IMG/VR virus record: IMGVR_UViG_3300018004_000004
Span: 62,001 to 126,000 of that record
Reading direction: 5' to 3' (one strand)
DNA: 64,000 bases
In this document: in pieces, positions 1-64,000 of the stretch
How positions within the stretch are numbered: position 1 is the first letter of the stretch
Layout of the letters: each line of letters opens with the position of its first letter
Notes under the pieces: model-generated
Told to the model about the DNA's origin: nothing
Seen by the model: the letters and a program-made list of their open reading frames with translations, nothing else
Database searches by the model: none
Translations under genes and position numbers: made by a program

Positions 1-440
1 TCACCGGCGGCACGACCAACGTAACAGATTGGTCTTCTTCGGTCACAGGTGTTGCAACTGTTGGAGCTCACACAGGACTGGTCACAGCAGTAGCACCTGG
101 CTTGACAGTGATAACGGCCGCATCAGATGAAGTAGGCACCCTTACCACTACAGCAACGATTCAAGTAGGTTCGGTCGCAGCAGCAGATGTCACTTTCATA
201 TCGAACTTCTTCCTTGGTTTGATCAAAGGCGTGGCTTCACCATTTGAAGCCACTCAACAGACAGCGATCCAAACGGCGGTGGCCCACATGCAAACAGGGA
301 CCCTGACGACGGCTGATTTGAACTTGCTACAAAGTATCTTGAACGTGCAGTACCAGCAGTTGAATACAGCAGGACCGTACCAAGCCGGCCAGTTGGCAGC
401 AGTAAAGCAAGCCTTGGCGGACATACGATCTCTGTTATAA
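1..440 (+). CDS. 5'-truncated protein with bacterial Ig-like (Big_2-type) domain
   Basis: Frame is open from position 3 and reads ...DWSSSVTGVATVGAHTGLVTAVAPGLTVITAAS, matching the Big_2 pattern WxSS..VATV...GLVTAV..G...ITA. Helical C-terminus, TAA at 438-440. Confidence 0.7.
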   Translation, partial: TGGTTNVTDWSSSVTGVATVGAHTGLVTAVAPGLTVITAASDEVGTLTTTATIQVGSVAAADVTFISNFFLGLIKGVASPFEATQQTAIQTAVAHMQTGTLTTADLNLLQSILNVQYQQLNTAGPYQAGQLAAVKQALADIRSLL

Positions 441-541
441 TAGGACTTAGGGGATAGAGGGCCCCAAGGTCCTCTCTAGACCCAGCGTAGTTAGGCCTTG
501 GATGCCCTTCCTGGGCGCGCTGAGCGACAAAGGTCTGGAGA

Positions 542-1009
542 TTGACCTTGAAGCCATCCTGCAATGGTTGGGGCCTCCCAAAGGCCCACAGTAAGGACGA
601 GCTGATTAAGCTTGTGAAGCAGACGTTATCCTTACAGCCAGACTACTCAGTTATTGATCTGGACCTCCCCTCTAATCAACATGCCTGCCCACCTGACTCC
701 GATCTCGGAGTCTGGTTGGATACATGGCATCTATTTGTAGACATCCTAGGCTCGAGTGATGACGCAGAAGTTGGCATTCGGGCAGCTAGGCTTTTCCTCT
801 TTGAGATTAGCACAAAGTGTGCTAGTATGTTATTCAGTGCCGATGCTAGTAAGCCGCCTCTGGATCAGTTTGGCTCGCCAGGCAAGTGCCTAGAGCTGCT
901 GTTCAATGAGAGCTCGTGTTATACTAATATCAGGCCCATTGCTATTTACAAGGGTCGAAAAGTTTACCTGGGCACGGAGCCCTCATCAACAAAGTCTTAC
1001 ATTCCTTAA
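542..1009 (+). CDS. hypothetical protein (start uncertain)
   Basis: 155-aa ORF co-directional with neighbours; TTG start; no recognised motif. Confidence 0.4.
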   Translation: MTLKPSCNGWGLPKAHSKDELIKLVKQTLSLQPDYSVIDLDLPSNQHACPPDSDLGVWLDTWHLFVDILGSSDDAEVGIRAARLFLFEISTKCASMLFSADASKPPLDQFGSPGKCLELLFNESSCYTNIRPIAIYKGRKVYLGTEPSSTKSYIP

Positions 1010-1025
1010 GGAGGAACGAGATCAA

Positions 1026-1247
1026 ATGATTACTTTAGGAGTTTTCGTAGCAGTAGCAGTTGCAGAGCTCGCAGTATTCTGCGGCGGTTTCTACGCTGGT
1101 GTGAAGTTGGGCATCGGTGAGCCGGAGAAGCTGTTGGCCGAACTTAAGAACGATGTTCTCGTTCTTCATACCAAGGCTACGGCAGATGTCGAAGTTGCCA
1201 AGACTTGGGTTCTCGCTGAGGTCGCAAAGATCAAGGCAAAGTTGTAA
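1026..1247 (+). CDS. small single-pass membrane protein
   Basis: AAGGAGG RBS before ATG 1026; hydrophobic N-terminus MITLGVFVAVAVAELAVFCGGFYAG followed by an amphipathic helix. Confidence 0.75.
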   Translation: MITLGVFVAVAVAELAVFCGGFYAGVKLGIGEPEKLLAELKNDVLVLHTKATADVEVAKTWVLAEVAKIKAKL

Positions 1248-1256
1248 ATCGTAATC

Positions 1257-1595
1257 CCCTCCAGCAGGCGCTCCCGCCTGTCGATGGAGGGAAATGGCCG
1301 CGACCTTAAGACGCGGCAACAGTGGAGCAGCGTAGAGGTCATTCCTCTCTGTGAACCACTCGAAATGAACGTGGCGGAATAGTTCGTCCTAGCTATACAA
1401 TAACGTCGGCAAGGCCCGGGCGGTAGCCTTAAAAAGCGCTGTCCGGTTGAATCAGGGCCGGGGTCAAGGCTGGGGGAAGTAAACGCGCGGGGATAAAGCG
1501 GGCTGGCCTTATGGTCAGTACTCATCGGAACCCGTGACCGTCGGTTGAGAAAAGGTCATTGCGTGGTGGAGACGGGAATCCACGCCGTTCATTTC
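1257..1595 (+). ncRNA. candidate large structured ncRNA, family unassigned
   Basis: No credible ORF. Hairpins at 1257-1291, 1298-1316 and 1321-1360. A perfect 10-bp long-range helix GAAATGAACG (1362-1371)/CGTTCATTTC (1586-1595) encloses further hairpins. Confidence 0.6.
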
Positions 1596-1609
1596 ATTTC
1601 ATTTTCTGT

Positions 1610-1698
1610 TGCGGGGTCGACTAGTCAGGCCGATGTCGCCAGTCTCATAAACTGGAACCGAAAGGGCACCGTGGGTTCGAATCCCACCTCCGCTACCA
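1610..1698 (+). tRNA. tRNA-Met(CAT), initiator-like acceptor with long variable arm
   Basis: Cloverleaf; anticodon arm CCAGT-CTCATAA-ACTGG; T arm GTGGG-TTCGAAT-CCCAC; encoded CCA; U1.U72 mismatch. Confidence 0.9.
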
Positions 1699-1712
1699 TC
1701 TTAGTTGTAAGC

Positions 1713-1784
1713 CTAGGGGTAGCTTAAGATCGAAAGCCCCGGATAGTACCGGGAGATACCGGACCGAGACCGGGCCCCTAAACC
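1713..1784 (+). ncRNA. non-canonical tRNA-like RNA (6-nt anticodon loop, no TTC) or tRNA pseudogene
   Basis: TAGGGG/CCCCTA acceptor; GCTT/AAGC D stem; CCCGG-ATAGTA-CCGGG; T arm CCGG-ACCGAGA-CCGG. Confidence 0.65.
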
Positions 1785-1799
1785 TTTAAGGAGACGACC

Positions 1800-1997
1800 A
1801 TGAAACGAGTCGCAACTGTAGTTGCTAATGATGGAAACACACGTACGAAAATCACGATCGAAGTGAACAACAAGGGACGTGATTTGACGCGCGACGAAGT
1901 GAAGCATGTAGTTGATCGCCTCACTGGTGACGTCTTCGCCGCGGTACAGAAGACTCCATACAGCAACTATCCCGTCACCGAAATCAAGGTGAAATAA
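1800..1997 (+). CDS. hypothetical protein
   Basis: AAGGAG RBS, ATG, 65 aa. Confidence 0.8.
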   Translation: MKRVATVVANDGNTRTKITIEVNNKGRDLTRDEVKHVVDRLTGDVFAAVQKTPYSNYPVTEIKVK

Positions 1998-2009
1998 GTT
2001 CTGCAGGCC

Positions 2010-2079
2010 GTAGGGTTGGTGCAATGGTTAGAATACCGGCTTTGGACCGGAGATATCCGTTCGATTCGGATACCCTGCA
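2010..2079 (+). tRNA. tRNA-Gln(TTG), degenerate copy without encoded CCA
   Basis: GTAGGGT/ACCCTGC acceptor; CCGG-CTTTGGA-CCGG; ATCCG-TTCGATT-CGGAT; weak D stem. Confidence 0.7.
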
Positions 2080-2090
2080 ATGAGATTAGT

Positions 2091-2137
2091 GCCGACAGCT
2101 GTCCCAGTGCAACATTGGCGGCCGTTCTGGGGTCGGC
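2091..2137 (+). other. intergenic stem-loop between tRNAs
   Basis: GCCGAC/GTCGGC closing stem with inner CCAGTG-CAA-CATTGG hairpin. Confidence 0.4.
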
Positions 2138-2150
2138 CTTGGATTTATGT

Positions 2151-2228
2151 GCCGTGTTAACTCAGTCCGGTCAGAGTGCCTCTCTTACAAAGAGGAAGTC
2201 CGAGGTTCAAATCCTTGACGCGGTACCA
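2151..2228 (+). tRNA. tRNA-Val(TAC)
   Basis: CCTCT-CTTACAA-AGAGG; GTTCAAATC; CCA end. Confidence 0.95.
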
Positions 2229-2244
2229 GATTTAAAGAGGGCAG

Positions 2245-2586
2245 ATGTTAGAGACCCCAAAAGAAGTGCTCGGTGAGGGATATCCTCTGCCAACAGAGCA
2301 GGCGCGTAAGGAAACAGCGCCCATCTGGGAACGAGCATTTGAGATACATGCGACGGCACATGTAGGTGATAGTCGCTTCCACGAAGGGAGCATGCTCCCA
2401 GTGAGAGGAGATGAGTATCACAACGGTACTCCCTACTGTGACTGTTACATGCGAGCCTGGCTGGAGTTTCATGATCCTGTAAAGATAGCAGAACCCCAGG
2501 CTATAGTGCGTGAGAAAGAACGACTACGCGAGCTAGAAGAAGAGAGACAGAAGTTCGCGATAGAATACTTTGAGAGAGTTGTATGA
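2245..2586 (+). CDS. hypothetical protein
   Basis: 113-aa ORF, GAGG RBS, ATGA overlap with the next gene. Confidence 0.7.
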   Translation: MLETPKEVLGEGYPLPTEQARKETAPIWERAFEIHATAHVGDSRFHEGSMLPVRGDEYHNGTPYCDCYMRAWLEFHDPVKIAEPQAIVREKERLRELEEERQKFAIEYFERVV

Positions 2587-3482
2587 TCATCGAGCAGGGT
2601 GAATGCAATCTTAAGGATTGGATCAAAGAGGTCGGCATGTCCGGCCGTATGCAGTCTGTCCTTATTGCTTCTTTCCGCGGCGCTGATTCAGACGACTCAC
2701 CGGAAGTAAAGAGAGTCGTACGTTGGATCCGTAAGCAGTGCATCAAGCTGAACAATCCAAGATCTCATTTCATGAGAGACACGGAGTTCATTGATATTAA
2801 AGCTCTTATGGATCAAGATGCCTGGCAATGGGATCGTTTGAAGACACACTTCTACGATCACCTGAAGCAGGCATTGGCAGTCATAGCATTCTTTCATCCT
2901 GATGAGTGGGTGCAGGCAAAAGCACTTAAGGCCTACCACGATCTGACAGAGCACGAGAGCATTGTGCCCGAGGACCGTGTAGACTTGGTCTCGCGATTGG
3001 CAGATACTAAACCGATCGCGCGCGGTGAATGGGTAGTGCAGGACTGGGTCCTGCAGTTGAGTGGTAAGATGCAATCAGCTTTGTTCTGCGCTATGCGCGG
3101 ATCCGATATCTCTACGGAAGATGAAGTCCGAAGATTAACACGCTGGCTGCGTTGGGTAGTCATGAGAGATGTAATGCCAGAGTCGCATTACATGAAAGAC
3201 AGAGAGTTTATGAGCTTAAAGGTCAGATTCGAAATGTATCCATCGGAGTGGGGTAACCTGCCGATTCACTTCCGGCACCACACCCGAGAAGCGCTCGAGA
3301 TCGTGGGATACATGCATCCGGATAAAGACATCCGTGAACGCGCTCTGGCCGCGTATGAAGATATTTGTAAGAAGTCTAAGGGCAAGCCAGAAACAAAGTC
3401 CATCCTGGTAAATCGTATGAAAGATGAGCCGGGCAGGACTGCTGATCCAAATCAGCAACGAACCAACCTTCCGGTAGCTTAA
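2583..3482 (+). CDS. phage protein made of two tandem copies of a ~135-aa helical domain
   Basis: Both halves share DW..SG(R/K)MQS...RG.D...EV.R..RW.R...SH(F/Y)M.D.EF...HF..H...AL......HPD...R(L/M).D. Confidence 0.85.
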   Translation: MIIEQGECNLKDWIKEVGMSGRMQSVLIASFRGADSDDSPEVKRVVRWIRKQCIKLNNPRSHFMRDTEFIDIKALMDQDAWQWDRLKTHFYDHLKQALAVIAFFHPDEWVQAKALKAYHDLTEHESIVPEDRVDLVSRLADTKPIARGEWVVQDWVLQLSGKMQSALFCAMRGSDISTEDEVRRLTRWLRWVVMRDVMPESHYMKDREFMSLKVRFEMYPSEWGNLPIHFRHHTREALEIVGYMHPDKDIRERALAAYEDICKKSKGKPETKSILVNRMKDEPGRTADPNQQRTNLPVA

Positions 3483-3485
3483 CAC

Positions 3486-3561
3486 TGGTAGGTGGTGCAA
3501 ATGGTAGTCACGCCGGGCCTTGAACCCGGAGATCCTGGTTCGAATCCAGGCCTACCAACCA
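3486..3561 (+). tRNA. tRNA-Gln(TTG) with C33
   Basis: CCGGG-CCTTGAA-CCCGG; CCTGG-TTCGAAT-CCAGG; CCA. Confidence 0.92.
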
Positions 3562-3562
3562 T

Positions 3563-3637
3563 GGGTTCGTAGCTTAAAGGTAGAGCAACCGCCTTTTAAG
3601 CGGTGGAATGCTGGTTCAAATCCAGCCGGACCCACCA
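3563..3637 (+). tRNA. tRNA-Lys(TTT)
   Basis: ACCGC-CTTTTAA-GCGGT; CCA. Confidence 0.95.
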
Positions 3638-3638
3638 C

Positions 3639-3718
3639 GCTCCATTAGCTCAGCGGAAACCAAGAGCACTCGGCTACGGACCGAGGGGTCGGGAGTTCGA
3701 ATCTCTCATGGAGCACCA
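3639..3718 (+). tRNA. tRNA-Arg(ACG)
   Basis: CTCGG-CTACGGA-CCGAG; CCA. Confidence 0.95.
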
Positions 3719-3726
3719 AGTTTCGC

Positions 3727-3802
3727 GGGCTTGTAGCTCAGACGGAAGAGCAGCGGAGTTCTAACCCGCAGGCAGAGAGTTCGAATCTCTCCAAGCTCGC
3801 CA
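3727..3802 (+). tRNA. tRNA-Arg(TCT)
   Basis: GCGGA-GTTCTAA-CCCGC (G32, A.C at 31:39); CCA. Confidence 0.9.
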
Positions 3803-3812
3803 AGATTTACGT

Positions 3813-3887
3813 TGCCTACTCGTTTAACTGGTAGGACGCCAGCCTCTGGAGCTGGATATGAAGGTTCGAGTCCTTCGAAGGCAACCA
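3813..3887 (+). tRNA. tRNA-Gln(CTG)
   Basis: CCAGC-CTCTGGA-GCTGG; CCA. Confidence 0.93.
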
Positions 3888-3898
3888 CATATTTACTA

Positions 3899-3973
3899 GC
3901 CATGGTAGCTCCAATGTAGAGCTGCGCACCTGTAATGCGCGGGTTGGGGGTTCAAGTCCCTCCCATGGCTCCA
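3899..3973 (+). tRNA. tRNA-Thr(TGT) with C33
   Basis: GCGCA-CCTGTAA-TGCGC; GCCATGG/CCATGGC acceptor, U73, CCA; D loop lacks GG. Confidence 0.92.
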
Positions 3974-3983
3974 CGAGGTCACA

Positions 3984-4196
3984 ATGAACCAAGGAAGACC
4001 AGCACCGAAGCAATGCCCGTCAGTGGGTCAAGGTGTCACCTTGGTTGCAGGCTACACCCAGATGATGCTGGGCGCCAGGGTGAACAAGACGTGGAACCCA
4101 ACTACAAGACAGTGGGAGTTCATGAGCCGGCCGGCCCTCACAGAAGGAACCAACGGCGGCAAGAGATTCGCATTTGGGCCATCTAAGCTGATCTAA
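3984..4196 (+). CDS. hypothetical protein
   Basis: GAGGT RBS, ATG, 70 aa, fills an inter-tRNA gap. Confidence 0.65.
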   Translation: MNQGRPAPKQCPSVGQGVTLVAGYTQMMLGARVNKTWNPTTRQWEFMSRPALTEGTNGGKRFAFGPSKLI

Positions 4197-4199
4197 GTA

Positions 4200-4208
4200 T
4201 GGTATAAT
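4200..4208 (+). promoter_or_regulatory. extended -10 promoter element TGGTATAAT
   Basis: Exact TGnTATAAT in an intergenic position; the same 9-mer recurs at 8367. Confidence 0.6.
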
Positions 4209-4214
4209 GGGTTT

Positions 4215-4379
4215 GTGTTCAACCCAATCTATCCGACCTGCTCTAAGTGGTGGCGCGCTGTTTTCCGGCTGCGCACCATAGAAAGAGATGGAAGCTTTCA
4301 GATACGCTGTAGATTGGTGAAATCAGATAAGTGTTGTCGGTTCTATTGGTTAGTTATACGTAGGCAACTACTATACTAA
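4215..4379 (+). CDS. possible leaderless small protein (54 aa)
   Basis: GTG 7 nt after TATAAT; MFNPIYPTCSKWWRAVFRLRT...LLY*. Confidence 0.35.
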   Translation: MFNPIYPTCSKWWRAVFRLRTIERDGSFQIRCRLVKSDKCCRFYWLVIRRQLLY

Positions 4380-4384
4380 TCAGG
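4368..4384 (+). promoter_or_regulatory. putative phage promoter motif CTACTATACTAATCAGG
   Basis: 17-mer identical to the reverse complement of 63212-63228; lies just upstream of tRNA-Gly. Confidence 0.6.
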
Positions 4385-4391
4385 GGTACGA

Positions 4392-4465
4392 GCGAGGTTG
4401 GTATAGTGGTAGCACGTGACCTTGCCAAGGTCGAGGCACCGGTTCGAATCCGGTACTTCGCTCCA
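4392..4465 (+). tRNA. tRNA-Gly(GCC)
   Basis: TGACC-TTGCCAA-GGTCG; U73; CCA. Confidence 0.95.
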
Positions 4466-4472
4466 GGATCTT

Positions 4473-4595
4473 ATGCTAGCTTATGCAATAACTTGCACTG
4501 TTCTAATGGCTGCTGTTTACTTCGCGCCATTCTGCAAGAAAGGGTTTCGACCCGACCAATCACCAAAGTACACGGTGGGTCCTCTTAAGGGATAA
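4473..4595 (+). CDS. small membrane peptide (40 aa)
   Basis: MLAYAITCTVLMAAVYFAPFCKKGFRPDQSPKYTVGPLKG*; exactly fills the gap between the two tRNA-Gly genes. Confidence 0.55.
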   Translation: MLAYAITCTVLMAAVYFAPFCKKGFRPDQSPKYTVGPLKG

Positions 4596-4604
4596 TCGGG
4601 ACCA

Positions 4605-4680
4605 GCGGCTGTGATGTTAACGGCCAGCATGTCTGCCTTCCAAGCAGAATGTATCGGTTCGAATCCGATTAGCCGCTCCA
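4605..4680 (+). tRNA. tRNA-Gly(TCC)
   Basis: TCTGC-CTTCCAA-GCAGA; U73; CCA. Confidence 0.95.
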
Positions 4681-4687
4681 AGCTCTC

Positions 4688-4772
4688 GAAGCACGGTAAG
4701 GGTCATGGCCCTACACGGACGCATACGGATGATGTACCATGAGCCGTCCGGCGCAGCCGCATTACGTGCTTC
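4688..4772 (+). ncRNA. candidate small multi-branched RNA (non-tRNA cloverleaf)
   Basis: GAAGCACG/CGTGCTTC closing stem; inner arms AGGGT/GCCCT, CGGACG/CGTCCG, GCG/CGC. Confidence 0.55.
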
Positions 4773-4776
4773 CCGG

Positions 4777-4853
4777 GCCTCCGTAGCTCAGCCTAGCAGA
4801 GCACCGGGCATCTAACCCGGGGGTCATCCGCGAAACACGGATCGGGGGCTCCA
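4777..4853 (+). ncRNA. non-canonical tRNA-like RNA (nominal TCT anticodon, A33, no D-loop GG, no TTC)
   Basis: All four stems pair (GCCTCCG/CGGGGGC, GCTC/GAGC, CCGGG/CCCGG, ATCCG/CGGAT) and CCA is encoded; loops are AGCCTAGCA, CATCTAA and CGAAACA. Confidence 0.8.
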
Positions 4854-4858
4854 CGATC

Positions 4859-5062
4859 TTGCCTCTGGCTCCTCGTAAGAGGGGTAGTTCAAAGCTCACA
4901 GGGGCGCCAAGTGTAGTAGATGTAATCCGAGTCGCCGATCTTGACGACCTTCAAAGTGAGGTACACCGATGTTCAAACAACATCGGCACCGCCATCTTCA
5001 TCATCGCCACTACGGAAGAGGGCTATATCTTCTACTGGAGTGGGAAGGTGACGGAGTGGTAG
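4859..5062 (+). CDS. hypothetical protein
   Basis: 67-aa ORF, TTG start, fills the gap. Confidence 0.45.
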   Translation: MPLAPRKRGSSKLTGAPSVVDVIRVADLDDLQSEVHRCSNNIGTAIFIIATTEEGYIFYWSGKVTEW

Positions 5063-5085
5063 TGTCTTCCTTAGGAGGAACGTTA

Positions 5086-5466
5086 ATGATTCAAGTATCA
5101 GACAGTTTGCTTTCAAATCTCGCGTTGGCACTCGTTGACCAGCTCGGTTTCCCAGCCAATCTGGATGGCGTAACTGCAGTATGGTCGATCGACAACGCGA
5201 ATGTTGGTTCCATTGTGGGCAACAACTTCGCAGCTGTGTTCACACCTGGAACAGATTTGACCGACGTCGGAACCATCACAGCAGCCGTGAGCATCAATGG
5301 CACGTTTGCTTTCAATGTAACCGTCCAGGTCCAGGTTGTATCTGGTGCACCAGTGAGTGGTACAATCACACTGAGTGGCACTTCTCCTCTGCCGGCCGCT
5401 GCACCCGCAGCCCCAGCAGCTCCAGCAGCCCCTGCAGCCCCAGCGGCAACAGGCGCAACAGCCTAA
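5086..5466 (+). CDS. beta-rich (Ig-like) protein with (PAA)n tail
   Basis: TAGGAGG RBS before ATG 5086; alternating beta-strand pattern with WSIDN; C-terminal PAAAPAAPAAPAAPAAPAA. Confidence 0.8.
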   Translation: MIQVSDSLLSNLALALVDQLGFPANLDGVTAVWSIDNANVGSIVGNNFAAVFTPGTDLTDVGTITAAVSINGTFAFNVTVQVQVVSGAPVSGTITLSGTSPLPAAAPAAPAAPAAPAAPAATGATA

Positions 5467-5479
5467 AGTAGTCCTAAGT

Positions 5480-5506
5480 CCTGAGGGGTGAGTAAGGCCC
5501 CTCAGG
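5480..5506 (+). other. stable hairpin after the gene (terminator or processing signal)
   Basis: CCTGAGGGG/CCCCTCAGG 9-bp stem, no U tract. Confidence 0.5.
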
Positions 5507-5527
5507 CAGAGATTAGAAGTATAAGAT

Positions 5528-5660
5528 TGGTAGCGCGAAAAGCGACAGGTAGCCCCTCTGTATACCGAGGGCAGGTGCTGAATCGTCCCAGACGTGGGGT
5601 GATTTGGAAGTTGGTCCACCGGAAGGCCAGCGCGGTTGTCGTGTAAGCCGTGCGCTATTG
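5528..5660 (+). ncRNA. candidate ~130-nt multi-branched RNA
   Basis: TAGCGC/GCGCTA and GCGACAG/TTGTCGT nested closing stems enclose three hairpins (5552-5572, 5581-5604, 5610-5631). Confidence 0.6.
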
Positions 5661-5678
5661 ATATTCCAAGAGGTTGCT

Positions 5679-5810
5679 ATGTGCACAATGAAGTGTCCTG
5701 TGTGCGGTAAGCAGGTTAGCAAACCTCAGCCTAAAGACGAGTTCGTCTGCCCATGTGGTTGGCGATCGGAAGCAAAAAAGAACAACGGAGAACATCATGA
5801 AGAACAGTAA
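5679..5810 (+). CDS. small zinc-ribbon protein
   Basis: GAGGT RBS; MKCPVCGK...FVCPCGW. Confidence 0.7.
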   Translation: MCTMKCPVCGKQVSKPQPKDEFVCPCGWRSEAKKNNGEHHEEQ

Positions 5811-5952
5811 CGGGTCTAAGACACCTCCAGCACAACTTAGCAAGACCCCGTATATCGGCGACCCGATCTTCGCGTCACCGACCACACACAAGGCAAAGGC
5901 CATCAAGCCTACTCAGCCGAAGGTGGCAAACTCGGGCGTCAAAAAGGGCTAA
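5797..5952 (+). CDS. small Lys/Pro-rich basic protein
   Basis: GGAG RBS; MKNSNGSKTPPAQLSKTPYIG...GVKKG. Confidence 0.7.
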   Translation: MKNSNGSKTPPAQLSKTPYIGDPIFASPTTHKAKAIKPTQPKVANSGVKKG

Positions 5953-5965
5953 GCCGGCAACGGTA

Positions 5966-6088
5966 ATGGCCCTCAGAAAGAAAGCGAAGAAGGCCTCATG
6001 GTTTAACCATGGGGCCACTCGACTAGCCGCGGCTACAGTACAAATGTACAAGCCGCAGAAGCCATTACCGCAACCCAAAGCAAAGTAA
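5966..6088 (+). CDS. small basic peptide (40 aa)
   Basis: MALRKKAKKASWFNHGATRLAAATVQMYKPQKPLPQPKAK*. Confidence 0.55.
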   Translation: MALRKKAKKASWFNHGATRLAAATVQMYKPQKPLPQPKAK

Positions 6089-6121
6089 TACTCCCACCTT
6101 TGGCTTGCCGTCCTGGCAGGC

Positions 6122-6127
6122 TATAAT
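6122..6127 (+). promoter_or_regulatory. -10 element TATAAT upstream of tRNA-Asn
   Basis: Consensus hexamer, intergenic; -35 weak. Confidence 0.45.
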
Positions 6128-6145
6128 ACAACATAGAGATTCTAC

Positions 6146-6221
6146 TGGAGTGTGGCTCAACCGGTACAGCATCTGGCCGTTAACCAGACACTTGGGGGTT
6201 CGAGTCCCTCTGCTCCAGCCA
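6146..6221 (+). tRNA. tRNA-Asn(GTT) with C33
   Basis: TCTGG-CCGTTAA-CCAGA; G73; CCA. Confidence 0.92.
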
Positions 6222-6226
6222 AGCTT

Positions 6227-6625
6227 ATGAAAGAGACGCCCAAAGTAGAGAAGCGCATATACGTTGTCCTCCCTTCATTCGTCATATCACCGACGATGTT
6301 CCTAAGAGAGGTCATTCCGATGTCCTGCGGCCGCTGTATAGCACAGGCATGTCATGTGGTATCGAAGCTGAAGCTGAGACTTAAACTGGATCCCGATGAA
6401 GAACACACAACCATCGTCCTCAAAGTCGTTGACAGCGACGAGCTGGAAAAAGTCCGTGATAAGATCTCACGCTCGCGTCTTCCGTGGGAAGAGTTTCGCG
6501 ATACCAACCCCGGGTACTATAAGACTGAAAAGTCCATCCTAACCGCGGTTGCTGTTTGTTGTTCGAGAAAGAAAGGTAAGTCACTGTTCCATGGCTACGA
6601 TGCCTGGCAGTGTGATGTGGAGTAA
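6227..6625 (+). CDS. peptidyl-tRNA hydrolase, Pth2 family
   Basis: MSCGRCIAQACH, IVLKVVDSDELE, EFRD and LTAVA match Pth2 motifs (MS.GK..AQ..HA; K.VLK.....EL; I.D; T...GP). The true start is ATG 6227, after tRNA-Asn. Confidence 0.82.
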   Translation: MKETPKVEKRIYVVLPSFVISPTMFLREVIPMSCGRCIAQACHVVSKLKLRLKLDPDEEHTTIVLKVVDSDELEKVRDKISRSRLPWEEFRDTNPGYYKTEKSILTAVAVCCSRKKGKSLFHGYDAWQCDVE

Positions 6626-6634
6626 ACTCGTGAA

Positions 6635-6720
6635 GAACGATACAATGGGCGGATGCATTCGATTGCTAGGCCTGCTTAGTTAGCAGGCCCGCGGACTGCC
6701 GTCCCCGGACCTTGTAGTTC
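6635..6720 (+). ncRNA. candidate rod-like structured RNA
   Basis: Nested GAAC/GTTC, TACAA/TTGTA, GGGCGG/CCGTCC and terminal GGCCTGCT/AGCAGGCC helices. Confidence 0.4.
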
Positions 6721-6723
6721 AAG

Positions 6724-6802
6724 GCGCTGGTGGACAAAATGGCAAAGCCGCCTCGTTCAGACCGAGGAGATTTTGTGGGTTCGAATCCCACCCAGCGCAC
6801 CA
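6724..6802 (+). tRNA. tRNA-Leu(CAG) lacking the long variable arm
   Basis: CCTCG-TTCAGAC-CGAGG; Leu-type D arm; variable region only AGATTTT; A73; CCA. Confidence 0.88.
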
Positions 6803-6815
6803 AGTTTATCGATGT

Positions 6816-6904
6816 GCTGGAGTGGCGTAACTGGCAGCCGCGCAGGGCTCAAGCCCCTGTGGCCCTAGAAAGCCGTGAGAGTTCGAATCTCTCCTTCAGC
6901 ACCA
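6816..6904 (+). tRNA. tRNA-Leu(CAA)
   Basis: CAGGG-CTCAAGC-CCCTG; long variable arm; CCA. Confidence 0.95.
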
Positions 6905-6905
6905 A

Positions 6906-6990
6906 GTACCTGTGCTGAAACTGGTAGCCAGCCGCGGTTGAGAGCCGCGTGCCGCAAGGCGTGGAGGTTCGAATCCTCTCAGGTACACCA
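6906..6990 (+). tRNA. tRNA-Leu(GAG)
   Basis: CGCGG-TTGAGAG-CCGCG; GCC-GCAA-GGC variable arm; CCA. Confidence 0.95.
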
Positions 6991-6995
6991 AGATT

Positions 6996-7313
6996 ATGAT
7001 ACCAACGCTTCTCAAGATCGCAGTGGGTATTCTGATTCCGGCCGCAACAGCAGACGGAGTCAGCACAGCTCACTTTCTGAGGAAAGGTTACACTGAAGCA
7101 GATCGAATCATGATCTGGATCTACGGCACCGATGATCCTTCAGTGAAGAGGATGTGGGTTCGTAGCAGCATTGCCGTAGCACTCGAGGTCCTTGTAGCAG
7201 GTATTGCAGCGCATTACTGGACACCTGCAGGATACGGATTTGGAGTTGGGTATCTGTGCCAGGCAGCTTATCACGTCTACTGTACAGTGAACAACTATAG
7301 GAACGTGCCATGA
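6996..7313 (+). CDS. small multi-pass membrane protein (DUF5658-like)
   Basis: Three hydrophobic segments; D..ST...L.KG..E motif shared with 7496-7849. Confidence 0.7.
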   Translation: MIPTLLKIAVGILIPAATADGVSTAHFLRKGYTEADRIMIWIYGTDDPSVKRMWVRSSIAVALEVLVAGIAAHYWTPAGYGFGVGYLCQAAYHVYCTVNNYRNVP

Positions 7314-7381
7314 AAGGCGGACAGAGCAGCGGAGTCGGTTATCGTAGCGCTTAATGAGCGCACGGAGAGGTGCGCTTCCAT

Positions 7382-7471
7382 GGAGGCGCAGCAGAGACGG
7401 GGATCTGCACTTGGCCGTAACCCAAGGTCCCAACGGGACTAGAGAAGGTTCAAATCCTTCCGTCTCCACCA
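7382..7471 (+). tRNA. tRNA-Tyr(GTA) with C33 and C8
   Basis: GGAGGCG/CGTCTCC acceptor; CTTGG-CCGTAAC-CCAAG; GTCCC/GGGAC variable arm; A73; CCA. Confidence 0.9.
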
Positions 7472-7495
7472 AGTTTAGAAGTACAAGGAGCAAAT

Positions 7496-7849
7496 ATGTT
7501 TGATCCATCGACAGATCCAAGAACGTGGCCCAATCAACCGGGCTTCTGGGAATCACTCGGTATCTTCGTTCTGTATGCTTACATGCTCGTTGCTATCCTG
7601 GGCGACACGTATTACACAGGGGTCGGACTGGCAAAGGGATTGAAGGAAATGAATCCTATCAATCGCTGGCTCTTCCCCAAGTTGGGTCAAGCATTGACTT
7701 GTTTTGTTGAAGCCGCGGCAATCACAGTAGTAGGTGGAGTCTTCATGGCCTATAGTATGCCGCTGGCTTATGGTTATTGGGGACTCATCGCAGCCCTCGA
7801 AACCTGGATGGTTTATCGTAATCGCAAGATCCTAGGATTGAGTTTGTAA
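7496..7849 (+). CDS. small multi-pass membrane protein (DUF5658-like)
   Basis: AAGGAG RBS; GDTYYTGVGLAKGLKEMNPINRWLF motif; three TM segments. Confidence 0.8.
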   Translation: MFDPSTDPRTWPNQPGFWESLGIFVLYAYMLVAILGDTYYTGVGLAKGLKEMNPINRWLFPKLGQALTCFVEAAAITVVGGVFMAYSMPLAYGYWGLIAALETWMVYRNRKILGLSL

Positions 7850-7895
7850 TGACGCGCGCACTAGAGCCACGACCCGAACGACCGTAAAAGGTCAC

Positions 7896-7969
7896 CGGGG
7901 TGTGTTCTAGTGGTAGGATCCATGCGTCGGAAGCATGGGGCGGAGGTTCGATTCCTCCCACCCCGACCA
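7896..7969 (+). tRNA. tRNA-Pro(CGG) with G32 and A37
   Basis: CATGC-GTCGGAA-GCATG; C1-G72, A73; CCA. Confidence 0.92.
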
Positions 7970-7978
7970 GATTTCCGT

Positions 7979-8053
7979 GGGGCAGTGGCGCAACGGGAGC
8001 GCAGATGCTTTGCAAGCATAAGGTTGTGGGTTCGATTCCCATCTGCTCCACCA
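7979..8053 (+). tRNA. tRNA-Ala(TGC)
   Basis: G3.U70; loop TTTGCAA; CCA. Confidence 0.95.
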
Positions 8054-8063
8054 AGGATTGACA

Positions 8064-8276
8064 ATGATCATCGAATCATACGTAACTGAAGTAGTAGATA
8101 CCGACACGAAGCAGAAGAGAGCTTTTGTCGGTGTAGTTGGTGGCGAAGTACTGTTGGATGTTCCCTTCAAGGATACCGATAACGAGAATCTGATCAAGAC
8201 TCTCGTATGCGCTATCAGGGTTCTCGAACAGAAGCTGGTAGATGCTGGCCAGCCGCCATTTGGTGGTATAGTTTAA
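8064..8276 (+). CDS. hypothetical protein
   Basis: AAGGA RBS; 70 aa; fills the tRNA gap. Confidence 0.7.
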   Translation: MIIESYVTEVVDTDTKQKRAFVGVVGGEVLLDVPFKDTDNENLIKTLVCAIRVLEQKLVDAGQPPFGGIV

Positions 8277-8279
8277 CGC

Positions 8280-8357
8280 AGGCCGGTCGTTTAGCCCGGT
8301 CCAGGACCTCGGTCTCCAAAACCGATGACGGTGGTTCAAATCCATCCTGGCCTGCCA
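8280..8357 (+). tRNA. tRNA-Trp(CCA)
   Basis: TCGGT-CTCCAAA-ACCGA; G73; CCA. Confidence 0.95.
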
Positions 8358-8366
8358 AAGGATTTG

Positions 8367-8375
8367 TGGTATAAT
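8367..8375 (+). promoter_or_regulatory. extended -10 promoter element TGGTATAAT
   Basis: Exact TGnTATAAT upstream of the Ser/Ser/Phe tRNA group. Confidence 0.6.
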
Positions 8376-8438
8376 AAAAACATGAACGATACAGCCAACT
8401 CGAGTAGTAGAAGCTCATCACGATCTACCCGTGTATAC

Positions 8439-8528
8439 GGAGGGTTGGCTGAGTTTGGAAAGGCGCCAGGTTGCTAACCTGAGGCCTGGTGAAAGCCAGC
8501 GTAGGTTCAAATCCTACACCCTCCGCCA
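8439..8528 (+). tRNA. tRNA-Ser(GCT)
   Basis: Loop TTGCTAA; long variable arm; G73; CCA. Confidence 0.95.
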
Positions 8529-8534
8529 AGTTTA

Positions 8535-8623
8535 GGAGGGCAGCGCTGAATGGTCGGCAACGGTCCCGAAAACCGAGACTCGTCGAAAGGCGAGACAGAG
8601 TTCGATTCTCTGGCCCTCCTCCA
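8535..8623 (+). tRNA. tRNA-Ser(CGA) with C33, A8 and U73
   Basis: GGAGGGC/GCCCTCC; CGGT-CCCGAAA-ACCG; long variable arm CTCGTC-GAAA-GGCGAG; CCA. Confidence 0.88.
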
Positions 8624-8625
8624 AA

Positions 8626-8699
8626 CCCGCGGTCGTTCAATGGTAGGACCCCTGACTGAAGATCAGGAGATGATGGTTCGAATCCATCCCAAGGGACCA
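8626..8699 (+). tRNA. tRNA-Phe(GAA), two acceptor-stem mismatches, G37
   Basis: CCTGA-CTGAAGA-TCAGG; CCCGCGG/CCAAGGG acceptor; CCA. Confidence 0.88.
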
Positions 8700-8706
8700 C
8701 AAGTTT

Positions 8707-8877
8707 ATGAGTAGTACAGAAGATCTGATTTACAGGCTGCGCAAGCGCGCTGAGATACGAAGGCAGATAACTACACGCAAGAGCGTACAAGAAGGAAAGC
8801 CTGATCGTATCGCCGATCTTCTGGAAGAAGCAGCCAATGAGCTGCAAAGATTATTGGATTTGACCTGTAGTAGATGA
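8707..8877 (+). CDS. small conserved-type phage protein (56 aa), absent from the ORF track
   Basis: MSSTEDLIYRLRKRAEIRRQITTRKSVQEGKPDRIADLLEEAANELQRLLDLTCSR*. Confidence 0.8.
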   Translation: MSSTEDLIYRLRKRAEIRRQITTRKSVQEGKPDRIADLLEEAANELQRLLDLTCSR

Positions 8878-9002
8878 GTAGTCCTTGTATTCTGGCTCTG
8901 CCATTCGGAAATAGCAGAGCGCGTCAATCGGCACGGTGTTGTACAATCCGTGGTGGCGCTCACGGATTACAACGAGACTAATCATCTAGGTCAGTTGTTC
9001 TT

Positions 9003-9096
9003 AGGTCTGCAGGAGCTGTAGTCACCACTGCATAAGCTGGTGCCCCCACATTACGGGGGAGAGCTGGCGTCGCCTTTGAGTGCTACAGTTAGACCT
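9003..9096 (+). ncRNA. candidate rod-like structured RNA with internal bubble
   Basis: AGGTCT/AGACCT; AGCTGTAG(T)CAC/GTGCTACAGTT bulged helix; terminal CCCCC/GGGGG hairpin. Confidence 0.5.
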
Positions 9097-9107
9097 TCGT
9101 ATTTCGC

Positions 9108-9186
9108 GGTGATATGGGACAGTCTGGCCTACTCCGCTCCCCTGTCACGGGAAACCTCGCCGGTTCAAATCCGGCTATCACCGCCA
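9108..9186 (+). tRNA. tRNA-Asp(GTC)
   Basis: Loop CTGTCAC; G73; CCA. Confidence 0.93.
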
Positions 9187-9187
9187 A

Positions 9188-9262
9188 GGCCCTATCGTCT
9201 ATGGGATAGGACTCCGGCTTCTCAAGCCGGCAACCCGGGTTCGATTCCCGGTGGGGTCACCA
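9188..9262 (+). tRNA. tRNA-Glu(CTC)
   Basis: CCGGC-TTCTCAA-GCCGG; CCA. Confidence 0.95.
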
Positions 9263-9296
9263 GTTTAACTTAGTCAAGGTCGGAGGACCAAGTACT

Positions 9297-9743
9297 ATGA
9301 GTAATGAAAAGAAAGACGCTACGCTTGGTATGTCACACGGTACGGCTACAAATAGATTACGTAAGCAGATAATGTTTAGATTACTGCAACGTTTGAATGA
9401 GAACTTTTGCTTTCGTTGTGGATGTGAAATACAATCAGTAGATGATCTAAGCATCGAACATAAGCAGCCTTGGGAAGGTATCAGTGCTGACTTATTCTGG
9501 GATGAAGAGAACATTGCCTTTTCTCACTTGCGATGCAATAGACCAGATAGACCAAGCGGTAGAAATGCGAATGCCAAGATTCCACCAATAGAAGGTGTAT
9601 GCTGGTGCGTTCCTGGCGATCATTTTGCTCCAGTCGATAACTTCTACAAGAATGAAAGTAGACCGACAGGATTACAGAACTGGTGCAAGGATCATAGACC
9701 TCCTCGATTAGGAGGCTACCACAAGTTTGCGATGCTCTGTTAG
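9297..9743 (+). CDS. HNH endonuclease with C-terminal Zn-binding domain
   Basis: CFRCG...LSIEHKQPW...NIAFSHLRCN; C-terminal CWC..DHF...NFYKN.SRPTGLQNWCKDH. Confidence 0.88.
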   Translation: MSNEKKDATLGMSHGTATNRLRKQIMFRLLQRLNENFCFRCGCEIQSVDDLSIEHKQPWEGISADLFWDEENIAFSHLRCNRPDRPSGRNANAKIPPIEGVCWCVPGDHFAPVDNFYKNESRPTGLQNWCKDHRPPRLGGYHKFAMLC

Positions 9744-9930
9744 TCAGCCGTGTATACGGAACATCATCGCCGATACGGTGACGTTAATCAACAGGAGTGT
9801 AACGAGCCTCGAAAACTCGTTTCGTCTGAAAAACCTCCGACCCTTGAGTTTAGATGTGTCGAGCGAGGACACATCGCATGGCTATCTGGGCGCCTCGAGC
9901 CGAAGGGTAGCCAGAGTTTAGCGGGACTAA
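9740..9930 (+). ncRNA. candidate ~190-nt multi-hairpin RNA directly after the HNH gene
   Basis: TTAGTC/GACTAA closing stem; hairpins CCGTG/TACGG, CATCG/CGGTG, AACGAG/CTCGTT, GATGTGTC/GACACATC, TGGCTATC/GGTAGCCA. Confidence 0.6.
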
Positions 9931-9940
9931 GTAGCTAGTG

Positions 9941-9990
9941 CTTTCCCCATCGGCTGCTACCTTGCCGTCGGCGGCATGGCCAGGGGAAAG
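9941..9990 (+). other. intergenic hairpin
   Basis: CTTTCCCC/GGGGAAAG closing stem with inner TGCCG/CGGCA. Confidence 0.45.
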
Positions 9991-10035
9991 GATCCTGTTC
10001 GCGACTGGATCTCACCCGCGGGTTTAGGAGACACA

Positions 10036-10194
10036 ATGTTTACACTTCTCAAGGTTGTAGTGGAAGGGATTCTTACCCTTCTTGTTTTCTTTGGCGGCAT
10101 GAAGTTCCAGCAACACTACCCTAACTTCATTGCGCGCGTTGATAGTATCCTAGCATGGATCAAGAACATCCTGCCAGGTACAACGAAGTCTTAA
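10036..10194 (+). CDS. small membrane protein (52 aa)
   Basis: TAGGAG RBS; MFTLLKVVVEGILTLLVFFGGMKF. Confidence 0.75.
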   Translation: MFTLLKVVVEGILTLLVFFGGMKFQQHYPNFIARVDSILAWIKNILPGTTKS

Positions 10195-10196
10195 GT

Positions 10197-10271
10197 GCCC
10201 AAGTCGTACATGGGTTAGGATCCCAATCTTTCAAGTTGGGGAACAGAGTTCGAGTCTCTGCTCGGGTACCA
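10197..10271 (+). tRNA. tRNA-Glu(TTC)
   Basis: CCAAT-CTTTCAA-GTTGG; CAGAG-TTCGAGT-CTCTG; CCA. Confidence 0.9.
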
Positions 10272-10272
10272 A

Positions 10273-10422
10273 ATGAACTTCAAGCGAAAGCGACCAAAGA
10301 ACGCACGCAGTGGCTGCCTAATGTGCAAGCCACATAAGATGAATGGAATCAAACATACTTACCATGTCAAAGGTATCAGAGGCAAGGTGAACATCAAGGA
10401 TTTAGAACGGAGAGTGGCCTAG
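10273..10422 (+). CDS. small basic CxxC protein (49 aa), absent from the ORF track
   Basis: MNFKRKRPKNARSGCLMCKPHKMNG...; the 3' end overlaps tRNA-Pro. Confidence 0.7.
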   Translation: MNFKRKRPKNARSGCLMCKPHKMNGIKHTYHVKGIRGKVNIKDLERRVA

Positions 10423-10486
10423 TCCGGTTTAAGGCGCGTGCCTTGGGCGCACGAGATCGAGAGTTCAAATCTCTCCTCTCCGACCA
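10408..10486 (+). tRNA. tRNA-Pro(TGG)
   Basis: CGTGC-CTTGGGC-GCACG; CCA. Confidence 0.95.
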
Positions 10487-10501
10487 TTTTGGAGCAACAC
10501 A

Positions 10502-10930
10502 ATGATGGATCTATTGCATAAGTTCTTACTGGGTGGCGAGATCTTCGCCGGCGCCGTAGCAAGCCTGGTATTTGTTTCTGTAGCAATAGGATCCATTAGA
10601 CACTGGGTGGACAAGGGCGCCAAGCCATTTGTCTATCCTGATGACGTACCTCTGGCAGAAGCCAAGGCAGCAGCAGAACCATACTGGCACAGAGCGCTGG
10701 TAGCTTTGGACATCTTCCTGAACGTGGTAGTCTTGTTTGGAGCCCAGGATGAGACGATGTCGACTCATGCCTGGCGCGCGGCGGTAGCCGGCAAGCTCTG
10801 GGGCAAGCTCATGAACCTGTGGCTCAATGGTTTTCAGCCTCAGCATGGCCCTCAGGCAGCTTCCGGCGATCTCGAACGAGCATTGGCTCGTGTTGCAGTA
10901 CTCATGAAAGCTTTGGGCTTATCTAAGTAA
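10502..10930 (+). CDS. membrane-anchored hypothetical phage protein
   Basis: GGAG RBS; N-terminal TM; ALD...N....G..DET.S..A.R motif. Confidence 0.75.
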   Translation: MMDLLHKFLLGGEIFAGAVASLVFVSVAIGSIRHWVDKGAKPFVYPDDVPLAEAKAAAEPYWHRALVALDIFLNVVVLFGAQDETMSTHAWRAAVAGKLWGKLMNLWLNGFQPQHGPQAASGDLERALARVAVLMKALGLSK

Positions 10931-11133
10931 TGCTGGCCTTCTGGAAGTACGTGCATCGCTGCACGAACAAAGAACGAACCCGAATCATCATCGGGTATCC
11001 TTCAGCAGTCTGCAGTATGCACAGCGAAACAGACTACGGCCAGATGTCTATCAGCGGATTGTTCTATAGGCTAACAAGATCCAAGAAGATCTTTAAGCCT
11101 GCTGTTCCGGACTTTGCAACTAGTCCTTTTTGA
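10930..11133 (+). CDS. hypothetical protein
   Basis: TAATG overlap with the upstream gene; 67 aa. Confidence 0.5.
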   Translation: MLAFWKYVHRCTNKERTRIIIGYPSAVCSMHSETDYGQMSISGLFYRLTRSKKIFKPAVPDFATSPF

Positions 11134-11137
11134 TCTT

Positions 11138-11483
11138 GGGGACGTCCCGGTTTCGACAGATAGCGGAACGACCTGAATGCATGCCGGTGCCTGACGACCG
11201 TAACTGTTGGAAAACTTTAACTGCAGAGTTTGAAGAACTGCCGTTGGCTGCTTAAAGCAGCCACGTCCTACCTGACGATGCCTATTGATTGGGCTAGGGC
11301 GTAAACTAGTGGGCTAAGCTTCCCGGGTCAGCTCCCTGCGAGCCGGGCGGATGAAAACCAAGAAGGGATACTGGGACCTCACTTGTCCGGTCTGTAGGCC
11401 CCTGAGAAACCGAACGGAATAAGCATGTAGTATTCATAAGTAATGCTTTCTGGACACGGGTTCAACTCCCGTCGTCTCCACCA
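11138..11483 (+). ncRNA. ssrA: tmRNA; tag ORF 11223-11255 = (A)AEFEELPLAA*
   Basis: 5' GGGGACGTCCCGGTTTCGAC; 3' GACACGGGTTCAACTCCCGTCGTCTCCACCA with G3.U70; TAACT before the GCA resume codon; stop codon inside a hairpin. Confidence 0.96.
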
Positions 11484-11502
11484 AGTGTAAAGGAAGGAAG
11501 AA

Positions 11503-12258
11503 GTGGCTCTCATAGCATTCGTTGGTGATACACACTACAGGTTCTATGAGATGTATGCTGCGTTGGCTGCCTGGCAACTACGTACAGGCAACCTGTTAGA
11601 CGCGATCATCCACGTAGGTGATTTTGGAGTTGATAAGTTCAATCCCCAGTGGGCTCACCTCTGGGAACGCGACAAGCAAGTTCCAATAGAGACTTATGTA
11701 AACATGGGCAACCATGAGAATCATGAGTCTATCAAAAAGTGGCAAGCCGAGCCTAATAGAATAGCTCGCTTGCACCTCCTGCCAGATGGCGGTGTCACTG
11801 ACATCGCTGGTGTAAAGGTTGCATCCGTCTGGGGAAACTACAGTCCCCGGAGCTGGATGAATCCTGATATAGTTAAGTGCGCAAGGAATCACTCGGTTCC
11901 AGGTAGTTTGAAAGCACTGCATATCTATCGTCCTCACGTTCTTGAGCTTCTCAGGTACGATGGGCCGGTGGATGTCTTAGTTACACATGATTGTTCGACA
12001 GCTGTTGTGCCATGGAAGTTCGCAGGCAAACCAGTACCAGAAGGTCTGCGCGCAGTCCTGGGACTAGATCACGATGAGACAGTACCTCCAGGATGTCCTG
12101 GATTTACGCAGCTGCTCAACAAGTTCAAACCTACATACCATTTCTACGGACACATGCATCTGAAAGACGTTCAGGAAAGGGAAGGAACCAAGGTTATCTG
12201 CCTAAATGCATTCGACTTCAATCAAAACGAAGCAGTTGAGATTGTGGCTTTCAAATAA
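11503..12258 (+). CDS. calcineurin-like metallophosphoesterase (Dbr1-like motif spacing)
   Basis: GDTH, GDFG, GNHE, DVLVTHD, FYGHMH motifs. Confidence 0.92.
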   Translation: MALIAFVGDTHYRFYEMYAALAAWQLRTGNLLDAIIHVGDFGVDKFNPQWAHLWERDKQVPIETYVNMGNHENHESIKKWQAEPNRIARLHLLPDGGVTDIAGVKVASVWGNYSPRSWMNPDIVKCARNHSVPGSLKALHIYRPHVLELLRYDGPVDVLVTHDCSTAVVPWKFAGKPVPEGLRAVLGLDHDETVPPGCPGFTQLLNKFKPTYHFYGHMHLKDVQEREGTKVICLNAFDFNQNEAVEIVAFK

Positions 12259-12270
12259 TACTACATGTGA

Positions 12271-12312
12271 CTGCGCATGGGTGCGACTGATTACGGGTTG
12301 CATCTGGCGCAG
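12271..12312 (+). other. strong intergenic hairpin
   Basis: CTGCGC/GCGCAG plus GGGTGCGACT/GGTTGCATCT. Confidence 0.45.
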
Positions 12313-12447
12313 AAACGTAATACTATACGACGGCCGTGCTAACCCAAGCATCCAACTACAACGGCAGGAGCTATAGAAGATCTTCAAGAGAGCATTCAGC
12401 TTGTTGGTCTCGTGGGAAAGCAAACCTAACATAGATATTAAACAAAC

Positions 12448-12485
12448 AAAGGGCCCAAGAGGAAGTTCTCTTGGGCCCCTTTTTT
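12448..12485. terminator. intrinsic terminator at the convergence of the two blocks (likely bidirectional)
   Basis: AAA-GGGCCCAAGAG-GAAGTT-CTCTTGGGCCC-CTTTTTT. Confidence 0.9.
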
Positions 12486-12502
12486 ATCTGTATAAGACTC
12501 GG

Positions 12503-12703
12503 TTATGGAATGAGCACCACCGAGGAACCATCATCAGTCAGTTGAAGTCTCTGACCTGGCTTCAGTGTAACTCCTGCTGCTGTAGCCAAAAAGTTCACAT
12601 AAGCTGTGTGAGCTGTATGTGCATTTTGCTGTGCAGCTGCAAAAGTCGCCTTGAGAGCAAGAGCCTGCGTCTGCTGTACTGTTGTTAATGTTACTGACTT
12701 CAT
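12503..12703 (-). CDS. small hypothetical protein (possible fibre chaperone)
   Basis: AAGGAG RBS; last gene of the structural operon. Confidence 0.75.
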   Translation of the reverse strand: MKSVTLTTVQQTQALALKATFAAAQQNAHTAHTAYVNFLATAAGVTLKPGQRLQLTDDGSSVVLIP

Positions 12704-12744
12704 TGTGTTTCTCCTTGTCGGAACCGCTTTGCTCCGAGATTAGA

Positions 12745-14043
12745 TTAGAGAGCTTCTAGCCTGATATGCAGGGCAAACTTCATAGCATTAGGACTGTTCG
12801 AGGCATATCCGGTTGTATTGTAGCTCAGACCACCACCACCCTTCGCATGGATCACCGCACTCCCTTGCAAGATCGTATTGAATACGTCTCCCGAGTTGGT
12901 CGGCGTCAAAGCCAACCATCCTACCGCTGTATTTGTGTCAGGGTCAGCCCATTGAATCTGGACAGACGGAAGTGTTGATGATACACCATCGACCGTGGTC
13001 AGAACAATGTAGGCCGATACACGATACATTCCGGTCGTGACATTGTACAAAGAAGTACCAGGAATATCAGCGCTCTGAGTGGCTAGATCCACGGCCGCAA
13101 TCTGTGAAGGAACACCTTTGCCCACTGTAACGATGTTGTCGTACTTGGTGATAGTCCCAACGAGCTCCACTCCAGAACTGGTCTTCAGACCATTGGTAGC
13201 GTTTAGAACACCTGTTGGATCCACATAAAGAGGCGCCGCTCCAGAAACACCATTAGCATACCACTCGGTGATGTTGGCAGCACCTGTCCCACCATGGAAA
13301 GCAACTACAGTACCTCCATTATAAACATCGAAGACGGCACCTGAATCTCCGCTAACGATCAACTGACCTGGGCTCAAGGAAGACGATACTCCAGGACCGT
13401 AGAAACTGAATCCGCTAGCATCAATACTTGCAGTATACGTAAATGAGTTAGTGCTTATATAGATGTAGGCACTACCATCAAAGTTATCTGCTATTGTAAA
13501 CTGTCCAGTGGCATCACTACTAAACGGCACTAGACTCAGCATATAATCGCCATTGGAGTCACCGTTGACAGTGACACCAACTCCACTTGGGTTGGTGACA
13601 ATCAACCCACCAGTCAGAGTTCCGCCGGCCAGGTCCAAGTAAAACGAAGAGTAGTCACTATCCTGTGCTGTGACTGCATTCGTACGGCCGAAGACCGATG
13701 ATACAGCACCCCCACCACCTCCAAAAGCAGCTTGAGCAAAGTGACCGGTAGTAGCATCATACGATACCAGAGCCTCTCCAGTGATGCCTGGAGTTGTTAT
13801 AGGTACTATACCTGGTATACCACCAGCGATCTCATTGACCGTTGCCTGGAGGGTGGCAACCTGCTGGGTTACCTCATTCAGCTGGGCTTGGATCGTCAGG
13901 GTTACCTGGCTGATAGTCGTATGGATGCCATTCAGATCCGCTTCGATCGTTGGGACGGCCGCGGCAGAAGGAATAGGCGAAGTGATACCATCCAGAGCTG
14001 TAAGTCTGTTCAGGATTGCGTTTATTTGTGCTGGTGAAGCCAT
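12745..14043 (-). CDS. tail fibre / receptor-binding-like protein
   Basis: N-terminal coiled coil; GAVSSVFGRTNAVTAQDSDY and YLDLAGGTLTGGL fibre motifs; G/T/S-rich beta region. Confidence 0.75.
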   Translation of the reverse strand: MASPAQINAILNRLTALDGITSPIPSAAAVPTIEADLNGIHTTISQVTLTIQAQLNEVTQQVATLQATVNEIAGGIPGIVPITTPGITGEALVSYDATTGHFAQAAFGGGGGAVSSVFGRTNAVTAQDSDYSSFYLDLAGGTLTGGLIVTNPSGVGVTVNGDSNGDYMLSLVPFSSDATGQFTIADNFDGSAYIYISTNSFTYTASIDASGFSFYGPGVSSSLSPGQLIVSGDSGAVFDVYNGGTVVAFHGGTGAANITEWYANGVSGAAPLYVDPTGVLNATNGLKTSSGVELVGTITKYDNIVTVGKGVPSQIAAVDLATQSADIPGTSLYNVTTGMYRVSAYIVLTTVDGVSSTLPSVQIQWADPDTNTAVGWLALTPTNSGDVFNTILQGSAVIHAKGGGGLSYNTTGYASNSPNAMKFALHIRLEAL

Positions 14044-14053
14044 TGTATTCCCC

Positions 14054-14608
14054 TTATTGAGCCATGAAGGCCGCTTCCTGGCCGAGCCATTGGCGCGCGT
14101 TCATCAAAGATGCTGACATCTCTCGAGCAGCCACCTGCCTCATCGTATGAGCAGTAGCTGTATCTCTATAATCTCCACCGAAGTTAACTCTCCGTTGGTT
14201 GGTGCCGAAGTCCACGAGAGGTTGGATTGCTCCTTGGAACATCCTATCCATAGTCGGCTGGACCATAGCCTGCAAAGCCAGGTCCGTAAGCATAGGAGGC
14301 AAGCCTGTAAGAGCACTAACTCCAACAGATAGAGCAGTTGTCACTCCGATCGATAACCCAGTTGCCAGGCCAGAGGACAGCTTCTGGTGCCGCGGCGCCA
14401 TGATAGCAGACTGAACACCAAAGCCGAGAGCAAAAGGAAACGACCCCTTGCCTACAGATCCCCAGGCCTTAGGTAGGCGCGCGGCCGGAGTCAAACTAGC
14501 ATAGCTCTTCCAGCCCCTCATTGTCGACATGGCTTTGTTACGGCCCCAGTTGACAGGACTGAACGGCATAGGTGCAGGCATGGTATCCGCTACGTTGATT
14601 CTAATCAT
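14054..14608 (-). CDS. hypothetical protein with hydrophobic Gly/Ala segments (possible virion protein)
   Basis: Inside the structural operon; C-terminal TMRQ.A...M..S..NAR..LG.EA..M. Confidence 0.7.
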   Translation of the reverse strand: MIRINVADTMPAPMPFSPVNWGRNKAMSTMRGWKSYASLTPAARLPKAWGSVGKGSFPFALGFGVQSAIMAPRHQKLSSGLATGLSIGVTTALSVGVSALTGLPPMLTDLALQAMVQPTMDRMFQGAIQPLVDFGTNQRRVNFGGDYRDTATAHTMRQVAAREMSASLMNARQWLGQEAAFMAQ

Positions 14609-14988
14609 TTCACAGTCTCCGCGTACTTACGCAGAGTCTCTCTTGTCTCATCCGGATGGTTGAGGATGTCACACTCCCATAAGATGAGTAGTTTGAAGCC
14701 TTTACGCCCCAGGTACTGATACCTATGGATGTCCTGGAATCGTTTCATCTGTTGCTTCCGAGTCTTCTTTGGATAGCAACGGTGGCAGCAGTGCCAGTAG
14801 CAGCCATTCAACTCTACGGCGCCCTTCTTGCCTATCACAATATCGATATGACAGCGCCCACATCTCACCTCAGTACGATAAGGAATCCCATCGGCATCTA
14901 ACCAAGCAGCCACCAGCTTCTCGATCGAAGTCTTAGGACGCTTGCGATTATGCTTTCGTGCGGCCGATCGCGGGATTCCTTTTCTCAT
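14605..14988 (-). CDS. Vsr/DUF559-like PD-(D/E)xK endonuclease
   Basis: TSIEKLV, HIDIV, AVELNGCYWHCCHRC, GFKLLILWECD. Confidence 0.85.
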   Translation of the reverse strand: MRKGIPRSAARKHNRKRPKTSIEKLVAAWLDADGIPYRTEVRCGRCHIDIVIGKKGAVELNGCYWHCCHRCYPKKTRKQQMKRFQDIHRYQYLGRKGFKLLILWECDILNHPDETRETLRKYAETVK

Positions 14989-15173
14989 ACCTTGAATGTC
15001 CCCACAAATGGCGGGTTGCGCCAGCTGGGAGCCATCGGATCCGGGAAACCTAGATTGACTACCTTCCCTTTCTTCGTACGCATCTTCCCCGCGGGCGAAG
15101 AAGGCTGGGCCATCACGGCGCCAGGCTTGAACTTCGTCACCTTACGGTTCGTATGTGTACGCTTAGCAGCCAT
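14985..15173 (-). CDS. small basic protein
   Basis: 62 aa, K/R/P-rich; coupled by TAATG and ATGA overlaps. Confidence 0.7.
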   Translation of the reverse strand: MAAKRTHTNRKVTKFKPGAVMAQPSSPAGKMRTKKGKVVNLGFPDPMAPSWRNPPFVGTFKV

Positions 15174-15316
15174 TACTTACCTTTCTTGGCCGGCGGGAAC
15201 AGGCTAGTGTTCTGTGTTACAGCGAAGTTGACAGGCTGAGGTGGGATCACCTTAGGTGTCGGCTTCGTGCCATTCGATCCCTTAATGTAGGGAGCTTTGG
15301 TTGGTGCTTTTGCCAT
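15173..15316 (-). CDS. small Lys/Pro-rich peptide (47 aa), absent from the ORF track
   Basis: AAGGAG RBS; MAKAPTKAPYIKGSNGTKPTPKVIPPQPVNFAVTQNTSLFPPAKKGK*. Confidence 0.75.
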   Translation of the reverse strand: MAKAPTKAPYIKGSNGTKPTPKVIPPQPVNFAVTQNTSLFPPAKKGK

Positions 15317-15334
15317 GGTCGTTTCTCCTTGATA

Positions 15335-17260
15335 TTAGAAAGTTTCAATCGTATAGACTACAATGATTTCCACTGTACCATCACCACCAGTTAACCCAGC
15401 CGAAGTACCTACAAGAAAGACTCCGATGTCCTTTCCAAGTACGTTCGTAGTAGACACAGCAGATGTAGTCGGAAGTGATGCCATTTGTGTACTCATAAAA
15501 AAGAGACCACTACCAGGACCGTCTACAAAACCGTGCGCTGGAAAATGATAGATAGGTTCAGGACTACCAACTCCGTAACGAATCTCTAACTGATTATCGT
15601 TATTACCAACCGTATAACCAGTTGTATTGGCAATATATCTCATATTGACCGAGATAATATTGTAGAAGCTTGTGCCTGTCAAGCTTGGAAGAAGTTGAAC
15701 TTCAGCCGATGCCAAGTTCAACAAGTCCGATTGAAGCAAAGTAACGGAGACCCTAGATAGACCCCCATTAGGAGCAGCCCAAGCTACAGAACGATTTATA
15801 CCTATCATCTGGCTAGTAAGAACTTGTCCATCCGTTCCAAGACTAGTGTTACCGTCCTTGATGCCTTTAAGTGGCGAGATATAACCAGCGTTCGCTATCA
15901 GATTGGCATAGCGATCTACCTGGAGATCTGCTTGACCAGTATGACCATTTATGAACCAGTCTTGAATATCTGAACCGTAGACATTGCCGCCGACCGCAAG
16001 GGAAGCATCGAAGCCATTATCTTGAACCCACAGTTTGCATCCCGGACTGGGATAGTTGACCGCAATCCCAGTATCACCAGTGAAGGTTCCACCATTATTG
16101 TATTGAACGGATCCAGTTGGTCCACCCGGAGATCCGCCTCCACCACCACTAACCCACAGAACTCCCGACCCTGTGCTAGAGAGAACTTGACCAGCAGTAC
16201 CTGCTGAGTAAGCAGAATCATAAAGAAGCGTGCCGGTAGCAGACAGATACAAAGCAGCATACGCACCAAAAGTCAGATCTCCATAAGCATCAACCGACAA
16301 GACAGGAGCTCCAGGAGCACCATTCTGATACCACTCCTGAATGTTATTGCTAGAAGCATCACCAGTAATAGTAAGTGCTGCTTGAACAAGACTACTTGGG
16401 TTTGGCGGAGCTACAGAAATCATCCCATTTGTAAAATCAACGAGAGTACCTGCTATACCACCAAAAGCTCCAGCATTATTACCCTGTATAGATCCAATAG
16501 GAGATCCAGGAGTTACGCCAGGAGCAGCCGTCAGATCTATATTGCTTCCAGCCGGCGTAATCGTCACCGAACTATCCGAGCTAGTTAGTGTCAGTACCCC
16601 AGACAAGCCAGCAAGGCTAGTCACCACCGTAACAGGTGTAACAGCAATCGTAACTGTACCACCAGCACCAGGTGTAAGCTCAATCCCAGAACCAGATATC
16701 AGATTCAGGATATTCTGTGTGCCATTTGCCACATTGTCAGTCAGAAATGATACAGAGATGGCTGCTATAGCTTGGGTGTTGGCGACCGTCTGGGCCGTCA
16801 AGGACTGCAAAGCAGCAGCGAAGTTCTGTAGGGCTTGAGCTACATCGTTCTGGTTAGTACTGGACAGCGCTGTTTGAAGACCCGAGACTTCTACACTCAG
16901 ACTATTGATCGTTGTCTGGGTAGTCTCGACGATACCTTCAATCACTCGAAGAGCATCCGCGATAGAGTTCGAAGTACCAGCCAAGCTATTGAAGAAGACC
17001 TGGCTATTGTCTGTTGTGTCCGCGTAGATGAAACGACCTTCCAATCCGTACGGAGCATTGCTGGGGTTCGGCTGAATAGTCGAAATCAACCCATTCAACA
17101 TAGGAATGAGAATGTCATCGATGAAGCCGGCCAGAGCAGCAAGGTCAGCCAGAGACTCCGTCCAGGAATCATTGTAGTCCTGTGAGCTGGGAGATCCGTT
17201 CAGCGGCGCCGCGCGCAGCGTCGAGACCAGTTCTACCGTTGATAGATCGAGATTTGCCAT
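15335..17260 (-). CDS. tail fibre protein, paralogue of 20031-21251
   Basis: First ~200 aa highly similar to 20031-21251; PG.P.GS.Q.NN.G.F.G and G..GQVL.S fibre repeats. Confidence 0.8.
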   Translation of the reverse strand: MANLDLSTVELVSTLRAAPLNGSPSSQDYNDSWTESLADLAALAGFIDDILIPMLNGLISTIQPNPSNAPYGLEGRFIYADTTDNSQVFFNSLAGTSNSIADALRVIEGIVETTQTTINSLSVEVSGLQTALSSTNQNDVAQALQNFAAALQSLTAQTVANTQAIAAISVSFLTDNVANGTQNILNLISGSGIELTPGAGGTVTIAVTPVTVVTSLAGLSGVLTLTSSDSSVTITPAGSNIDLTAAPGVTPGSPIGSIQGNNAGAFGGIAGTLVDFTNGMISVAPPNPSSLVQAALTITGDASSNNIQEWYQNGAPGAPVLSVDAYGDLTFGAYAALYLSATGTLLYDSAYSAGTAGQVLSSTGSGVLWVSGGGGGSPGGPTGSVQYNNGGTFTGDTGIAVNYPSPGCKLWVQDNGFDASLAVGGNVYGSDIQDWFINGHTGQADLQVDRYANLIANAGYISPLKGIKDGNTSLGTDGQVLTSQMIGINRSVAWAAPNGGLSRVSVTLLQSDLLNLASAEVQLLPSLTGTSFYNIISVNMRYIANTTGYTVGNNDNQLEIRYGVGSPEPIYHFPAHGFVDGPGSGLFFMSTQMASLPTTSAVSTTNVLGKDIGVFLVGTSAGLTGGDGTVEIIVVYTIETF

Positions 17261-17268
17261 AGATTACC

Positions 17269-20031
17269 TTATTGAAAGAATGTCGGGATCACAACAAAAC
17301 CTGACAGCAAAGGAGCCAGCAAGGGAGTGATTTCTGCAACCCAACCTTGAATCTCCGGATGCCCCGGGAAGTAATAATAAGGAGGTCCACCACCATCGTA
17401 GTTATACGCATACTGCGTGTGGACTTCTACCGGACCACCCACAATGTCCTGTGCAATATAGAGATACACAGCATTTGAATAGAAACCATAGTTAACATCG
17501 TTATTCGGATTGTTAACTACCCCCAGCAACTGATAAGCATTGTTCTGTGAATCCCAAATACTGATGGGAGGTGCAAACGTAAAGTTTGTCTGCGCTATCG
17601 TGAGACCAAGAATAAGCGCATTCCCTGGTGTAGTGTCATTAAAACTTGTAGAACCACCGCCCTGTCCACCTGGATTAGCCCCTTGTATCACTGTCGGTTG
17701 AGTATAGAACATAGCCAACGTTGCAGCCCAGTTGGCTGTGTGGGTTCCAATAGTTGAAACAGCCGTTACAGGAACAGGAGAAGCTTGATCCAACCATGCC
17801 ATTATCCCTGCATAAAGCGCCGGCCCGTTAGGAAACGCTGTGAAGCCCGAAGGCACACTGTTGTCTTGATTAGAGTTCTGACCAGAACCAAGGTAGATTA
17901 ACCACTCACTCCCTTGTGCTGGTGTTCCTGTAATCGAGATCGGAGCCGTCCCTTGCTGTCCAAGATCCGGTCCAATCGTGCCAGCCGGCGACACAGCCGT
18001 CACAATCTTCTCTACAATCTTTGGTATAGTAGGTACCTTCAAACCAGAGACTTCATAGATAGACCAAGTACCAGTGAATCCTCCACCACTAGGACCATCA
18101 AATGCCATTACGTCAAGCGTCTGAGTTCCACTCAGCGGCGAGGGACACCACCACACAAATACAGATGCTGAGTGTGCTGGTATAGCACCCAAGTTTGTGT
18201 TCGGCGCTATCCCGACCTGATACCACTGATTAGTATCGTCGACTGGATTGGCCCACAATAAACCACCATGAACAGCATCGCTTATCGTCAGCACACCAAT
18301 CACACCGTTACTGGTTGAGACAGGGCTGGTGAAAACTGCTCTCCATCCAAATCCAGCATTAGCACCTGTAATAGGAGTAGCACTTGAAGCACTCTGAATG
18401 ATGGCCGGCGTGCTAGCAGTAGGGATAAGAGCTATCGTTGCTGATGCAGAAACATTTGGAGTTCCCAGAGTGACTACAGCTCCAATCGGAGCGATAGCAC
18501 TAACAGTTTGAGCGAATACACCTTGACCTGCAGCTGTAGGACCTATACTTGTCCAGTTTCCAAGTCCAGGCACGATATTTGAAACTTCAAAGACCCAGCC
18601 GTTAGCTGAAGAACCTCCCGCAGATATACCAGACAGAATAGTTATACTTACAGTTAGTGTACTTGGGTTAGGTGCGAAGCAAGCCCACACTCCGGTAGCT
18701 GCACCGTCTACCCCACCAGTCTGAGTAAAACCTACCTGCGTCCAGACATTGCCATATGTATCTGTAACAGTGGCAGTAGTAATCGACCCTACGAATGTGT
18801 CATTTGTTGAAACGACAGCAATCAAAGTACTGCCTGGAGTTAAAGCACTACCAAATGTAGGAGTAACAGTACCAAAAGCTCCACCACCTTGCGCTGTTTG
18901 CAAGATAGCAGGTGTACTTCCATTGGTCTGGAATAGTGCCAGGACTCCCGCGCCAGGGTGACCAAAAGTCGTAAGAGTTGCTGCTGCTGTAATCGGGGAT
19001 ACACTAGGCAAATATCTTGTGTAGATATCTTGACCTATATATCCATTAGCTAACAATGTCCAGCCAGGACCAGGATCGAAATCAACCAGCTGATTGTAAG
19101 AAGCATAGGTAAAGAAGGCCCACTCATTTGGATGCGCTGGCGTCAGCGTAGCAGTGATAGCAATACAACTACTATTCTCATACGTAGCTGCCTGTACAGT
19201 CTCTAGTGGGAGATCATGAATACTTTGTCCCTGCGCAGCATAAGCAAACACAGCGTACATATCCGCTGTGTCAGGCATAAGAGCAGCCTCAATAACTGGG
19301 TTTGTAGCTCCACCTACAACATCTACGTGGTAGCTGGTTAGCTGATAAGGTGGCTCCACAGTCGACGGTAGAGAAGCATCCCCATAAAAAGTAGTCAGCT
19401 GAATATCAGCATTGTTGCTACCAATCCCCATCTGTGCTGTATAGCCAGTCTGGATGGAACTGACTATCTGATAGCCCATCTGACCGAACCAGTCAGGACC
19501 ACCCGTCCACTCTATATTCGCCAGCAGACTCATCGGAGCGATGACGGTTCCACCAGCACCTCCTGGATAACCAGCACCAGCAATACATCCAAATGAAATC
19601 AGTAACTCATGAGCATAGCGCGTAGTTACTGGGTTAGAAGTGTTCGTATGTAATGGGGAAGATGTAGCGCCGTATTGGGTTATCGGCACAGTAATCTGAT
19701 CTATACCAACGATACCCGAGAACTCAGCCAGGGCTACTCCACCATATGAGTTATTAGCCCCAGAAACTGTAACTGTATTCGCACCCGACGCATTGGCAAA
19801 AGTATACCAAGCGTTACTTTGCTGGCCAGAGGAGCTGCTTAAAGTAGCATAGATAGGAATCCAAGCATTACCAAGCGTATCTACAATGGTCAGTTTACGA
19901 GAATAAGTCCACTGTCCTTCGTACTGAGCAATCAACAGATTCCCAACCGTGACAGAGGAAGTAAAAGTGTTGGAGACAACACTACTACTTACCATTGTAG
20001 CATTGACGGCTTGGACGAGGGCTATACTCAT
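17269..20031 (-). CDS. repeat-rich beta-sandwich virion/adhesin protein
   Basis: Repeated ~130-aa units with (T/V).GN.LI...D..GN.W signatures. Confidence 0.7.
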   Translation of the reverse strand: MSIALVQAVNATMVSSSVVSNTFTSSVTVGNLLIAQYEGQWTYSRKLTIVDTLGNAWIPIYATLSSSSGQQSNAWYTFANASGANTVTVSGANNSYGGVALAEFSGIVGIDQITVPITQYGATSSPLHTNTSNPVTTRYAHELLISFGCIAGAGYPGGAGGTVIAPMSLLANIEWTGGPDWFGQMGYQIVSSIQTGYTAQMGIGSNNADIQLTTFYGDASLPSTVEPPYQLTSYHVDVVGGATNPVIEAALMPDTADMYAVFAYAAQGQSIHDLPLETVQAATYENSSCIAITATLTPAHPNEWAFFTYASYNQLVDFDPGPGWTLLANGYIGQDIYTRYLPSVSPITAAATLTTFGHPGAGVLALFQTNGSTPAILQTAQGGGAFGTVTPTFGSALTPGSTLIAVVSTNDTFVGSITTATVTDTYGNVWTQVGFTQTGGVDGAATGVWACFAPNPSTLTVSITILSGISAGGSSANGWVFEVSNIVPGLGNWTSIGPTAAGQGVFAQTVSAIAPIGAVVTLGTPNVSASATIALIPTASTPAIIQSASSATPITGANAGFGWRAVFTSPVSTSNGVIGVLTISDAVHGGLLWANPVDDTNQWYQVGIAPNTNLGAIPAHSASVFVWWCPSPLSGTQTLDVMAFDGPSGGGFTGTWSIYEVSGLKVPTIPKIVEKIVTAVSPAGTIGPDLGQQGTAPISITGTPAQGSEWLIYLGSGQNSNQDNSVPSGFTAFPNGPALYAGIMAWLDQASPVPVTAVSTIGTHTANWAATLAMFYTQPTVIQGANPGGQGGGSTSFNDTTPGNALILGLTIAQTNFTFAPPISIWDSQNNAYQLLGVVNNPNNDVNYGFYSNAVYLYIAQDIVGGPVEVHTQYAYNYDGGGPPYYYFPGHPEIQGWVAEITPLLAPLLSGFVVIPTFFQ

Positions 20032-21251
20032 TAGCTTGTTCTATATCCCCATAGCACGATGCCTACATCAGCAAGAGTTGTGTCTGGGGTGGCAGGTCCG
20101 TCGATCTCCAGAAGATCTCCAGGAGCAAAAGCTTGATTAGATGCTTGCGTAAAGACCCCGGTAGAGGAACCAAGAGCAAAGTTCACAGTGGCAAAAGGAG
20201 TACCAGCATGAGAGAAAGTAAAAGTCGTACTTGCTGCTGCAACTGCAGATGCTGTAGCAAAAGAACTAGCAGCACCAGCAGGAAACAATACATTGCGCGC
20301 GATCGGAATACGCAAGAGCTTCTGATTGGCAGAACCTAAGCCAGGAGCAAAAGCAGGCACATCAAAAGGAGGATGCAGCAAAGCCAGTGTAACTGTACCT
20401 GCGGCTTCCGAAGCATGAATCCCAAGCCCATCAGCTATGTTCAATAGAGCTTGAGTTGAGTTAGGAGAGCCGTTGGTTTCTAGATTCAGGGTGCCGCCCG
20501 AGCCCGTATAGGCAATCGTAACTGTACCAGCACTTTCAACCAATGCAATGTCCAACCCACCAGTCAAGTTCAGCAAAGTCTGAGTAGAGTTCGGAACAGA
20601 GTTAGTTCTAAGTGAGGCTAAGGTTAATGTATTACCTATCGTTACCACACCACCGGCACCAGAAACAAGAGAAATACCCGTGCCAGCAGTAAGATTCAAG
20701 ATGTTCTGAGTACCGTTAGGTACGCTGTCAGTCAAGAAGGTGATCGAGATCGCCGCGATAGCAGCTGTGTTCGCATTCACCTGAGCTGTCAAGCTCTCCA
20801 ATGCGGCCGCAAAGTTCTGCAACGCCTGAGCTACGTCATTCTGATTGGTGGAAGACAGCGCCGTCTGCAGCGCAGTGACTTCAATATTCAGGTTACCAAC
20901 TGTTGTCTGTACGGCGTTAACGATTCCCTGCAGTACTCGCAATGAGTCCGCGATCGTATTTGGTGTATTAGATAGATTGTCAAAGAAGACCTGAGAAGTG
21001 TCTGTCGTATCACTAAAGATGAATCGACCTTCGATTCCATTAGGTGTAGCAACCAGCGTCGGCTGAATGCTCGAGCTCAACCCATTGAGCATCGGAATCA
21101 AGATGTCATTGATGAATCCAGCCAGTGAAGCCAGATCTGCCAGCGACTCGGTCCATGAGTCGTTATAGTCTTGCGAACTTGCGGCGCCATTCAAAGGAGC
21201 GGCGCGAAGCGTCGAGACTAGTTCTACCGTAGGTACGTTAAGTTGGGCCAC
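20031..21251 (-). CDS. tail fibre protein
   Basis: Shared N-terminal anchor and coiled coil; three tandem T(D/N).(V/S)PN.TQ..LN...G..I......G.VT repeats. Confidence 0.8.
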   Translation of the reverse strand: MAQLNVPTVELVSTLRAAPLNGAASSQDYNDSWTESLADLASLAGFINDILIPMLNGLSSSIQPTLVATPNGIEGRFIFSDTTDTSQVFFDNLSNTPNTIADSLRVLQGIVNAVQTTVGNLNIEVTALQTALSSTNQNDVAQALQNFAAALESLTAQVNANTAAIAAISITFLTDSVPNGTQNILNLTAGTGISLVSGAGGVVTIGNTLTLASLRTNSVPNSTQTLLNLTGGLDIALVESAGTVTIAYTGSGGTLNLETNGSPNSTQALLNIADGLGIHASEAAGTVTLALLHPPFDVPAFAPGLGSANQKLLRIPIARNVLFPAGAASSFATASAVAAASTTFTFSHAGTPFATVNFALGSSTGVFTQASNQAFAPGDLLEIDGPATPDTTLADVGIVLWGYRTS

Positions 21252-21252
21252 T

Positions 21253-22554
21253 TTATACCTCTACAAGCTGGGCGCCAGAGTAAACGGGCGTAGTGTTAAG
21301 ATCGGAAGTCGTGAGTTGTACATGCAGCTGAGCCCCAAGTTGTGATGGCCCAGTCGTATAAGACACATCAAAGATGCGCGCGCTGTCATGCAGAGCGACG
21401 TATGTCACCAGATACATATTGCCAGACGTATCCAGCGTAAAGTATTGATTCGAAGGGGGTGTAGCCGCCGCAGACAACCCAGGAGCGATTCGCATTTCAA
21501 AAGGTGTTGCCGGGTTTGTTACGTCAGTTATCACCAAGGAAGACGAATATGCATTGGCTGGCAACTGATAGGTCACAGCCGGGCTAGGAAGCTGAAGTTG
21601 ACCTGTGACGGAGTCCAGTGGTACTGACGTTGAGTTGACCACCGTGGCGCCAGGGACTGGTACTATGGCGCCTGGGAATACTTCGAGGGCAGGGTTACCT
21701 CCCAAGGACAGGAAGTAAGTGATGCCTGGAACGGTCTCCGTCTCGAACTCCACGAAGGCAGTCCGCGGGGTCATCTGTATCTGATTAGTATAAACATCTG
21801 ACTGCAGATGGTATTGGACCGAGAAGGCATGGAAGTCCGTCAGGCCGAATGTAAAGACATCCCCACCCAGGACATCTGGGAGGGCTGGGGTAATAGCCAG
21901 GCGAATATACTGTGTCTCAGCCGGCGCGAACCAGGCAGCCAGACGGTACCCGTTCTGGGTCTGGCTAACGGCCGGAGCGAAGTTGATCCCATTCAAAGAG
22001 ATGTAGGGCTGGACAGTTGGACCCGCGGGCATATCCATCATGTCGAAGATGATCAACCCGGTTGTGACAGGGCTCAGAAGCTGGATATCGAAGGTGCCTA
22101 CCGGTACAGCCCCATTCTGGGTGGCGACCCTGTAGAGGGCTCCTAGATTGCCCGTAGAACCCGTCTGGGGGACCTGTAGAGCCTGGATCGTACCCTGGCT
22201 GGCAGAGAACCTTACCTGGGAGACGATCGCCTCTCCTGGCGCCTGGCGTTCACGAAGGGTAATATTGCCGGCGTCGCAGCGGAGGGTAGCTGTGGTAATA
22301 GGCTGATTGAAGTCTTTATCATCCGTGGTCAGGAACTTGACATCTATTCCGATCTCGGGCAGGCGATTAGCACGGACCTTCTTCCCATTCAGTTCGGCCA
22401 GGGCATTGTTAAACAGAAGCAAAGTGTTCTCACGCAGAACGACGCACTTGTTTATGGCGGCCTGGCCTTGGTTTATCAGGACGTCAAAGTTTGACTGGAC
22501 CGCGGATGCGCTCCCAGTTGTGCCGTCTACGAGAGGTGTGATTGAGGTAGCCAT
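21253..22554 (-). CDS. putative baseplate/virion structural protein
   Basis: Long beta-rich ORF in the coupled structural operon. Confidence 0.7.
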   Translation of the reverse strand: MATSITPLVDGTTGSASAVQSNFDVLINQGQAAINKCVVLRENTLLLFNNALAELNGKKVRANRLPEIGIDVKFLTTDDKDFNQPITTATLRCDAGNITLRERQAPGEAIVSQVRFSASQGTIQALQVPQTGSTGNLGALYRVATQNGAVPVGTFDIQLLSPVTTGLIIFDMMDMPAGPTVQPYISLNGINFAPAVSQTQNGYRLAAWFAPAETQYIRLAITPALPDVLGGDVFTFGLTDFHAFSVQYHLQSDVYTNQIQMTPRTAFVEFETETVPGITYFLSLGGNPALEVFPGAIVPVPGATVVNSTSVPLDSVTGQLQLPSPAVTYQLPANAYSSSLVITDVTNPATPFEMRIAPGLSAAATPPSNQYFTLDTSGNMYLVTYVALHDSARIFDVSYTTGPSQLGAQLHVQLTTSDLNTTPVYSGAQLVEV

Positions 22555-24068
22555 TATGCTTGCTCGAATGATGCTTGGAATAGATAGGGAGTAAAGTTGT
22601 TCTGCAGGGATGCTAGACCTGCAGTACCGAACGTTGATGTTTGGTAGCGAACTGTCACATTGCTCTGCGGCAGTGAAGCCAGAGTAAGTGTATTGTTTGT
22701 AAATACATAAGCCGAAGCGGGTTGCAGAGTAGAACCATAGTATACAGCCAATGTATTAGGGATCGGGGTCTCATTCAGGACGATCGGGCCGGTCACCGAG
22801 GTGAACACGATGTTGCGTTGTAACACCCCACCGTTGAGATTCGTGCTGGTAATGTTCCCCAGAGTGTAGTTCGGGGAGATTCCCGGGTCTCCATTTCCTT
22901 GGGCCAGCGGGCTTGCGGCCGAGCTGAAGGCTGCAGTCACGACGTCTAGCTGCGCGCGGTACCAGAACGGGGAACTAACCAGGGAGATAGACTGCCCAGG
23001 CTGGATCACCGAGAAGTGGACTCCGTCATAAGAGAGCTGGTGAGTGATCTGTGTCAGCTGATTGTAGATACGCTGTACAGTTGCGAAGTTCACGAGGCCA
23101 GTTGGAGTGTATATAGGCTTGGAGGTAAACTGACCCGAAGAGGCGAAGACACGCTGATGTGTTTCGATGCCACGGAGAGCGACGAAACCCTGGCCAATCA
23201 AATCAGCAATCACAATCTTCATCACACTGACCGTGCGCGGGTTGAAATCAATAATAGCATCACCGCTATACTTGCCAGACTTGGCATCCAATGTTAGATC
23301 ATCAGGGAAGAGCTCTGCATCAATCTTATCGAAGTAGATCCCATCTGGAGAACTAGTCAGGCTGATGATCTCCAGGCCCTCATAGTTATCCTGGTGTATA
23401 ATCAATCGATTCAACGGAGTAGGAGTAGAGAACTGTAGCTGCAGCTCGAGCTGAGACCCATTCCAAACCACCACGTTTGTTACAGAGTGTGTAGGGTTCA
23501 ACAGCTGCATCGGATCATAGTTAGCATTGGCTGTAGCAGTTGAGCTAATGCTCGACGGACCTGTAATGATGGTATTCGGATTTACCGTGGTGTCCGATGT
23601 CAGTGGGCAGGTAGCTACACCAGCATTGAAGTCTAGGTTTGCAGTATAGCCCGGCTGCATTTGAGCGTCATTGACGAATGCCTCAATATACTGGCTGGCG
23701 ATTGAGCCGTATACTTGTTCGCGGACTTTCTGACGCAGGGTATTCTGAACTCCAGCAGACAAGTTGTAGTACTGGGCAATCTGTGTCTCGATCGAAGTTA
23801 CTTCCGCAGCGATGTCATTACCGTCGTTGTTCAAGTTCCCCAGATAGGTAGTGATATCTCCCACGATGGCCGGCGTCTGGCCAGCAAAGAAAGCAGGAGG
23901 AGTCATCTTGTTTCCAAGATTCAACACACCATTCACCTGGCTATAGACTTCTGCTTGGTAATCAACCTGAGTGTAAGCTACGAATGAACGCAGTTGATTA
24001 GCAATGCGCGCGATCCTGTTAAGGATGAGCTGGCTTGTTTGAACGGAATCGAAGACGGGGTTAAACAT
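22554..24068 (-). CDS. putative baseplate/virion structural protein
   Basis: TAATG-coupled; helical N-terminus then beta-rich; SGQFTSKPI motif. Confidence 0.7.
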   Translation of the reverse strand: MFNPVFDSVQTSQLILNRIARIANQLRSFVAYTQVDYQAEVYSQVNGVLNLGNKMTPPAFFAGQTPAIVGDITTYLGNLNNDGNDIAAEVTSIETQIAQYYNLSAGVQNTLRQKVREQVYGSIASQYIEAFVNDAQMQPGYTANLDFNAGVATCPLTSDTTVNPNTIITGPSSISSTATANANYDPMQLLNPTHSVTNVVVWNGSQLELQLQFSTPTPLNRLIIHQDNYEGLEIISLTSSPDGIYFDKIDAELFPDDLTLDAKSGKYSGDAIIDFNPRTVSVMKIVIADLIGQGFVALRGIETHQRVFASSGQFTSKPIYTPTGLVNFATVQRIYNQLTQITHQLSYDGVHFSVIQPGQSISLVSSPFWYRAQLDVVTAAFSSAASPLAQGNGDPGISPNYTLGNITSTNLNGGVLQRNIVFTSVTGPIVLNETPIPNTLAVYYGSTLQPASAYVFTNNTLTLASLPQSNVTVRYQTSTFGTAGLASLQNNFTPYLFQASFEQA

Positions 24069-26074
24069 TAGCGTGTAGTAACCTGTAACTGTAGGGCTTG
24101 GGCCACAGACAGTTCATTACGGAACACAAACTTCACGAAGAAGTCGACGTGATCGGCGACAAAAGCACCTGGATACAGAATCGTAGTTCCAGGTGTGAAT
24201 GCAATCTCGTTCTGCTCGAGGACTGCATCATTCGCATCGTATGAGATATAACCAAGGTAGACTGCATTCGTCGACATATTTGTCAGTTCACAGTCTAGGC
24301 GAATGACTTCCGGTGTGCCTTGGACAAGATAAGGTCCGCTACTAAACACACCAGGGAGATTAGGGAGGTCATCATACGCTGCAATGTTTTGAACACCGAA
24401 CTCATAAAGAGCTCCTTCAAAGTGCTGAGGAATACCAGGCTGTGGACGTTGCACCGAGAAAGGCAAGCTAGATTGAAGCTGAGCCAGGGTGTCACGGCGC
24501 AGTGTATCCGGCGCCTGTACCAAGTACTCTTTCAACGCATAGTTTGTCTGGGCAAAGGTCACAACAAAAGATCTTACTAGCTGGCGCGCGAACTTGAAAG
24601 TAACTGCGCGGTCAAGAATGAATGGCGTGCTGACTACGATGGTCTGGTTTGCATCTGTAAATCCAAGAGCCACAATGCTTGTGATGGTTGGTGAGAAGTT
24701 AGTGAAAGGTTCCAGATGCAGACCATTCATGTAGACAGTCTGCTGTAGCGTAATAGTCAGTTGAGCGGTCTCACCGAATGTTCCTGAGCCCGGAGTAGTC
24801 ACAAGCAGAACCATTTCTCCAGCCGCGGCTACGTTTGTCGAGCTACCTATCACCTGTAGATAGAGTCCCAGTGGAACCCCAAGCTCATCAAAGAGCGGGA
24901 AGTTACCATTCTGAATATCGATCGGAATGAAGTCTGTCGTATCGTCCGGATACGGACGATTCTGATCCAACATGAAGATAGGACTCCAGTGTGTCTGATC
25001 GATCGAGCACTGATAAGCCGGATAGTATTCCTCGAACATGATCGTGACATTCTGTCCAGGCAGAGCACCAGTCGATAGAACAGTCAGCTGTGATGTCTGA
25101 TTGACTGTGTAATCCAGACCTTGAGTGAAGACCTTGGTTGGAGTAAAGACTTGGACGGTGTCGGCTGTTACATTGAATGGACTGAGTTTGATGACCTGAT
25201 TACCTATCAGGTTTGTGACGATGATATTTTGTTGGCGAGGCTGGAATAGGATGCGTACATAGACAGGAAGACTTCCTCCTGCCACTGAGCCTGTGGCAGT
25301 ATAGAGCCCAGCGGCCGAACCGCCCACCGGCAGTTGTACCGCGATAACTGGCGCACCAAACGTAAGTATCGGAGAGGGTTCCAGAGTAGAGAGATACGCC
25401 CACGTCTGGTCATTACTATAGATGGTTTCATACTGTGTCTGTCCTGAGTTCGGAGTAAAGGACCAGGCTATATCCTTCACCGGTATGTTACGGTGGATTG
25501 TGGGGGAACCAATACCTTGTGTAGCCGTACTATCCCCACTGAGTACATAGGAAACATCCGGTACTGGAGTGAGATAAGCTACACCATTAGTGGGGTCGGT
25601 CTGATAGGTAGCACCACCTGTAGTAGGATAAACCTCACTTGTAGAACCATGACCCGACTCGAAGTTCCAGAGACTGACCTGGGAAGTTGGCAAGTATGGG
25701 CGTTGGGATCCCCATACTTCTATCTCGGCCGCGGCGATTGTCTTATCAATCAGATCCGATTCCTTCTGGATTGTGGAAAGCAGAGCCGTGATTGTGCTCT
25801 GCATGTTCTCCACTTCACTTGTTATTGCATTGTAGCGCGCCTGTAGAGTCTGTACCGGAGTATTCACGTCCGTCACATAGGCAGTATTGCCGGCCGCCGG
25901 AAGGGTAAGAGTCGAGAAACTCTGGCCTTCAGCCTGGATGGTCTGGGCCGCCGACGTATCAAACAGAGTTCCACCACCATACTCGCCAGCAGAGATATCC
26001 GTCTCAAGCTGAGCCAGCAGCTGCTCATACAGATAAGCAGTGAGGTTCGATTGGTAGTTTCCAAGTAGTTGCAT
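24068..26074 (-). CDS. putative baseplate/virion structural protein
   Basis: TAATG-coupled; coiled-coil N-terminus; YEFGVQNI/GVFSSGPY motif similar to its neighbours. Confidence 0.7.
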   Translation of the reverse strand: MQLLGNYQSNLTAYLYEQLLAQLETDISAGEYGGGTLFDTSAAQTIQAEGQSFSTLTLPAAGNTAYVTDVNTPVQTLQARYNAITSEVENMQSTITALLSTIQKESDLIDKTIAAAEIEVWGSQRPYLPTSQVSLWNFESGHGSTSEVYPTTGGATYQTDPTNGVAYLTPVPDVSYVLSGDSTATQGIGSPTIHRNIPVKDIAWSFTPNSGQTQYETIYSNDQTWAYLSTLEPSPILTFGAPVIAVQLPVGGSAAGLYTATGSVAGGSLPVYVRILFQPRQQNIIVTNLIGNQVIKLSPFNVTADTVQVFTPTKVFTQGLDYTVNQTSQLTVLSTGALPGQNVTIMFEEYYPAYQCSIDQTHWSPIFMLDQNRPYPDDTTDFIPIDIQNGNFPLFDELGVPLGLYLQVIGSSTNVAAAGEMVLLVTTPGSGTFGETAQLTITLQQTVYMNGLHLEPFTNFSPTITSIVALGFTDANQTIVVSTPFILDRAVTFKFARQLVRSFVVTFAQTNYALKEYLVQAPDTLRRDTLAQLQSSLPFSVQRPQPGIPQHFEGALYEFGVQNIAAYDDLPNLPGVFSSGPYLVQGTPEVIRLDCELTNMSTNAVYLGYISYDANDAVLEQNEIAFTPGTTILYPGAFVADHVDFFVKFVFRNELSVAQALQLQVTTR

Positions 26075-26586
26075 TAGGCCACGTCAAAGTCTGCAGTTAG
26101 TTGAATGTTGTAGATATCGTACTGTGTTGCTTGCTCAGGGATGACATACTTAAGCACCAGGTTCGCCGAGTCAAATGGTCCAAGAACACCATTCAAACCG
26201 TTCAATCCTACGGCAACCGCTGGCAAAAGCACCCAGGTCGAGGGCGCGGCTTCATAGCCATAGGTTGTGGAGAAAGCCGTATAGGTTTTGCCACCATCAT
26301 AGCTAATGAACAACCCGCCACCTTGTGTTGGCCATACTCCCTGTACAACAGCAATCTGTTTGGGATCGCCCGTCAGATAGAGTTTCACATTACGAAATGT
26401 ATCGAATGTCTGTAAGTCATGGGAACTGGAGGACATACGTACATTGACTGGGGTTGTTTCATGGCTAGGGAATGTGATGCCCTGAACACATTGATTCTCC
26501 TGGAAGACAAGATTCACCAATCCAATAAGGACGGCCGAGCCTTGTGTCCAGTTCAGGTATACTCCGGGAGTGGGTAGGTTGCTCAT
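26074..26586 (-). CDS. putative virion structural protein
   Basis: TAATG-coupled 170-aa beta-rich ORF. Confidence 0.65.
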   Translation of the reverse strand: MSNLPTPGVYLNWTQGSAVLIGLVNLVFQENQCVQGITFPSHETTPVNVRMSSSSHDLQTFDTFRNVKLYLTGDPKQIAVVQGVWPTQGGGLFISYDGGKTYTAFSTTYGYEAAPSTWVLLPAVAVGLNGLNGVLGPFDSANLVLKYVIPEQATQYDIYNIQLTADFDVA

Positions 26587-28154
26587 TATGCTGTGGTCTC
26601 GTTGCCTTCAGAGTCATAGTAAGTTATGACTGGTATTGTTCCCATGGGTACAACGGCATTTACAATCTGTGATACTTCCGCAGAAGTGAACGTTTGTAGA
26701 AGCGTGACTGGCAGATACAGCATCATAGATCCGCCGGCCGGGAATGGCTTACCATCCCAGAATCCGAGATCCCAGAAGTTGACTGCCTGAGGAATGCCTT
26801 GATATAGTGGCGCCAATCCGCCACCGCGCACACGCGCGTCAGTGAAAGTAAAGTCTCCCACCGACACGGCCTGGCCTACCAGTATTGTACCAAAGAAATG
26901 GTTGGTTCCTTGGGTAGGGACAGGATCATTCGTAGCAGTTATAGTGCCATTCTCATCCTGAACCTGGTAGTAGATATAGTGCAGAGGATCTGCACCATCA
27001 ATCTTCTGATAGAACGAAATGATCTTGTTCCGAACACTCGGATTGGTGTATGGGTTGATATCCAAGCTACTGAAGACTACATCAGGCTCCAGGTAAGAGA
27101 AGAACCCAAAGATGATGTCTGTCGGTTCAGTCTCAACCGATACTTGTACGACTCCAGTGTTAGGATCTATATCCACGAACTGATTCAACCGCCATGGGTA
27201 TAGGAAGCCGTTGCCTGTTTGTCCAGCCAATGCATACTTCAGAACGTAGTTCTTGTCATAGATCAATACGTTAGGGTAGACGTTGTTGTAGAGGATAGGA
27301 CGACGCTCGAACTGAATCAAGTGCGTTGCTATCGAAGTACCCGGGACCCAGCTCCCCAGCTGGTAGGGCTTTTGAGGAGTCCAGACTTGATTGCCGTACT
27401 CCGGCGGGATGTGCTGTAGACTGAATCGTATACGCGCGCGCCATGGATCATTTGGAATGTCATTGTAAGGCTGCAGGATCTGGTATCCGTTCTGTGCATA
27501 CCATCTTACATAGTAAGTAGTAGCAGCATTCACCGTAAGAACGATCGTAGAAGCTGTATAGGTGTTCTCACTGGGCGTAAAGGGAGCCGAGGCGATCACA
27601 TTATAGAACTTCAGAATCTCCAGATGAAGGAAACCAACTGCATCAACGTAGCGTACCTGGTATTGAACGTAAGGCAACACCGTGTTATTGACATTCGGTA
27701 GAGAGTGAAGCAAGAAGGTAGCTGTAACACTTCCCCGAGTCAGCGAACGAATGATAGGACCAGATGCTGATGTCATAGTCGGCGTTGCTATCGTATTACC
27801 TTTGAGGTCGAGAATCGTTACGTTTGACACCCCGGTTGGTAATACATGCTGATAGTACAACGGACTTCCTAACCCATCAACTTGATCCGTTAGCTCAAAG
27901 AACTGGTTAGCAAACTGATACTGCAACGCTCCAGAGATAGCTATTGAGGATTGTAAAGCTGGGGCAGTAAATACCGTATGAGGAGTAGTCAGCTGCGTCA
28001 TTGTCAGCGCGCCAGGCTGATAGACATTGTTATTGACGTCTGTCAACTGGGACGGCGACTCAGGCGTAGTAGACACCTGAGCTATCGGAATCGACCTGGT
28101 GGGCAGATTCTGAGTGTAGTAAACGAACTGTACTCCACGATTGGGTGTAGGCAT
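26586..28154 (-). CDS. putative baseplate structural protein
   Basis: C-terminal DARVRGGGL...WDLGFWDGKPFP motif; operon position. Confidence 0.7.
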   Translation of the reverse strand: MPTPNRGVQFVYYTQNLPTRSIPIAQVSTTPESPSQLTDVNNNVYQPGALTMTQLTTPHTVFTAPALQSSIAISGALQYQFANQFFELTDQVDGLGSPLYYQHVLPTGVSNVTILDLKGNTIATPTMTSASGPIIRSLTRGSVTATFLLHSLPNVNNTVLPYVQYQVRYVDAVGFLHLEILKFYNVIASAPFTPSENTYTASTIVLTVNAATTYYVRWYAQNGYQILQPYNDIPNDPWRARIRFSLQHIPPEYGNQVWTPQKPYQLGSWVPGTSIATHLIQFERRPILYNNVYPNVLIYDKNYVLKYALAGQTGNGFLYPWRLNQFVDIDPNTGVVQVSVETEPTDIIFGFFSYLEPDVVFSSLDINPYTNPSVRNKIISFYQKIDGADPLHYIYYQVQDENGTITATNDPVPTQGTNHFFGTILVGQAVSVGDFTFTDARVRGGGLAPLYQGIPQAVNFWDLGFWDGKPFPAGGSMMLYLPVTLLQTFTSAEVSQIVNAVVPMGTIPVITYYDSEGNETTA

Positions 28155-28155
28155 A

Positions 28156-30789
28156 TTACACGATTGTAAAGACGAATGGGCTATTCACTGGTGTACCACC
28201 TGTTGGGGTAACAGTTAGAACACCGGTTGTTGCTCCCGCAGGGATGGTGCAAGTAATACTTGTCGAAGAGTATCCAGAGATGGCTGCAGCGTGGCCGTTG
28301 AAAGCAAATGTGCCCGAGCTACCAAAGTTACGACCCTGGATCTGAACAGTGTTTCCAACAGATCCCTGGTTGAAAGTCTGGGTTGTTGTATCGAATGCAC
28401 TAATGATCAACGCATTCGCAGTTAGATTTCTCCAAGCAACCGCGCTAACTGCAGCAATACCGTTGAAGACATACTGATGGCTTTCATCAGCTGTTCCAAT
28501 AACCTTGACGATGCGAGTGCTGTTGTTAACCACAGCCTCGTAGTAGTTGCCCTTCGTGTCATAGGTAATGTTCATAGCAAATGACAGAGAAGCGCTGGCG
28601 TAGAAGTTAGTAGAGCTCCAACCCGTTGCTTCAGGCAAAGCTACTTGCTGAGTGCCTGCATACACACCATGACCGAAAGCGATTTCAAAGAAACCACCAA
28701 AGTTGATGATAACGTAGGTAATCGAAGCTGATGTGCTTGGGTAAGCAACATCCGCTTGACCTGTAGGATTGTGTGGCAATCCAGGCTGACCTGTTATTGT
28801 ACCCCCACCAGGATTGATTGAGTCACCTGGGAAGGAAGGTCCAGGAGTTGTCACAACACGAACAGAGATGTTTGTCTTTGCATCGGTGTACGCAGTGACA
28901 TCAGAGATGATACCCGATACTGTAGTGTTGACGTAAGTCTCGCTGGCAGCACCAATATCAGCTGCACTCAAACCATGAGGATTGTTATTCCCATGAGAGT
29001 TGTAGTTAACGTGCTCAGCCAGCACATTAGCAATCAAGGACATCAAGCCAAGCGTACCACGATATGTAGCTGGTCCGCCTGTGCCGTTTAACCCTTGCGC
29101 GTTAGCCGCATTCGCCAGCAAGGAGTACAGATCTCCACTATGTGTCAAAGCTGCCTTGCGAACGTTTGTATTGCTTAAGAGAACAGCAGCATCGCCGGAT
29201 ACCGAGGTCGTAGCTTCATTGACTGTGAAACCACCAGTATCAGAAGTTACAGAAGCCGGATGGCTTGTACCCAATCCCAGCTGTTGGCCAACGTGCGAAG
29301 CAGGAGCGGCGCCGACCTGAGAGGCTGTATAGTCTCCAGCTTGCGCGGTAACAACTCCAAAGCGGCCGTTGAATGACACAACGCCAGCGCTACCACCACT
29401 AGCAGCAAAGAGAGCATCGAGGGCCGCGGTGATTGTCTCTTTCTTTGTCTTGTAGATGAGAACATCGCTGGAGATACCACCCTGATTCAAAGTGGCTGTA
29501 GCTCCGGTGACTTCATCTACAGCATAAGGATTTGTCAGAATCAGAGTGGTAGCCGAAGACGATGTGCACAACAGTTCAACACCGTTGTTACCAACATTCG
29601 TGAAGCCGGCAACCGTAAAGCGATAGCCAACAAAGAAGTCGCCAGCGCCACTGACAGACTCACTACCAATGGTTCCTGTAATGGCACCGTTATAGGTTAC
29701 AACGCTGCCAGCAACAGATACAGATGACAGACTGAATGTTACGAATGCAGCTGGGTCATAGGCTGGGAGGTTAGCTGGGCCAGCATTGGTCCAAATCCAC
29801 TCCACGCTGCTTGTCGGCGGGCTATTAGAAATAGCCTGCCATGTCACACCACCGACGTTTGTATTCCAACCGCCGAGAGTGTATGTAGGACCAGCAGTTA
29901 CGGCAATCAGGTCAGTGACTGCTGTGGCTGGTATGTGAGCTGGCAAATAAGGACTGATTAGCTGAGGGCCTGTCTGCGTAGTAGAGCAGATCTGCAGGTT
30001 GCCGTTGCTGTCAACTACCTTTGCACCCGGGGCCGCGAGACCAGCAACCCACGTAGGATACGAAGAAGCCTGGAGACCTGTCTGAATAAGTTGAGCAACA
30101 GACCCAGTCTCAACACTGAGAGGAGCTGGAACACGAGGATCGTGCACGCGCGCGTCAGTAGTACCAACAGCCAGGCCTGTAGTATCAGTTAATGCTACCA
30201 GCCCAGCCTGATTCGGATTACCTTGAGCATAAGGAAGCACGCCATTGATGTAAGTGACTGTCACGTTTGGCGTAGCACTCATGTCGAAGATAGCAAGGAC
30301 GATCGCCGATGAGTTCTTTGCAAACTGAGTAGGGCTCGGCGAGCCATGAGTATCTGTCCAGTCCACATCCAGGTTCAACTGGCCAGCCTGAATAGTGGGC
30401 TCGCCAGTAATACCATCGATGAAGGACGGATCATCCGAACTTGTCTTCTGATCCCATGACCAGTTCAAGTAAAGATTTACAGTGCCTGATACAGGCTGTG
30501 AGCCGGCTATCGTTACTGTATTACCCAGCGATTCAAAACGATCATTCACCAATACGTAGATTGGGAAGCTGGCATTGGAGTGCGTCATTACGATCGTAGA
30601 GCCAGTGATATTGAACACACAGTTGAGCAGCGTACCTTGTGCAAACAGCTGTGCCATACCGGTGATTCCGTTGATCGCAGTGACCGAACGGCCCTCGAGT
30701 ATAGTCTGCAGCAACGTCACGTTGCTGGCATCGAGGATGTTACCCCCGATGAAGTCAATATAGCGGTAGAGAGATGGATTTGAAGGCAT
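28156..30789 (-). CDS. baseplate-attached tail fibre protein with C-terminal IPT/TIG domain
   Basis: GVVSFNGRFGVVTAQAGDY and NPHGLSAADIGA fibre motifs; C-terminal GSVGNTVQIQGRNFG...ITCTIPAGATTG. Confidence 0.78.
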   Translation of the reverse strand: MPSNPSLYRYIDFIGGNILDASNVTLLQTILEGRSVTAINGITGMAQLFAQGTLLNCVFNITGSTIVMTHSNASFPIYVLVNDRFESLGNTVTIAGSQPVSGTVNLYLNWSWDQKTSSDDPSFIDGITGEPTIQAGQLNLDVDWTDTHGSPSPTQFAKNSSAIVLAIFDMSATPNVTVTYINGVLPYAQGNPNQAGLVALTDTTGLAVGTTDARVHDPRVPAPLSVETGSVAQLIQTGLQASSYPTWVAGLAAPGAKVVDSNGNLQICSTTQTGPQLISPYLPAHIPATAVTDLIAVTAGPTYTLGGWNTNVGGVTWQAISNSPPTSSVEWIWTNAGPANLPAYDPAAFVTFSLSSVSVAGSVVTYNGAITGTIGSESVSGAGDFFVGYRFTVAGFTNVGNNGVELLCTSSSATTLILTNPYAVDEVTGATATLNQGGISSDVLIYKTKKETITAALDALFAASGGSAGVVSFNGRFGVVTAQAGDYTASQVGAAPASHVGQQLGLGTSHPASVTSDTGGFTVNEATTSVSGDAAVLLSNTNVRKAALTHSGDLYSLLANAANAQGLNGTGGPATYRGTLGLMSLIANVLAEHVNYNSHGNNNPHGLSAADIGAASETYVNTTVSGIISDVTAYTDAKTNISVRVVTTPGPSFPGDSINPGGGTITGQPGLPHNPTGQADVAYPSTSASITYVIINFGGFFEIAFGHGVYAGTQQVALPEATGWSSTNFYASASLSFAMNITYDTKGNYYEAVVNNSTRIVKVIGTADESHQYVFNGIAAVSAVAWRNLTANALIISAFDTTTQTFNQGSVGNTVQIQGRNFGSSGTFAFNGHAAAISGYSSTSITCTIPAGATTGVLTVTPTGGTPVNSPFVFTIV

Positions 30790-30799
30790 GTGTTATTCC

Positions 30800-33700
30800 T
30801 TATGGAGTGACGATCCCCAATCTATTTTGGTTGAGCACGCTGTCCGAGAGCGGCGTTGGATAGTATGGCGGACCAAGGGTCTGAGCCGTACTTGGTACGA
30901 TATACGGATTATTGATGAGCTGGTTCGGCGGTTGCATCTGCAACATGATTGAGTTGCTATAGATGTTCGTACCTACCACCTGCATCTGAATGATTTCTCT
31001 TTCCAGGAACTGAAATAGATAAGCCTGTACGAAGCCCTGAGACGGATTCGGCAGAGTCTTATCGAATACAACCTGAACAGCCTCACCATTAAATCCCTGA
31101 GAAGTATCAACCAACGTACCAGATAACTGAGCTGTAGGAGCAAGTACACCAGCATTTGTCTGATACGAAAGAGTTGTATAGCCAGCCGACGGTGTATTCA
31201 GAGATACTGCTGTAACTTTCCAGGAGCCATCGAGGCTTGGGGATGTGGCGTTGTAAACGTTGATGATATCGTTTACAGCGATCGTAATGGTATTGTGTCC
31301 TTGGATTACTTCGACTGTTGCTAGACCAGTACCATCGATTTGAGAGTTACCAAACAAGCTGAAGATGTTGTCAAAGTAATCGTTCCCGAGCTTATCATAG
31401 ACATGGATAGGAACGGCCGTGCTTGGACCCGGAGTACCGCGGTTAGACCAAGCAACGGTATTGTCTGTTGTTGGTTGATTGAAAAGCTTGGCCCATGTCG
31501 GTGGAGTCAGACCAGAAGTTCCGGCACCACCGGTATTAACTTTCTGTATATTTCCATTAGGATCTAGAATCACATCCCCATCTTGATAATCATAACTAGG
31601 CACCCAAGGGATAAGATTCTTAGTCCACTCAGTAAGAACACCGTTCATGATGAAGTTACTATACGTCAGTGTGGCTCCCGCTTCAGATTCAGTGCCCGAA
31701 CCTGCAGTAGTTGTGGGAGTGCTAACAACATTACCGACAACCGACAGGACATTCTGGAAGCCATTCAATGTCGAAGTCGTACAGCCTACGATCTTGACAT
31801 TCTGCCCTTTCTCAAGATTCGTTGGAGTGGTAGCCAGAGTATACTGAGCAACATTACCTGCCCAGGAGACACTGAGAATAGTCTCGGCGCCATCCACTGT
31901 ACCATCTGCTACGAAAGGCACAGCACCGGTAGCTAACAAGCTACCTGCTACTTGTGGCGTCGAGGCCAGTGATCCAGACTGTACCCACTGCACTGTCCAA
32001 ACTCCGGAGGACAAAGCAGCCGATGTCAAAACCCAGGAGCCATCCAATATAGAAGATGTAGCATTGGATATAGTGACAGGATTGCCCACGGCCAGGGTGA
32101 TTGGAGGATTGTTCACCACTTGTGCTGTAGCGTGGCCAGACAAGGTCACACCTATATCCGCATTACCTGTCAGATCCAGCGCACTAAGACCGAACAAGGG
32201 TTGATTGCTCAGCACAGGATAGACATAATCCAGCCAACCTTCATTCGACGGAGGTGCAGCCCAGAGCTGGCTAATAGCAATCGGAACAGGCAATACCAGT
32301 GTATCTGTTGGCCCGGCCAATCCAACGACAGTCACAGTCCCTGGATCATTTGGCATATTGACAGTCAGTGTATTGATAGAAGCATCGACCGTCAGTATCT
32401 GCCAATCACCATTCCAGGCCGCAGGAGCAAAGCCTGTCAGACGGAGATTACCACCTGCCCAATACTCATGCAACAGAGGAGCCGGCAGTTCAACAGTTCC
32501 GTAGCCGCCACCTGAAACTAAAGTCCAGGTAGGTGTAACTGAAGGCGTCTGTGTGGTACTAGTAACTAACCATGGAGATACAGTCGGAATGTAGAAACCA
32601 AAATCGTTGTCAGGCTGATATACAAGGTTTGCAATCCCGTCACCACCAGTTACAACAACCACTGGAGTGGTATTGGGATCTACACCGTTGATCAACCCGC
32701 GGAACGGGTAACTCTGCAGCGGCTGTCCGTTGAGTGGATTGTATCCACCAGGTACAACCTGCAGCTGAGCACCTGGTATCACTTCATTCGGCAAGCTACC
32801 AATGGCCGTAGCTGTTAATAGCGCATGGTCACCATTGTAATAGATAGGCCCATAGGCTATTAAGCCTATAATCGAGCTGAGTGTCGGAGGGATGGCGATC
32901 TGTGGCTTGTCGGCCGACAAAGTCACTGCCACTGGGCGTAGGACGCGATGCTGCAAGAACACGTAACCACTTGACAGGCCAGAGAATGCAGGATTCAGAT
33001 CTGGGGTCAGGAGACGTGTATTCTTCAGGAGATCCTGTTCATCAGGGATGTTTGTATTTTGGATCTCAGTCTCATCCGGAACATCATACTCATACTCTAC
33101 TGCTATGGCCGGGTTGACCACAGCAAAGAGAGGCTGGCCGGCAGCAGTACCACTAGCTTTGGGGAACGTGATGAAACCCTGCTCGCGATTAAACGTGTAG
33201 GCAGGGATATTGACGTCTGGCCCAGTAACATACAGCTTAATCACACTATCAACTGGATAGTATGGCAGATCAAAGTACTCGGTAACACCGCCCGACAACA
33301 CACCTAGTAAGATAGTTGTCTGGGGACTCTGAACTGCAGGATTGATTGTCAATATCCCTGTTACACGATCGACGGTAAACTGAGGGTTGACCACATCCGC
33401 AGGATTGAAGTTGGGTCCGAAAGTATAGCGAGCATTCAGATTGTATTCGTAGAAGCCCTGGCCATCCAAGCGCCAGTTACCAACAAAGACGGTAGTTTGT
33501 TCACGCGGCGGAGCCAGCAGCTGATACGTTAGAGATCCACCGACAACGGATGGCAGGAACTCTAGGTTCCAGTTGTCAGATGGGAAGAAGTAACGCTTTA
33601 CACCAGTGAAGTACTGGCCATGCAGCGCGCGCAGATAGACAGAGCTATCGATCTCTTGCAACTCAATCGGCTCCAGGTCGTTGGTTTCGCCGATGCTACC

Positions 33701-34549
33701 CACACCACCGATAAACTCCTGAGTGATCTTGCTGGTATCTGTATCCCACTTTGTAGGCACAATGGCAACTGAGTTCTCAGTTGTATTATCGCGCCAGCGA
33801 TATTGTCCCCAGGTGAATCCAGGTAGATTAACAGATACCTGTCGGTTCACAGGCAGCAAACGCATTCTCTGAGCCAAACCCTGATCGCGTTGCTGTATAT
33901 ACAATATACACGACGGCTGCACGACATAGTGAGCCACATCATTCATGTCGATCGGGTGATACAACCCTGTAGGCAGGATCGACAGGTTGAGATACTGTGC
34001 TTCGGCGCCGGCTGGAGCTGTAAACTGCAGATTGATCTGTACTGCGTTAGCAATACCAGAAATGATTGTGCTGATTGGCAGCAACAGAGGAACTCCTGGC
34101 GGCCCATAAGTGCCGCTAGGAAGAGCCAAGCTAAGTCCAACAGGACCAGCAGACATACCACTGATCAAAATCGTGATGTTACCAGATACACTGGTGTAAG
34201 TAGTCTGTGGATAAACAATAGCACCAACTAGATGTCCAGCAGCTGTCGTACTGTTGTACCCGCGGGTGCACCCGCTGATGTGTGGAGAAGGTGTCTTGGA
34301 TGCCGAAGAGTAAGCGATCTCTTCCCCATCGATTGTTATCACCCCACCTGTCGGGGAGAACTCATCAACCTGAGTAAGGTAGATTGTTGTTGCTGAAGGA
34401 GAGACGCCCTGAGAAACGATAGACGTATATGCATCACCAAGATACGCAGAGGTAGTCTTGATGGCACCCTTCGTCGGGACAGACGTCCACTTAGGTGTGA
34501 AGCCTGTAATAGGCAGGGTCAGTCCAGCATCTTTGAACCATTGTAGCAT
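30800..34549 (-). CDS. large baseplate/tail structural protein
   Basis: 1249 aa, beta-rich; GCTRGYNSTTAAGH.VGA motif; W.PS.DY..GDVI carbohydrate-binding-like module. Confidence 0.75.
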   Translation of the reverse strand: MLQWFKDAGLTLPITGFTPKWTSVPTKGAIKTTSAYLGDAYTSIVSQGVSPSATTIYLTQVDEFSPTGGVITIDGEEIAYSSASKTPSPHISGCTRGYNSTTAAGHLVGAIVYPQTTYTSVSGNITILISGMSAGPVGLSLALPSGTYGPPGVPLLLPISTIISGIANAVQINLQFTAPAGAEAQYLNLSILPTGLYHPIDMNDVAHYVVQPSCILYIQQRDQGLAQRMRLLPVNRQVSVNLPGFTWGQYRWRDNTTENSVAIVPTKWDTDTSKITQEFIGGVGSIGETNDLEPIELQEIDSSVYLRALHGQYFTGVKRYFFPSDNWNLEFLPSVVGGSLTYQLLAPPREQTTVFVGNWRLDGQGFYEYNLNARYTFGPNFNPADVVNPQFTVDRVTGILTINPAVQSPQTTILLGVLSGGVTEYFDLPYYPVDSVIKLYVTGPDVNIPAYTFNREQGFITFPKASGTAAGQPLFAVVNPAIAVEYEYDVPDETEIQNTNIPDEQDLLKNTRLLTPDLNPAFSGLSSGYVFLQHRVLRPVAVTLSADKPQIAIPPTLSSIIGLIAYGPIYYNGDHALLTATAIGSLPNEVIPGAQLQVVPGGYNPLNGQPLQSYPFRGLINGVDPNTTPVVVVTGGDGIANLVYQPDNDFGFYIPTVSPWLVTSTTQTPSVTPTWTLVSGGGYGTVELPAPLLHEYWAGGNLRLTGFAPAAWNGDWQILTVDASINTLTVNMPNDPGTVTVVGLAGPTDTLVLPVPIAISQLWAAPPSNEGWLDYVYPVLSNQPLFGLSALDLTGNADIGVTLSGHATAQVVNNPPITLAVGNPVTISNATSSILDGSWVLTSAALSSGVWTVQWVQSGSLASTPQVAGSLLATGAVPFVADGTVDGAETILSVSWAGNVAQYTLATTPTNLEKGQNVKIVGCTTSTLNGFQNVLSVVGNVVSTPTTTAGSGTESEAGATLTYSNFIMNGVLTEWTKNLIPWVPSYDYQDGDVILDPNGNIQKVNTGGAGTSGLTPPTWAKLFNQPTTDNTVAWSNRGTPGPSTAVPIHVYDKLGNDYFDNIFSLFGNSQIDGTGLATVEVIQGHNTITIAVNDIINVYNATSPSLDGSWKVTAVSLNTPSAGYTTLSYQTNAGVLAPTAQLSGTLVDTSQGFNGEAVQVVFDKTLPNPSQGFVQAYLFQFLEREIIQMQVVGTNIYSNSIMLQMQPPNQLINNPYIVPSTAQTLGPPYYPTPLSDSVLNQNRLGIVTP

Positions 34550-35352
34550 TAGGTCGCCCAGTAACTCTGATCTTGTTGCATAATCGCTTGCACAGCTTCT
34601 TGAACTTGATACACCATAGTGCCGCCAGGCCCTTGCGCCATCTGACCAACGGCCGGATCCAGCAATGAGTAGATCGACACATCCCCGCCGATAATGTTAT
34701 ACGGCCACACTAACCGCTTGTAGGTTATTTGTGTGCCAGTTGGGACTGGAGCGCTGAAGACAAACGTGCCAGCAGCATAGTTGGGTGTGTAAGTGGGAAC
34801 TGGTACATTAAAGAGTTCTGATCCCGGGATAACATTGGGATACCCAACATTAACATTCTGACCAGAGATCGGCTGCGCGATGACTGTGAGGAGGTTCGAT
34901 TGCCGAGATATCCGAATAGTTGGCCCGTCCGCAACCAGTAGTGTAGCCGTTGCAATCGTGCCCGCGTTGATCGCCCCCACAACGTCAGATAACAAGTACC
35001 AAGTCCAAGCATCGTCGATATCCACTAGGACTACCGGAATGGTTTGGGTAGTCAGAAGTATTGTATCAGTAAGAACTATGCCATTCAAAGCTATGTCCAC
35101 TCGTAGTGGATTACCTGACACACTGGTCAGTGAGATCACGTTACCGATGCTAAGACCCAGCTGAAGAGTAAGCTCATTTAGCAAGCCTACATAGTCTTGA
35201 CTGGTGTCTATGCGAGTAGCGTTATTCAGGCGCTTGACGTATGCTTCAGATGTCTCGCCCGGCAGGCGACTCAGGCCTATCAGTACTCCTACTTCATCAG
35301 CGTAGGTAGTGCTGTTGGTCTGCGTAATCGTTGTGATAGTTGTAGGTGCCAT
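34549..35352 (-). CDS. baseplate wedge protein (gpI-like)
   Basis: DEVGVLIGLSRLPGETSEAYVKRL motif; lies near the gpJ-like gene. Confidence 0.65.
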   Translation of the reverse strand: MAPTTITTITQTNSTTYADEVGVLIGLSRLPGETSEAYVKRLNNATRIDTSQDYVGLLNELTLQLGLSIGNVISLTSVSGNPLRVDIALNGIVLTDTILLTTQTIPVVLVDIDDAWTWYLLSDVVGAINAGTIATATLLVADGPTIRISRQSNLLTVIAQPISGQNVNVGYPNVIPGSELFNVPVPTYTPNYAAGTFVFSAPVPTGTQITYKRLVWPYNIIGGDVSIYSLLDPAVGQMAQGPGGTMVYQVQEAVQAIMQQDQSYWAT

Positions 35353-36890
35353 TAGCTTATGATGACTGACGAGTAGTCGTCTGTTGCATAGATCGTTCTA
35401 GTGCTAGGATCCCACACATAAGCATCATACGAGATCTTTAGCGGGATTGCGAACTGTCCGGTCCAGGCCCAGAGCTTGTCGTAGGAATCAAACGCAATAC
35501 CCTGTATGCTAGGAACCACAGTGGCCAGACTGATCGTAGTCTTGACTTGGGCCGTGAAGTTTCCGAACGGAAAAGTGTCGGTTGTTTTGGCATTGTACGT
35601 CCCTAATGTTTCCAGGGAGATTAGCCACGTACCAATGACCGTCAGTGGAAACGCTACAGGTGTGGGATAGCCATCATTCCAGCCTCCCGTACCTGAGTAC
35701 TGCTGAAGAATCCCGTTCGGCAGGAGCACATACAGATTGCCATGCGGATCCTCGACGACGTAACGCCATTGCGTTACTGTGGAGGCTTGTGCCATTGCAA
35801 CCGGAGAGATATAGGCATACTTCGTATCCCCAGGCTGATTATAATCATACCACACATTGATAGTGTATGCTGGTTCCGAAGTATGTCCAGTCTCAAGCAG
35901 ATTGGCCGGCATCGGTGTTCTGCGATCGACATAGATCAGATTGGTCCCATCAGTCAAGAATAGGCCGTTAGTATTTGGTTCGACGGCGCAATCCACCATG
36001 GTAGTAGGAAGTTGATATGTCTGGTATGTTTCATACCCAGAGAACCTATTACGCTTGTAGACTTCCTTTAGTGTCACGTCATCTAACTGCCAGAAGCGCG
36101 GGAAGGTAACACCACGGTAGGCAGGATGTGTGAACGGACGATCGATATCCTGCTCGGCCGGGAGCTGAACTCCAAGCACATAACCTATCAGCTGGCAGCC
36201 TACAGGCAATCCTGTAATGCTGATGTTGCTGATTGAATACCATACGGAGTCGGTCTGATAGAAACCATCATCCGAAATGACCAGGACTTCGTTACGAGTC
36301 TTGATGTCCTGCGGCCAGATGGCCGGCGGATTCAGATACCCCGTAATCGAGACACTGAAAGCTGTCGTTACCGAGCCCATCCCGTGTACTGTGAACAAGA
36401 TAGAGTTAGGCAGAGCCAATACACCCGGGTTGAAACTATACGGTGTAACCCCATCCCCAGTCACATTGAGAATCTGAGGGTTTGACAAAGGCACAGCAGG
36501 TACACTTAGATCCTGGTAGATACGCGTAGGCACCGGAAGTGTATCATCATAGGCCCTTAATGTAACCAGAGGGCCTCCAGTTATCTGACCCTGAATCGTT
36601 GTCGGCGGCAGCAAGTTGCCTTGGGCATCATACGGCAGACTAAAGGACAGTGGAACCAGAGCCCCAAAGTATACACCGCTGTTATCTATGTTCATCGGAA
36701 CATCTGATAGATTCAGCGCGCGCAGCTCACGATTGATCTGCATGTTCTGCAGCTCCATCGGATTAGCCACAGCATTCAGGAGCTGAGCAACTACTGTGAC
36801 CGGATTCTCACGAACACGGATGTCAGTATCCGGGTAATAGTTCAGCATCACCTGGGTCAGGTGCGAATAGATTGTTGGCGGTGTGCTCAT
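35352..36890 (-). CDS. putative baseplate protein
   Basis: Directly downstream of the gpJ-like gene, TAATG-coupled. Confidence 0.65.
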   Translation of the reverse strand: MSTPPTIYSHLTQVMLNYYPDTDIRVRENPVTVVAQLLNAVANPMELQNMQINRELRALNLSDVPMNIDNSGVYFGALVPLSFSLPYDAQGNLLPPTTIQGQITGGPLVTLRAYDDTLPVPTRIYQDLSVPAVPLSNPQILNVTGDGVTPYSFNPGVLALPNSILFTVHGMGSVTTAFSVSITGYLNPPAIWPQDIKTRNEVLVISDDGFYQTDSVWYSISNISITGLPVGCQLIGYVLGVQLPAEQDIDRPFTHPAYRGVTFPRFWQLDDVTLKEVYKRNRFSGYETYQTYQLPTTMVDCAVEPNTNGLFLTDGTNLIYVDRRTPMPANLLETGHTSEPAYTINVWYDYNQPGDTKYAYISPVAMAQASTVTQWRYVVEDPHGNLYVLLPNGILQQYSGTGGWNDGYPTPVAFPLTVIGTWLISLETLGTYNAKTTDTFPFGNFTAQVKTTISLATVVPSIQGIAFDSYDKLWAWTGQFAIPLKISYDAYVWDPSTRTIYATDDYSSVIIS

Positions 36891-38092
36891 TAAGATGCCG
36901 GTATCAGGTTGATCGGATTAGAGATCGAGTACTCAGTTACAATGCGTTCGCCCAAAGCTGGCGTGTAGTCTTGTACCAAGAAGCGGCTGTATCTTGATCC
37001 GTCAGCGCGGCTGCGCCAGATGAAGATACTATTTATAGGATCATCGGGAGTTCCAATGTCAAGGATATTCTGATCAGCGTTGATTATCTGGGCTGCGAGT
37101 TCATTGATGATCAAGGGACTCCCGATGCTTAAGTTGTTGATGTAGTTCTGTGCGGCCGCCACAGCATTTTGAAGGATGCTGGCTTGATTGGCCGAGGACA
37201 CACCGGCAACGAAGGTAACCGTTGTCTCGAGGCTTATACCTACGAGATTCGGCGCCACAGCCAGACCTGTTAGAGGATAGGCTGCTGTGTTATTGATGGC
37301 TGTCTGGACGAGCTGGAGCAAACTTGGAGGGACTTGAGGGGCGATTCCATAAACATAACATGTAAACGTGCCCGCCTGAGGCTGGAAAACAACATTCTGC
37401 ACGCCGGGGACTTGTAGAATAGCGAACTGTAGAGCCGCTTGATTGGCTCCAGCTCTGGATGTGATCTTGAGGTTGATTCTGTAGCGATAGTCATTATCAC
37501 TCTCCGCGTCGGATCCGCCGACCACCCCAAAGTTATTCGTAACAAGCAAGGTGCCGTACTGAGACTGTGCATAGTTCTGGAAGTTGCAAACGTCAATGAC
37601 GCCTGCAGCAATGTTACCTGCGGAGCCTGGTGTCTGACTAGCTGCTGAGAAGAAAGCCGAGCTGGCTGCAGCCACTAGAGTCACAGCTTGGGTAAGAACG
37701 AATACAGGACCACCTGGAGTACTGGAGGTAACGATTGTACCTACAGGCACTATAATATTCTGGCCATTATTGATTGTACCAAAGGTCCCAGAACGAACGT
37801 AGAACTCGAAGTTGTTGTCATCTGGTGTGACTGTGGTATTCGTCTGAGCCAGACGCGTTACACCGAAGATGTCTCCGATCAAATCCAGAGAGCTGCCAGT
37901 AGCATAAGGCAGCAGACTCTGAGACACCATATTGAAACAGTCTGTCTCTGTAGTACCCAGCACATCTCCAACGATGTCAGCGATCGCGCGCGCCTTACCG
38001 CCAGGCGACAGCTGAGTGATAGCTGTAGTTGCCAGAGCGCTTAGGATCTGATTTTGGAATGTAGTCGCTGAGGTAGGTTGCTGTATGGGCAT
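36890..38092 (-). CDS. baseplate wedge protein, gpJ family
   Basis: ATGSSLDLIGDIFGVTR, GSAGNIAAG, GGSDAESDNDYRYRI, VPGVQNV motifs. Confidence 0.92.
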   Translation of the reverse strand: MPIQQPTSATTFQNQILSALATTAITQLSPGGKARAIADIVGDVLGTTETDCFNMVSQSLLPYATGSSLDLIGDIFGVTRLAQTNTTVTPDDNNFEFYVRSGTFGTINNGQNIIVPVGTIVTSSTPGGPVFVLTQAVTLVAAASSAFFSAASQTPGSAGNIAAGVIDVCNFQNYAQSQYGTLLVTNNFGVVGGSDAESDNDYRYRINLKITSRAGANQAALQFAILQVPGVQNVVFQPQAGTFTCYVYGIAPQVPPSLLQLVQTAINNTAAYPLTGLAVAPNLVGISLETTVTFVAGVSSANQASILQNAVAAAQNYINNLSIGSPLIINELAAQIINADQNILDIGTPDDPINSIFIWRSRADGSRYSRFLVQDYTPALGERIVTEYSISNPINLIPAS

Positions 38093-38093
38093 A

Positions 38094-38501
38094 TTAGGAA
38101 ACCGTCGATGTCCCTGTCAATGGATTCAGCGTTGCTGTTGCGATCAAGGACTGATTGAGATAAACATAGATCGTGATGATGTCATTGTCCTGAATACTCT
38201 GGACATTGAAGGAACCGCGAGGAAGGAACTGATTGGTCAGAGAGTTATTTACCTGCCGGCGCAAGGTGATGTTAAGCTCCTGATTAATCGTATCACCTAG
38301 TCTGGCTTGCAGGTCAGCCCCGATTGGATATAGCTGCCAGCCATTAAGCGCCGCCTTCAATCGGGTACGTGTCATGTCCTGGATACTAGCCAGGGTAGAA
38401 GGGTTAGTTGTAGCAAGATCACCGCCAGAGAGGATAAAGTCGCCTTGCGACATCCACTGGAAGTCTATGAAGCCGCCCGGGATTGTAGGTGAAGTTGCCA
38501 T
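38094..38501 (-). CDS. baseplate wedge / sheath initiator (gp25-like)
   Basis: GDLA...IQ...TRL.....W..YP.GADL...LG motif; precedes gpJ. Confidence 0.75.
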   Translation of the reverse strand: MATSPTIPGGFIDFQWMSQGDFILSGGDLATTNPSTLASIQDMTRTRLKAALNGWQLYPIGADLQARLGDTINQELNITLRRQVNNSLTNQFLPRGSFNVQSIQDNDIITIYVYLNQSLIATATLNPLTGTSTVS

Positions 38502-38917
38502 TAGCTTGGGAAACTAGGATCAGCTGCTTGTAGATTGCTGACTGAGCTAGAGACAGTAGCAGCTGAGGACAAAAGACGAGGAGTATCGTTCACGAGGGTT
38601 GGCACCGGAACTGCAGCGCTCGACCCTATACTTGAAAGCTGGACTGGATTGAGAGTCCAATAACCGCAACCAAAGTGGATATTCTCCAATGACTCGGAGA
38701 ACGATGTCGGACCACTGATAGCGATACCGAAGATGTTGTCTACCAAGATGCCAAGGCCCAACTTACTGTACATGGCCGCAGACGCATCATCAATGAAGAC
38801 ATACGGCTGGCCAACCCAATCAGTACCAGCGTGTATAAGCTTAGGAACTTGCGTACCCGGCGGGGCAAACAAGGGTAGTTGTTGGTCATTCACGATCGCA
38901 TTGGCAGGAGTAGACAT
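38501..38917 (-). CDS. hypothetical protein (central-spike position)
   Basis: Coupled ORF between the hub and gp25-like genes. Confidence 0.6.
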   Translation of the reverse strand: MSTPANAIVNDQQLPLFAPPGTQVPKLIHAGTDWVGQPYVFIDDASAAMYSKLGLGILVDNIFGIAISGPTSFSESLENIHFGCGYWTLNPVQLSSIGSSAAVPVPTLVNDTPRLLSSAATVSSSVSNLQAADPSFPS

Positions 38918-39576
38918 TAGGTGCCACCAACTATCCCATGATCATCTGGATTGACCGTATTGAAGGAGTAGGCGAAGGAAGCCTTTGAAACAGTGCCAGC
39001 CACAGGTGTTTCTTGATACTGAACACTGGTAGAGGTAAACGGAGTAGTCATGGGAGGAATACGATGTGATTCTGCCACAACATGATCCATCTCCTGGAAC
39101 GGACCCAGGGTGCGAAGAATATCATGATGCTGTTCCGATACATACGGAAGAAGTCGGCATCTGATGTAGGTGTTATCGAACTTGCTATCGAGGATCCCTG
39201 GAGTCACAACATTCCCCTGGTTATCCACAACGCCTGCATTGTCTTCTACCGCGGCAATCCAGACCAAGTAGTTACCAGTATTCTGATCCACGACAGGATT
39301 CGCAAGTTTATTAGGGTCAGTCGTACCGGAGAGATATAGAACGGGGTCGGGTCCTTGACCGCTATCAGGATCTGCATTTGCTTGCTGCTGAATCCAGATA
39401 CGCCGCGGACAGGAGGTACGGTATGGGTCCGTAGATGTGTCGCCGGCTTTGCTGAAGTTCTGACAATGCGAGCAGGGACTAACTACCGCCAACTCTTTCT
39501 GAGCAGCTGACTTAGTAGAATCCGACGTGCTGGCAATCCTGAGACCTAGCTCAGCGTTGCGTTGATCCTTTGCCAC
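38917..39576 (-). CDS. hypothetical protein (central-spike position)
   Basis: GGAGG RBS with GTG start; CxxC...C motif. Confidence 0.7.
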   Translation of the reverse strand: MAKDQRNAELGLRIASTSDSTKSAAQKELAVVSPCSHCQNFSKAGDTSTDPYRTSCPRRIWIQQQANADPDSGQGPDPVLYLSGTTDPNKLANPVVDQNTGNYLVWIAAVEDNAGVVDNQGNVVTPGILDSKFDNTYIRCRLLPYVSEQHHDILRTLGPFQEMDHVVAESHRIPPMTTPFTSTSVQYQETPVAGTVSKASFAYSFNTVNPDDHGIVGGT

Positions 39577-39587
39577 ATCTACCTCCT

Positions 39588-39602
39588 CTGATTAGTATAC
39601 CA
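39588..39602 (-). promoter_or_regulatory. putative promoter TGGTATACTAATCAG
   Basis: Intergenic; shares the TATACTAATCAG core with 4372 and 63212. Confidence 0.6.
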
Positions 39603-39612
39603 TATCGCGTGG

Positions 39613-42600
39613 TTAGATAAGACCCATATTGCGAGCCTGGCGGAACGAGAACATAAGGGGCTCGATTTCGTCTTCCTTGAAATACTGCCACTTTGTCTGC
39701 AAAGTACCCAGAACATCATCCACCTTCCAGCCTTCTAGACCTGAAATCCAGGGTCTCTGGAAACGAGTAAGTGGAGCAATACCCATTGGATTGAGGCGGT
39801 TAACTATCTTACCGGTCCAGAAGATAGCTGCTCCGCCTGCTAGCGCGGCCGGCACAGCAATCCATGGACTGATAGCCGCGGCGCCAATCAAGGCAAGAAT
39901 GCCTAACTCCGCCTCAACCACAGGCAAGTTGGAGCTATTGATTAGAGGATTGTGTATCGTCCAGCCTTCAATCTGGGTTTCCATTCTGGTCAGCATATCC
40001 CACACAGCCTGGTGTATAGGCATGCTCAGCTTATCGTTGATCACGACAAACGCGCGCGGACGTACGATCGTAATGAAACCAGTCTCCTGATTGAATGAGT
40101 GGATCACACTATCAACTTCGACCGGGCCCGAGATGCCGGTGGAAGGATCCAGAAGCATCAGGACATCGAAAGGCTCGATCTCTGGGTTGCCAAGAAGTAC
40201 CAACTCACCACGATAAGCCTTAGCCAGTTCATCACGCAAAAAGCTCTGCATGTAGGCATTCGTATAAGGCGTATCGCCTTTGATGTTCTTCTTGTCCACA
40301 ATGAACGGATCAGCGAGCAACATACGACGATACTGCGAGGGTATCGCTTCATTGGCTGGTAACGTCTGATTCACCAAGCGGACTGTATTGTAAAAGTTCT
40401 CATTCAGATTGATACCGTTATGAATGATGTTATCACCATTCACTAAGTGCCAACGACGGACGGGCTTCATACGAGCATTCACAGCCAGATTAGCACCTGG
40501 TTGAGTCTGTTGATTTAGCCAGGTGTAGTAGTTCTGGACTAGTTGCTGAAGACCTTGTTCTCCCTGGAATGGAGAGATTGTTTTGCCAGGAGACGTGCCT
40601 ATAACCAGGCCAAGAGAAGAAACATTACTTGCCATCTGCTGCGCGAAGATGTTAGTGATGTTGAAGAAGACTCCAGGCCCACCACCATTGATGTAACCTA
40701 TCATCTTGTCAGCGGCCGCATTAGGACTTTGTAAAGTTGCACCTACAGTAGCTATAAAGAAAGTATAGAACTCTGAGCCTTCTGTGGCGCCATTCAGAGT
40801 ATATTCATATTGGTTCTCTGCACTAGAAGCCCATTGAGAACCAACACCGTTGCAGAAAGCCCTGAACTGAGCCTGTCCACTATTGGTACCACCTGTCCAC
40901 CAGAGATTAAACTGGATCGTATCTGAAGCCGCTTGCTGCTGCAACTCGACCTCGCCTGGGACTGGCGTACGCGAAGAATAGAAATCATGTGGATTAGCAA
41001 ACACAAGGGTAGCATCCGCAGTATATGGAAAACCATATTGCTTAACGGCGAGAATGAACTCAGGATAGCGACGAGCAATATCCTGGATATACGTCCAAGG
41101 AGTCATAATAGAATCCTTGGGGATGTAGTACTCTGGCGAACCGTAGCCGCCTGGCAGTTCATACCACCACGTACGAGCTCCACCCTTTGCATCAGCTATA
41201 GCTGTACCATCTGGTCCAAAGATGTGTGTTGTTAGGATATTCTCAAAGCTACGATCGTAGCCTGATTCTAATCCAGTTGCCCCAGCCGTCAGAGGTGAAC
41301 TGCTAGCCAGAATCAAAACCGAACCCAGCAGGGTGTTCCAGTTATGGCCCTTGATGTAGTGATCCGTCGGAGCGCCAAGCTGCCAACGACCAAAATGCTT
41401 AGCTGTGCTGACACTCAGCATGGCACTCATAACGTCAGCCACAGTCCCACCTGGAGAGTTAAGGCCAGGAATCTTGTAGCCTCCAACAGTACTGTTGCCT
41501 CCGAAGGCAGGTGTGTTACCGAAGATACCACCAAGCAAATCACCTGGGATACTAGGTATATTGCTAGGAAAATCACGAACACTCTTTACAAGAGCATTGG
41601 TCAGCTTGTTGATACGCCCATCAACCGTAAATCCATCCTTACGGATCTCATCTTGGGCCGGCACAACTAGCTCCAGCATGTAGCTCTGGCAGACGATCGA
41701 GAGGATCTCATCACCCTCGATTTGTGTTACCTGGCCGGTAAAGACAGGCACAAGCAAATCAGGATTATTCGAGAACCCCATGCGCACCTGTACCTTAGTA
41801 CCGGTCTGTAGAGCAAAATAACGAAGCGGGAACTTGTTATCGACCTGGCGATTCGATGTGGTAGTATCAACAGGACGATGGGCCGCGATCTGAGGGAATC
41901 GATTATCAAGAGTCCATGCATCAGCTGTGGGCTGATTGATATCCATACTAGCCACACCACCAGCAGGGATGACAAGCTGCTGATCGGCTGGTATGTTAGT
42001 TGTTACCGGCGCGTGCAGTCTTGCTTCCTGGCGGCCTTGCGGCGTACCGTCAAACATGTGTTGATCCAACATGTGCAGGAGATTGGAGACCTGAATGACC
42101 GCTGTGTCGGGTCTATCCCGATAGCGAATGATCTCCATATCAAGAACCGTAGCATACGAGTAGAAGTTATCGTAAGCGTAGAACGGTTTCTGCGCGTTGT
42201 CTTCCATCAGGAACAACTTGAATGTGGGGAATGCCTTGGACATCGTGTAGCTAGAAGGCTTAACATTTGAAATGATAGCCTGTGCATTACCCGTGAAGGA
42301 TGCTGTATTTGTATGAACCAGCTTCCCTGTATCGACATTAGGGGTTACTTGTTCGAAGTTTGTTACCGAAGTCATTGTCTGCGAAACAATGGAAGTGATC
42401 TGCTTCTGCATGCTGGCAATCAGGTCAGCATTGTCATCATGGAAGTACATGGCCGGATTGTTATCGCGGCCGACGTATGTAACATCTTTGAGACCCATAT
42501 CCAGATAGCACGAGTGTCCTGGGAGCTGAGCATTACCAGGTGTGGTAATCGTCTGTGTTGTCACAAACATAGGTTTCAGCTGTGGAGACGACTGCGCGCG

Positions 42601-45468
42601 TTGCATTTGGTCACGAATCAACTGATAGTTGTTAGCATAGGCAAAACCCACAAACTGATCCCATAGCTGATTGACCGGTGACTCTAAAGCAGGATCTGCA
42701 GCCAGAGCTGCAGAGACACGGGCATCAATATTCTTGGAGTAGGTTTGAAACAGCTGATAATCCGGCAGCTCGGATAGAGTTGGCCAGTTCTTAATCAGGA
42801 AATAGTCGGAATAGTTTAACTGACCACCATGACTCTTGATTCGATTCGCTATATCTGGGAAGTCTTCGGTGAAGGTATTATCTCTCAGACCTGTTAGGCT
42901 GCTTGGAAACTCATCTAGCAACTTAACCATCAGCAGTTGCTCCTGTTGCTCGAAAGGAGCAGGAGACAGCACATTGTAAGCTTCACTAGAGATAGGAGGA
43001 GGAGCCAGAAAATGCGTAAGCGCTTGCTGCACCGCTGTGCCTAATGCAACACCCCCAATAGCACCTGATACTGCACCTCCGGCTGGTGTTACAGTCGGTG
43101 ATTGCTGAGTTAACCAGTTCCACAAGAACTGATTAGCTTCTGCTCCAGTAGCAGTAGTCCCTGTCACTGAAGAAACAGCGGTCGATACTGTATTTGAGTA
43201 CGTCATCATCTTTGCCAAGTTCACCAAGGCAGTGAGCGATGTATCACCAGAGAAGTCATTGACGATCGTGCCGTCACGCAGGATCTTCAGCCAGATTTGA
43301 GAGAATCCAAAGGGTGTTGTATTCACCTGATATGGATTTGGACCCTCAGCATAATAGACGTTCTCATATTGAATGGCATTGTACTGGGCAGTTACTTCAC
43401 TTGCTGCTTCAGGTATAGTCTCAGTTGTCAGTTCCTTTGTCAACAAGCCGCGAATACCCAGCATGTTAAGGACTTGGTTCTGGACTGCTATCGATTGCAT
43501 ACGATGAATAGAGTTCACACGGCGCCACTCATTGCGCAGGCTCTGGAACTGATCTTCCAGCATCTTAGTCATATTGGATAGCAAGCTGAGTCCAGTATGT
43601 TCCGGTTCCGGATAACTATCAGCTTCTGGGATCTTGGCATTCGACAGCAACCCAACAGATACCAATGTAGACCCAGGACCCAAGTGCTGATAGGTAGGAT
43701 ATTGATATCCAGCCAATGGTATCTGAGAGATGTTATTGACGAACACAACGGAGATCTGCATCGGATAGATAAAGTGTTCTGGATCTATATCTTCGATATC
43801 CGAGCTGGCCGGCTGATCATCATTCTCCTTCGCTGTCATCTTGATGTAGTGTTCTTTGTATAGGAACGCAGCAGACTCAGTAGCATAATCATACGTATAG
43901 TTGTTGTTCAACAGATAGCGAATCTGCGTTGTCATCGGCGGTGGGGTTGTCGCAGTCGGTGGCGGGTTGGTTGAGTTAGAAATGTTTGGAGGTGTGTTTG
44001 TGTTATTACCGCTTACCACTGGAGTGGTATTCGTTGCCGGGTTAGGATTACCAGCAGGCGGTATTGTACCTTCCTGAGGAGTGAAAGCATTTGGATCATT
44101 CGATAGTGTGCGGTAAGTATTCGTAGCCTTCGTGAACCAAGTGTTATCCATACTTGGAGAACCTTGTCCATTATTCACGATGCCTTGTCCAAAACGATGT
44201 GCTTCCCAAGCCGACAGAGCAGAACCATTGTTAGCACGCAGCTTGAGAATAGCCCAACCTGTAGCCATGTCATTCTGAAGCTGGGCTTGTCCACCTGTGA
44301 TAGGCGGGCTCATCATCCAAGAGATATAGGTTGCCAATACAGGATCTGTTGACTGCGGACTTGGAACAGACTTAGAGCCCCAGTTGTATCCATTGTTGGT
44401 ACGAGCAGCAACTAGATAACCACTCTGCACAGCCACAGAAACATAGTGTGTGCCAAGATAAGTATCAGCTGCCTTCATAGCATCAATAGCAGCCGCGCGC
44501 ACCCACTGCAGAAGACCTACTGCAGCCGAAGGCTTGCCGGTATTGGTCACTGTAGACTTGTTGATCGCCGAATAGTTATTATTGGATTCCGGAAAGGCAG
44601 CAGACTTCACCCACCACTGAATAGCAGGATTATGGATATCAGTTGTGTCGATAATGATGTTATCTACGAAGTTTCCAGCGCTGGCTTTCCCCTGCGCAGC
44701 AGTACCTTGTCGAGTGGCTCCAGGATTGGCTGGATTGAGGGCTCCAGATCCGGCCGGCGGAGGATTGAGACCTGTATCGTTAGGCAGTGCACAAGCAGCA
44801 TACTCGCGCGCAGTAAACGTAATACTACCAGGTATTTGTCCCTGCCAGTTCGTGGAGGAGACAGTCATACCTGTATCAGGCTGTTGGGTAGGATCACTAT
44901 TCAGATTCGTCTGGATCCAGTTCAACAAGTAAGCTGTGAAAAGTGGCGAGTTCAGAGCACTGGAAGTAGAGTTGCCTGTCCAATCATCATACTGGAAGTT
45001 CTTGGAGTACGGACGATAGTTGAAGTACGACATCGTCATGGTAACTTGCAGTGTGTCAATCAAATCAGGATTAGTTTCCACACGCATCTGACGCAGAGCA
45101 AAAGCCATAACGTCATCTGCAGTAGCTCCTTGAGTTAGAACTGCAGGGTTCACGATCTGACGGATATGATCGTTCTCTACTTCAACGAAGGGAGCAGCCT
45201 TAAACATAGCCAGGAGCATCTGTACATCAGTCCATGCTGAGTAGTCGGCATTATCATAATCAGCAACGCACTTCCAAGTCCACGTTACATCCCAACGCGA
45301 CTGACCAGTCTTGATAGGAATAGCGAACGGGAAGCGCAGAGGCATAACCTCTTCTCCGTTGATAACCTTGTGGCACTGAATCTGTTCCGGAGGAATGTTC
45401 AGTACAAGGTTACCAATACGGAAGTATCCCGCTTGATTGTCATCTCGAGTTGTGATTATCTGTCCCAT
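39613..45468 (-). CDS. baseplate hub-like protein with lytic transglycosylase (SLT-like) insert
   Basis: LQTGTKVQVRMGFSNNP..L.PVFTGQVTQI and YRGELVLLGNPEIEPFD hub motifs; FPESNNN.SA.N...SAAVGLLQWV SLT motif; C-terminal hydrophobic segment. Confidence 0.8.
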   Translation of the reverse strand: MGQIITTRDDNQAGYFRIGNLVLNIPPEQIQCHKVINGEEVMPLRFPFAIPIKTGQSRWDVTWTWKCVADYDNADYSAWTDVQMLLAMFKAAPFVEVENDHIRQIVNPAVLTQGATADDVMAFALRQMRVETNPDLIDTLQVTMTMSYFNYRPYSKNFQYDDWTGNSTSSALNSPLFTAYLLNWIQTNLNSDPTQQPDTGMTVSSTNWQGQIPGSITFTAREYAACALPNDTGLNPPPAGSGALNPANPGATRQGTAAQGKASAGNFVDNIIIDTTDIHNPAIQWWVKSAAFPESNNNYSAINKSTVTNTGKPSAAVGLLQWVRAAAIDAMKAADTYLGTHYVSVAVQSGYLVAARTNNGYNWGSKSVPSPQSTDPVLATYISWMMSPPITGGQAQLQNDMATGWAILKLRANNGSALSAWEAHRFGQGIVNNGQGSPSMDNTWFTKATNTYRTLSNDPNAFTPQEGTIPPAGNPNPATNTTPVVSGNNTNTPPNISNSTNPPPTATTPPPMTTQIRYLLNNNYTYDYATESAAFLYKEHYIKMTAKENDDQPASSDIEDIDPEHFIYPMQISVVFVNNISQIPLAGYQYPTYQHLGPGSTLVSVGLLSNAKIPEADSYPEPEHTGLSLLSNMTKMLEDQFQSLRNEWRRVNSIHRMQSIAVQNQVLNMLGIRGLLTKELTTETIPEAASEVTAQYNAIQYENVYYAEGPNPYQVNTTPFGFSQIWLKILRDGTIVNDFSGDTSLTALVNLAKMMTYSNTVSTAVSSVTGTTATGAEANQFLWNWLTQQSPTVTPAGGAVSGAIGGVALGTAVQQALTHFLAPPPISSEAYNVLSPAPFEQQEQLLMVKLLDEFPSSLTGLRDNTFTEDFPDIANRIKSHGGQLNYSDYFLIKNWPTLSELPDYQLFQTYSKNIDARVSAALAADPALESPVNQLWDQFVGFAYANNYQLIRDQMQRAQSSPQLKPMFVTTQTITTPGNAQLPGHSCYLDMGLKDVTYVGRDNNPAMYFHDDNADLIASMQKQITSIVSQTMTSVTNFEQVTPNVDTGKLVHTNTASFTGNAQAIISNVKPSSYTMSKAFPTFKLFLMEDNAQKPFYAYDNFYSYATVLDMEIIRYRDRPDTAVIQVSNLLHMLDQHMFDGTPQGRQEARLHAPVTTNIPADQQLVIPAGGVASMDINQPTADAWTLDNRFPQIAAHRPVDTTTSNRQVDNKFPLRYFALQTGTKVQVRMGFSNNPDLLVPVFTGQVTQIEGDEILSIVCQSYMLELVVPAQDEIRKDGFTVDGRINKLTNALVKSVRDFPSNIPSIPGDLLGGIFGNTPAFGGNSTVGGYKIPGLNSPGGTVADVMSAMLSVSTAKHFGRWQLGAPTDHYIKGHNWNTLLGSVLILASSSPLTAGATGLESGYDRSFENILTTHIFGPDGTAIADAKGGARTWWYELPGGYGSPEYYIPKDSIMTPWTYIQDIARRYPEFILAVKQYGFPYTADATLVFANPHDFYSSRTPVPGEVELQQQAASDTIQFNLWWTGGTNSGQAQFRAFCNGVGSQWASSAENQYEYTLNGATEGSEFYTFFIATVGATLQSPNAAADKMIGYINGGGPGVFFNITNIFAQQMASNVSSLGLVIGTSPGKTISPFQGEQGLQQLVQNYYTWLNQQTQPGANLAVNARMKPVRRWHLVNGDNIIHNGINLNENFYNTVRLVNQTLPANEAIPSQYRRMLLADPFIVDKKNIKGDTPYTNAYMQSFLRDELAKAYRGELVLLGNPEIEPFDVLMLLDPSTGISGPVEVDSVIHSFNQETGFITIVRPRAFVVINDKLSMPIHQAVWDMLTRMETQIEGWTIHNPLINSSNLPVVEAELGILALIGAAAISPWIAVPAALAGGAAIFWTGKIVNRLNPMGIAPLTRFQRPWISGLEGWKVDDVLGTLQTKWQYFKEDEIEPLMFSFRQARNMGLI

Positions 45469-48400
45469 TAGGATTCCAGTTGTTCTCGAATCGTCTCACG
45501 ACGGCGGAGAGTACTCATCTTGTTTCTCCATCCGTTGCGATAGTTCACATTGATATTTGATACACCATTATTGCCAGAGATCTGACTAATCATACGTTGC
45601 ATTTCAATCGTATCCTGGCGATTCTGAGCCTTCATTCTTACTTCCAGATCTGTACGCTGGCGCATTGGCGCCACGATCGTTGTAGATGTACCACCGCGCA
45701 GAGGAAGCTGACGACGAGGTGGGTTAACAGAAGACATAGCACCGGTTATTGGCTCGCCCGGGACCTGATCTGTTACAGTCTCAGTAGTTTCTGGTCTGAA
45801 GTTCCCACGCGGCCGACCGAAAGTAGCCTGCGTCGGAGTAACCTTCTTGACATGGCTGGTAAGAACTGCTCCTACAGCCGCGGCTCCGACTCCAATAGCC
45901 AGAACACCTAGGTTACCTTTGGACTCTCTGTAAGTACTCTTGAGACCCTCATTGATGGCGCCGAGGACTTTGGAAACAGACATCCCCGAGCCTTTCTCGC
46001 GCGCCAGGCCAATCAGCCAAGGAGGAGGCGTACCCATCTCCTTGTACAAGGCCTGCAGACGATAGAGGGAATCACCCTCCATATCCGTAGTTGCCTTAGT
46101 CAGAAGTTCGGCAGCACGATCTGCCCTAACATTACGCCCTATGATAAACTCGGAGAGTGTTCCTTGGAACTTCTCGGAGTCCAGCACGTCCATCAAAACA
46201 TTCCGCTTGGTGCCGGGAGCTACCCTCATCCCAGTAAGCTCTTCAAACAAAGGAGCGGTCTCTGCAGTAATGATCGATTCCTTACCGTAGCCAGAGATAA
46301 CTTCCCTCATACCCTCGGTGAACTTAGCTACACCTTCCGGCGTGCGAGATTCCAAGCCACCTACCAATCTTCTGTACAATCCCAGAGGATCCTCAGGATT
46401 CAACTTCATCTTGCCCTTCTGGGCAGAGATAGGTACCTGACGGATCGTCCACAGCATGTGACCGAGGATATCTCTTTCCATCGGCTTCACACCGATTGTA
46501 GGATGCATCTCGACGTTCATGTACAAGCGAGTCAGTAAGTTAGAGTACGCACCAACCACACCACCAGCCATACGCTGTGTGACTTGTTCTGCTCTTCCAC
46601 CTGCACTAGCCAACTTAAGACTTTCTTCAAGCATAGAAGGCAGAGTCTTCACACCAGCTTCTGCGATGTTACGTGAGTCTTCAACGCTCCCGTACAGCAT
46701 CTCAAGAGTCTTCAGGCTTCTCCACTGGTTGCTATTCAGAGCATTGATAGCAGCCTGGGCTTCACGTTCGGCTTGAGAACCCTTGCGATAGAAGAACAGA
46801 TTCAGGATATCCTTATCGTCATCGGCGCCGAACAAGCCACGGATGCGCTCATCCATACCGACCATGTTAGGACCCATGCCAGCATCAGGAGCCACCTTCA
46901 CACGCATGTAAGGAGCTGACTGAATAGGGTGACGAGCAGCCGTAGCGTAGATATCTTCTCCGGCGAGTAATGCTTTACGGATCTCTGGGTCGCGGACTCG
47001 GCCGGCCATCTGCTCATTGATAAGGAGTTCAAATGGGTTTTCCTGGGCGCGCGTCTGAATGAAACCAGACACAGCTCCCAAGACATCTGTACCACGGGCA
47101 CGGTAGAATCCTTCCTTCCCGAACAGTACACGCTGGGCTTCATCAAGGTGAGCGGAGATCGCCGCGGACATCATAACGGGATCCTTCTGCCACTTGACTA
47201 CGTCCGCCAGCGTCTTTTCATAATCCGTGGGGCTATAAGTAAGACCCTCACCAACCTTTTCATAGAGGTTGCTACCACCGCCGTGTGCCAACTTACCAAG
47301 GACAGGAATGTGAGTAACTTCAAGGTCACGTCCAGCCACACGTGCGTACACCGGCTGATCAAGTTTGATAGAAAAGTTCTCTTGGACGAGCTTATTTGAG
47401 GGATCAAAGATACCTCCAACTCGGCCTTCCATCGTGCCTATTCTGAGATTGGCTGCAGCCTCCTCTATGGGGATAACAGTCCCCAGAGACTTGGTGAAGT
47501 CACCACCTACGAACTGGGCAGCAAAAGCAGAAGCTCTTCCCGGATCGCCACCATGGAAATCCAAGCGGCTCATCAACTCCTTCATACCTTCCACATTACC
47601 AGCTCTCCACATCTCGGAGAACATATCGTATGTGGCGCCGACCATCTGAGGTACATTACGGCGAGTGCTATCCCAGAACGCCGCAAAGGAGAACATGGCG
47701 TTCTTCTGCATGTAGTTCATCAGACTTTCTTCACCGCTACGTCTGAAGGCAGAGAAGAGCTCACCCTCGGTCCCAGGAGCACCACGCTGAGCAAAGCCAG
47801 CAACATCACGCAGGTAGTCTTCTGTAAGTTGACCCACCGACTGCATACGGAGTCGACGGCCCTCCAGATCCAGGCTGCGTACGTATTCCGAATCTTCGAG
47901 CAGATGGAAGACGTTATTTCCAGTACCAGTACGCTGCGCGCGAATACCCTGAGCAGCAAGATCAGCCATGTACTTATTGACACGATCCAATGCTTCCAGG
48001 TTTGCCCAGTCAGCCTTTAGATGCACACTGTTAGCAGCAATATCGCTAGACACAGCAGCTGCTTGCGATACCATAAGGCGGAAAGGATCGCTAGTCTTAG
48101 CTTGCATGTAGTGTAGCGGAGCTAGAGCTTCCACAAAGCTAGGGATAGCAGTCTTAGATCCAGTAGCTTCACCGTATAGATTCAGCAGCTCGACCTGGCG
48201 ACGGAAGATGTCTTCCTCGGGTACGATAGCCAGACCCTTCACGCCAGCGATGTCAATCTTGGCTCCTGTCTCTACTGGATACTCTTGACGCAGCTTGAGC
48301 TCGAACTGGCCGCTAGGTGTAGTGGACCAGCCTTCTATGAATGTAGAAGGAGCTTCCGACGTGACAGGATTCAAACCCTCAAATCCGATTAGTGTCTCTG

Positions 48401-50237
48401 GGCTAAGGGACTTTTTGATGTAATCCTCGGGGTTGAGATGAAGCTTGTCGACGTAGACGTTCTTACGCGACTCCATCTTCAGCCGGCGGAACTTCTCGTG
48501 AAGGATAATATCACCTTCACCCAACCCACCCAAGCCACGGCCGGCTTCTAGATAGCCCTTCTCGCCGAGCTTACCACTGATCTTACCCCAAGCAGCCTCT
48601 GCCTGGGCGCGTGTCATCTTTGGATTGTCGGCCAGTATGCGTTGGATAGCAGTCTCTTTATAGCCAGCCAATCCTTCTGCTGTTTTCGGCAAGTCGCCGA
48701 ACAGCGACTTCTGTTGTGGCGACACACCAGCCACGGACATCTGTATTTCCGGAACACCTCCGATGGATTCAACCGCGGAAGTTGTAAAGCTTGGACGGAA
48801 CTCCTCACCAATGGTCTCAGCTTTCAGCTGCAAGTCCTTGGTGAAGGATCTATAGAAATACGTTTGCTTAGCGAGCGAAGGCGCACCTCCCGGGATGTAG
48901 AGTTCCGATTCAGCGAACTCGAACACACCTTTCGATGTGCCTCCCTCAGAACCAATGCGAGTCATACCACGACCCAGCATCTTGATAGTGTACTGGATCC
49001 GTTCCAGGTCTGACAGATCCTCAAATGCCTTGCCTCCATAAATAGGCAAGCTGCTAGGAATAGCAGCGCGAGAACGGATATACAGAGCTTGTGGAGAAAG
49101 GTTAGCAAGCTGGGATTCAAGACGTGTTTGAAGCTTGAATGGATCTTCGGGGACCACGCCGCCGAAATAAGCAGCACGACCAATATCACCTTTCAGCTTT
49201 CCCCAATCCTGAGTCAGGTGTTCAGCAACGAATGTATCCAGTTCGAATACTCGTTCTGGCGTGTGAATGTGGCGCCCGACTCCAACCTTGCCTTCAATGT
49301 TGACGGATCCTGTCTTGGGATCAAACAGAGGGATATGAAGCTCGCCCTTTGGACCCTTGATGTTGACACCCAGCATACGGCCGACAGTTCCATCTGCCAC
49401 CTGCTCGGCAACGACCGTAGCAGAGGACACCTGTCCCTGACGGATCGCGCGCTGAATAGCATCAGCTACTTCTGGACGCTGACCGTGCAACTGACCATAA
49501 GCTTCCAGCCACTCCATACTAGTAGTCTTACCAGTCATGCTCATCTTGAGTGGATTGGCAAACGGACCGAGATCCTTGAGCTTCTTGGCCCAGCCAAGAC
49601 GGCTACTCAGCTCCTTGACGAAGCGGGGATCAGCTCTATTGGCGTTGACGATACCACGGAGCTCTGACTCTGCCATGCCGGCCAGAGGACCTCCGCGCGC
49701 AACTCTAGTAAGATCTAGCGGAGAAGCTACCCGCTGTCTGGCGCCTTCCACAGCATAGGTAAGCAGATCACGCTTGTTAGACATGCCCAGAAGCTCATGA
49801 AAGAGGTTCTCCGCCTGCTCCATGCTCTTCTCGATCGGTGGCCCACCGCGGTCAACCTGGCTGAAGAAATCTACGGCCGCATTGTCGGCCCAGGTACGGA
49901 AGATGGGATTGAGAGCTCCTGCACCCCCACCTGTCTTTTCCAGAGCTGAACGTAAGTCCTTGAATCTAGTAGCTTTATTGCTACCAAAAAACATAGGCAT
50001 CTCACGTGCGAACTGCATGCCAGCTCGAGCTGTACGGGAGGCAGATGTTACCAAGCCCGGGCCGGCAAGACCCATAGCCGCTACAATAGGGGTAGTTATG
50101 ACGGCAGTCCGGAAGTAACCGCGGTTCTCATCCTTAAGGAAAATAGGGGCCGTAGCCGAGGCAAAGGCAGTGGCAAAGGCCACACCTGGATGTTCAGTTG
50201 CAAGGCTTTTAACGGCTTTTAGGAACCCGGTAAACAT
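45468..50237 (-). CDS. candidate single-chain two-barrel (DPBB) virion RNA polymerase at the tape-measure position
   Basis: Beta-like GAKIDIAGVKG, then beta'-like ARHP...GLFGADDDKDILNL (DxDxD); hydrophobic termini. Confidence 0.72.
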   Translation of the reverse strand: MFTGFLKAVKSLATEHPGVAFATAFASATAPIFLKDENRGYFRTAVITTPIVAAMGLAGPGLVTSASRTARAGMQFAREMPMFFGSNKATRFKDLRSALEKTGGGAGALNPIFRTWADNAAVDFFSQVDRGGPPIEKSMEQAENLFHELLGMSNKRDLLTYAVEGARQRVASPLDLTRVARGGPLAGMAESELRGIVNANRADPRFVKELSSRLGWAKKLKDLGPFANPLKMSMTGKTTSMEWLEAYGQLHGQRPEVADAIQRAIRQGQVSSATVVAEQVADGTVGRMLGVNIKGPKGELHIPLFDPKTGSVNIEGKVGVGRHIHTPERVFELDTFVAEHLTQDWGKLKGDIGRAAYFGGVVPEDPFKLQTRLESQLANLSPQALYIRSRAAIPSSLPIYGGKAFEDLSDLERIQYTIKMLGRGMTRIGSEGGTSKGVFEFAESELYIPGGAPSLAKQTYFYRSFTKDLQLKAETIGEEFRPSFTTSAVESIGGVPEIQMSVAGVSPQQKSLFGDLPKTAEGLAGYKETAIQRILADNPKMTRAQAEAAWGKISGKLGEKGYLEAGRGLGGLGEGDIILHEKFRRLKMESRKNVYVDKLHLNPEDYIKKSLSPETLIGFEGLNPVTSEAPSTFIEGWSTTPSGQFELKLRQEYPVETGAKIDIAGVKGLAIVPEEDIFRRQVELLNLYGEATGSKTAIPSFVEALAPLHYMQAKTSDPFRLMVSQAAAVSSDIAANSVHLKADWANLEALDRVNKYMADLAAQGIRAQRTGTGNNVFHLLEDSEYVRSLDLEGRRLRMQSVGQLTEDYLRDVAGFAQRGAPGTEGELFSAFRRSGEESLMNYMQKNAMFSFAAFWDSTRRNVPQMVGATYDMFSEMWRAGNVEGMKELMSRLDFHGGDPGRASAFAAQFVGGDFTKSLGTVIPIEEAAANLRIGTMEGRVGGIFDPSNKLVQENFSIKLDQPVYARVAGRDLEVTHIPVLGKLAHGGGSNLYEKVGEGLTYSPTDYEKTLADVVKWQKDPVMMSAAISAHLDEAQRVLFGKEGFYRARGTDVLGAVSGFIQTRAQENPFELLINEQMAGRVRDPEIRKALLAGEDIYATAARHPIQSAPYMRVKVAPDAGMGPNMVGMDERIRGLFGADDDKDILNLFFYRKGSQAEREAQAAINALNSNQWRSLKTLEMLYGSVEDSRNIAEAGVKTLPSMLEESLKLASAGGRAEQVTQRMAGGVVGAYSNLLTRLYMNVEMHPTIGVKPMERDILGHMLWTIRQVPISAQKGKMKLNPEDPLGLYRRLVGGLESRTPEGVAKFTEGMREVISGYGKESIITAETAPLFEELTGMRVAPGTKRNVLMDVLDSEKFQGTLSEFIIGRNVRADRAAELLTKATTDMEGDSLYRLQALYKEMGTPPPWLIGLAREKGSGMSVSKVLGAINEGLKSTYRESKGNLGVLAIGVGAAAVGAVLTSHVKKVTPTQATFGRPRGNFRPETTETVTDQVPGEPITGAMSSVNPPRRQLPLRGGTSTTIVAPMRQRTDLEVRMKAQNRQDTIEMQRMISQISGNNGVSNINVNYRNGWRNKMSTLRRRETIREQLES

Positions 50238-50274
50238 ATTCGGCTTATCTCACTGATTTAATGGCTCTAATCGA

Positions 50275-50306
50275 CTCCTAGGGCCCTTTACGGGGCATTC
50301 TAGGAG
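50275..50306. other. intergenic hairpin between the two giant genes
   Basis: CTCCTAG/CTAGGAG with inner GCCCT/GGGGC. Confidence 0.45.
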
Positions 50307-50307
50307 C

Positions 50308-53300
50308 TTAGCTGGTGCTCTCTTCCCGGTACTCGTCCTCATTCCGGCGAATATCCCGCATAACCTCTTTGTCTCCCTGTTCGTCGACGCTTATAGACAC
50401 GTTGGAGCCTGCCACTCGGTTAGGACCGCCCGAGGAGACCACTTGCGGATTCTTATCTTGTCCCTCGAGGATAATACGCTCCACAGTTTGTCGTATGCGT
50501 TCTGTAGGTTGTGAACCGCTAGAAACAAGTTCTCGCACAGCTCCATCGATGTAGGGCTTGCGCCAGAGGAGGGCTGCCCGGTCGTCGTAGATGTTGAAGT
50601 CGTGGTAATCATAGCCTTCGTTCTGAATAATCTTAAGCTTGACATCCTCATAGTCAATGCCTTGCTCCCATAGCGGAGAACCAGGACCGGGGATATCAAA
50701 GCCGAGCTTGCCAAAGGTTTCGGCGATTTGCTTCGAACGGATGTAGTCTGCGTAGCTGAGGTCTGTTTTCGCTTGCTCATACTCTTTGAGGCCTTCCTCT
50801 GTGTAGAGGACTCCGCCTTCTTCAATGGCTGGTATTATCTTGCCCGCGAGGCGAGCAAGCATAGCATCAGTTTTTACCCACTGAGCAGTAAGGGCTCGGG
50901 CTAGTTCCGGAGAGACAGATTCAAGAATCTGCTGGCGCTTGTCCGGATCTGTTTCTTGGAGGAATGCTGGGAAGTAAAGCTTCTCGCGCCGAGGGAGGGT
51001 TTGAGAGACAAACTGAGGATTGCCAAAGAGATTGGCACCAATATTCGTTCTCTTACCCTGACTAGTATACCTGCCTTTCTGGCCTGGATGCGCTCCTGCC
51101 TGCACATCTGCACGCAGATATTCCAACTCATCGACCAAGCTATCCATTAGACGGCGATGTTCGACTTCTTCCGGCACCAATACACCGCCAGTGAAACGAC
51201 GGTAGGTACCGCGGGCCCATGCAGCAATCATATCATGGAACGGCTTCTGCCATCTACGCATGCGCGCGCCGTAGACTTCCTGTTCCTGATAGAGAGACAA
51301 AGCTGTGCGCTCATTCCAGTACTTTGTGTGGAATGGAGTTGGTACGAAGCGGAGAGGTCCACCCTCACCTGTGAAGGCCAGAGTCTCGGCGTACTTACCG
51401 AGAGCTACCTGGGTGGAGGAATACATGGCCTGAGCTTCTGCCCCGCCGTAATCCTTTCTGAACTGTCCGAGACCTCGATCGATGATTTCTTTGTTGATAT
51501 TAACATCATCAATGAAGATGACAGCACGAGACTCAGCCGCATGCTCTTCAGTACCCTTAGGCACAACAAGAGTAGCCTGCATGCCAACCTGGCTAGACAA
51601 GTAATCATCCAGAGAAGCTTGTTTCTCCGTAACGGCCTTAGCACTCTGAGAGCGAGTAAGTTCATTCTCCTCGCCGAGTGTTGTAGCTGAGAGATCGGAA
51701 GCAGACATACCAAGAGAACTGAATATGAACTTGCGTCCTGGATACTGCTCCAGCTCAATACCTTCTGGTGTAGCCTTGGTGATCGTTCCTTGGATCTGTT
51801 CGATCGAAGCAGTGAAACGACGCTGACCGAACTGGATCGTCGATTCCTTCATCTGGCGCACTTGATCTTCAGTGCGTGCAAACTCGATCTCCAGACGAGC
51901 ATCTCTCTGTGCGGCCGCGCGCACCTTGGAGCGATAGATCATGTACTCCTTACTCCAAGGAGCAACATCAGCCAGAATCTTGTAACGATAGATGTCTGGG
52001 TATTCTTCTGCCTTCAAGCCACGAAGCTCTGGATGCAGAGCAGCATAACCACGGCCTGGAAGACGAGCACCACCTTCCGGTATCTTGGCGAACGGATCGC
52101 CAGTACGGAAGTTGATCATGTAATCTTCGCCAGGCAGCCAACGAGGCATTGTATTCGGGATCTCATTAGCTTGCGGAGCTAGCTTATCAGGCTGAATGAA
52201 ACGGCGGAGAGGTTCTGAATAACCGAACGGCATGCCACCAGTTCCGCTAGGGTTGAAGCCAGACACAGCACCCAACTCACGCTGGTAGTACTGACGGGAC
52301 AGATTCGTCATTTGACGACTGCCCTGCAATACAACATCTTGACCCGGTGTTCCGGCGCCAGGAGTTCCAGCCTTACCATAAAGGGTTGTAGCTATGAACC
52401 CAGGCAGACCTGTATATTCAGCAAAGGCCAGCGCTTCACGACCGACAACATCCTTGAAGCCAAACTCCTCACGAGGCCGAGATGGCGCCAGGCCACCCAA
52501 CGCCATGTTAGGTTCTAGACGCGGGCTATACAACGTATAGTTGTTGATGTCCCATTCGCCTTGGTGCATTCTCTGTGTTGGCTTTACGATGCGGCCGACT
52601 GTGGCAGCCAGCAGCGGACCAATGAGAGGCACGTTGGAGAAAGCAGGAGATGTGATTGGGTATGGACGGCTAGCGTAGTTCGCGCGTTCCAGCCAGTATG
52701 GATCCTTTATGTACTTGAACGGATGCAGCAGTGGGTGATGTTCCCAGTATGCATCTTCCGAACCATAGGTCGATACCATCTCGGCCTTGGTCTTCATCAA
52801 CTGATACCAGTGCGGACGGAAGTACTTGATGCGACCGCCACTGAACGGAGTGGAACCTACATCCCACCAACGGCCGGCGCGGATTGGAACTTCTTCTTCA
52901 CCAGAGTAGATGCGTTGCAGCTCATCTTCAGTCTTACGGCTGCCCAACATACCAGGCACGAAAGGCAGAGCCAGCAAAGCACCGATACCTGCACCCTTCC
53001 AGAAGGCCTTGTGAGAAGCAGCTACTCGAGCAGCGTGGACTGGGAACTCTTGGGCGCCACGAGCAATGTTGACCCAGTGAATACCTGCACCAATAGCACC
53101 AGCTCCGATAGGCAGAGCTAACGGACCATACTGCGGACCTGGTACGATCTCTTCGTACTTATCTGTGATCGCACGGAGGCCTGGGATTGCGTCGGTTGCG
53201 CGCGCCCAGGCAAGATGAGCCTTAAGCGGAACCTCGGCGAGCGTCTCAGCTGGTTTATTTCCCAGCTGGTAGTTGATGTAACGTGCGGCCGTGATAGCAA

Positions 53301-55233
53301 GATATGCAGGCAGCACACGCTTGAGCATCAGCGCATTGAGCATTCCGCCTTCGCCGGCGAACGGAATGTGGAACAGTTTGTTGTATGAGCCCTTAGGCAG
53401 ACCCATACCGATATCAGACAACAGACGGAGTGGGCGCTCAGCAGCTTCGAATGCTACACGTTGACCTGTTCTGTAGGCCGATTCGATACCACCCACGAGT
53501 CCAGGCTGACGACCGTAGAGAGGTTCGAAGAACTGGAACTCTCCACCAATCTGTCTCTTGAAAGCCTGTCCCTTTGTGAGGGGAGTTCCTGGTCTCTGGC
53601 TGGCGCGGAGATTCTGGAACATCTCCCACATCTCAGCAAGAGGACCTTTGTCAGTCAGTGTACGAGGGAATACCTGTTCGCGGAGCTTGGCGCCAAAGGC
53701 AGCCGATGATCCTGTCAGCCGGCCGCGTTCGGCAAAGCGAATAGCTTCACCGCGGCCGCCAACCAAACTCAGATACGGAGAGGAAGCTGAGGTTCGAGTG
53801 AACCTCATTCCTGTCTTAGCAAAGCGTTCATCCAGGGCGCTGACACCAATCAGGCGCTCGATGTGCTTACCCATCTCGGTAAGCTCAGAACCGCGTATCA
53901 GTTGTTCGGCCGCAAAGGAAACTTCCTCTGGCAGATAACTGGACATGCGCTGAGACAGACCGAAGGTACGGAAGAGGCCGCCAGGCGAACGCGCTTCTAC
54001 CGTCTTCATGAACTGATAGACGCCCTCAGCATAGCCAGACCAGTTCTTAAGAGCAAACTTATGTGCTCCTACAACTGCGGCGCCACCAGCCAACCAGGCA
54101 GCTACCTTCAGAGTATTGCGATCGTCCTGTCCATCCCAACCGGATCCAAAATCAGTCAAGGCATGACGGCTCTCAGCAGCCAGACCTGTACCACTCAAAC
54201 CGGTGATCTGAGTCTGACGATCGCTTCTCTTGCTGCTTGCGATAGCCCACGCTGCGGTTGCCGCGGCAGCAAAGACCAGGGCAACAGAGATACCCTTTCC
54301 TATGGCACTGACTTTGTTAGGCAGGACCTTGGCACCACGCTCAGCCTGAGCAGCTACCTTCTCAGCCCAGGGGCTGGCATAGATCTTGGAGAAGAACGTC
54401 TCGGCAGTCTCACCTGGGGGCAAGAGTTGTGCAGAGCCCAGAGCTTCTTCCCAACTGTGCCCACGCTGTAGGTTTCTCTTGGCTGTGCGCAGGCGCTCAA
54501 AGAGGGTCTGCTCGACCTTGACGTCAGTCACAGCCTCATGATAGCCGGCAGCTCCAGCCAGCTTGGGACCCATGAGTCTTTCAAGTCCGCCGGCCGCACC
54601 AGCAATATTCTCAACCTTCCAGCCAGGAACCCACTGCATCTCCTCTACGTTACGCGCCAGCATACCTGGGCCGGTAGTCTTGGAGATAGGAGTGGATGGG
54701 CCCATGCGCAGGTGACGTTCTGCGAAAGCTGGGTTGTCTTGTCCGTAACCCAGCGCCAGTTCAAAGAATGACTGCTCCAAGCCGAATACCTTTACTCCCT
54801 TGCGCTTGAAGAAGTCCTTGTATCCAGCGAGGCTGGGATAACGGCCGGCGATCTCAGTGAGCACACCAGTATCGTACTTGACATTCCAGCCAGTCAGTAG
54901 GAAACGCTTCTTACGAGAGAGTTCTTCTTCGGCCGAGGCAAAGAAGCGTCGAGCTGCTTCTTCTTCACCGACCTGACCAAGCTTCATAGCCTGAGAAAGA
55001 ACTTGCTCGCCTTTCGCATAGTTGTACGCAAACGGGATATGAATCCCGCTCACAGGATCGGTATATCCAGTGCGAGGCTTTACTAATGTGGTGGGATGAA
55101 ACGGGGATGCTACGTAAGGAGGGAGTTTTGAAGCGAAGATCTGGAGCAGGCCTGTGTTCTTATGTCCAGCGGACAGGCCTGTAGTCTCGACGTCGAGAAC
55201 ATGAAAGAAATGCTTTTGATGCCAGGTTGCCAT
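50308..55233 (-). CDS. tape-measure-like protein with N-terminal DEDDh 3'-5' exonuclease and a degenerate SNase-like domain
   Basis: LDVETTGL, GWNVKYD, YHEAVTDV; several Gly/Ala hydrophobic segments; RAVIFIDDVNINKEIIDRGLG. Confidence 0.78.
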   Translation of the reverse strand: MATWHQKHFFHVLDVETTGLSAGHKNTGLLQIFASKLPPYVASPFHPTTLVKPRTGYTDPVSGIHIPFAYNYAKGEQVLSQAMKLGQVGEEEAARRFFASAEEELSRKKRFLLTGWNVKYDTGVLTEIAGRYPSLAGYKDFFKRKGVKVFGLEQSFFELALGYGQDNPAFAERHLRMGPSTPISKTTGPGMLARNVEEMQWVPGWKVENIAGAAGGLERLMGPKLAGAAGYHEAVTDVKVEQTLFERLRTAKRNLQRGHSWEEALGSAQLLPPGETAETFFSKIYASPWAEKVAAQAERGAKVLPNKVSAIGKGISVALVFAAAATAAWAIASSKRSDRQTQITGLSGTGLAAESRHALTDFGSGWDGQDDRNTLKVAAWLAGGAAVVGAHKFALKNWSGYAEGVYQFMKTVEARSPGGLFRTFGLSQRMSSYLPEEVSFAAEQLIRGSELTEMGKHIERLIGVSALDERFAKTGMRFTRTSASSPYLSLVGGRGEAIRFAERGRLTGSSAAFGAKLREQVFPRTLTDKGPLAEMWEMFQNLRASQRPGTPLTKGQAFKRQIGGEFQFFEPLYGRQPGLVGGIESAYRTGQRVAFEAAERPLRLLSDIGMGLPKGSYNKLFHIPFAGEGGMLNALMLKRVLPAYLAITAARYINYQLGNKPAETLAEVPLKAHLAWARATDAIPGLRAITDKYEEIVPGPQYGPLALPIGAGAIGAGIHWVNIARGAQEFPVHAARVAASHKAFWKGAGIGALLALPFVPGMLGSRKTEDELQRIYSGEEEVPIRAGRWWDVGSTPFSGGRIKYFRPHWYQLMKTKAEMVSTYGSEDAYWEHHPLLHPFKYIKDPYWLERANYASRPYPITSPAFSNVPLIGPLLAATVGRIVKPTQRMHQGEWDINNYTLYSPRLEPNMALGGLAPSRPREEFGFKDVVGREALAFAEYTGLPGFIATTLYGKAGTPGAGTPGQDVVLQGSRQMTNLSRQYYQRELGAVSGFNPSGTGGMPFGYSEPLRRFIQPDKLAPQANEIPNTMPRWLPGEDYMINFRTGDPFAKIPEGGARLPGRGYAALHPELRGLKAEEYPDIYRYKILADVAPWSKEYMIYRSKVRAAAQRDARLEIEFARTEDQVRQMKESTIQFGQRRFTASIEQIQGTITKATPEGIELEQYPGRKFIFSSLGMSASDLSATTLGEENELTRSQSAKAVTEKQASLDDYLSSQVGMQATLVVPKGTEEHAAESRAVIFIDDVNINKEIIDRGLGQFRKDYGGAEAQAMYSSTQVALGKYAETLAFTGEGGPLRFVPTPFHTKYWNERTALSLYQEQEVYGARMRRWQKPFHDMIAAWARGTYRRFTGGVLVPEEVEHRRLMDSLVDELEYLRADVQAGAHPGQKGRYTSQGKRTNIGANLFGNPQFVSQTLPRREKLYFPAFLQETDPDKRQQILESVSPELARALTAQWVKTDAMLARLAGKIIPAIEEGGVLYTEEGLKEYEQAKTDLSYADYIRSKQIAETFGKLGFDIPGPGSPLWEQGIDYEDVKLKIIQNEGYDYHDFNIYDDRAALLWRKPYIDGAVRELVSSGSQPTERIRQTVERIILEGQDKNPQVVSSGGPNRVAGSNVSISVDEQGDKEVMRDIRRNEDEYREESTS

Positions 55234-55238
55234 GCATA

Positions 55239-55559
55239 TTACACACTGAAGCTCTTACCACAGCCACACTGGCTGCGCACATGTGGATTAGTAAACCTAA
55301 ATCCAGATGCGTCTAGGCCTTCGATGTAGTCTACAGATACATCCTCAAGATACATCAAGCTCATTGGGTCCACGACTACTTTCACGGGACCAAACTCAAA
55401 CAGTTCCCAGTCCGGCTCGTATTCATCAACGAGACCGATAGAGTATTCGAATCCGGAGCAGCCGCCACCTTTCACACCAAGGCGGACGAACGGCCGATCT
55501 GGGTTATCTTTGAGGACGCTGACGAGCTTGTCCTGGGCGGCGATTGAAAGCTGGATCAT
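55239..55559 (-). CDS. iscA: A-type Fe-S cluster carrier protein (IscA/SufA/ErpA, HesB family)
   Basis: RLGVKGGGCSGFEY, VVDPMSLMYL, GFRFTNP...CGCGKSF. Confidence 0.95.
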   Translation of the reverse strand: MIQLSIAAQDKLVSVLKDNPDRPFVRLGVKGGGCSGFEYSIGLVDEYEPDWELFEFGPVKVVVDPMSLMYLEDVSVDYIEGLDASGFRFTNPHVRSQCGCGKSFSV

Positions 55560-56070
55560 TCCTTCTCTCCAATGCTATTTGCTGCGCATCTGTGAGCTGC
55601 TTTTTCTTTCGTTGTAACTTGCTCTTAGAATCCTTGACAGACTTAGGATCCATCGGGTTGAGTGGCACGCCCGACACAAACTCAGCTTGGGCCAAGCGAG
55701 TAAGGAGTGTTTCCGAATCCCAGCCATCCATCACCTCGAAGGGGATCTTGAATACAGATGCTATGAAGGCCTGTGCGCACAACAGATAAGAGTCTGTTAC
55801 CTTCTTGCGCGCGTTCTCCAGCGGTAGAGACAGCGTCTGGAAAGATCCAGAGAACGGGCTCTTCTCAAGCTGGTCCTTGTAAATCCACATCATGATCCCG
55901 GCCGGAATCTCTTCCGGCCGCGGACCGTGGACGACACACAACTTATAGACGTGTAGGGCTACTTCAGCGGGAGGCCCTTGACGAGAACGGGCATCTCGGT
56001 ACTCTCCCCAAGTAAGATCACGCCAGACTACACGTGTCCCACTGGGCCAAGTGGCGGCCCTAGTTGTCAT
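55504..56070 (-). CDS. putative tail assembly chaperone
   Basis: Between the tube genes and the tape-measure locus; WRDLTWGEY motif. Confidence 0.6.
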   Translation of the reverse strand: MTTRAATWPSGTRVVWRDLTWGEYRDARSRQGPPAEVALHVYKLCVVHGPRPEEIPAGIMMWIYKDQLEKSPFSGSFQTLSLPLENARKKVTDSYLLCAQAFIASVFKIPFEVMDGWDSETLLTRLAQAEFVSGVPLNPMDPKSVKDSKSKLQRKKKQLTDAQQIALERRNDPAFNRRPGQARQRPQR

Positions 56071-56073
56071 AGA

Positions 56074-56553
56074 TTACAGCTCGGCTGAAAGGAACTCGAT
56101 CTGCTGTGGATCCATGAAATCCGACAGCTTCGTTACCTTCGTGAAGAGGGTGGCCGGGAGGCCAGCAGTGCCATTGCGCAACCGAACGTCGGTCAGCTTA
56201 CCATTCTCGCCGGCATTGGTCCAGACAACAGCCTTGATAACGGCGTGGAGTTGCATTTCGAGTTCAGCATCCGCCACTGGAGTTGCCATGTTTTGGATCT
56301 GCTTTTGGATTGTGGTCAGCTCTAGACCGGTCAGTCCGCGGACAATGTAAGCACGCTTACCGTCGGGAGTAAAGAGTTCGAGTCTGTTGTTAGGGGCTTG
56401 CTGCTTCCATGCAGCAATCTGATCCTTCGTCGGAGCCCCAGGCAGGGATGCTAGGAACTCGTGTGGATCCATATTGGAACGGTCTACAGGCTTGGTTTCG
56501 CCTGGAGTACCAGTACCTTGTACTTCTACTTCTGCTTCCGGATTGTGTGTCAT
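56074..56553 (-). CDS. putative tail assembly chaperone
   Basis: AGGAG RBS; IAAWKQQ...YIVRGLT..E...AGLPATL...V..LSDF; operon position. Confidence 0.65.
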   Translation of the reverse strand: MTHNPEAEVEVQGTGTPGETKPVDRSNMDPHEFLASLPGAPTKDQIAAWKQQAPNNRLELFTPDGKRAYIVRGLTGLELTTIQKQIQNMATPVADAELEMQLHAVIKAVVWTNAGENGKLTDVRLRNGTAGLPATLFTKVTKLSDFMDPQQIEFLSAEL

Positions 56554-56574
56554 TCTAGATTCTCCTGATGATCT

Positions 56575-56583
56575 ATTATAACA
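56575..56583 (-). promoter_or_regulatory. extended -10 element TGTTATAAT
   Basis: Intergenic, upstream of the chaperone/IscA/tape-measure genes. Confidence 0.55.
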
Positions 56584-56742
56584 TTACTTCTTCTTGCGAG
56601 AACGCTTCTTGAAGAACTCTACTTGGCCAAGCCGAACATGGGCCTGGTGCTTGGACTTACTGCAACCAAGATTCTTGCCTTTCTCAGAGAGAACGCAGTA
56701 CTTACTGCCCCTCTTCCGTATCACATCTTCCATGGTTTCCAT
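56584..56742 (-). CDS. small basic protein (52 aa), absent from the ORF track
   Basis: (METMED)VIRKRGSKYCVLSEKGKNLGCSKSKHQAHVRLGQVEFFKKRSRKKK*. Confidence 0.7.
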   Translation of the reverse strand: METMEDVIRKRGSKYCVLSEKGKNLGCSKSKHQAHVRLGQVEFFKKRSRKKK

Positions 56743-56824
56743 AGACTCGCTTGACCTCTCTGTACATTCCGCGGGCCACTACAATAACCGCCACAACGCA
56801 GAATATGATGTTACCCCAATGCAT
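56702..56824 (-). CDS. small membrane peptide (40 aa)
   Basis: TAATG-coupled; MHWGNIIFCVVAVIVVARGMYREVKR. Confidence 0.55.
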   Translation of the reverse strand: MHWGNIIFCVVAVIVVARGMYREVKRVYGNHGRCDTEEGQ

Positions 56825-58158
56825 TATCTGAGTCTCCGCGCGATGAACCCATAGGAATCCAGAATGGTCTGGCCATCCTGGGCCATCACTTGATCATTCG
56901 AAATCAGCTTGCACTTCTCCAGGTAGCGAATACGCTTCACTCCTGTAATCTCATTACCCAGCTCGATACGGATGTCAAACAGAACATCCTGGTAGACAGC
57001 ATTGTCGAACCCAATCACACTAGAGAACGTAGTATTCTGCTGCGTGATGTTGGTTGCCAGTGTCTGCATCTGCTCCGGAGTCAGGCCAGCTCGTAGAGTG
57101 TTGATTTGAATCTGCAGATTGGCAGCCTGCTTGGCCGACCCTGTATCGTTCGGGTTGTTGTTTGCCTGCTGATTAAGATTATCACGAGCAGCCATGAGTC
57201 CCAAAATACGTGTGATGGTTGCTGCAGCCGGGCTATTCACCAAAGCCTGGGTGTTTTGGGTGTTCTGGATGAATCTCTGGTACTCCTGCATGACGGTATA
57301 TAGATAGCCTTCCGTCACGAAGTTGATAGTGAACTGACCTTGAACCAGGGATCTACCCTGGGCGTAGGCATCCACATAGCGGCTGGCATAGCCATAGATA
57401 GGAACCGCGTTATCCTGGAGAGCGTACTGGACGGAGTTCAACTCATCGATGAAGATATTCCCAATATACATGCGCGCGCCGGTGACCGTGAAGTACTTAT
57501 CATACTCCGAGTTGGGATAGGTATACTCAGACGGCGCCGGAGGAACAGTGGAGGTACTGCTTACGATGCTGGAAGGCGAAGATGTACTCTGGGAAGAGTC
57601 AGTCGGGTTACCGGTCTGTTGACCGTTATTGGCATCAGCCAGCTGAACCAAGGTAATCACATACGGATCAGTCTGGGTGGTAACTACCAGAGACTGACTG
57701 TAGGGCGAATAGCCTTGTAGCGTGGCGGCAAGGGTGTATGTACCAAGCGGAATGGGATTCAGAGTGGTAGAGGTACCTGAGTTGTCGGTTACACCATTGT
57801 CGGTGGCCGGCCCTGAAATGCCCCACGCAATACCAGGCACGGCAGGCTTGAATGAGAGAGTGATATTGGTCGTCGGCTGGGCACTAGGCGACAACGAAAC
57901 CTGTACCGACTGAGAGACTGTTGTGTTAACTGAAAGCAGCTGGCTAAGAGCTTGATATCCAGTAGCCTTTACCTGCATCTGAGCCTGGATAGGATTCAAC
58001 AATACTCGGAACGATACACGCCCATTCGAATCAGTCACCACCGAGAACTGTGTTGGATCGAAGTTCGCCGATCCATTGATAAACACCTGTGCCCCAGAGA
58101 TAGGAGCATTAGTTGCCCCATCGATAACGGTTAGTACTATTGGGCTGTAAGTAGCCAT
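56824..58158 (-). CDS. tail-tube-family paralogue with N-terminal carboxypeptidase-regulatory-like/PEGA domains
   Basis: VIDGATNAPISGAQV, GTYTLAATLQGY; then PIYGYAS...AQGRSLVQGQFTINF and YGFIAR. Confidence 0.75.
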   Translation of the reverse strand: MATYSPIVLTVIDGATNAPISGAQVFINGSANFDPTQFSVVTDSNGRVSFRVLLNPIQAQMQVKATGYQALSQLLSVNTTVSQSVQVSLSPSAQPTTNITLSFKPAVPGIAWGISGPATDNGVTDNSGTSTTLNPIPLGTYTLAATLQGYSPYSQSLVVTTQTDPYVITLVQLADANNGQQTGNPTDSSQSTSSPSSIVSSTSTVPPAPSEYTYPNSEYDKYFTVTGARMYIGNIFIDELNSVQYALQDNAVPIYGYASRYVDAYAQGRSLVQGQFTINFVTEGYLYTVMQEYQRFIQNTQNTQALVNSPAAATITRILGLMAARDNLNQQANNNPNDTGSAKQAANLQIQINTLRAGLTPEQMQTLATNITQQNTTFSSVIGFDNAVYQDVLFDIRIELGNEITGVKRIRYLEKCKLISNDQVMAQDGQTILDSYGFIARRLR

Positions 58159-59138
58159 TAGGCTGCCACACTCGAGGAGAAGATATTCGAAGGAGGAATA
58201 GCGAACTGCTGTTTGTTGTTCATGACTGCTTCAACAGTATTCTCTGGCGCCACACTCTGACCGGCATTGGTTGGATTGAATAGAGCACTGGCTTCAAAGT
58301 TCAACAGAGGTGTAAAGTCGGAGGCCATATAGCTGACAGTCTGTTCAGCCAGCATGTCATTAGTAGAGTATACCACACCATCGGTCACGAAATCCACGCC
58401 GAGGACACGACGATAGCTGGCATTGCCATACTCATCTGTGAAGAGCATGGTCATGTTGAATGGAGGGAGCTGATCGACCTTGATGTAGAAAGTATCCTTG
58501 GATAGGTCATGGGCTGATAGCTGGTTAGCCATCAAGAATCTGTACAGAACATCGACGGTGAACTGAGTGAGCACCATAGTACCAGCTATGGTACGACGGC
58601 CGCGAGCGAAGCCCTTTGGATTGATGTAGCCGGCCGCGCGCACAGCAGCCTTCTCTCTGTGAATCGAGACAGTGAAAGTAGTACATTCAATCAACTGCTT
58701 CTGGTTCTTGCGGACCGAACTGACTGTATCTGTATTGACCAGATCCACTATGATCTTCAGGTCCGTGCCTGTGTAGGTCGAGAAATCATTCTGTAGGCCC
58801 ACAGTGAGTGTTCCGTCTGGATTGTAGATGGAGAGACCTGTGCCTCCATTAGGATTGGCAACCAAGTCATTTAGACTATACGGAACTGTACCAGTCCCTA
58901 TTGGAATACCAATCGATGTCGCAAACGGATTACCTACAGTGGGGATCGATCCACCTGTTTGGTTGGTGATATCGCTTACGGAAGGTATCGCATTACCCTG
59001 AATCGTTGTAGGAGTGGAATCGTACGGGCCTGGTTGTTTCTCAGTAATAGGAAACAGACCAGACGAAAGAAGAGACGTCTGGTCGCCGTTAACTGGAGAA
59101 AAACCAACTGTAACTACACTGAGGGAGGGAATGGACAT
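58158..59138 (-). CDS. tail-tube-family paralogue
   Basis: SIHREKAAVRAAG..NPKGFARGRRTIAGTMV and DQLPPFNMT match 59229-59927. Confidence 0.78.
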   Translation of the reverse strand: MSIPSLSVVTVGFSPVNGDQTSLLSSGLFPITEKQPGPYDSTPTTIQGNAIPSVSDITNQTGGSIPTVGNPFATSIGIPIGTGTVPYSLNDLVANPNGGTGLSIYNPDGTLTVGLQNDFSTYTGTDLKIIVDLVNTDTVSSVRKNQKQLIECTTFTVSIHREKAAVRAAGYINPKGFARGRRTIAGTMVLTQFTVDVLYRFLMANQLSAHDLSKDTFYIKVDQLPPFNMTMLFTDEYGNASYRRVLGVDFVTDGVVYSTNDMLAEQTVSYMASDFTPLLNFEASALFNPTNAGQSVAPENTVEAVMNNKQQFAIPPSNIFSSSVAA

Positions 59139-59156
59139 AGGAGGGAGGGATCAAGC

Positions 59157-59190
59157 AAAAAGGGCTGCCACTGAGTTCAGCAGCAGCCCC
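59157..59190 (-). terminator. intrinsic terminator after the major tube gene
   Basis: On the - strand GGGGCTGCTGCTG-AACT-CAGTGGCAGCCC-TTTTT. Confidence 0.85.
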
Positions 59191-59228
59191 TGGATAGAGC
59201 ACTAGCTTCGAAAGAGACTTCTTAAAGA

Positions 59229-59927
59229 TTAGCTGCCACCTTCACCAGAAAGATTCGGGAAGGCAGTTACCACAGCAGACCAAGGTTCAACGAGACGAGC
59301 AACCCATGTTGCCTGCATCTCGGTCACCGCGTCATCGATGCTGACTCCCATACCTTCATTTAGGATCTCAACACCGAAGATCTTCATCGTAGTGGCGGCT
59401 CCGATTTCATTCGTACCGGCCAGAGTGATGTCAAAGGGAAGGATTTGATCCGAGTACCATGGTACAGCTTCCTGCTTGAAGCCCGAGACCGCGTTGACCG
59501 GCACTTCGGCCGAATCAACAGTCGTCGGGAGCGGGATGGGGACTGCACGTGTCAGAGACGAGGAGAAGATCGCTGTCTGCGAGAGCTGCTGTTGGGCAGC
59601 TGGGTTGTATTCCGGACGAACGTCATCGATGTTGGCTACGAATACACCAGATGCTTCATAGATGATGTTCAACAGAGCATGACGATCGAAGTTGATCCAG
59701 ACCAAGGAGCCAGCAACGCCGCGCTTGTTACGGCTAAAGGCACGAGGGTCGGGAGATCCCATCGTGTAGATAGGCGCCTTCTCGCGAGTAACGCTGTAGC
59801 TGATCGCCTGGATCTCGGCGAACGGGATGTTGCCGATCTGGGCACGGATGTCCGAGCCTGAGAACGAGTTGTAGGAACGAGCGATTTCGCTTTCGAGCGA
59901 GTTACCGCCATTTGTATTAATAGCCAT
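59229..59927 (-). CDS. tail tube protein
   Basis: Directly after the sheath and followed by a terminator; SFSGSDI, ISYSVTREKAPIYTMG, DQILPFDIT, GVEILNEG.G.SIDD. Confidence 0.82.
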   Translation of the reverse strand: MAINTNGGNSLESEIARSYNSFSGSDIRAQIGNIPFAEIQAISYSVTREKAPIYTMGSPDPRAFSRNKRGVAGSLVWINFDRHALLNIIYEASGVFVANIDDVRPEYNPAAQQQLSQTAIFSSSLTRAVPIPLPTTVDSAEVPVNAVSGFKQEAVPWYSDQILPFDITLAGTNEIGAATTMKIFGVEILNEGMGVSIDDAVTEMQATWVARLVEPWSAVVTAFPNLSGEGGS

Positions 59928-59972
59928 TTGTTTATGACTCCTGGGAGGAGATACTACTGAGGAAGTTTACCC

Positions 59973-59997
59973 GGGGCCAACCACGAGAGTCAGCCCC
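59973..59997 (-). other. hairpin between the sheath and tube genes
   Basis: GGGGCTGAC/GTTGGCCCC on the - strand. Confidence 0.45.
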
Positions 59998-60017
59998 AGA
60001 TTAAACCGTTGATACTA

Positions 60018-62483
60018 TTAGCCGTTCAGGTTAATACCGATTGTGGCATTCAACTGAACCAGCTCATTTGCAGGAACGAAGCTGATCTGGATTGAAGCCT
60101 GACCAATCTTCTGCTGAGCTGGAGTGGATGTGATCGTGAAGTTGTAGCTCGAGAGATAACCGCGCTTCTGGAGGTTCAAGCAGTCGGCGTCAAGAGCAGT
60201 CTTCAAGGCCACCAAGGACAAACCATCGTTGGTTCCGTTGCCAATGTAGTTGTTGGCCTCTCCCAGAACTGTCTGGATGACCAAGAACTTGATGCGCTGA
60301 CGGAGAGCCAGAGTATAATCGCTTGCCACTGTTGCCGCGGTCTTGTCGATCAAGGCAACCGGCAGAACACCCACACCCTTGTAACGAAGCATGTTGATGT
60401 CTGCGAATGTGAGAGCATCGAGCTGGTTGAGGCTTGCACGATAGAGCTGCTGTGCACCCGCAACTGGCTTGTTGGTAACTGCCTTCTGCTGGTCGAGCGT
60501 GCTGACCAAGCCGGCGATGATACCAGCAATGTTGCCGACGTAAGTGCCGTAGCCGTTCGACAGGAGAGCGTAATCACCCTGTGGACAGAGATAAGCACCC
60601 ATATCAACCTTGTAGCCGTTGCTGTCGATTTCCGGGCCACCATCGTACTCACCCGAGTCTGTATCAAACAGACCAGGCAGACGGTAACCATTACTCCAGT
60701 CGGCGCATGCCGAGTTCAACGAGCTGGCGCTGCAGCCAACCAACCAAGGAGTACCCAGCAAACCGCCACCTGACGTTGCCGGATTACCTGTGACCGGGTT
60801 ATAGGTCGGCAGATAGCCGATCCATGCCTTCACAGCCGGGAGCGAGAAGTTGCTCAAGCTTGCGGGACCACCAAAGCCGATGAAGCCGAGGCAGCCGCCA
60901 TTGTCAGCCTGAGGAGCTTCGCTCTGATTGAAGCAGAAGCGCGCGAGCTGATAAGCGAAGTTGACTTCGTGGAATCCGGACTGTTGGACTGTTCCACCAG
61001 CGCCGACACCAGATGCCAAACGAGTAGCAGCAGTGGAGAAGCTGAACACAACAGGAGTCGTCGGAGAAACCTGACCCTGAAGCAGAGCAGAAGCCAGCTG
61101 CTGGTTGTTGGAGTTGTAGAAGTGAGCATCCGAGGCCCACTGATAAATAGGATTGCCGGAGGCGTCAACACCAGTCCACAACCAGTCAAGAGCGTTGGGG
61201 TTCGTAACTGGATTGTTGATGGCTGTCGAGGCGCCTGTATAGAACGCAACGTTCGGGTTGTCACCGAGAGCGCCAGGAGTGATTGCTTCATCGATCGGGA
61301 AGCCCTGGAGCAGGTTGATTGCATTCTGTTGTGCGATGTACAGCTGGCGGCCAGTGAGACCGATACCTGTGATTGGCGCGACGTATACTGCACCACCACC
61401 GATGTTCTGGATCTCAACAGCATTTGCCAAACTGTCTGTACCAGTACCGATTGCGGTACCAGCAATAGCAGAACCTGTAACCTGGGAATCACCAGTGTTC
61501 AGGATTGCGGAGCTGCCTGTCACGGCCGGGTCGTTAGACCAGACCACCTGGTTATCAAGCCACAGAGAGAGCAAGCCGTTCTTGTACCACACGCTGTAAC
61601 GCGAGTTGGCATCTGCTTCGACCTGGCCCAAAGTGATGAGTAAGCCAGGATATGCAGCAACCGGCTGCTGGCCGTAAGCTGGAGTTGCAGACAGAGTACC
61701 TGCTGTAAGAGTGTAAGGACCGCCCACTGTGAAAGGACCAGCAGCAGTCAATACGATATCGTGTGTACCAATGCTCAGAACTTCGTACACTCCGTCCAAA
61801 GCAGACGAAGGAGAACCAAGACCAGCATCAGTCAAACCTGCCAGTGTAACCTGGGCGCCGACCACAACACCCGCAGTAGGAGAACCAGAATAATGCAGAT
61901 CAACTGTCGTTGCAGTCAATGCTTGAACTGTCTGGAAGTTAGCAAACGTATCTGCGATCGCCGTTGGAGTTTCAATAGCGTGATCAGGCGAACCAATCTG
62001 GTCCACCAGGATTGTGTTGCCAACGACCTGTGAAATCGGCTGTGCTGCGATATTGTAACCGGCGAAGGAGAAACCTGTTACTGTAAGAGGAGCCCCATCA
62101 ACCAGGTCAGCAGTCGGAGGAAATGCAGTTGTGTAGGTGATAACACCATCAGACAGAACTGCGCTAATGATGGCATTGTTCGGACCAAAACCGGATCCAG
62201 AAGTTCCAACCAGAAGAGTGCCCTGAGCAGTACCGACGCGCATCAGGTAAACATTGTCGCAGTATACGGCCGCTTCAGACATCCCGCGGATTAGCGTACC
62301 TTGCAGCCCGAAAAGAGTGGTTGCTGTAGCAACGCTTACAACCTGATAAGGGCTGTTTGCGGGTCCAGTCGCGGAGGTACCAAGGACCATGATGGATTGA
62401 TTTGTTGGGGTGTTAACGGCGGCCAGACCACCGTCTACGGTCTGTACCTGGACACCCGGCAGATTTGCAAAAGTGAAGGACAT
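60018..62483 (-). CDS. contractile tail sheath protein
   Basis: N-terminal LPGVQVQTVDGG...VLGTSATGPANSPY; C-terminal QLDALT...N.YIG...SFVPANELVQL. Confidence 0.9.
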   Translation of the reverse strand: MSFTFANLPGVQVQTVDGGLAAVNTPTNQSIMVLGTSATGPANSPYQVVSVATATTLFGLQGTLIRGMSEAAVYCDNVYLMRVGTAQGTLLVGTSGSGFGPNNAIISAVLSDGVITYTTAFPPTADLVDGAPLTVTGFSFAGYNIAAQPISQVVGNTILVDQIGSPDHAIETPTAIADTFANFQTVQALTATTVDLHYSGSPTAGVVVGAQVTLAGLTDAGLGSPSSALDGVYEVLSIGTHDIVLTAAGPFTVGGPYTLTAGTLSATPAYGQQPVAAYPGLLITLGQVEADANSRYSVWYKNGLLSLWLDNQVVWSNDPAVTGSSAILNTGDSQVTGSAIAGTAIGTGTDSLANAVEIQNIGGGAVYVAPITGIGLTGRQLYIAQQNAINLLQGFPIDEAITPGALGDNPNVAFYTGASTAINNPVTNPNALDWLWTGVDASGNPIYQWASDAHFYNSNNQQLASALLQGQVSPTTPVVFSFSTAATRLASGVGAGGTVQQSGFHEVNFAYQLARFCFNQSEAPQADNGGCLGFIGFGGPASLSNFSLPAVKAWIGYLPTYNPVTGNPATSGGGLLGTPWLVGCSASSLNSACADWSNGYRLPGLFDTDSGEYDGGPEIDSNGYKVDMGAYLCPQGDYALLSNGYGTYVGNIAGIIAGLVSTLDQQKAVTNKPVAGAQQLYRASLNQLDALTFADINMLRYKGVGVLPVALIDKTAATVASDYTLALRQRIKFLVIQTVLGEANNYIGNGTNDGLSLVALKTALDADCLNLQKRGYLSSYNFTITSTPAQQKIGQASIQISFVPANELVQLNATIGINLNG

Positions 62484-62503
62484 CTTTTCCTCCGGAAGTT
62501 TCT

Positions 62504-63193
62504 TTACGGACTAGGAATCTTGTATTCTTCAACCAGATCGATAGACTGCTCTGGGTTAGGCGGTCCGCCCACCGTGACATTAATCGACTCTAGGTTCTTA
62601 CATTCGAAAGTCTCGATCAACTCAAGTCGAACGTTGTAATCCAGATGACGGAAATGAACTTCTTGCCCGTACTCTCTGGTGAACTGACATGGCCCACGTT
62701 CCTCGAATGTCATGTAGTGTACGCCGCGGGCTTTGAAGAAACTAAGGTCAAAGATGTACCGCATCATCATCTTATGAAACCACTTAGTTACTTGGTCGGC
62801 ACGCTCGCTTGACAGTGAATGACATACGAAGCGTACGGTCATCATCTCCCACCACGCGATCGTAATCAGCGAGTAGCCTTTCTTGGTCGGGTGCGGGCGT
62901 CTTTCTCTTAGCGTCGGTCCTTTAGGGATCCGAAGCCCTTTGGGGTCTGTTGCTGCTCGAACGGACTTTTGGATACCAAAAATGATGACATCGAAACTCG
63001 TATCGAAGTTCCCCAGGTTATCCTTAGGGAACTCAGCCACAAGAATAGGTGCCTTTTGGCCTGGAGGGCCAGCGGAAGCAAGGTGCAGCTTCATAGCCTC
63101 GCCAACCGCATCGAAAAAGGTATCCCAGTCAACGGCAGGGAGTGGTGAGCGGGTCAAGTACAACGGTTGATGTGCTTCATTCGTTGGGCCCAT
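62504..63193 (-). CDS. putative tail terminator/completion protein
   Basis: Immediately upstream of the sheath; ATG 63193 with GGAG RBS. Confidence 0.6.
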   Translation of the reverse strand: MGPTNEAHQPLYLTRSPLPAVDWDTFFDAVGEAMKLHLASAGPPGQKAPILVAEFPKDNLGNFDTSFDVIIFGIQKSVRAATDPKGLRIPKGPTLRERRPHPTKKGYSLITIAWWEMMTVRFVCHSLSSERADQVTKWFHKMMMRYIFDLSFFKARGVHYMTFEERGPCQFTREYGQEVHFRHLDYNVRLELIETFECKNLESINVTVGGPPNPEQSIDLVEEYKIPSP

Positions 63194-63211
63194 CGACAAA
63201 CTCCATTCCAA

Positions 63212-63228
63212 CCTGATTAGTATAGTAG
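63212..63228 (-). promoter_or_regulatory. putative phage promoter motif CTACTATACTAATCAGG
   Basis: Intergenic; identical to 4368-4384. Confidence 0.62.
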
Positions 63229-63240
63229 AATCAAGGACCT

Positions 63241-63876
63241 TTAAACAGTGACCTTCTCACAGCCTAGCTCAAAGAACTCTATGCGGCCGTTGTCTCCGTG
63301 GTGTGCTGTAAGGGTACGTATCCGCCATTCCTCAGTCCTAATCATGGCCGGATCCATCTGCCCATCCGGACCGACTTTAAGCTCGAAAAGCTTATCAGGC
63401 GCCGGGCGGGTAGGAATCGAGTAGCGTTCATAGTCCGGGACGTCGTACCAGAACATGAACGCCAGGCATCTATCGGAGTCCTGGACGCCTATAGGAGAGA
63501 TCTGACCATGCTGCTGAATCTGAGTGGCGCTGCCCAAAACCGAGCCAAAGTTCTTGGCGAAATAGACTGTCTTGATCTCCTCGGTAAAAAGGTAACCCTC
63601 ACCATTGCAGTAGACACAGTTAGGGTCCGGAGAACCATTCTGAACACCAAAAGATAGATAGCACTGGCACTTAGTGTTAGAGAGCTTGCGATAGATCGCC
63701 GGCCGGCCAACACCAGGATCCTCAAAATCACCATTCATAGTACGCGCGAACCACTCACGAAGATCGAATGCAGTCATCTCCGGATAGGCAGTATCCTCGA
63801 ATGAGCCCGAGACGGGTCTATTAGGATTCTGTTGATTGTAGCTCGGCAGACCTTTATTGATGATGATCTGTGACAT
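63241..63876 (-). CDS. putative head-closure/neck protein
   Basis: CQC......P...CVYCNGEGY Zn motif, as in neck proteins of large myophages; ATG 63876 follows the upstream stop. Confidence 0.65.
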   Translation of the reverse strand: MSQIIINKGLPSYNQQNPNRPVSGSFEDTAYPEMTAFDLREWFARTMNGDFEDPGVGRPAIYRKLSNTKCQCYLSFGVQNGSPDPNCVYCNGEGYLFTEEIKTVYFAKNFGSVLGSATQIQQHGQISPIGVQDSDRCLAFMFWYDVPDYERYSIPTRPAPDKLFELKVGPDGQMDPAMIRTEEWRIRTLTAHHGDNGRIEFFELGCEKVTV

Positions 63877-63878
63877 GG

Positions 63879-64000
63879 TTATCCATTGCCTACAAGTGTC
63901 AAGCAAATATCTGCAAGTGTAGTATCCGGTGTGACTGGGCCGTCTATTTCTAGTAGATCAGTAGCAAGAAAAGACGAATCTGAAGCCTGTGTAAACGTCG
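63879..64000 (-). CDS. 3' end of a virion protein sharing the C-terminal domain of 20031-21251
   Basis: TFTQASDSSFLATDLLEIDGPVTPDTTLADICLTLVGNG* vs VFTQASNQAFAPGDLLEIDGPATPDTTLADVGIVLWGYRTS*. Confidence 0.8.
   Translation of the reverse strand, partial: TFTQASDSSFLATDLLEIDGPVTPDTTLADICLTLVGNG

What the first reader, a model, noticed from the sequence alone, without database searches (positions are those of the whole stretch)
50308..55233. Tape-measure-like giant protein with an intact DEDDh exonuclease at its N-terminus
Seen: the first ~245 aa contain ExoI LDVETTGL, ExoII GWNVKYD and ExoIII YHEAVTDV. A hydrophobic helix and more Gly/Ala-rich segments follow, then an SNase-like tail (RAVIFIDDVNINKEIIDRGLG) that lacks the DGDT catalytic motif. 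Established: these are DnaQ/RNase T-family DEDDh signatures. Inference: a 3'-5' nuclease is injected with the genome. It could process genome ends, trim RNA 3' ends (RNase T-like, relevant to the tRNA island) or counter host defence. The SNase fold is probably a non-catalytic nucleic-acid binder.
Basis: partly seen in the sequence, partly recalled or inferred. Interest (0 to 1): 0.75.

Follow-up and report, generated by a model that had tools for sequence, protein, structure and literature searches.

The report
Tail-module virion protein carrying an exonuclease
A 1,641-residue tail-module protein of an uncultivated peat-soil jumbo phage begins with a well-preserved DNA/RNA-trimming enzyme (a DEDDh 3'-5' exonuclease) joined by a membrane helix to a conserved virion-protein scaffold, which suggests, without proving it, that the phage delivers a nuclease into its host during infection.

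Summary
All five catalytic residues are among only 11 invariant columns in 20 orthologues (39% mean identity). An AlphaFold model (pLDDT 92) matches only DEDD exonucleases (Z 11-13.6), and profile searches reach RNase T. The SNase-like region (aa ~1143-1275) also folds like staphylococcal nuclease (Z 8-9) and lacks its catalytic residues.

The protein is not the tape measure. It is the orthologue of Bacillus phage 0305phi8-36 gp145, a virion protein found by mass spectrometry. It lies between the tail chaperone genes and the gene at the tape-measure position.

The exonuclease plus one transmembrane helix is an old, clade-specific N-terminal module. It is present in 42 of 120 family members, lost at least 9 times, and catalytically decayed in 4 of 44. 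Other members carry a DUF559/Vsr-like endonuclease or an intact SNase in the same scaffold. 114 of 120 members have no cysteine.

Best reading: an ejected, membrane-inserting tail protein that delivers nucleases. Delivery and target are inferred, not shown. I found no support for a tRNA-processing role, and the phage polymerase has its own exonuclease domain. Verdict: new variant of a known kind; interest about 0.6.

The parts
50308..55233 (-). Whole gene, 1641 aa plus stop. It is a gp145-family virion protein with an N-terminal exonuclease module.
   Evidence: ORF list and translation. Identical in four independent metagenome runs.
54454..55233 (-). DEDDh 3'-5' exonuclease domain, aa 1-260.
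   Evidence: AF2 model pLDDT 91.8. VIA Z 11-13.6 to ExoI, Pol III epsilon, Cap18, Cas2-DnaQ, RNase T and TREX1/2 over model residues 1-260. Family profile against PDB: RNase T, E 3.7e-5. hhalign against five E. coli DEDDh domains: 89.5%, E 2e-6.
55174..55197 (-). ExoI motif LDVETTGL (D14, E16).
   Evidence: Positions. D14 and E16 are invariant in 20 orthologues.
54871..54891 (-). ExoII motif GWNVKYD (N117, D121).
   Evidence: W116, N117 and D121 are invariant. Aligned in register with the N..D of RNase T and DnaQ.
54520..54543 (-). ExoIII motif YHEAVTDV (H232, D237; H-x4-D, the 'h' subtype).
   Evidence: H232 and D237 are invariant.
54238..54294 (-). Transmembrane-like helix 1, aa 314-332. It belongs to the same optional module as the exonuclease.
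   Evidence: Kyte-Doolittle mean 1.97 over 19 residues. Absent, together with the exonuclease domain, in most short family members.
54106..54237 (-). Conserved linker, aa 333-376 (SKRxDRQTQITGL...DFGSGW).
   Evidence: Consensus of the full-length alignment. Retained without the exonuclease in P0109 and P0126.
54049..54105 (-). Transmembrane-like helix 2, aa 377-395. It lies near the N-terminus of the scaffold that all family members share.
   Evidence: The short forms begin about 40 residues before this helix.
51214..53442 (-). Core shared with 0305phi8-36 gp145 and Acinetobacter phage ME3 gp035, aa ~598-1340. aa 750-1100 is the best conserved part.
   Evidence: tblastn E 2e-21 to 4e-39, 28-32% identity. 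Conservation profile. 319 relatives at E<1e-5. No Pfam, PHROG or PDB sequence match.
51409..51807 (-). SNase-like OB-fold domain, aa ~1143-1275, predicted to be non-catalytic.
   Evidence: AF2 pLDDT 72. Foldseek top 50 all SNase/SND1. VIA Z 8-9, model residues 34-166 against SNase 6-127. Columns equivalent to the SNase Ca-binding and Arg residues are not conserved.
50311..51336 (-). Conserved C-terminal region, aa 1300-1641, function unknown. In two relatives an intact SNase domain is inserted here.
   Evidence: Conservation 0.6-0.74. P0119 and P0125 have PF00565 (E ~3e-11) inserted at the equivalent of aa ~1483-1491.
55239..56553 (-). Upstream context. An IscA/HesB-type Fe-S carrier gene (55239-55559) and two small ORFs (55504-56070, 56074-56553) sit at the position of the 0305phi8-36 tail chaperonin genes.
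   Evidence: PF01521 E 3.8e-18. Synteny with ORF143/144.
39613..50237 (-). Downstream context. A 1589-aa ORF (45468-50237) sits at the position of the 0305phi8-36 tape measure gene orf146. It is followed by a 1951-aa hub/lysin protein (39613-45468).
   Evidence: Synteny. phrog_20474 E 5e-37 for the 1951-aa protein. The 1589-aa protein has no detectable homologue in cultured phages and no cysteine.

Best explanation
The gene encodes a tail-module virion protein of the 0305phi8-36 gp145 family. In this clade of peat-soil jumbo myoviruses the family carries an extra N-terminal module: a catalytically competent DEDDh 3'-5' exonuclease (aa 1-260), one transmembrane helix and a conserved linker.

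Proposed mechanism:
1. The protein is built into the tail next to the tape-measure-position protein and the hub.
2. At infection it is expelled through the tube as a cysteine-free, unfoldable chain.
3. It inserts into the host inner membrane through its hydrophobic segments.
4. This places the exonuclease, and in relatives a DUF559/Vsr-like endonuclease or an active SNase, at the site of genome entry.
5. There it degrades nucleic acids with free 3' ends.

The most likely targets are host or competitor nucleic acids (defence-related ssDNA or RNA, or nicked host DNA), that is, an early anti-host or counter-defence activity. Maturation of the phage's own DNA or tRNA is less likely.

What is shown and what is inferred:
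- Shown: the domain, its fold, its selective conservation, the family relationship and the modularity.
- By homology only: presence in the virion.
- Inferred: ejection, membrane topology and substrate.
For: Exonuclease identity:
- Motifs at aa 13-20, 115-121 and 231-238.
- All five catalytic residues are invariant in 20 orthologues at 39% mean identity, and 40 of 44 near-complete domains keep D-E-D-H-D.
- Family profile against PDB: the four best hits are RNase T, E 3.7e-5, with the motifs collinear.
- hhalign against five E. coli DEDDh domains: 89.5%.
- AF2 pLDDT 91.8. Foldseek and VIA hits are exclusively DEDD exonucleases, Z up to 13.6.

Virion and tail context:
- The gene order sheath, tube, tube paralogue, chaperone-position genes, this gene, tape-measure-position gene, hub matches 0305phi8-36 ORF137-147 and ME3 gp029-037.
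- gp145 is annotated as found in virions by mass spectrometry.

Translocation-type features:
- Hydrophobic helices.
- No cysteine in 1641 aa, and none in the neighbouring 1589 aa, where about 8 each are expected (P ~4e-4 each).
- 114 of 120 family members are cysteine-free.

Nuclease-cargo pattern:
- The same scaffold independently carries DUF559/REase_MTES_1575 inserts in about 18-20 members.
- It carries a Pfam-recognised SNase with an intact-looking DGD...TPE...GR pattern in P0119 and P0125.

Accessory character:
- The module is absent in 78 of 120 members, and at least 9-11 state changes are needed on the core tree.
- The exonuclease tree mirrors the core subclades, which points to old vertical inheritance followed by losses.
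- The short forms have no separate exonuclease ORF upstream.

Not the replication proofreader: the phage family-A polymerase has its own PF01612 exonuclease domain.
Against: - There are no virion proteomics, expression or activity data for this uncultivated phage, and no RNA run was listed.
- The location of gp145 within the virion is not known even in 0305phi8-36 (PMC2147016 leaves it unassigned).
- The domain is too divergent for Pfam RNase_T to detect.
- No free-standing relatives were found in 1.8 to 5.8 billion proteins, so substrate cannot be transferred from a close homologue.
- An injected non-specific 3'-5' exonuclease would also threaten the incoming phage DNA ends. No protective mechanism was identified.
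- Four lineages keep the domain with broken catalytic residues, so a non-catalytic role may coexist.
- The DUF559 inserts could be selfish elements rather than cargo.
Confidence: 0.45

Rival explanations
1. The domain is a DNA-end grip rather than a degrading enzyme. The exonuclease fold binds the 3' end of the phage genome inside the tail and pilots or protects it during entry. This would be analogous in role to T4 gp2 or Mu N, which is my own knowledge and not tested here. Catalysis would be minimal or regulated.
For: The N-terminus of a tail-lumen protein would lie towards the head and the DNA end (general knowledge of tape-measure orientation; inference). Four of 44 lineages retain the folded domain with substituted catalytic residues. 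The neighbouring SNase-like domain is a predicted non-catalytic nucleic-acid binder.
Against: All five metal-binding and general-base residues are invariant across 39%-identity orthologues, while most other columns vary. The one clearly inactivated copy (P0030, D-K-D-R-D) sits on a long branch, as expected for decay rather than a maintained binding role. The module has been lost at least 9 times without replacement, which is hard to reconcile with an essential piloting role.
Confidence: 0.15
2. The exonuclease works in the producing cell, not in the next host. It would be a late, membrane-tethered nuclease that degrades host DNA or RNA or processes replication or packaging intermediates. It may be cleaved off before or during tail assembly.
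For: It is encoded in the late structural block. Phage structural proteins are often proteolytically processed (general knowledge). A relative encodes a trypsin-like protease and a ClpB-like ATPase right next to the gene.
Against: Fusion to a virion scaffold through a transmembrane helix has been conserved through deep divergence. The whole protein, the exonuclease domain included, is cysteine-free like the rest of the scaffold. That fits a shared fate such as export or ejection better than a cytoplasmic late enzyme. Independent nuclease insertions occur in the middle and C-terminal parts of the same scaffold.
Confidence: 0.15
3. The nuclease is displayed on the outside of the virion. The protein would be an external baseplate or tail component, and its nucleases would digest extracellular DNA in peat biofilm matrix to reach the cell surface.
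For: SNase-type nucleases are typically extracellular, Ca-dependent enzymes (general knowledge). Absence of cysteine also fits extracellular proteins. The environment is peat, wetland and soil.
Against: The gene lies between the chaperone-position genes and the tape-measure-position and hub genes, not among the fibre or wedge genes. Two strong transmembrane-like helices flank a conserved linker. DEDDh enzymes are Mg-dependent and typically intracellular (general knowledge).
Confidence: 0.08
4. The domain is an RNase T-like tRNA or tmRNA 3'-end maturase serving the phage's island of 25 tRNA genes, or a trans-acting proofreader for replication.
For: RNase T is the best sequence-profile hit. The window carries 25 tRNA genes and a tmRNA gene.
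Against: The domain is membrane-tethered and fused to a structural protein. A close relative with the same gene order lacks it entirely. By structure it is equally close to ExoI, epsilon, Cap18 and TREX, so there is no specific RNase T signal. The phage polymerase carries its own PF01612 exonuclease domain.
Confidence: 0.04

Closest known systems
Bacillus phage 0305phi8-36 gp145 and Acinetobacter phage ME3 gp035 ('virion structural protein')
   Same: Homologous over aa ~600-1340 (28-32% identity, E down to 4e-39). Same position between the tail chaperonin genes and the tape-measure-position and hub genes. Hydrophobic helix near the start of the shared scaffold.
   Different: gp145 and gp035 start directly at the hydrophobic region. 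They have no DxE motif or exonuclease domain. Their function is also unknown (PMC2147016).
DEDDh (DnaQ-like) 3'-5' exonucleases: RNase T, Exonuclease I N-domain, Pol III epsilon, CBASS Cap18, Cas2-DnaQ, TREX1/2, oligoribonuclease
   Same: All three Exo motifs with H-x4-D. RNase H-like fold, Z 11-13.6 over the whole domain. Spacing of ExoI to ExoII (107 aa) is close to the 102 aa of RNase T, a figure from my own knowledge of the E. coli enzyme.
   Different: Not detected by Pfam RNase_T (PF00929) or any Pfam model. About 50 extra residues lie between ExoII and ExoIII. It is fused through a transmembrane helix to a 1300-residue virion scaffold. No free-standing close relatives were found.
Tape measure and ejection proteins with enzymatic or membrane-inserting parts (T5 Pb2, lambda gpH, T7 gp14-16; my own knowledge), plus lambda tape measure at the inner membrane during injection (PMC13190303)
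   Same: Very large tail-module protein with hydrophobic segments, encoded next to chaperone-like genes. Plausibly expelled into the envelope at infection.
   Different: By synteny it is not the length-determining protein. The modelled parts are globular. The enzymatic cargo in known cases is a cell-wall hydrolase, not a nuclease.
Polyvalent proteins of phages and conjugative elements (Iyer et al. 2017, PMC5512222)
   Same: A giant multidomain protein that combines effector-type domains, thought to be delivered with the DNA. Domain content varies between orthologues.
   Different: No zincin-like peptidase, methylase-helicase or other hallmark domains. The protein-language-model lead to LPD38 was not confirmed by HMM searches. 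A text search of that paper for DnaQ found nothing, and its only mention of 'exonuclease' is in the reference list.
Staphylococcal nuclease / Tudor-SN OB-fold domains
   Same: Predicted fold of aa ~1143-1275 (Z 8-9, nearly full-length alignment). Two relatives carry a genuine PF00565 domain elsewhere in the scaffold.
   Different: The equivalents of the Ca-binding Asp residues and the catalytic Arg and Glu are not conserved. Not detected by Pfam. hhalign to the genuine SNase of P0119 is insignificant.

Membership tests
DEDDh (DnaQ-like) exonuclease superfamily | ExoI motif D-x-E | tested here: met
   D14 and E16 in LDVETTGL. Invariant in 20 orthologues.
DEDDh (DnaQ-like) exonuclease superfamily | ExoII motif with conserved Asp (N-x3-D) | tested here: met
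   N117 and D121 are invariant. Aligned in register with RNase T and DnaQ.
DEDDh (DnaQ-like) exonuclease superfamily | ExoIII motif H-x4-D (the 'h' subtype) | tested here: met
   H232 and D237 are invariant. 40 of 44 domains keep all five residues.
DEDDh (DnaQ-like) exonuclease superfamily | RNase H-like alpha/beta fold | tested here: met
   AF2 pLDDT 91.8. VIA Z 11-13.6 over 160-185 residues. Top 50 hits are all DEDD exonucleases.
DEDDh (DnaQ-like) exonuclease superfamily | Metal-dependent 3'-5' exonuclease activity | not testable with these tools
   Needs an enzyme assay.
RNase T family proper (Pfam PF00929 / RNase T orthologues) | Match to the family HMM above its cut-off | tested here: not met
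   No PF00929 hit at E<=10 for the protein, its pieces, 20 orthologues or the whole genome. Only the reverse search, family profile against PDB, reaches RNase T at E 3.7e-5.
RNase T family proper (Pfam PF00929 / RNase T orthologues) | Homodimer with basic nucleotide-binding segments | not tested
   No multimer modelling was available.
Tape measure protein | Gene between the tail chaperone genes and the distal tail/hub gene | tested here: inconclusive
   It follows the chaperone-position ORFs directly. A second giant ORF, equivalent to the assigned tape measure orf146, lies between it and the hub (PMC2147016).
Tape measure protein | Extended, mostly alpha-helical chain whose length scales with tail length | tested here: not met
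   The two modelled regions are globular alpha/beta domains. Pro+Gly is 16%. Tail length is unknown.
0305phi8-36 gp145-like virion protein family | Sequence homology of the core | tested here: met
   tblastn E 2e-21 to 4e-39 over aa ~600-1340. 319 relatives.
0305phi8-36 gp145-like virion protein family | Conserved position in the tail module | tested here: met
0305phi8-36 gp145-like virion protein family | Physical presence in virions | not testable with these tools
   Known only for gp145, from the record's mass-spectrometry note.
Staphylococcal nuclease (PF00565) | OB-fold of SNase | tested here: met
   Foldseek E 5e-4, top 50 all SNase/SND1. VIA Z 8-9. The model has moderate confidence, pLDDT 72.
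Staphylococcal nuclease (PF00565) | Ca-binding Asp residues and catalytic Arg/Glu | tested here: not met
   No conserved acidic or Arg residues at the equivalent columns of alignment A4. No Pfam hit.
Polyvalent proteins (Iyer et al. 2017) | Hallmark domains (zincin-like peptidase, LPDs, methylase-helicase and others) | tested here: not met
   No Pfam hits. The LPD38 lead was not confirmed.

The most novel reading that the evidence does not exclude
The gp145-like proteins of this widespread peat and soil jumbo-phage lineage are a modular, cysteine-free nuclease-delivery scaffold. A tail-lumen protein would insert into the host membrane at the injection site and present interchangeable nucleases (DEDDh exonuclease, DUF559/Vsr-like endonuclease, SNase) to the cytoplasm in the first seconds of infection. 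This would be a phage-side mirror of host membrane nucleases such as SNIPE, used to destroy defence nucleic acids, host DNA or the DNA of superinfecting competitors.
Probability: 0.3. Interest if true: 0.8.

Novelty: new variant of a known kind. Interest (0 to 1): 0.6.

Why it matters
Known proteins that phages carry in the particle and deliver at infection include RNA polymerases, ADP-ribosyltransferases, anti-restriction proteins and cell-wall hydrolases. The best structural matches among predicted viral proteins were free-standing or polymerase- or helicase-linked exonucleases, with no tail proteins among them.

If the module is delivered, it would show that phages can bring nucleases to the point of genome entry. 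It would also give a function to the large, unannotated gp145-type proteins of 0305phi8-36-like jumbo phages.

The family offers natural controls: sister phages with and without the module, and copies with decayed catalytic residues. The domain is small enough for direct biochemical testing.

Tried and rejected
- Pfam and PHROG scans of the whole protein, four pieces of it and 20-45 family members found nothing relevant.
- megablast against cultured phages found nothing.
- Exhaustive phmmer with aa 1-300, and a profile search of 5.8 billion proteins, found only orthologues and no free-standing donor family.
- A single-sequence PDB search found nothing. Only the family profile reached RNase T.
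- The protein-language-model lead to LPD38 was not confirmed by HMM searches of the genome or of 45 family members, nor by a PDB profile search.
- hhalign of the SNase-like region against the genuine SNase of P0119 was insignificant. The fold link rests on the structure model.
- 'Short family members encode the exonuclease as a separate upstream gene' is rejected. The upstream gene ends 5-9 nt before the start in L005 and L006.
- 'The DUF559 insert is an intein' is rejected. The insert is about 115 residues, too small for a Hint domain plus a nuclease.
- 'It is the replication proofreader' is rejected. The family-A polymerase has its own PF01612 domain.
- The 1589-aa neighbour has no detectable homologue in cultured phages, so its tape-measure role rests on position only.
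- No RNA run was listed, so there is no expression evidence.
- Whole-record searches of the relatives' contigs were not possible.
Full report
**1. What is at the coordinates**

The interval 50308-55233 is one open reading frame on the minus strand, ATG to TAA, 1641 residues. The window is bases 62001-126000 of a 215,395-bp uncultivated virus record that CheckV rates as complete. A strong hydrophobic helix lies at 314-332 and a second at 377-395. Gly/Ala-rich hydrophobic stretches lie at 705-723, 747-765 and 865-883. The gene is not an assembly artefact. At least 20 peat, wetland and soil metagenome runs hold it. Contigs from four runs of different studies (2014-2025) match it with 0-1 differences in 4926 bases, and with no indel or joint.

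**2. Is the N-terminus a DEDDh exonuclease?**

Standard family scans do not detect it. Pfam and PHROG give no hit for the protein, for pieces of it or for 20 orthologues. The genome has no PF00929 match at all. An exhaustive phmmer search of 1.8 billion representatives returns only orthologous proteins of about 1630-1660 residues.

Four independent lines nevertheless agree.

(a) Conservation. In 20 orthologues with 39% mean column identity, only 11 of 300 columns are invariant. These are D14, E16, E90, W116, N117, D121, R131, L135, W205, H232 and D237, so all five catalytic positions are among them. The chance of that for five pre-named positions is about 2e-8. Across 44 near-complete domains, 40 keep D-E-D-H-D.

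(b) Profile searches. The family profile finds RNase T as the four best PDB sequences (E 3.7e-5), with the three motifs collinear. hhalign gives 89% against E. coli RNase T. It gives 89.5% (E 2e-6), spanning ExoI to ExoII in register, against an alignment of the E. coli DnaQ, Orn, ExoI, RNase T and ExoX domains.

(c) Structure. The AlphaFold2 model of residues 1-300 has pLDDT 91.8 and pTM 0.87. Its 50 best Foldseek hits in the PDB are all DEDD exonucleases. VIA-align gives Z 11-13.6 over 160-185 residues, covering model residues 1-260. The matches include Exonuclease I, Pol III epsilon, the CBASS exonuclease Cap18, Cas2-DnaQ, RNase T and TREX1/2.

(d) Protein-language-model features point to phage oligoribonuclease/RNase_T clusters.

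By structure no single subfamily is clearly closest, so 'RNase T-like' should be read as DEDDh, not as an RNase T orthologue. Compared with RNase T, the domain has about 50 extra residues between ExoII and ExoIII. The RNase T spacing used here is from my own knowledge.

**3. The SNase-like region**

A profile of residues 1110-1300 has thermonuclease as its best PDB hit, but this is not significant (E 0.69). Language-model features are 91/100 SNase at a weak score. The AlphaFold2 model has moderate confidence (pLDDT 72). Its 50 best Foldseek hits are all SNase or SND1 (E 5e-4). VIA gives Z 8-9 with nearly full-length alignment, model residues 34-166 to SNase 6-127. In the family alignment, the columns that would hold the Ca-binding aspartates and the catalytic Arg and Glu are not conserved. 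Only a Gly, a Ser and an Asn are invariant there.

**4. What protein is this?**

PHROG and Pfam hits of the neighbouring genes identify a myovirus tail module:
- tail sheath, 60018-62483;
- two tube-type proteins, 59229-59927 and 58158-59138;
- a 444-aa protein with a carboxypeptidase-regulatory-like domain;
- small ORFs;
- this gene;
- a 1589-aa ORF;
- a 1951-aa hub/lysin protein (phrog_20474);
- baseplate wedge genes.

tblastn of the protein finds only jumbo myoviruses, over residues ~600-1340 at 28-32% identity. These are Bacillus phages 0305phi8-36, WH1, Edson and KLEB27-3, Moorella phage MTATph1 and Acinetobacter phage ME3. In 0305phi8-36 the match is ORF145, 'virion structural protein; identified as virion protein by mass spectrometry'. 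It lies between the two tail chaperonin genes (ORF143/144) and ORF146, the 'hypothetical tape measure protein', which is followed by the hub ORF147. ME3 has the same order. The comparative paper on 0305phi8-36 assigns the tape measure to orf146. It notes that the chaperonin genes are 'one gene removed' from it, and it leaves gp145 without a function (PMC2147016).

The finding is therefore the gp145 orthologue, not the tape measure. The 1589-aa neighbour holds the tape-measure position, although it has no detectable homologue in cultured phages. gp145 and ME3 gp035 begin directly at a hydrophobic segment and have no DxE motif.

**5. The exonuclease is an optional, ancient module**

A search with the conserved core (residues 740-1100) finds 319 relatives. 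The 120 best fall into length classes:
- about 1630-1790 residues, with the exonuclease domain (42 proteins);
- about 1290-1460 residues, without it (78 proteins).

Most short forms lack the exonuclease, the first transmembrane helix and the conserved linker together, and start about 40 residues before the second helix. A few (P0109, P0126) keep the helix and linker without the exonuclease. They do not encode the exonuclease separately. In two contigs the upstream gene ends 5-9 nt before the start codon. One of these contigs is from a close relative with the same IscA-like upstream gene.

On a tree of the core, presence of the module needs at least 11 changes, and well-supported branches force at least 9. 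The exonuclease-domain tree recovers the same subclades as the core tree. This indicates old vertical inheritance with repeated loss rather than recent shuffling. The exonuclease domain evolves faster than the core. The copy with a clearly destroyed active site (P0030, D-K-D-R-D) sits on a long terminal branch. The picture is of an accessory enzyme: it is under purifying selection where it is kept, and it can be lost.

**6. The same scaffold collects other nucleases**

About 18-20 family members carry a DUF559/REase_MTES_1575 (Vsr-like) domain of about 115 residues. It is inserted in frame at the equivalent of residues ~908-915, and the typical D...E.(D/E)G..H pattern is present. This is too small to be an intein. 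Two exonuclease-bearing members, P0119 and P0125, have a Pfam-recognised SNase (E ~3e-11) with an intact-looking active-site pattern. It is inserted at the equivalent of residues ~1483-1491. Three unrelated nuclease folds in one virion scaffold suggest that nucleic-acid degradation, rather than one specific processing step, is what is being selected. The DUF559 inserts could alternatively be selfish elements.

**7. No cysteine**

The 1641-aa protein and the 1589-aa neighbour contain no cysteine. The other 29 ORFs of the structural block average 0.48%. About 8 cysteines are therefore expected in each, and P(0) is about 4e-4 each. 114 of 120 family members are cysteine-free and none has more than two. 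Avoidance of cysteine is typical of proteins that are translocated unfolded or that work outside the cytoplasm (general knowledge). It fits ejection through the tail tube, but it is not proof.

**8. Mechanism**

Shown:
- a catalytically equipped DEDDh domain;
- a transmembrane-helix tether;
- a conserved tail-module scaffold that is homologous to a protein found in virions by mass spectrometry;
- modular nuclease content;
- absence of cysteine.

Inferred: the protein lies in or at the tail lumen or hub, is expelled at infection, and inserts into the inner membrane. This is as proposed for tape measure proteins. Lambda's tape measure protein is at the inner-membrane entry site during injection (PMC13190303). 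The inserted protein would expose its nuclease at the point of genome entry.

I commit to an early anti-host or counter-defence nuclease as the most likely role, at about 0.45 including delivery. The rivals are:
- a DNA-end grip or pilot (0.15);
- a late enzyme of the producing cell (0.15);
- an externally displayed matrix DNase (0.08);
- tRNA maturation or proofreading (0.04).

The last is disfavoured for four reasons. The module is missing from close relatives. It is membrane-tethered. By structure it is not specifically close to RNase T. The phage's family-A polymerase has its own PF01612 exonuclease domain in the same reading frame. An open problem for the favoured model is how the incoming phage DNA ends would escape the enzyme.

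**9. Comparison with what is known, and novelty**

The protein is a member of the gp145-like family, since homology and synteny are met. Its N-terminal domain is a member of the DEDDh superfamily, since motifs and fold are met and activity is untested. It is not demonstrably a tape measure, an RNase T orthologue, an active SNase or a polyvalent protein in the sense of Iyer et al. The LPD38 lead failed HMM tests.

Among predicted viral structures, the best matches are free-standing or polymerase- or helicase-linked exonucleases, with no tail proteins.

I rate it a new variant of a known kind: an enzyme-bearing, probably ejected virion protein with an unreported cargo type. Interest is about 0.6. 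The domain call is solid and the family-level pattern is unexpected. Delivery and target remain untested, and the phage is uncultivated.

Noticed in passing
window 55239-55559 (-): A 106-aa IscA/HesB-type iron-sulphur cluster carrier gene (PF01521, E 3.8e-18) sits inside the tail module, 5 nt upstream of the giant gene. It is conserved at the same place in a relative (L006). Its two giant downstream neighbours contain no cysteine, so they cannot be its clients. Its role in a structural gene block is unexplained.
   Followed up: partly
window 45468-50237 (-) and 50308-55233 (-): Both giant neighbouring proteins (1589 and 1641 aa) have no cysteine, against about 8 expected in each. 114 of 120 homologues of the 1641-aa protein are also cysteine-free.
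   Followed up: yes
window 1610-11483 (+): An island of 25 predicted tRNA genes plus a tmRNA gene (tag AEFEELPLAA). One minus-strand tRNA-Arg call (3502-3574) overlaps plus-strand tRNA genes and is probably spurious.
   Followed up: no
P0034, P0076, P0100, P0106 and others (relatives); equivalent to window aa ~908-915 of the 1641-aa protein: About 18-20 family members have a DUF559/REase_MTES_1575 (Vsr-like) endonuclease domain of about 115 aa inserted in frame in the conserved core. It is too small to be an intein.
   Followed up: partly
P0119 aa 1533-1612, P0125 aa 1515-1596 (relatives): Two exonuclease-bearing relatives carry an additional Pfam-recognised SNase domain with an intact-looking active-site pattern, inserted in the C-terminal region. 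P0125 has at the same time lost two catalytic residues of its DEDDh domain.
   Followed up: partly
L005 11942-14306: In a relative that lacks the exonuclease module, a ClpB-like AAA+ ATPase, a 141-aa ORF and a trypsin-like protease gene lie between the gp145-like gene and the tape-measure-position gene.
   Followed up: no
G000:C1:20241-22827 (outside the window): The phage family-A DNA polymerase matches Pfam in two separate open frames: 462 aa with the PF01612 exonuclease and the polymerase N-terminal part, then 331 aa with the rest. This may be a split polymerase, a frameshift or an intervening element.
   Followed up: no
window 56824-58158 (-): A 444-aa tail-module protein has an N-terminal carboxypeptidase-regulatory-like (prealbumin-fold) domain and a weak match to the phage tail tube C-terminal domain. 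It corresponds in position to 0305phi8-36 gp142.
   Followed up: no
window 50308-55233: The gene is found at 94-100% of sampled words in most of the 20 peat, wetland and soil metagenome runs that hold it (2014-2025, many studies; lowest share 0.85), so this phage is widespread and genetically stable. One homologue is filed under a Candidatus Acidiferrales (Acidobacteriota) MAG, a possible host lead.
   Followed up: partly

What the first reader, a model, noticed from the sequence alone, without database searches (positions are those of the whole stretch)
55239..55559. Fe-S carrier gene iscA embedded in the tail-assembly module
Seen: an intact A-type carrier (CSG...CGC) overlapping the upstream chaperone-like gene by 56 nt and ending 5 nt before the exonuclease-TMP gene. 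Established: phage iscA-like genes are usually regarded as auxiliary metabolic genes. Inference: tight coupling to late tail genes hints that a virion component (tail tip or one of the ejected enzymes) needs an Fe-S cluster or iron. The lambda tail-tip protein gpL is a precedent for Fe-S in tails. Cys-cluster candidates here include 38917-39576 and 63241-63876.
Basis: partly seen in the sequence, partly recalled or inferred. Interest (0 to 1): 0.6.

Follow-up and report, generated by a model that had tools for sequence, protein, structure and literature searches.

The report
Fe-S carrier gene in tail operon
A group of giant peat-soil phages carries an intact bacterial-type iron-sulfur carrier gene wedged at one fixed spot inside their tail-assembly operon, but nothing found so far shows that the tail itself needs it.

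Summary
Window 55239-55559 (- strand) encodes an intact 106-aa A-type Fe-S carrier (ATC). It overlaps the upstream tail-chaperone gene by 56 nt and stops 5 nt before a 1641-aa gene.

The window lies in a 215-kb jumbo myophage distantly related to Bacillus phage 0305phi8-36. Its gene order is sheath, tube, tube paralogue, p444, two chaperones, ATC, gp145-like giant protein, tape measure candidate, hub, spike.

The ATC sits in exactly this slot, with a 5-nt stop-start gap, in all 10 ATC-bearing lineages examined. All three ligand Cys are invariant and dN/dS is 0.11-0.22. The phage copies form one clade.

It is absent from every relative whose tube protein is 72% identical or less, including three complete genomes, and from 0305phi8-36 and ME3.

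The tail-client idea is not confirmed:
- Both flanking giant proteins contain no cysteine.
- The two Cys candidates have invariant Cys4 sites. One is a gpV-like spike and the other has a CxxCxGxG zinc-finger motif.
- Both sites predate the ATC and persist in ATC-less complete genomes.

The genome also encodes radical SAM enzymes, which are rival clients. The most likely reading is a late-expressed auxiliary carrier riding in the tail operon. A dedicated tail metallochaperone remains possible at about 0.2.

The parts
55239..55559 (-). A-type Fe-S carrier (ATC) gene, 106 aa, with C34, C98 and C100
   Evidence: The Cys triad and the GGGCSG and CGCG motifs are invariant. dN/dS is 0.11-0.22.
55560..55570 (-). 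Shine-Dalgarno-like GGAGAGAAGGA directly before the ATC start codon. An in-frame stop lies 18 nt upstream at 55575-55577.
   Evidence: No slippery heptamer was found, so a G/GT-type frameshift fusion is unlikely.
55504..55559 (-). 56-nt overlap between the end of the chaperone gene and the start of the ATC gene
   Evidence: In relatives the gene calls show overlaps of 4 to 56 nt.
55234..55238 (-). 5-nt spacer (TATGC) between the ATC stop codon and the start of the next gene. The likely mechanism is termination-reinitiation coupling.
   Evidence: The length is identical, and the sequence is (T/C/G)ATG(C/A), in all 9 lineages with DNA in hand.
55504..56070 (-). Second tail assembly chaperone (188 aa), at the position of 0305phi8-36 gp144
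   Evidence: PMC2147016 describes a two-gene G/GT-like chaperonin.
56074..56553 (-). First tail assembly chaperone (159 aa), at the position of gp143
50308..55233 (-). 1641-aa Cys-free giant protein, homologue of the 0305phi8-36 gp145 virion protein. It has an N-terminal DEDDh exonuclease domain (about aa 1-260, 54454-55233) followed by hydrophobic segments.
45468..50237 (-). 1589-aa Cys-free protein, the tape measure candidate by position (equivalent to gp146)
39613..45468 (-). 1951-aa baseplate hub with a cell-wall lysin region (equivalent to gp147)
   Evidence: The relative in L098 carries an SLT domain.
38917..39576 (-). 219-aa gpV-like central spike candidate with four invariant Cys (C35, C38, C56, C140). 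It is the best in-operon candidate for a metal site.
63241..63906 (-). 221-aa virion protein (probable true start at 63876) with C80, C82, C97 and C100 conserved in 55 of 55 homologues in a separate survey; C82 is Ala in the L004 homologue. It carries a CxxCxGEG motif, probably zinc-binding.
56824..62483 (-). Upstream tail genes: sheath (60018-62483), tube (59229-59927), tube paralogue (58158-59138) and p444 (56824-58158)

Best explanation
The gene encodes a working A-type Fe-S carrier.

Origin (shown): the ancestor of one subclade of 0305phi8-36-like jumbo myophages, found in peat, wetland and soil metagenomes, captured it once from a bacterium. It landed at the junction between the second tail chaperone gene and the gp145-like giant virion protein gene, and it has stayed there under purifying selection.

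Expression (inferred from anatomy): there is no promoter-like or strong terminator-like site next to it. It is translated from its own ribosome-binding site inside the end of the chaperone gene, and it probably hands ribosomes to the next gene across a fixed 5-nt gap. It would therefore be made late, together with tail-assembly proteins.

Mechanism (inferred from family knowledge): the phage has no scaffold or desulfurase. The carrier must take [2Fe-2S] or [4Fe-4S] clusters built on the host ISC/SUF machinery and pass them to apo-proteins. This would add terminal carrier capacity when host synthesis is shutting down.

Clients: not identified. Candidates are the phage's radical SAM enzymes and the Cys4 central spike.

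My judgement: this is an auxiliary carrier riding in the tail operon, not a dedicated tail metallochaperone.
For: Family identity and ligands.

Selection: dN/dS is 0.11-0.22, similar to the neighbouring genes.

Single origin: 25 phage rows form one clade with SH-aLRT 95.

Fixed slot: the same position and the same 5-nt gap occur in 10 lineages with ATC identity down to 56%.

No nearby control signals: no promoter-like site within about 1.9 kb and only three weak 5-6-bp hairpins within about 1.2 kb. The gene has its own SD and an in-frame stop 18 nt upstream.

Lone carrier: the genome has no NifU_N and no Aminotran_5.

The ATC is dispensable for the conserved tail Cys4 proteins:
- Complete relatives G001, G003 and G004 have no ATC.
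- They keep the spike and the zinc-finger protein. All four Cys of each were checked in G001 and in several other ATC-less contigs.
- Both adjacent giant proteins have zero Cys.

Fe-S enzyme clients exist in the genome: one clear radical SAM gene (76 bits), one borderline (28.6-30.4 bits against a 29.5 cut-off), one weaker hit and a further CX3CX2C ORF without a Pfam hit. The three CX3CX2C genes at 187.7-193.7 kb have no homologue in the ATC-less relatives.

The literature already links viral ATC genes with genomes rich in radical SAM genes (PMC5332604).
Against: - Among the other viral contigs carrying ATC genes, the commonest identifiable neighbours are IscU, ferredoxin and nucleotide-metabolism genes. 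Here the gene is alone and locked between tail genes, which a generic auxiliary role does not explain.
- Late co-expression fits enzymes needed early or mid infection poorly.
- The allele was swapped in one close relative while the slot was kept.
- An invariant Cys4 spike lies in the same gene string.
- I could not show that the radical SAM genes co-occur with the ATC in other ATC-bearing genomes (inconclusive).
- ATC-less relatives also have radical SAM genes.
- There is no expression data.
Confidence: 0.5

Rival explanations
1. Dedicated tail metallochaperone. The carrier is made alongside tail proteins because it inserts an Fe-S cluster, or iron, into a virion component. The most plausible target is the Cys4 gpV-like central spike at 38917-39576. 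This would be analogous to the [4Fe-4S] in lambda gpL, or to the iron-loaded P2 gpV spike.
For: - The slot inside the tail-assembly operon is strictly conserved, with a fixed 5-nt gap, in all 10 lineages.
- The slot was kept through an allele swap.
- The spike candidate has four Cys that are invariant down to 32% identity.
- Its weak fold matches include many central spikes: P2 gpV, R2 pyocin, phi92, Mu, P1 and phiKZ, at Z 3.9-4.8.
- Precedents exist for metal in tail tips (PMC10721106; PMC5175280).
- Other viral ATC genes sit in quite different contexts.
Against: - The Cys4 spike and the Cys4 zinc-finger protein are older than the ATC. They persist in three complete relatives with no ATC (the four Cys checked).
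- No Cys-cluster protein was seen to be gained in the tail module together with the ATC.
- The two translationally coupled neighbours have zero Cys.
- There is no gpL-family protein.
- A Cys4 site may simply bind zinc.
- Slot conservation is expected from a single insertion into a rigid module.
Confidence: 0.22
2. Exapted assembly factor. The ATC fold has been recruited as a third tail chaperone or a virion/ejected protein that binds the chaperone or the gp145-like protein, independently of cluster transfer.
For: - It sits between the G/GT-like chaperones and the giant virion protein and overlaps the chaperone gene.
- It is expressed in step with them.
Against: - All cluster ligands and ATC signature residues are invariant. 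A purely structural role would not preserve them.
- No frameshift fusion to the chaperone is possible: an in-frame stop lies 18 nt upstream, there is no slippery site, and the ATC's frame relative to the chaperone gene differs between the window (+1) and L006 (-1).
- Relatives assemble the same tail without it.
Confidence: 0.07
3. Mononuclear iron donor or sulfur-flux modulator. The protein buffers or delivers iron, or shifts the balance between host Fe-S synthesis and tRNA 2-thiolation. In lambda that balance tunes the G/GT chaperone ratio.
For: - PMC5175280 cites Maynard 2012 on competition between the Isc pathway and tRNA thiolation, which affects the gpG/gpGT frameshift.
- The gene abuts the chaperone genes.
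- The window also carries tRNA-Lys(UUU), tRNA-Gln(UUG) and tRNA-Glu(UUC).
Against: - This lineage makes its two chaperones from separate genes without a frameshift (the frames differ between relatives).
- An A-type carrier consumes no sulfur from IscS.
- There is no direct evidence.
Confidence: 0.05

Closest known systems
Bacterial A-type carriers (IscA, SufA, ErpA; PF01521, TIGR00049)
   Same: - Full-length single domain with the three ligand cysteines and the GGGCSG and CGCG motifs.
- Clear matches to solved IscA and SufA structures.
- The nearest named cellular relatives are annotated ErpA, from Deltaproteobacteria, Haliangiales and Acidobacteriota MAGs.
   Different: - It falls below every equivalog cut-off (IscA 90 against 151, ErpA 88 against 117, SufA 88 against 136 bits).
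- Identity to any cellular protein is 50% or less.
- It is encoded without scaffold or desulfurase partners and lies inside a phage tail operon.
Viral ATC/IscU auxiliary metabolic genes in marine and other viromes (PMC5332604)
   Same: - A phage-borne A-type carrier in a large myophage genome that also encodes radical SAM enzymes.
- At least 523 IMG/VR stretches carry such genes.
   Different: In 66 non-redundant loci among the 80 best fetched (131 flanking ORFs), the commonest neighbours with a Pfam match are IscU (11), ferredoxin (11), DNA methylase and RNR, and no tail family is among the 25 families listed. None of the 80 loci shares this tail module. Here the gene is wedged, with overlaps, between tail chaperone and virion protein genes.
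Lambda gpL and related tail tip proteins with a [4Fe-4S] cluster
   Same: They are a precedent that a tail tip protein can hold an Fe-S cluster on four Cys (PMC10721106). The spike candidate here has four invariant Cys.
   Different: - No Phage_tail_L homologue exists in the genome.
- The candidate resembles OB-fold gpV-type spikes of myophages, not gpL.
- Lambda encodes no carrier of its own (from my own knowledge).
- The metal at the site here is unknown.
Bacillus phage 0305phi8-36 and Acinetobacter phage ME3 tail modules
   Same: The gene order is the same: sheath, tube, tube paralogue, virion protein, two chaperones, gp145-like protein, TMP, gp27-like hub with lysin, gpV-like protein, gpJ-like protein.
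   Different: - Neither has an ATC anywhere.
- Protein identity is only 24-38% over partial matches.

Membership tests
A-type Fe-S carrier (ATC; PF01521 / TIGR00049) | Full-length profile match above the curated cut-off | tested here: met
   PF01521 scores 66.2 bits against 26.3 and covers profile positions 3-110 of 110. TIGR00049 scores 103.8 against 58.8.
A-type Fe-S carrier (ATC; PF01521 / TIGR00049) | Three conserved ligand cysteines, C-Xn-C-G-C | tested here: met
   C34, C98 and C100 are invariant in 28 aligned sequences.
A-type Fe-S carrier (ATC; PF01521 / TIGR00049) | Binds and transfers an Fe-S cluster | not testable with these tools
   This needs anaerobic reconstitution, UV-vis/EPR and transfer assays.
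IscA, SufA or ErpA as specific orthologues | Score above the NCBIfam equivalog cut-off | tested here: not met
   IscA scores 90.3 against 150.6, ErpA 88.3 against 117 and SufA 87.6 against 136.2.
IscA, SufA or ErpA as specific orthologues | Encoded with ISC or SUF partners (IscU scaffold, cysteine desulfurase) | tested here: not met
   The 215-kb genome has no NifU_N and no Aminotran_5.
Lambda gpL-type Fe-S tail tip protein (as the putative client) | Phage_tail_L homology with four C-terminal Cys | tested here: not met
   PF05100 is absent from the genome. The 219-aa candidate has no Pfam hit, and its weak fold matches are OB-fold spikes.
Lambda G/GT-type frameshifted tail chaperone (ATC as the 'T' extension) | Overlapping ORFs joined by a slippery site, with the downstream frame open across the shift site | tested here: not met
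   The ATC frame is closed 18 nt upstream of its ATG and there is no X XXY YYZ heptamer. The gene calls show overlaps of 4 to 56 nt, and the ATC's frame relative to the chaperone gene differs between the window and L006.
Phage moron | Own promoter and terminator flanking the inserted gene | tested here: not met
   No promoter-like site within about 1.9 kb and only weak 5-6-bp hairpins within about 1.2 kb; the gene overlaps one neighbour and abuts the other. The scan is only a sigma-70 consensus scan.
gpV-type central spike (for 38917-39576) | OB-fold N-terminal domain, encoded directly after the hub gene | tested here: inconclusive
   The position matches 0305phi8-36 orf148. The AF2 model has pLDDT 65, and VIA Z is only 3.9-4.8, although spikes are prominent among the top rows.

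The most novel reading that the evidence does not exclude
The carrier is a phage-encoded metallochaperone dedicated to virion assembly. It would load an Fe-S cluster, or iron, onto the Cys4 central spike or another tail protein. That would explain why it is locked into the tail-chaperone slot. It would be the first virus-encoded cofactor-insertion factor for a structural protein, and it would show Fe-S in a myophage puncturing device.
Probability: 0.2. Interest if true: 0.75.

Novelty: new variant of a known kind. Interest (0 to 1): 0.42.

Why it matters
Viral A-type carrier genes are known, and they are read as auxiliary metabolic genes. What is unusual here is the context. The carrier stands alone, is under purifying selection, overlaps the gene before it and stops 5 nt before the next, and keeps one slot of a tail-assembly operon across a whole subclade of environmental jumbo phages.

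If the carrier serves a virion protein, cofactor insertion would count as part of phage morphogenesis, and the gpL Fe-S story would extend to contractile tails.

If it serves enzymes, it shows that position in a late structural operon is a poor guide to the function of a captured gene.

Either way there is a clean comparative system: close relatives with and without the gene, and a defined Cys4 spike that can be tested for Fe against Zn.

Tried and rejected
- **Frameshift fusion of the ATC to the chaperone (lambda G/GT style).** Rejected. There is an in-frame stop 18 nt upstream, no slippery heptamer, and the frame relation differs between relatives.
- **The two flanking giant proteins as Fe-S clients.** Rejected. 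They have zero Cys, and this holds in relatives too.
- **HxH iron motifs.** None in g1641, the hub or the spike, and one HIH in g1589.
- **The 127-aa Cys-rich ORF at 14605-14988.** It is an HNH-type endonuclease, not an Fe-S candidate.
- **Huge-phage records LR756511 and LR756504.** They carry ATC genes, but by ORF sizes alone the surrounding genes do not resemble this module.
- **Atlas feature search on the 219-aa protein.** Uninformative.
- **Foldseek PDB search on its model.** Only weak OB-fold hits at E of 0.13 or worse.
- **Pfam on pieces of g1641, and phmmer of its N-terminus against the PDB.** Nothing. The exonuclease call rests on motifs and on the fold.
- **Complex prediction of ATC with the 219-aa spike.** The verdict was 'no answer' (score 0.21, below the 0.32 mark). 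It counts neither way.
- **Co-occurrence of the 363-aa radical SAM gene with the ATC in other ATC-bearing genomes.** Inconclusive. No contig of the sizes of those genomes appears in the top 120 of 3236 hits.
- **Gene-gain comparison with ATC-less genomes.** Too coarse. Only 102 of 287 ORFs are shared.
- **RNA evidence.** No RNA run holds the stretch.
- **Records behind the Logan and JGI loci L004, L006 and L008.** They could not be searched as whole records.
- **The gpL paper PMC4061613.** Not held.

Full report
**What is there.** Window 55239-55559 (- strand) is an ATG-initiated ORF of 106 aa.
- It matches Pfam Fe-S_biosyn end to end (66 bits; cut-off 26.3).
- It matches TIGR00049 (104 bits; cut-off 58.8).
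- It matches solved IscA, SufA and HI1723 structures (E down to 1.7e-21).
- It stays below the equivalog cut-offs for IscA, ErpA and SufA, so it is a divergent A-type carrier (ATC).
- C34, C98, C100 and the GGGCSG and CGCG motifs are invariant in 22 phage-clade and 6 cellular homologues.
- The stated geometry is exact. It overlaps the upstream 188-aa ORF by 56 nt, and 5 nt separate its stop from the next start.
- A GGAGAGAAGGA ribosome-binding site precedes the ATG.
- The ATC frame is closed 18 nt upstream and there is no slippery heptamer, so it is made as a free-standing protein.

**Genomic setting.** The window is bases 62001-126000 of a single 215,395-bp virus record that CheckV rates complete.
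- PHROG hits and tblastn against cultured phages place it as a distant relative of Bacillus phage 0305phi8-36 and Acinetobacter phage ME3.
- Read against their annotation and Hardies et al. 2007 (PMC2147016), the - strand gene string is as follows:
  - sheath (60018-62483);
  - tube (59229-59927);
  - tube paralogue (58158-59138);
  - p444;
  - two-gene G/GT-like chaperones (56074-56553 and 55504-56070);
  - ATC;
  - gp145-like virion protein (50308-55233);
  - tape measure candidate (45468-50237);
  - gp27-like hub with lysin (39613-45468);
  - a 219-aa protein at the position of the gpV-like spike (38917-39576);
  - baseplate genes, one of them a baseplate wedge subunit.
- Neither cultured relative has an ATC.
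- No promoter-like site lies within about 1.9 kb of the ATC and only weak 5-6-bp hairpins within about 1.2 kb. The only strong hairpin follows the tube gene.

**Distribution and history.**
- The word search found about 25 ATC clusters at 55-83% identity. Below that there is a drop to 50% or less for cellular proteins.
- In a quick maximum-likelihood tree these 25 rows form one clade (SH-aLRT 95).
- Contexts were recovered for 10 distinct lineages: the window, and the P0023, P0020, P0010, P0024, P0015, P0017 and P0013 types, plus L150 and L183.
- Every one has the chaperone, ATC, giant-protein arrangement. The spacer is 5 nt in all ten by gene coordinates and reads (T/C/G)ATG(C/A) in the nine with DNA in hand.
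- A survey seeded with the tube protein returned 160 loci of the wider lineage.
  - The order from tube to gp145-like gene is kept from 44% to 100% tube identity.
  - The ATC occurs only where tube identity is at least 81%, and it is missing in L182 (84%), where the giant gene starts 7 nt after the chaperone gene.
- Whole-record searches found no PF01521 in three complete or near-complete relatives, G001, G003 and G004.
- So the gene was gained once, inside an already fixed module.
- It is under purifying selection (dN/dS 0.11-0.22).
- In L008 the flanks are 85-98% identical to the window in DNA, but the ATC body falls to 43-73%. This indicates a within-clade allele swap that kept the slot.

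**Testing the tail-client idea.**
- The two genes downstream of the ATC encode 1641 and 1589 aa with no cysteine. Relatives show the same. They cannot hold a Cys-ligated cluster.
  - It has four Cys that are invariant in 22 homologues down to 32% identity.
  - Its AF2 model is of medium quality (pLDDT 65).
  - The VIA-align search gives only weak matches (Z 3.9-4.8), and many of them are central spikes: P2 gpV, R2 pyocin, phi92, Mu, P1 and phiKZ.
- The second candidate, 63241-63906, has C80, C82, C97 and C100 in 55 of 55 homologues. C82 is Ala in the L004 homologue, which was not in that set. Its CxxCxGEG motif suggests a zinc finger.
- Both sites are present in ATC-less contigs, including the complete genome G001.
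- The genome has no gpL-family protein.
- A complex prediction of the ATC with the spike gave no answer.
- There is therefore a credible metal site in the same operon, but nothing ties it to the ATC.

**Rival clients and the usual context.**
- The genome has no IscU and no cysteine desulfurase, so the carrier must depend on the host scaffold.
- It does encode radical SAM genes: one clear (76 bits), one borderline, one weaker hit and a further CX3CX2C ORF without a Pfam hit. It also encodes a Cys-rich UDG-family protein.
- The three CX3CX2C genes at 187.7-193.7 kb have no homologue in the ATC-less relatives. Those relatives do have other radical SAM genes.
- I could not establish co-occurrence in other ATC-bearing genomes.
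- ATC genes are common in IMG/VR, with at least 523 stretches.
  - In 66 non-redundant loci among the 80 best fetched, I scanned the 131 flanking ORFs.
  - The neighbours with a Pfam match are most often IscU (11), ferredoxin (11), DNA methylase, UvdE and RNR.
  - No tail family is among the 25 listed, and none of the 80 loci shares this module.
- Nishimura et al. 2017 describe viral ATC genes in genomes rich in radical SAM genes (PMC5332604).

**Verdict.**
- The gene is a real, selected A-type carrier, gained once and fixed in a tail-operon slot where it overlaps the gene before it and stops 5 nt before the next. No other viral ATC locus examined has this context.
- The inference that a virion protein needs Fe-S is possible, but it lacks specific support. 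The conserved Cys4 tail proteins do without a phage carrier in close relatives, and the coupled neighbours have no Cys.
- I favour a late-expressed auxiliary carrier with unidentified clients (0.5) over a dedicated tail metallochaperone (about 0.2).
- No RNA data exist for this phage. It recurs in peat, wetland and soil metagenomes from at least 18 studies.

Noticed in passing
window 1610-11483 (+): A dense array of 25 predicted tRNA genes (one a 73-nt minus-strand call overlapping two others) plus a tmRNA (11138-11483, tag AEFEELPLAA) lies upstream of the structural module. Several Cys-rich 'ORFs' in this stretch (for example 5113-5619 and 12401-12688) overlap or abut it and are probably not genes.
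   Followed up: partly
window 54454-55233 (-), N-terminus of the 1641-aa protein: This is a DnaQ/RNase T-like DEDDh exonuclease domain. D14, E16, D121 and H232 are invariant, and the Foldseek top hits are all RNase T, REXO2 or PolC exonucleases. It is fused to a giant virion-protein homologue and followed by hydrophobic segments. About the first 380 aa are missing in some relatives (L006, L131 and others).
   Followed up: yes
window 45468-55233 (-): Two consecutive giant proteins (1641 and 1589 aa) contain no cysteine at all. The 1641-aa protein's homologues in relatives have 0-1 Cys. This complete avoidance of Cys may suit proteins that leave the virion.
   Followed up: partly
L008 10045-10326 compared with window 55239-55515: A close relative is 85-98% identical in DNA on both flanks, but only 43-73% inside the ATC gene, which also has a 6-aa insertion. 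This is an allele replacement confined to the gene body.
   Followed up: yes
window 59160-59191 (-): A strong 14-bp GC-rich hairpin followed by a T run lies just after the major tube gene. It may act as an attenuator that sets a high tube to downstream-gene expression ratio.
   Followed up: no
window 14605-14988 (-); L004 15244-15654; L309 5194-5808 and 11847-12242: Homing-endonuclease-like genes (HNH, PDDEXK_5, HNH_2, Endonuclease_7) are inserted at different junctions of the tail module in different relatives. One sits between the two chaperone genes in L309.
   Followed up: no
window 56070-56076 (-): In the window the two chaperone ORFs are in the same frame, separated by a stop and one codon. 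By coordinates, in L006 and L008 they lie in different frames, so this is probably chance and not read-through.
   Followed up: partly
G000 187691-197231 (outside the window): A cluster of three CX3CX2C (radical SAM-like) genes lies next to an RNA ligase and a TPM-phosphatase gene. All three have no homologue in the ATC-less complete relatives. The function is unknown.
   Followed up: partly
window 55234-55238 and the equivalent in 8 relatives: The 5-nt spacer after the ATC stop always contains an out-of-frame ATG, so the sequence reads TAA/TAG, then (T/C/G)ATG(C/A), then ATG. The reason for this conservation is unexplained.
   Followed up: no
L099 (NCBI MAG contig) and the run list: A relative's 52-kb contig is binned in a Candidatus Acidiferrales (Acidobacteriota) MAG. 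IMG/VR flags two relatives as proviruses. The phage recurs in peat metagenomes from 2014 to 2025. Together these hint weakly at an acidobacterial host.
   Followed up: no
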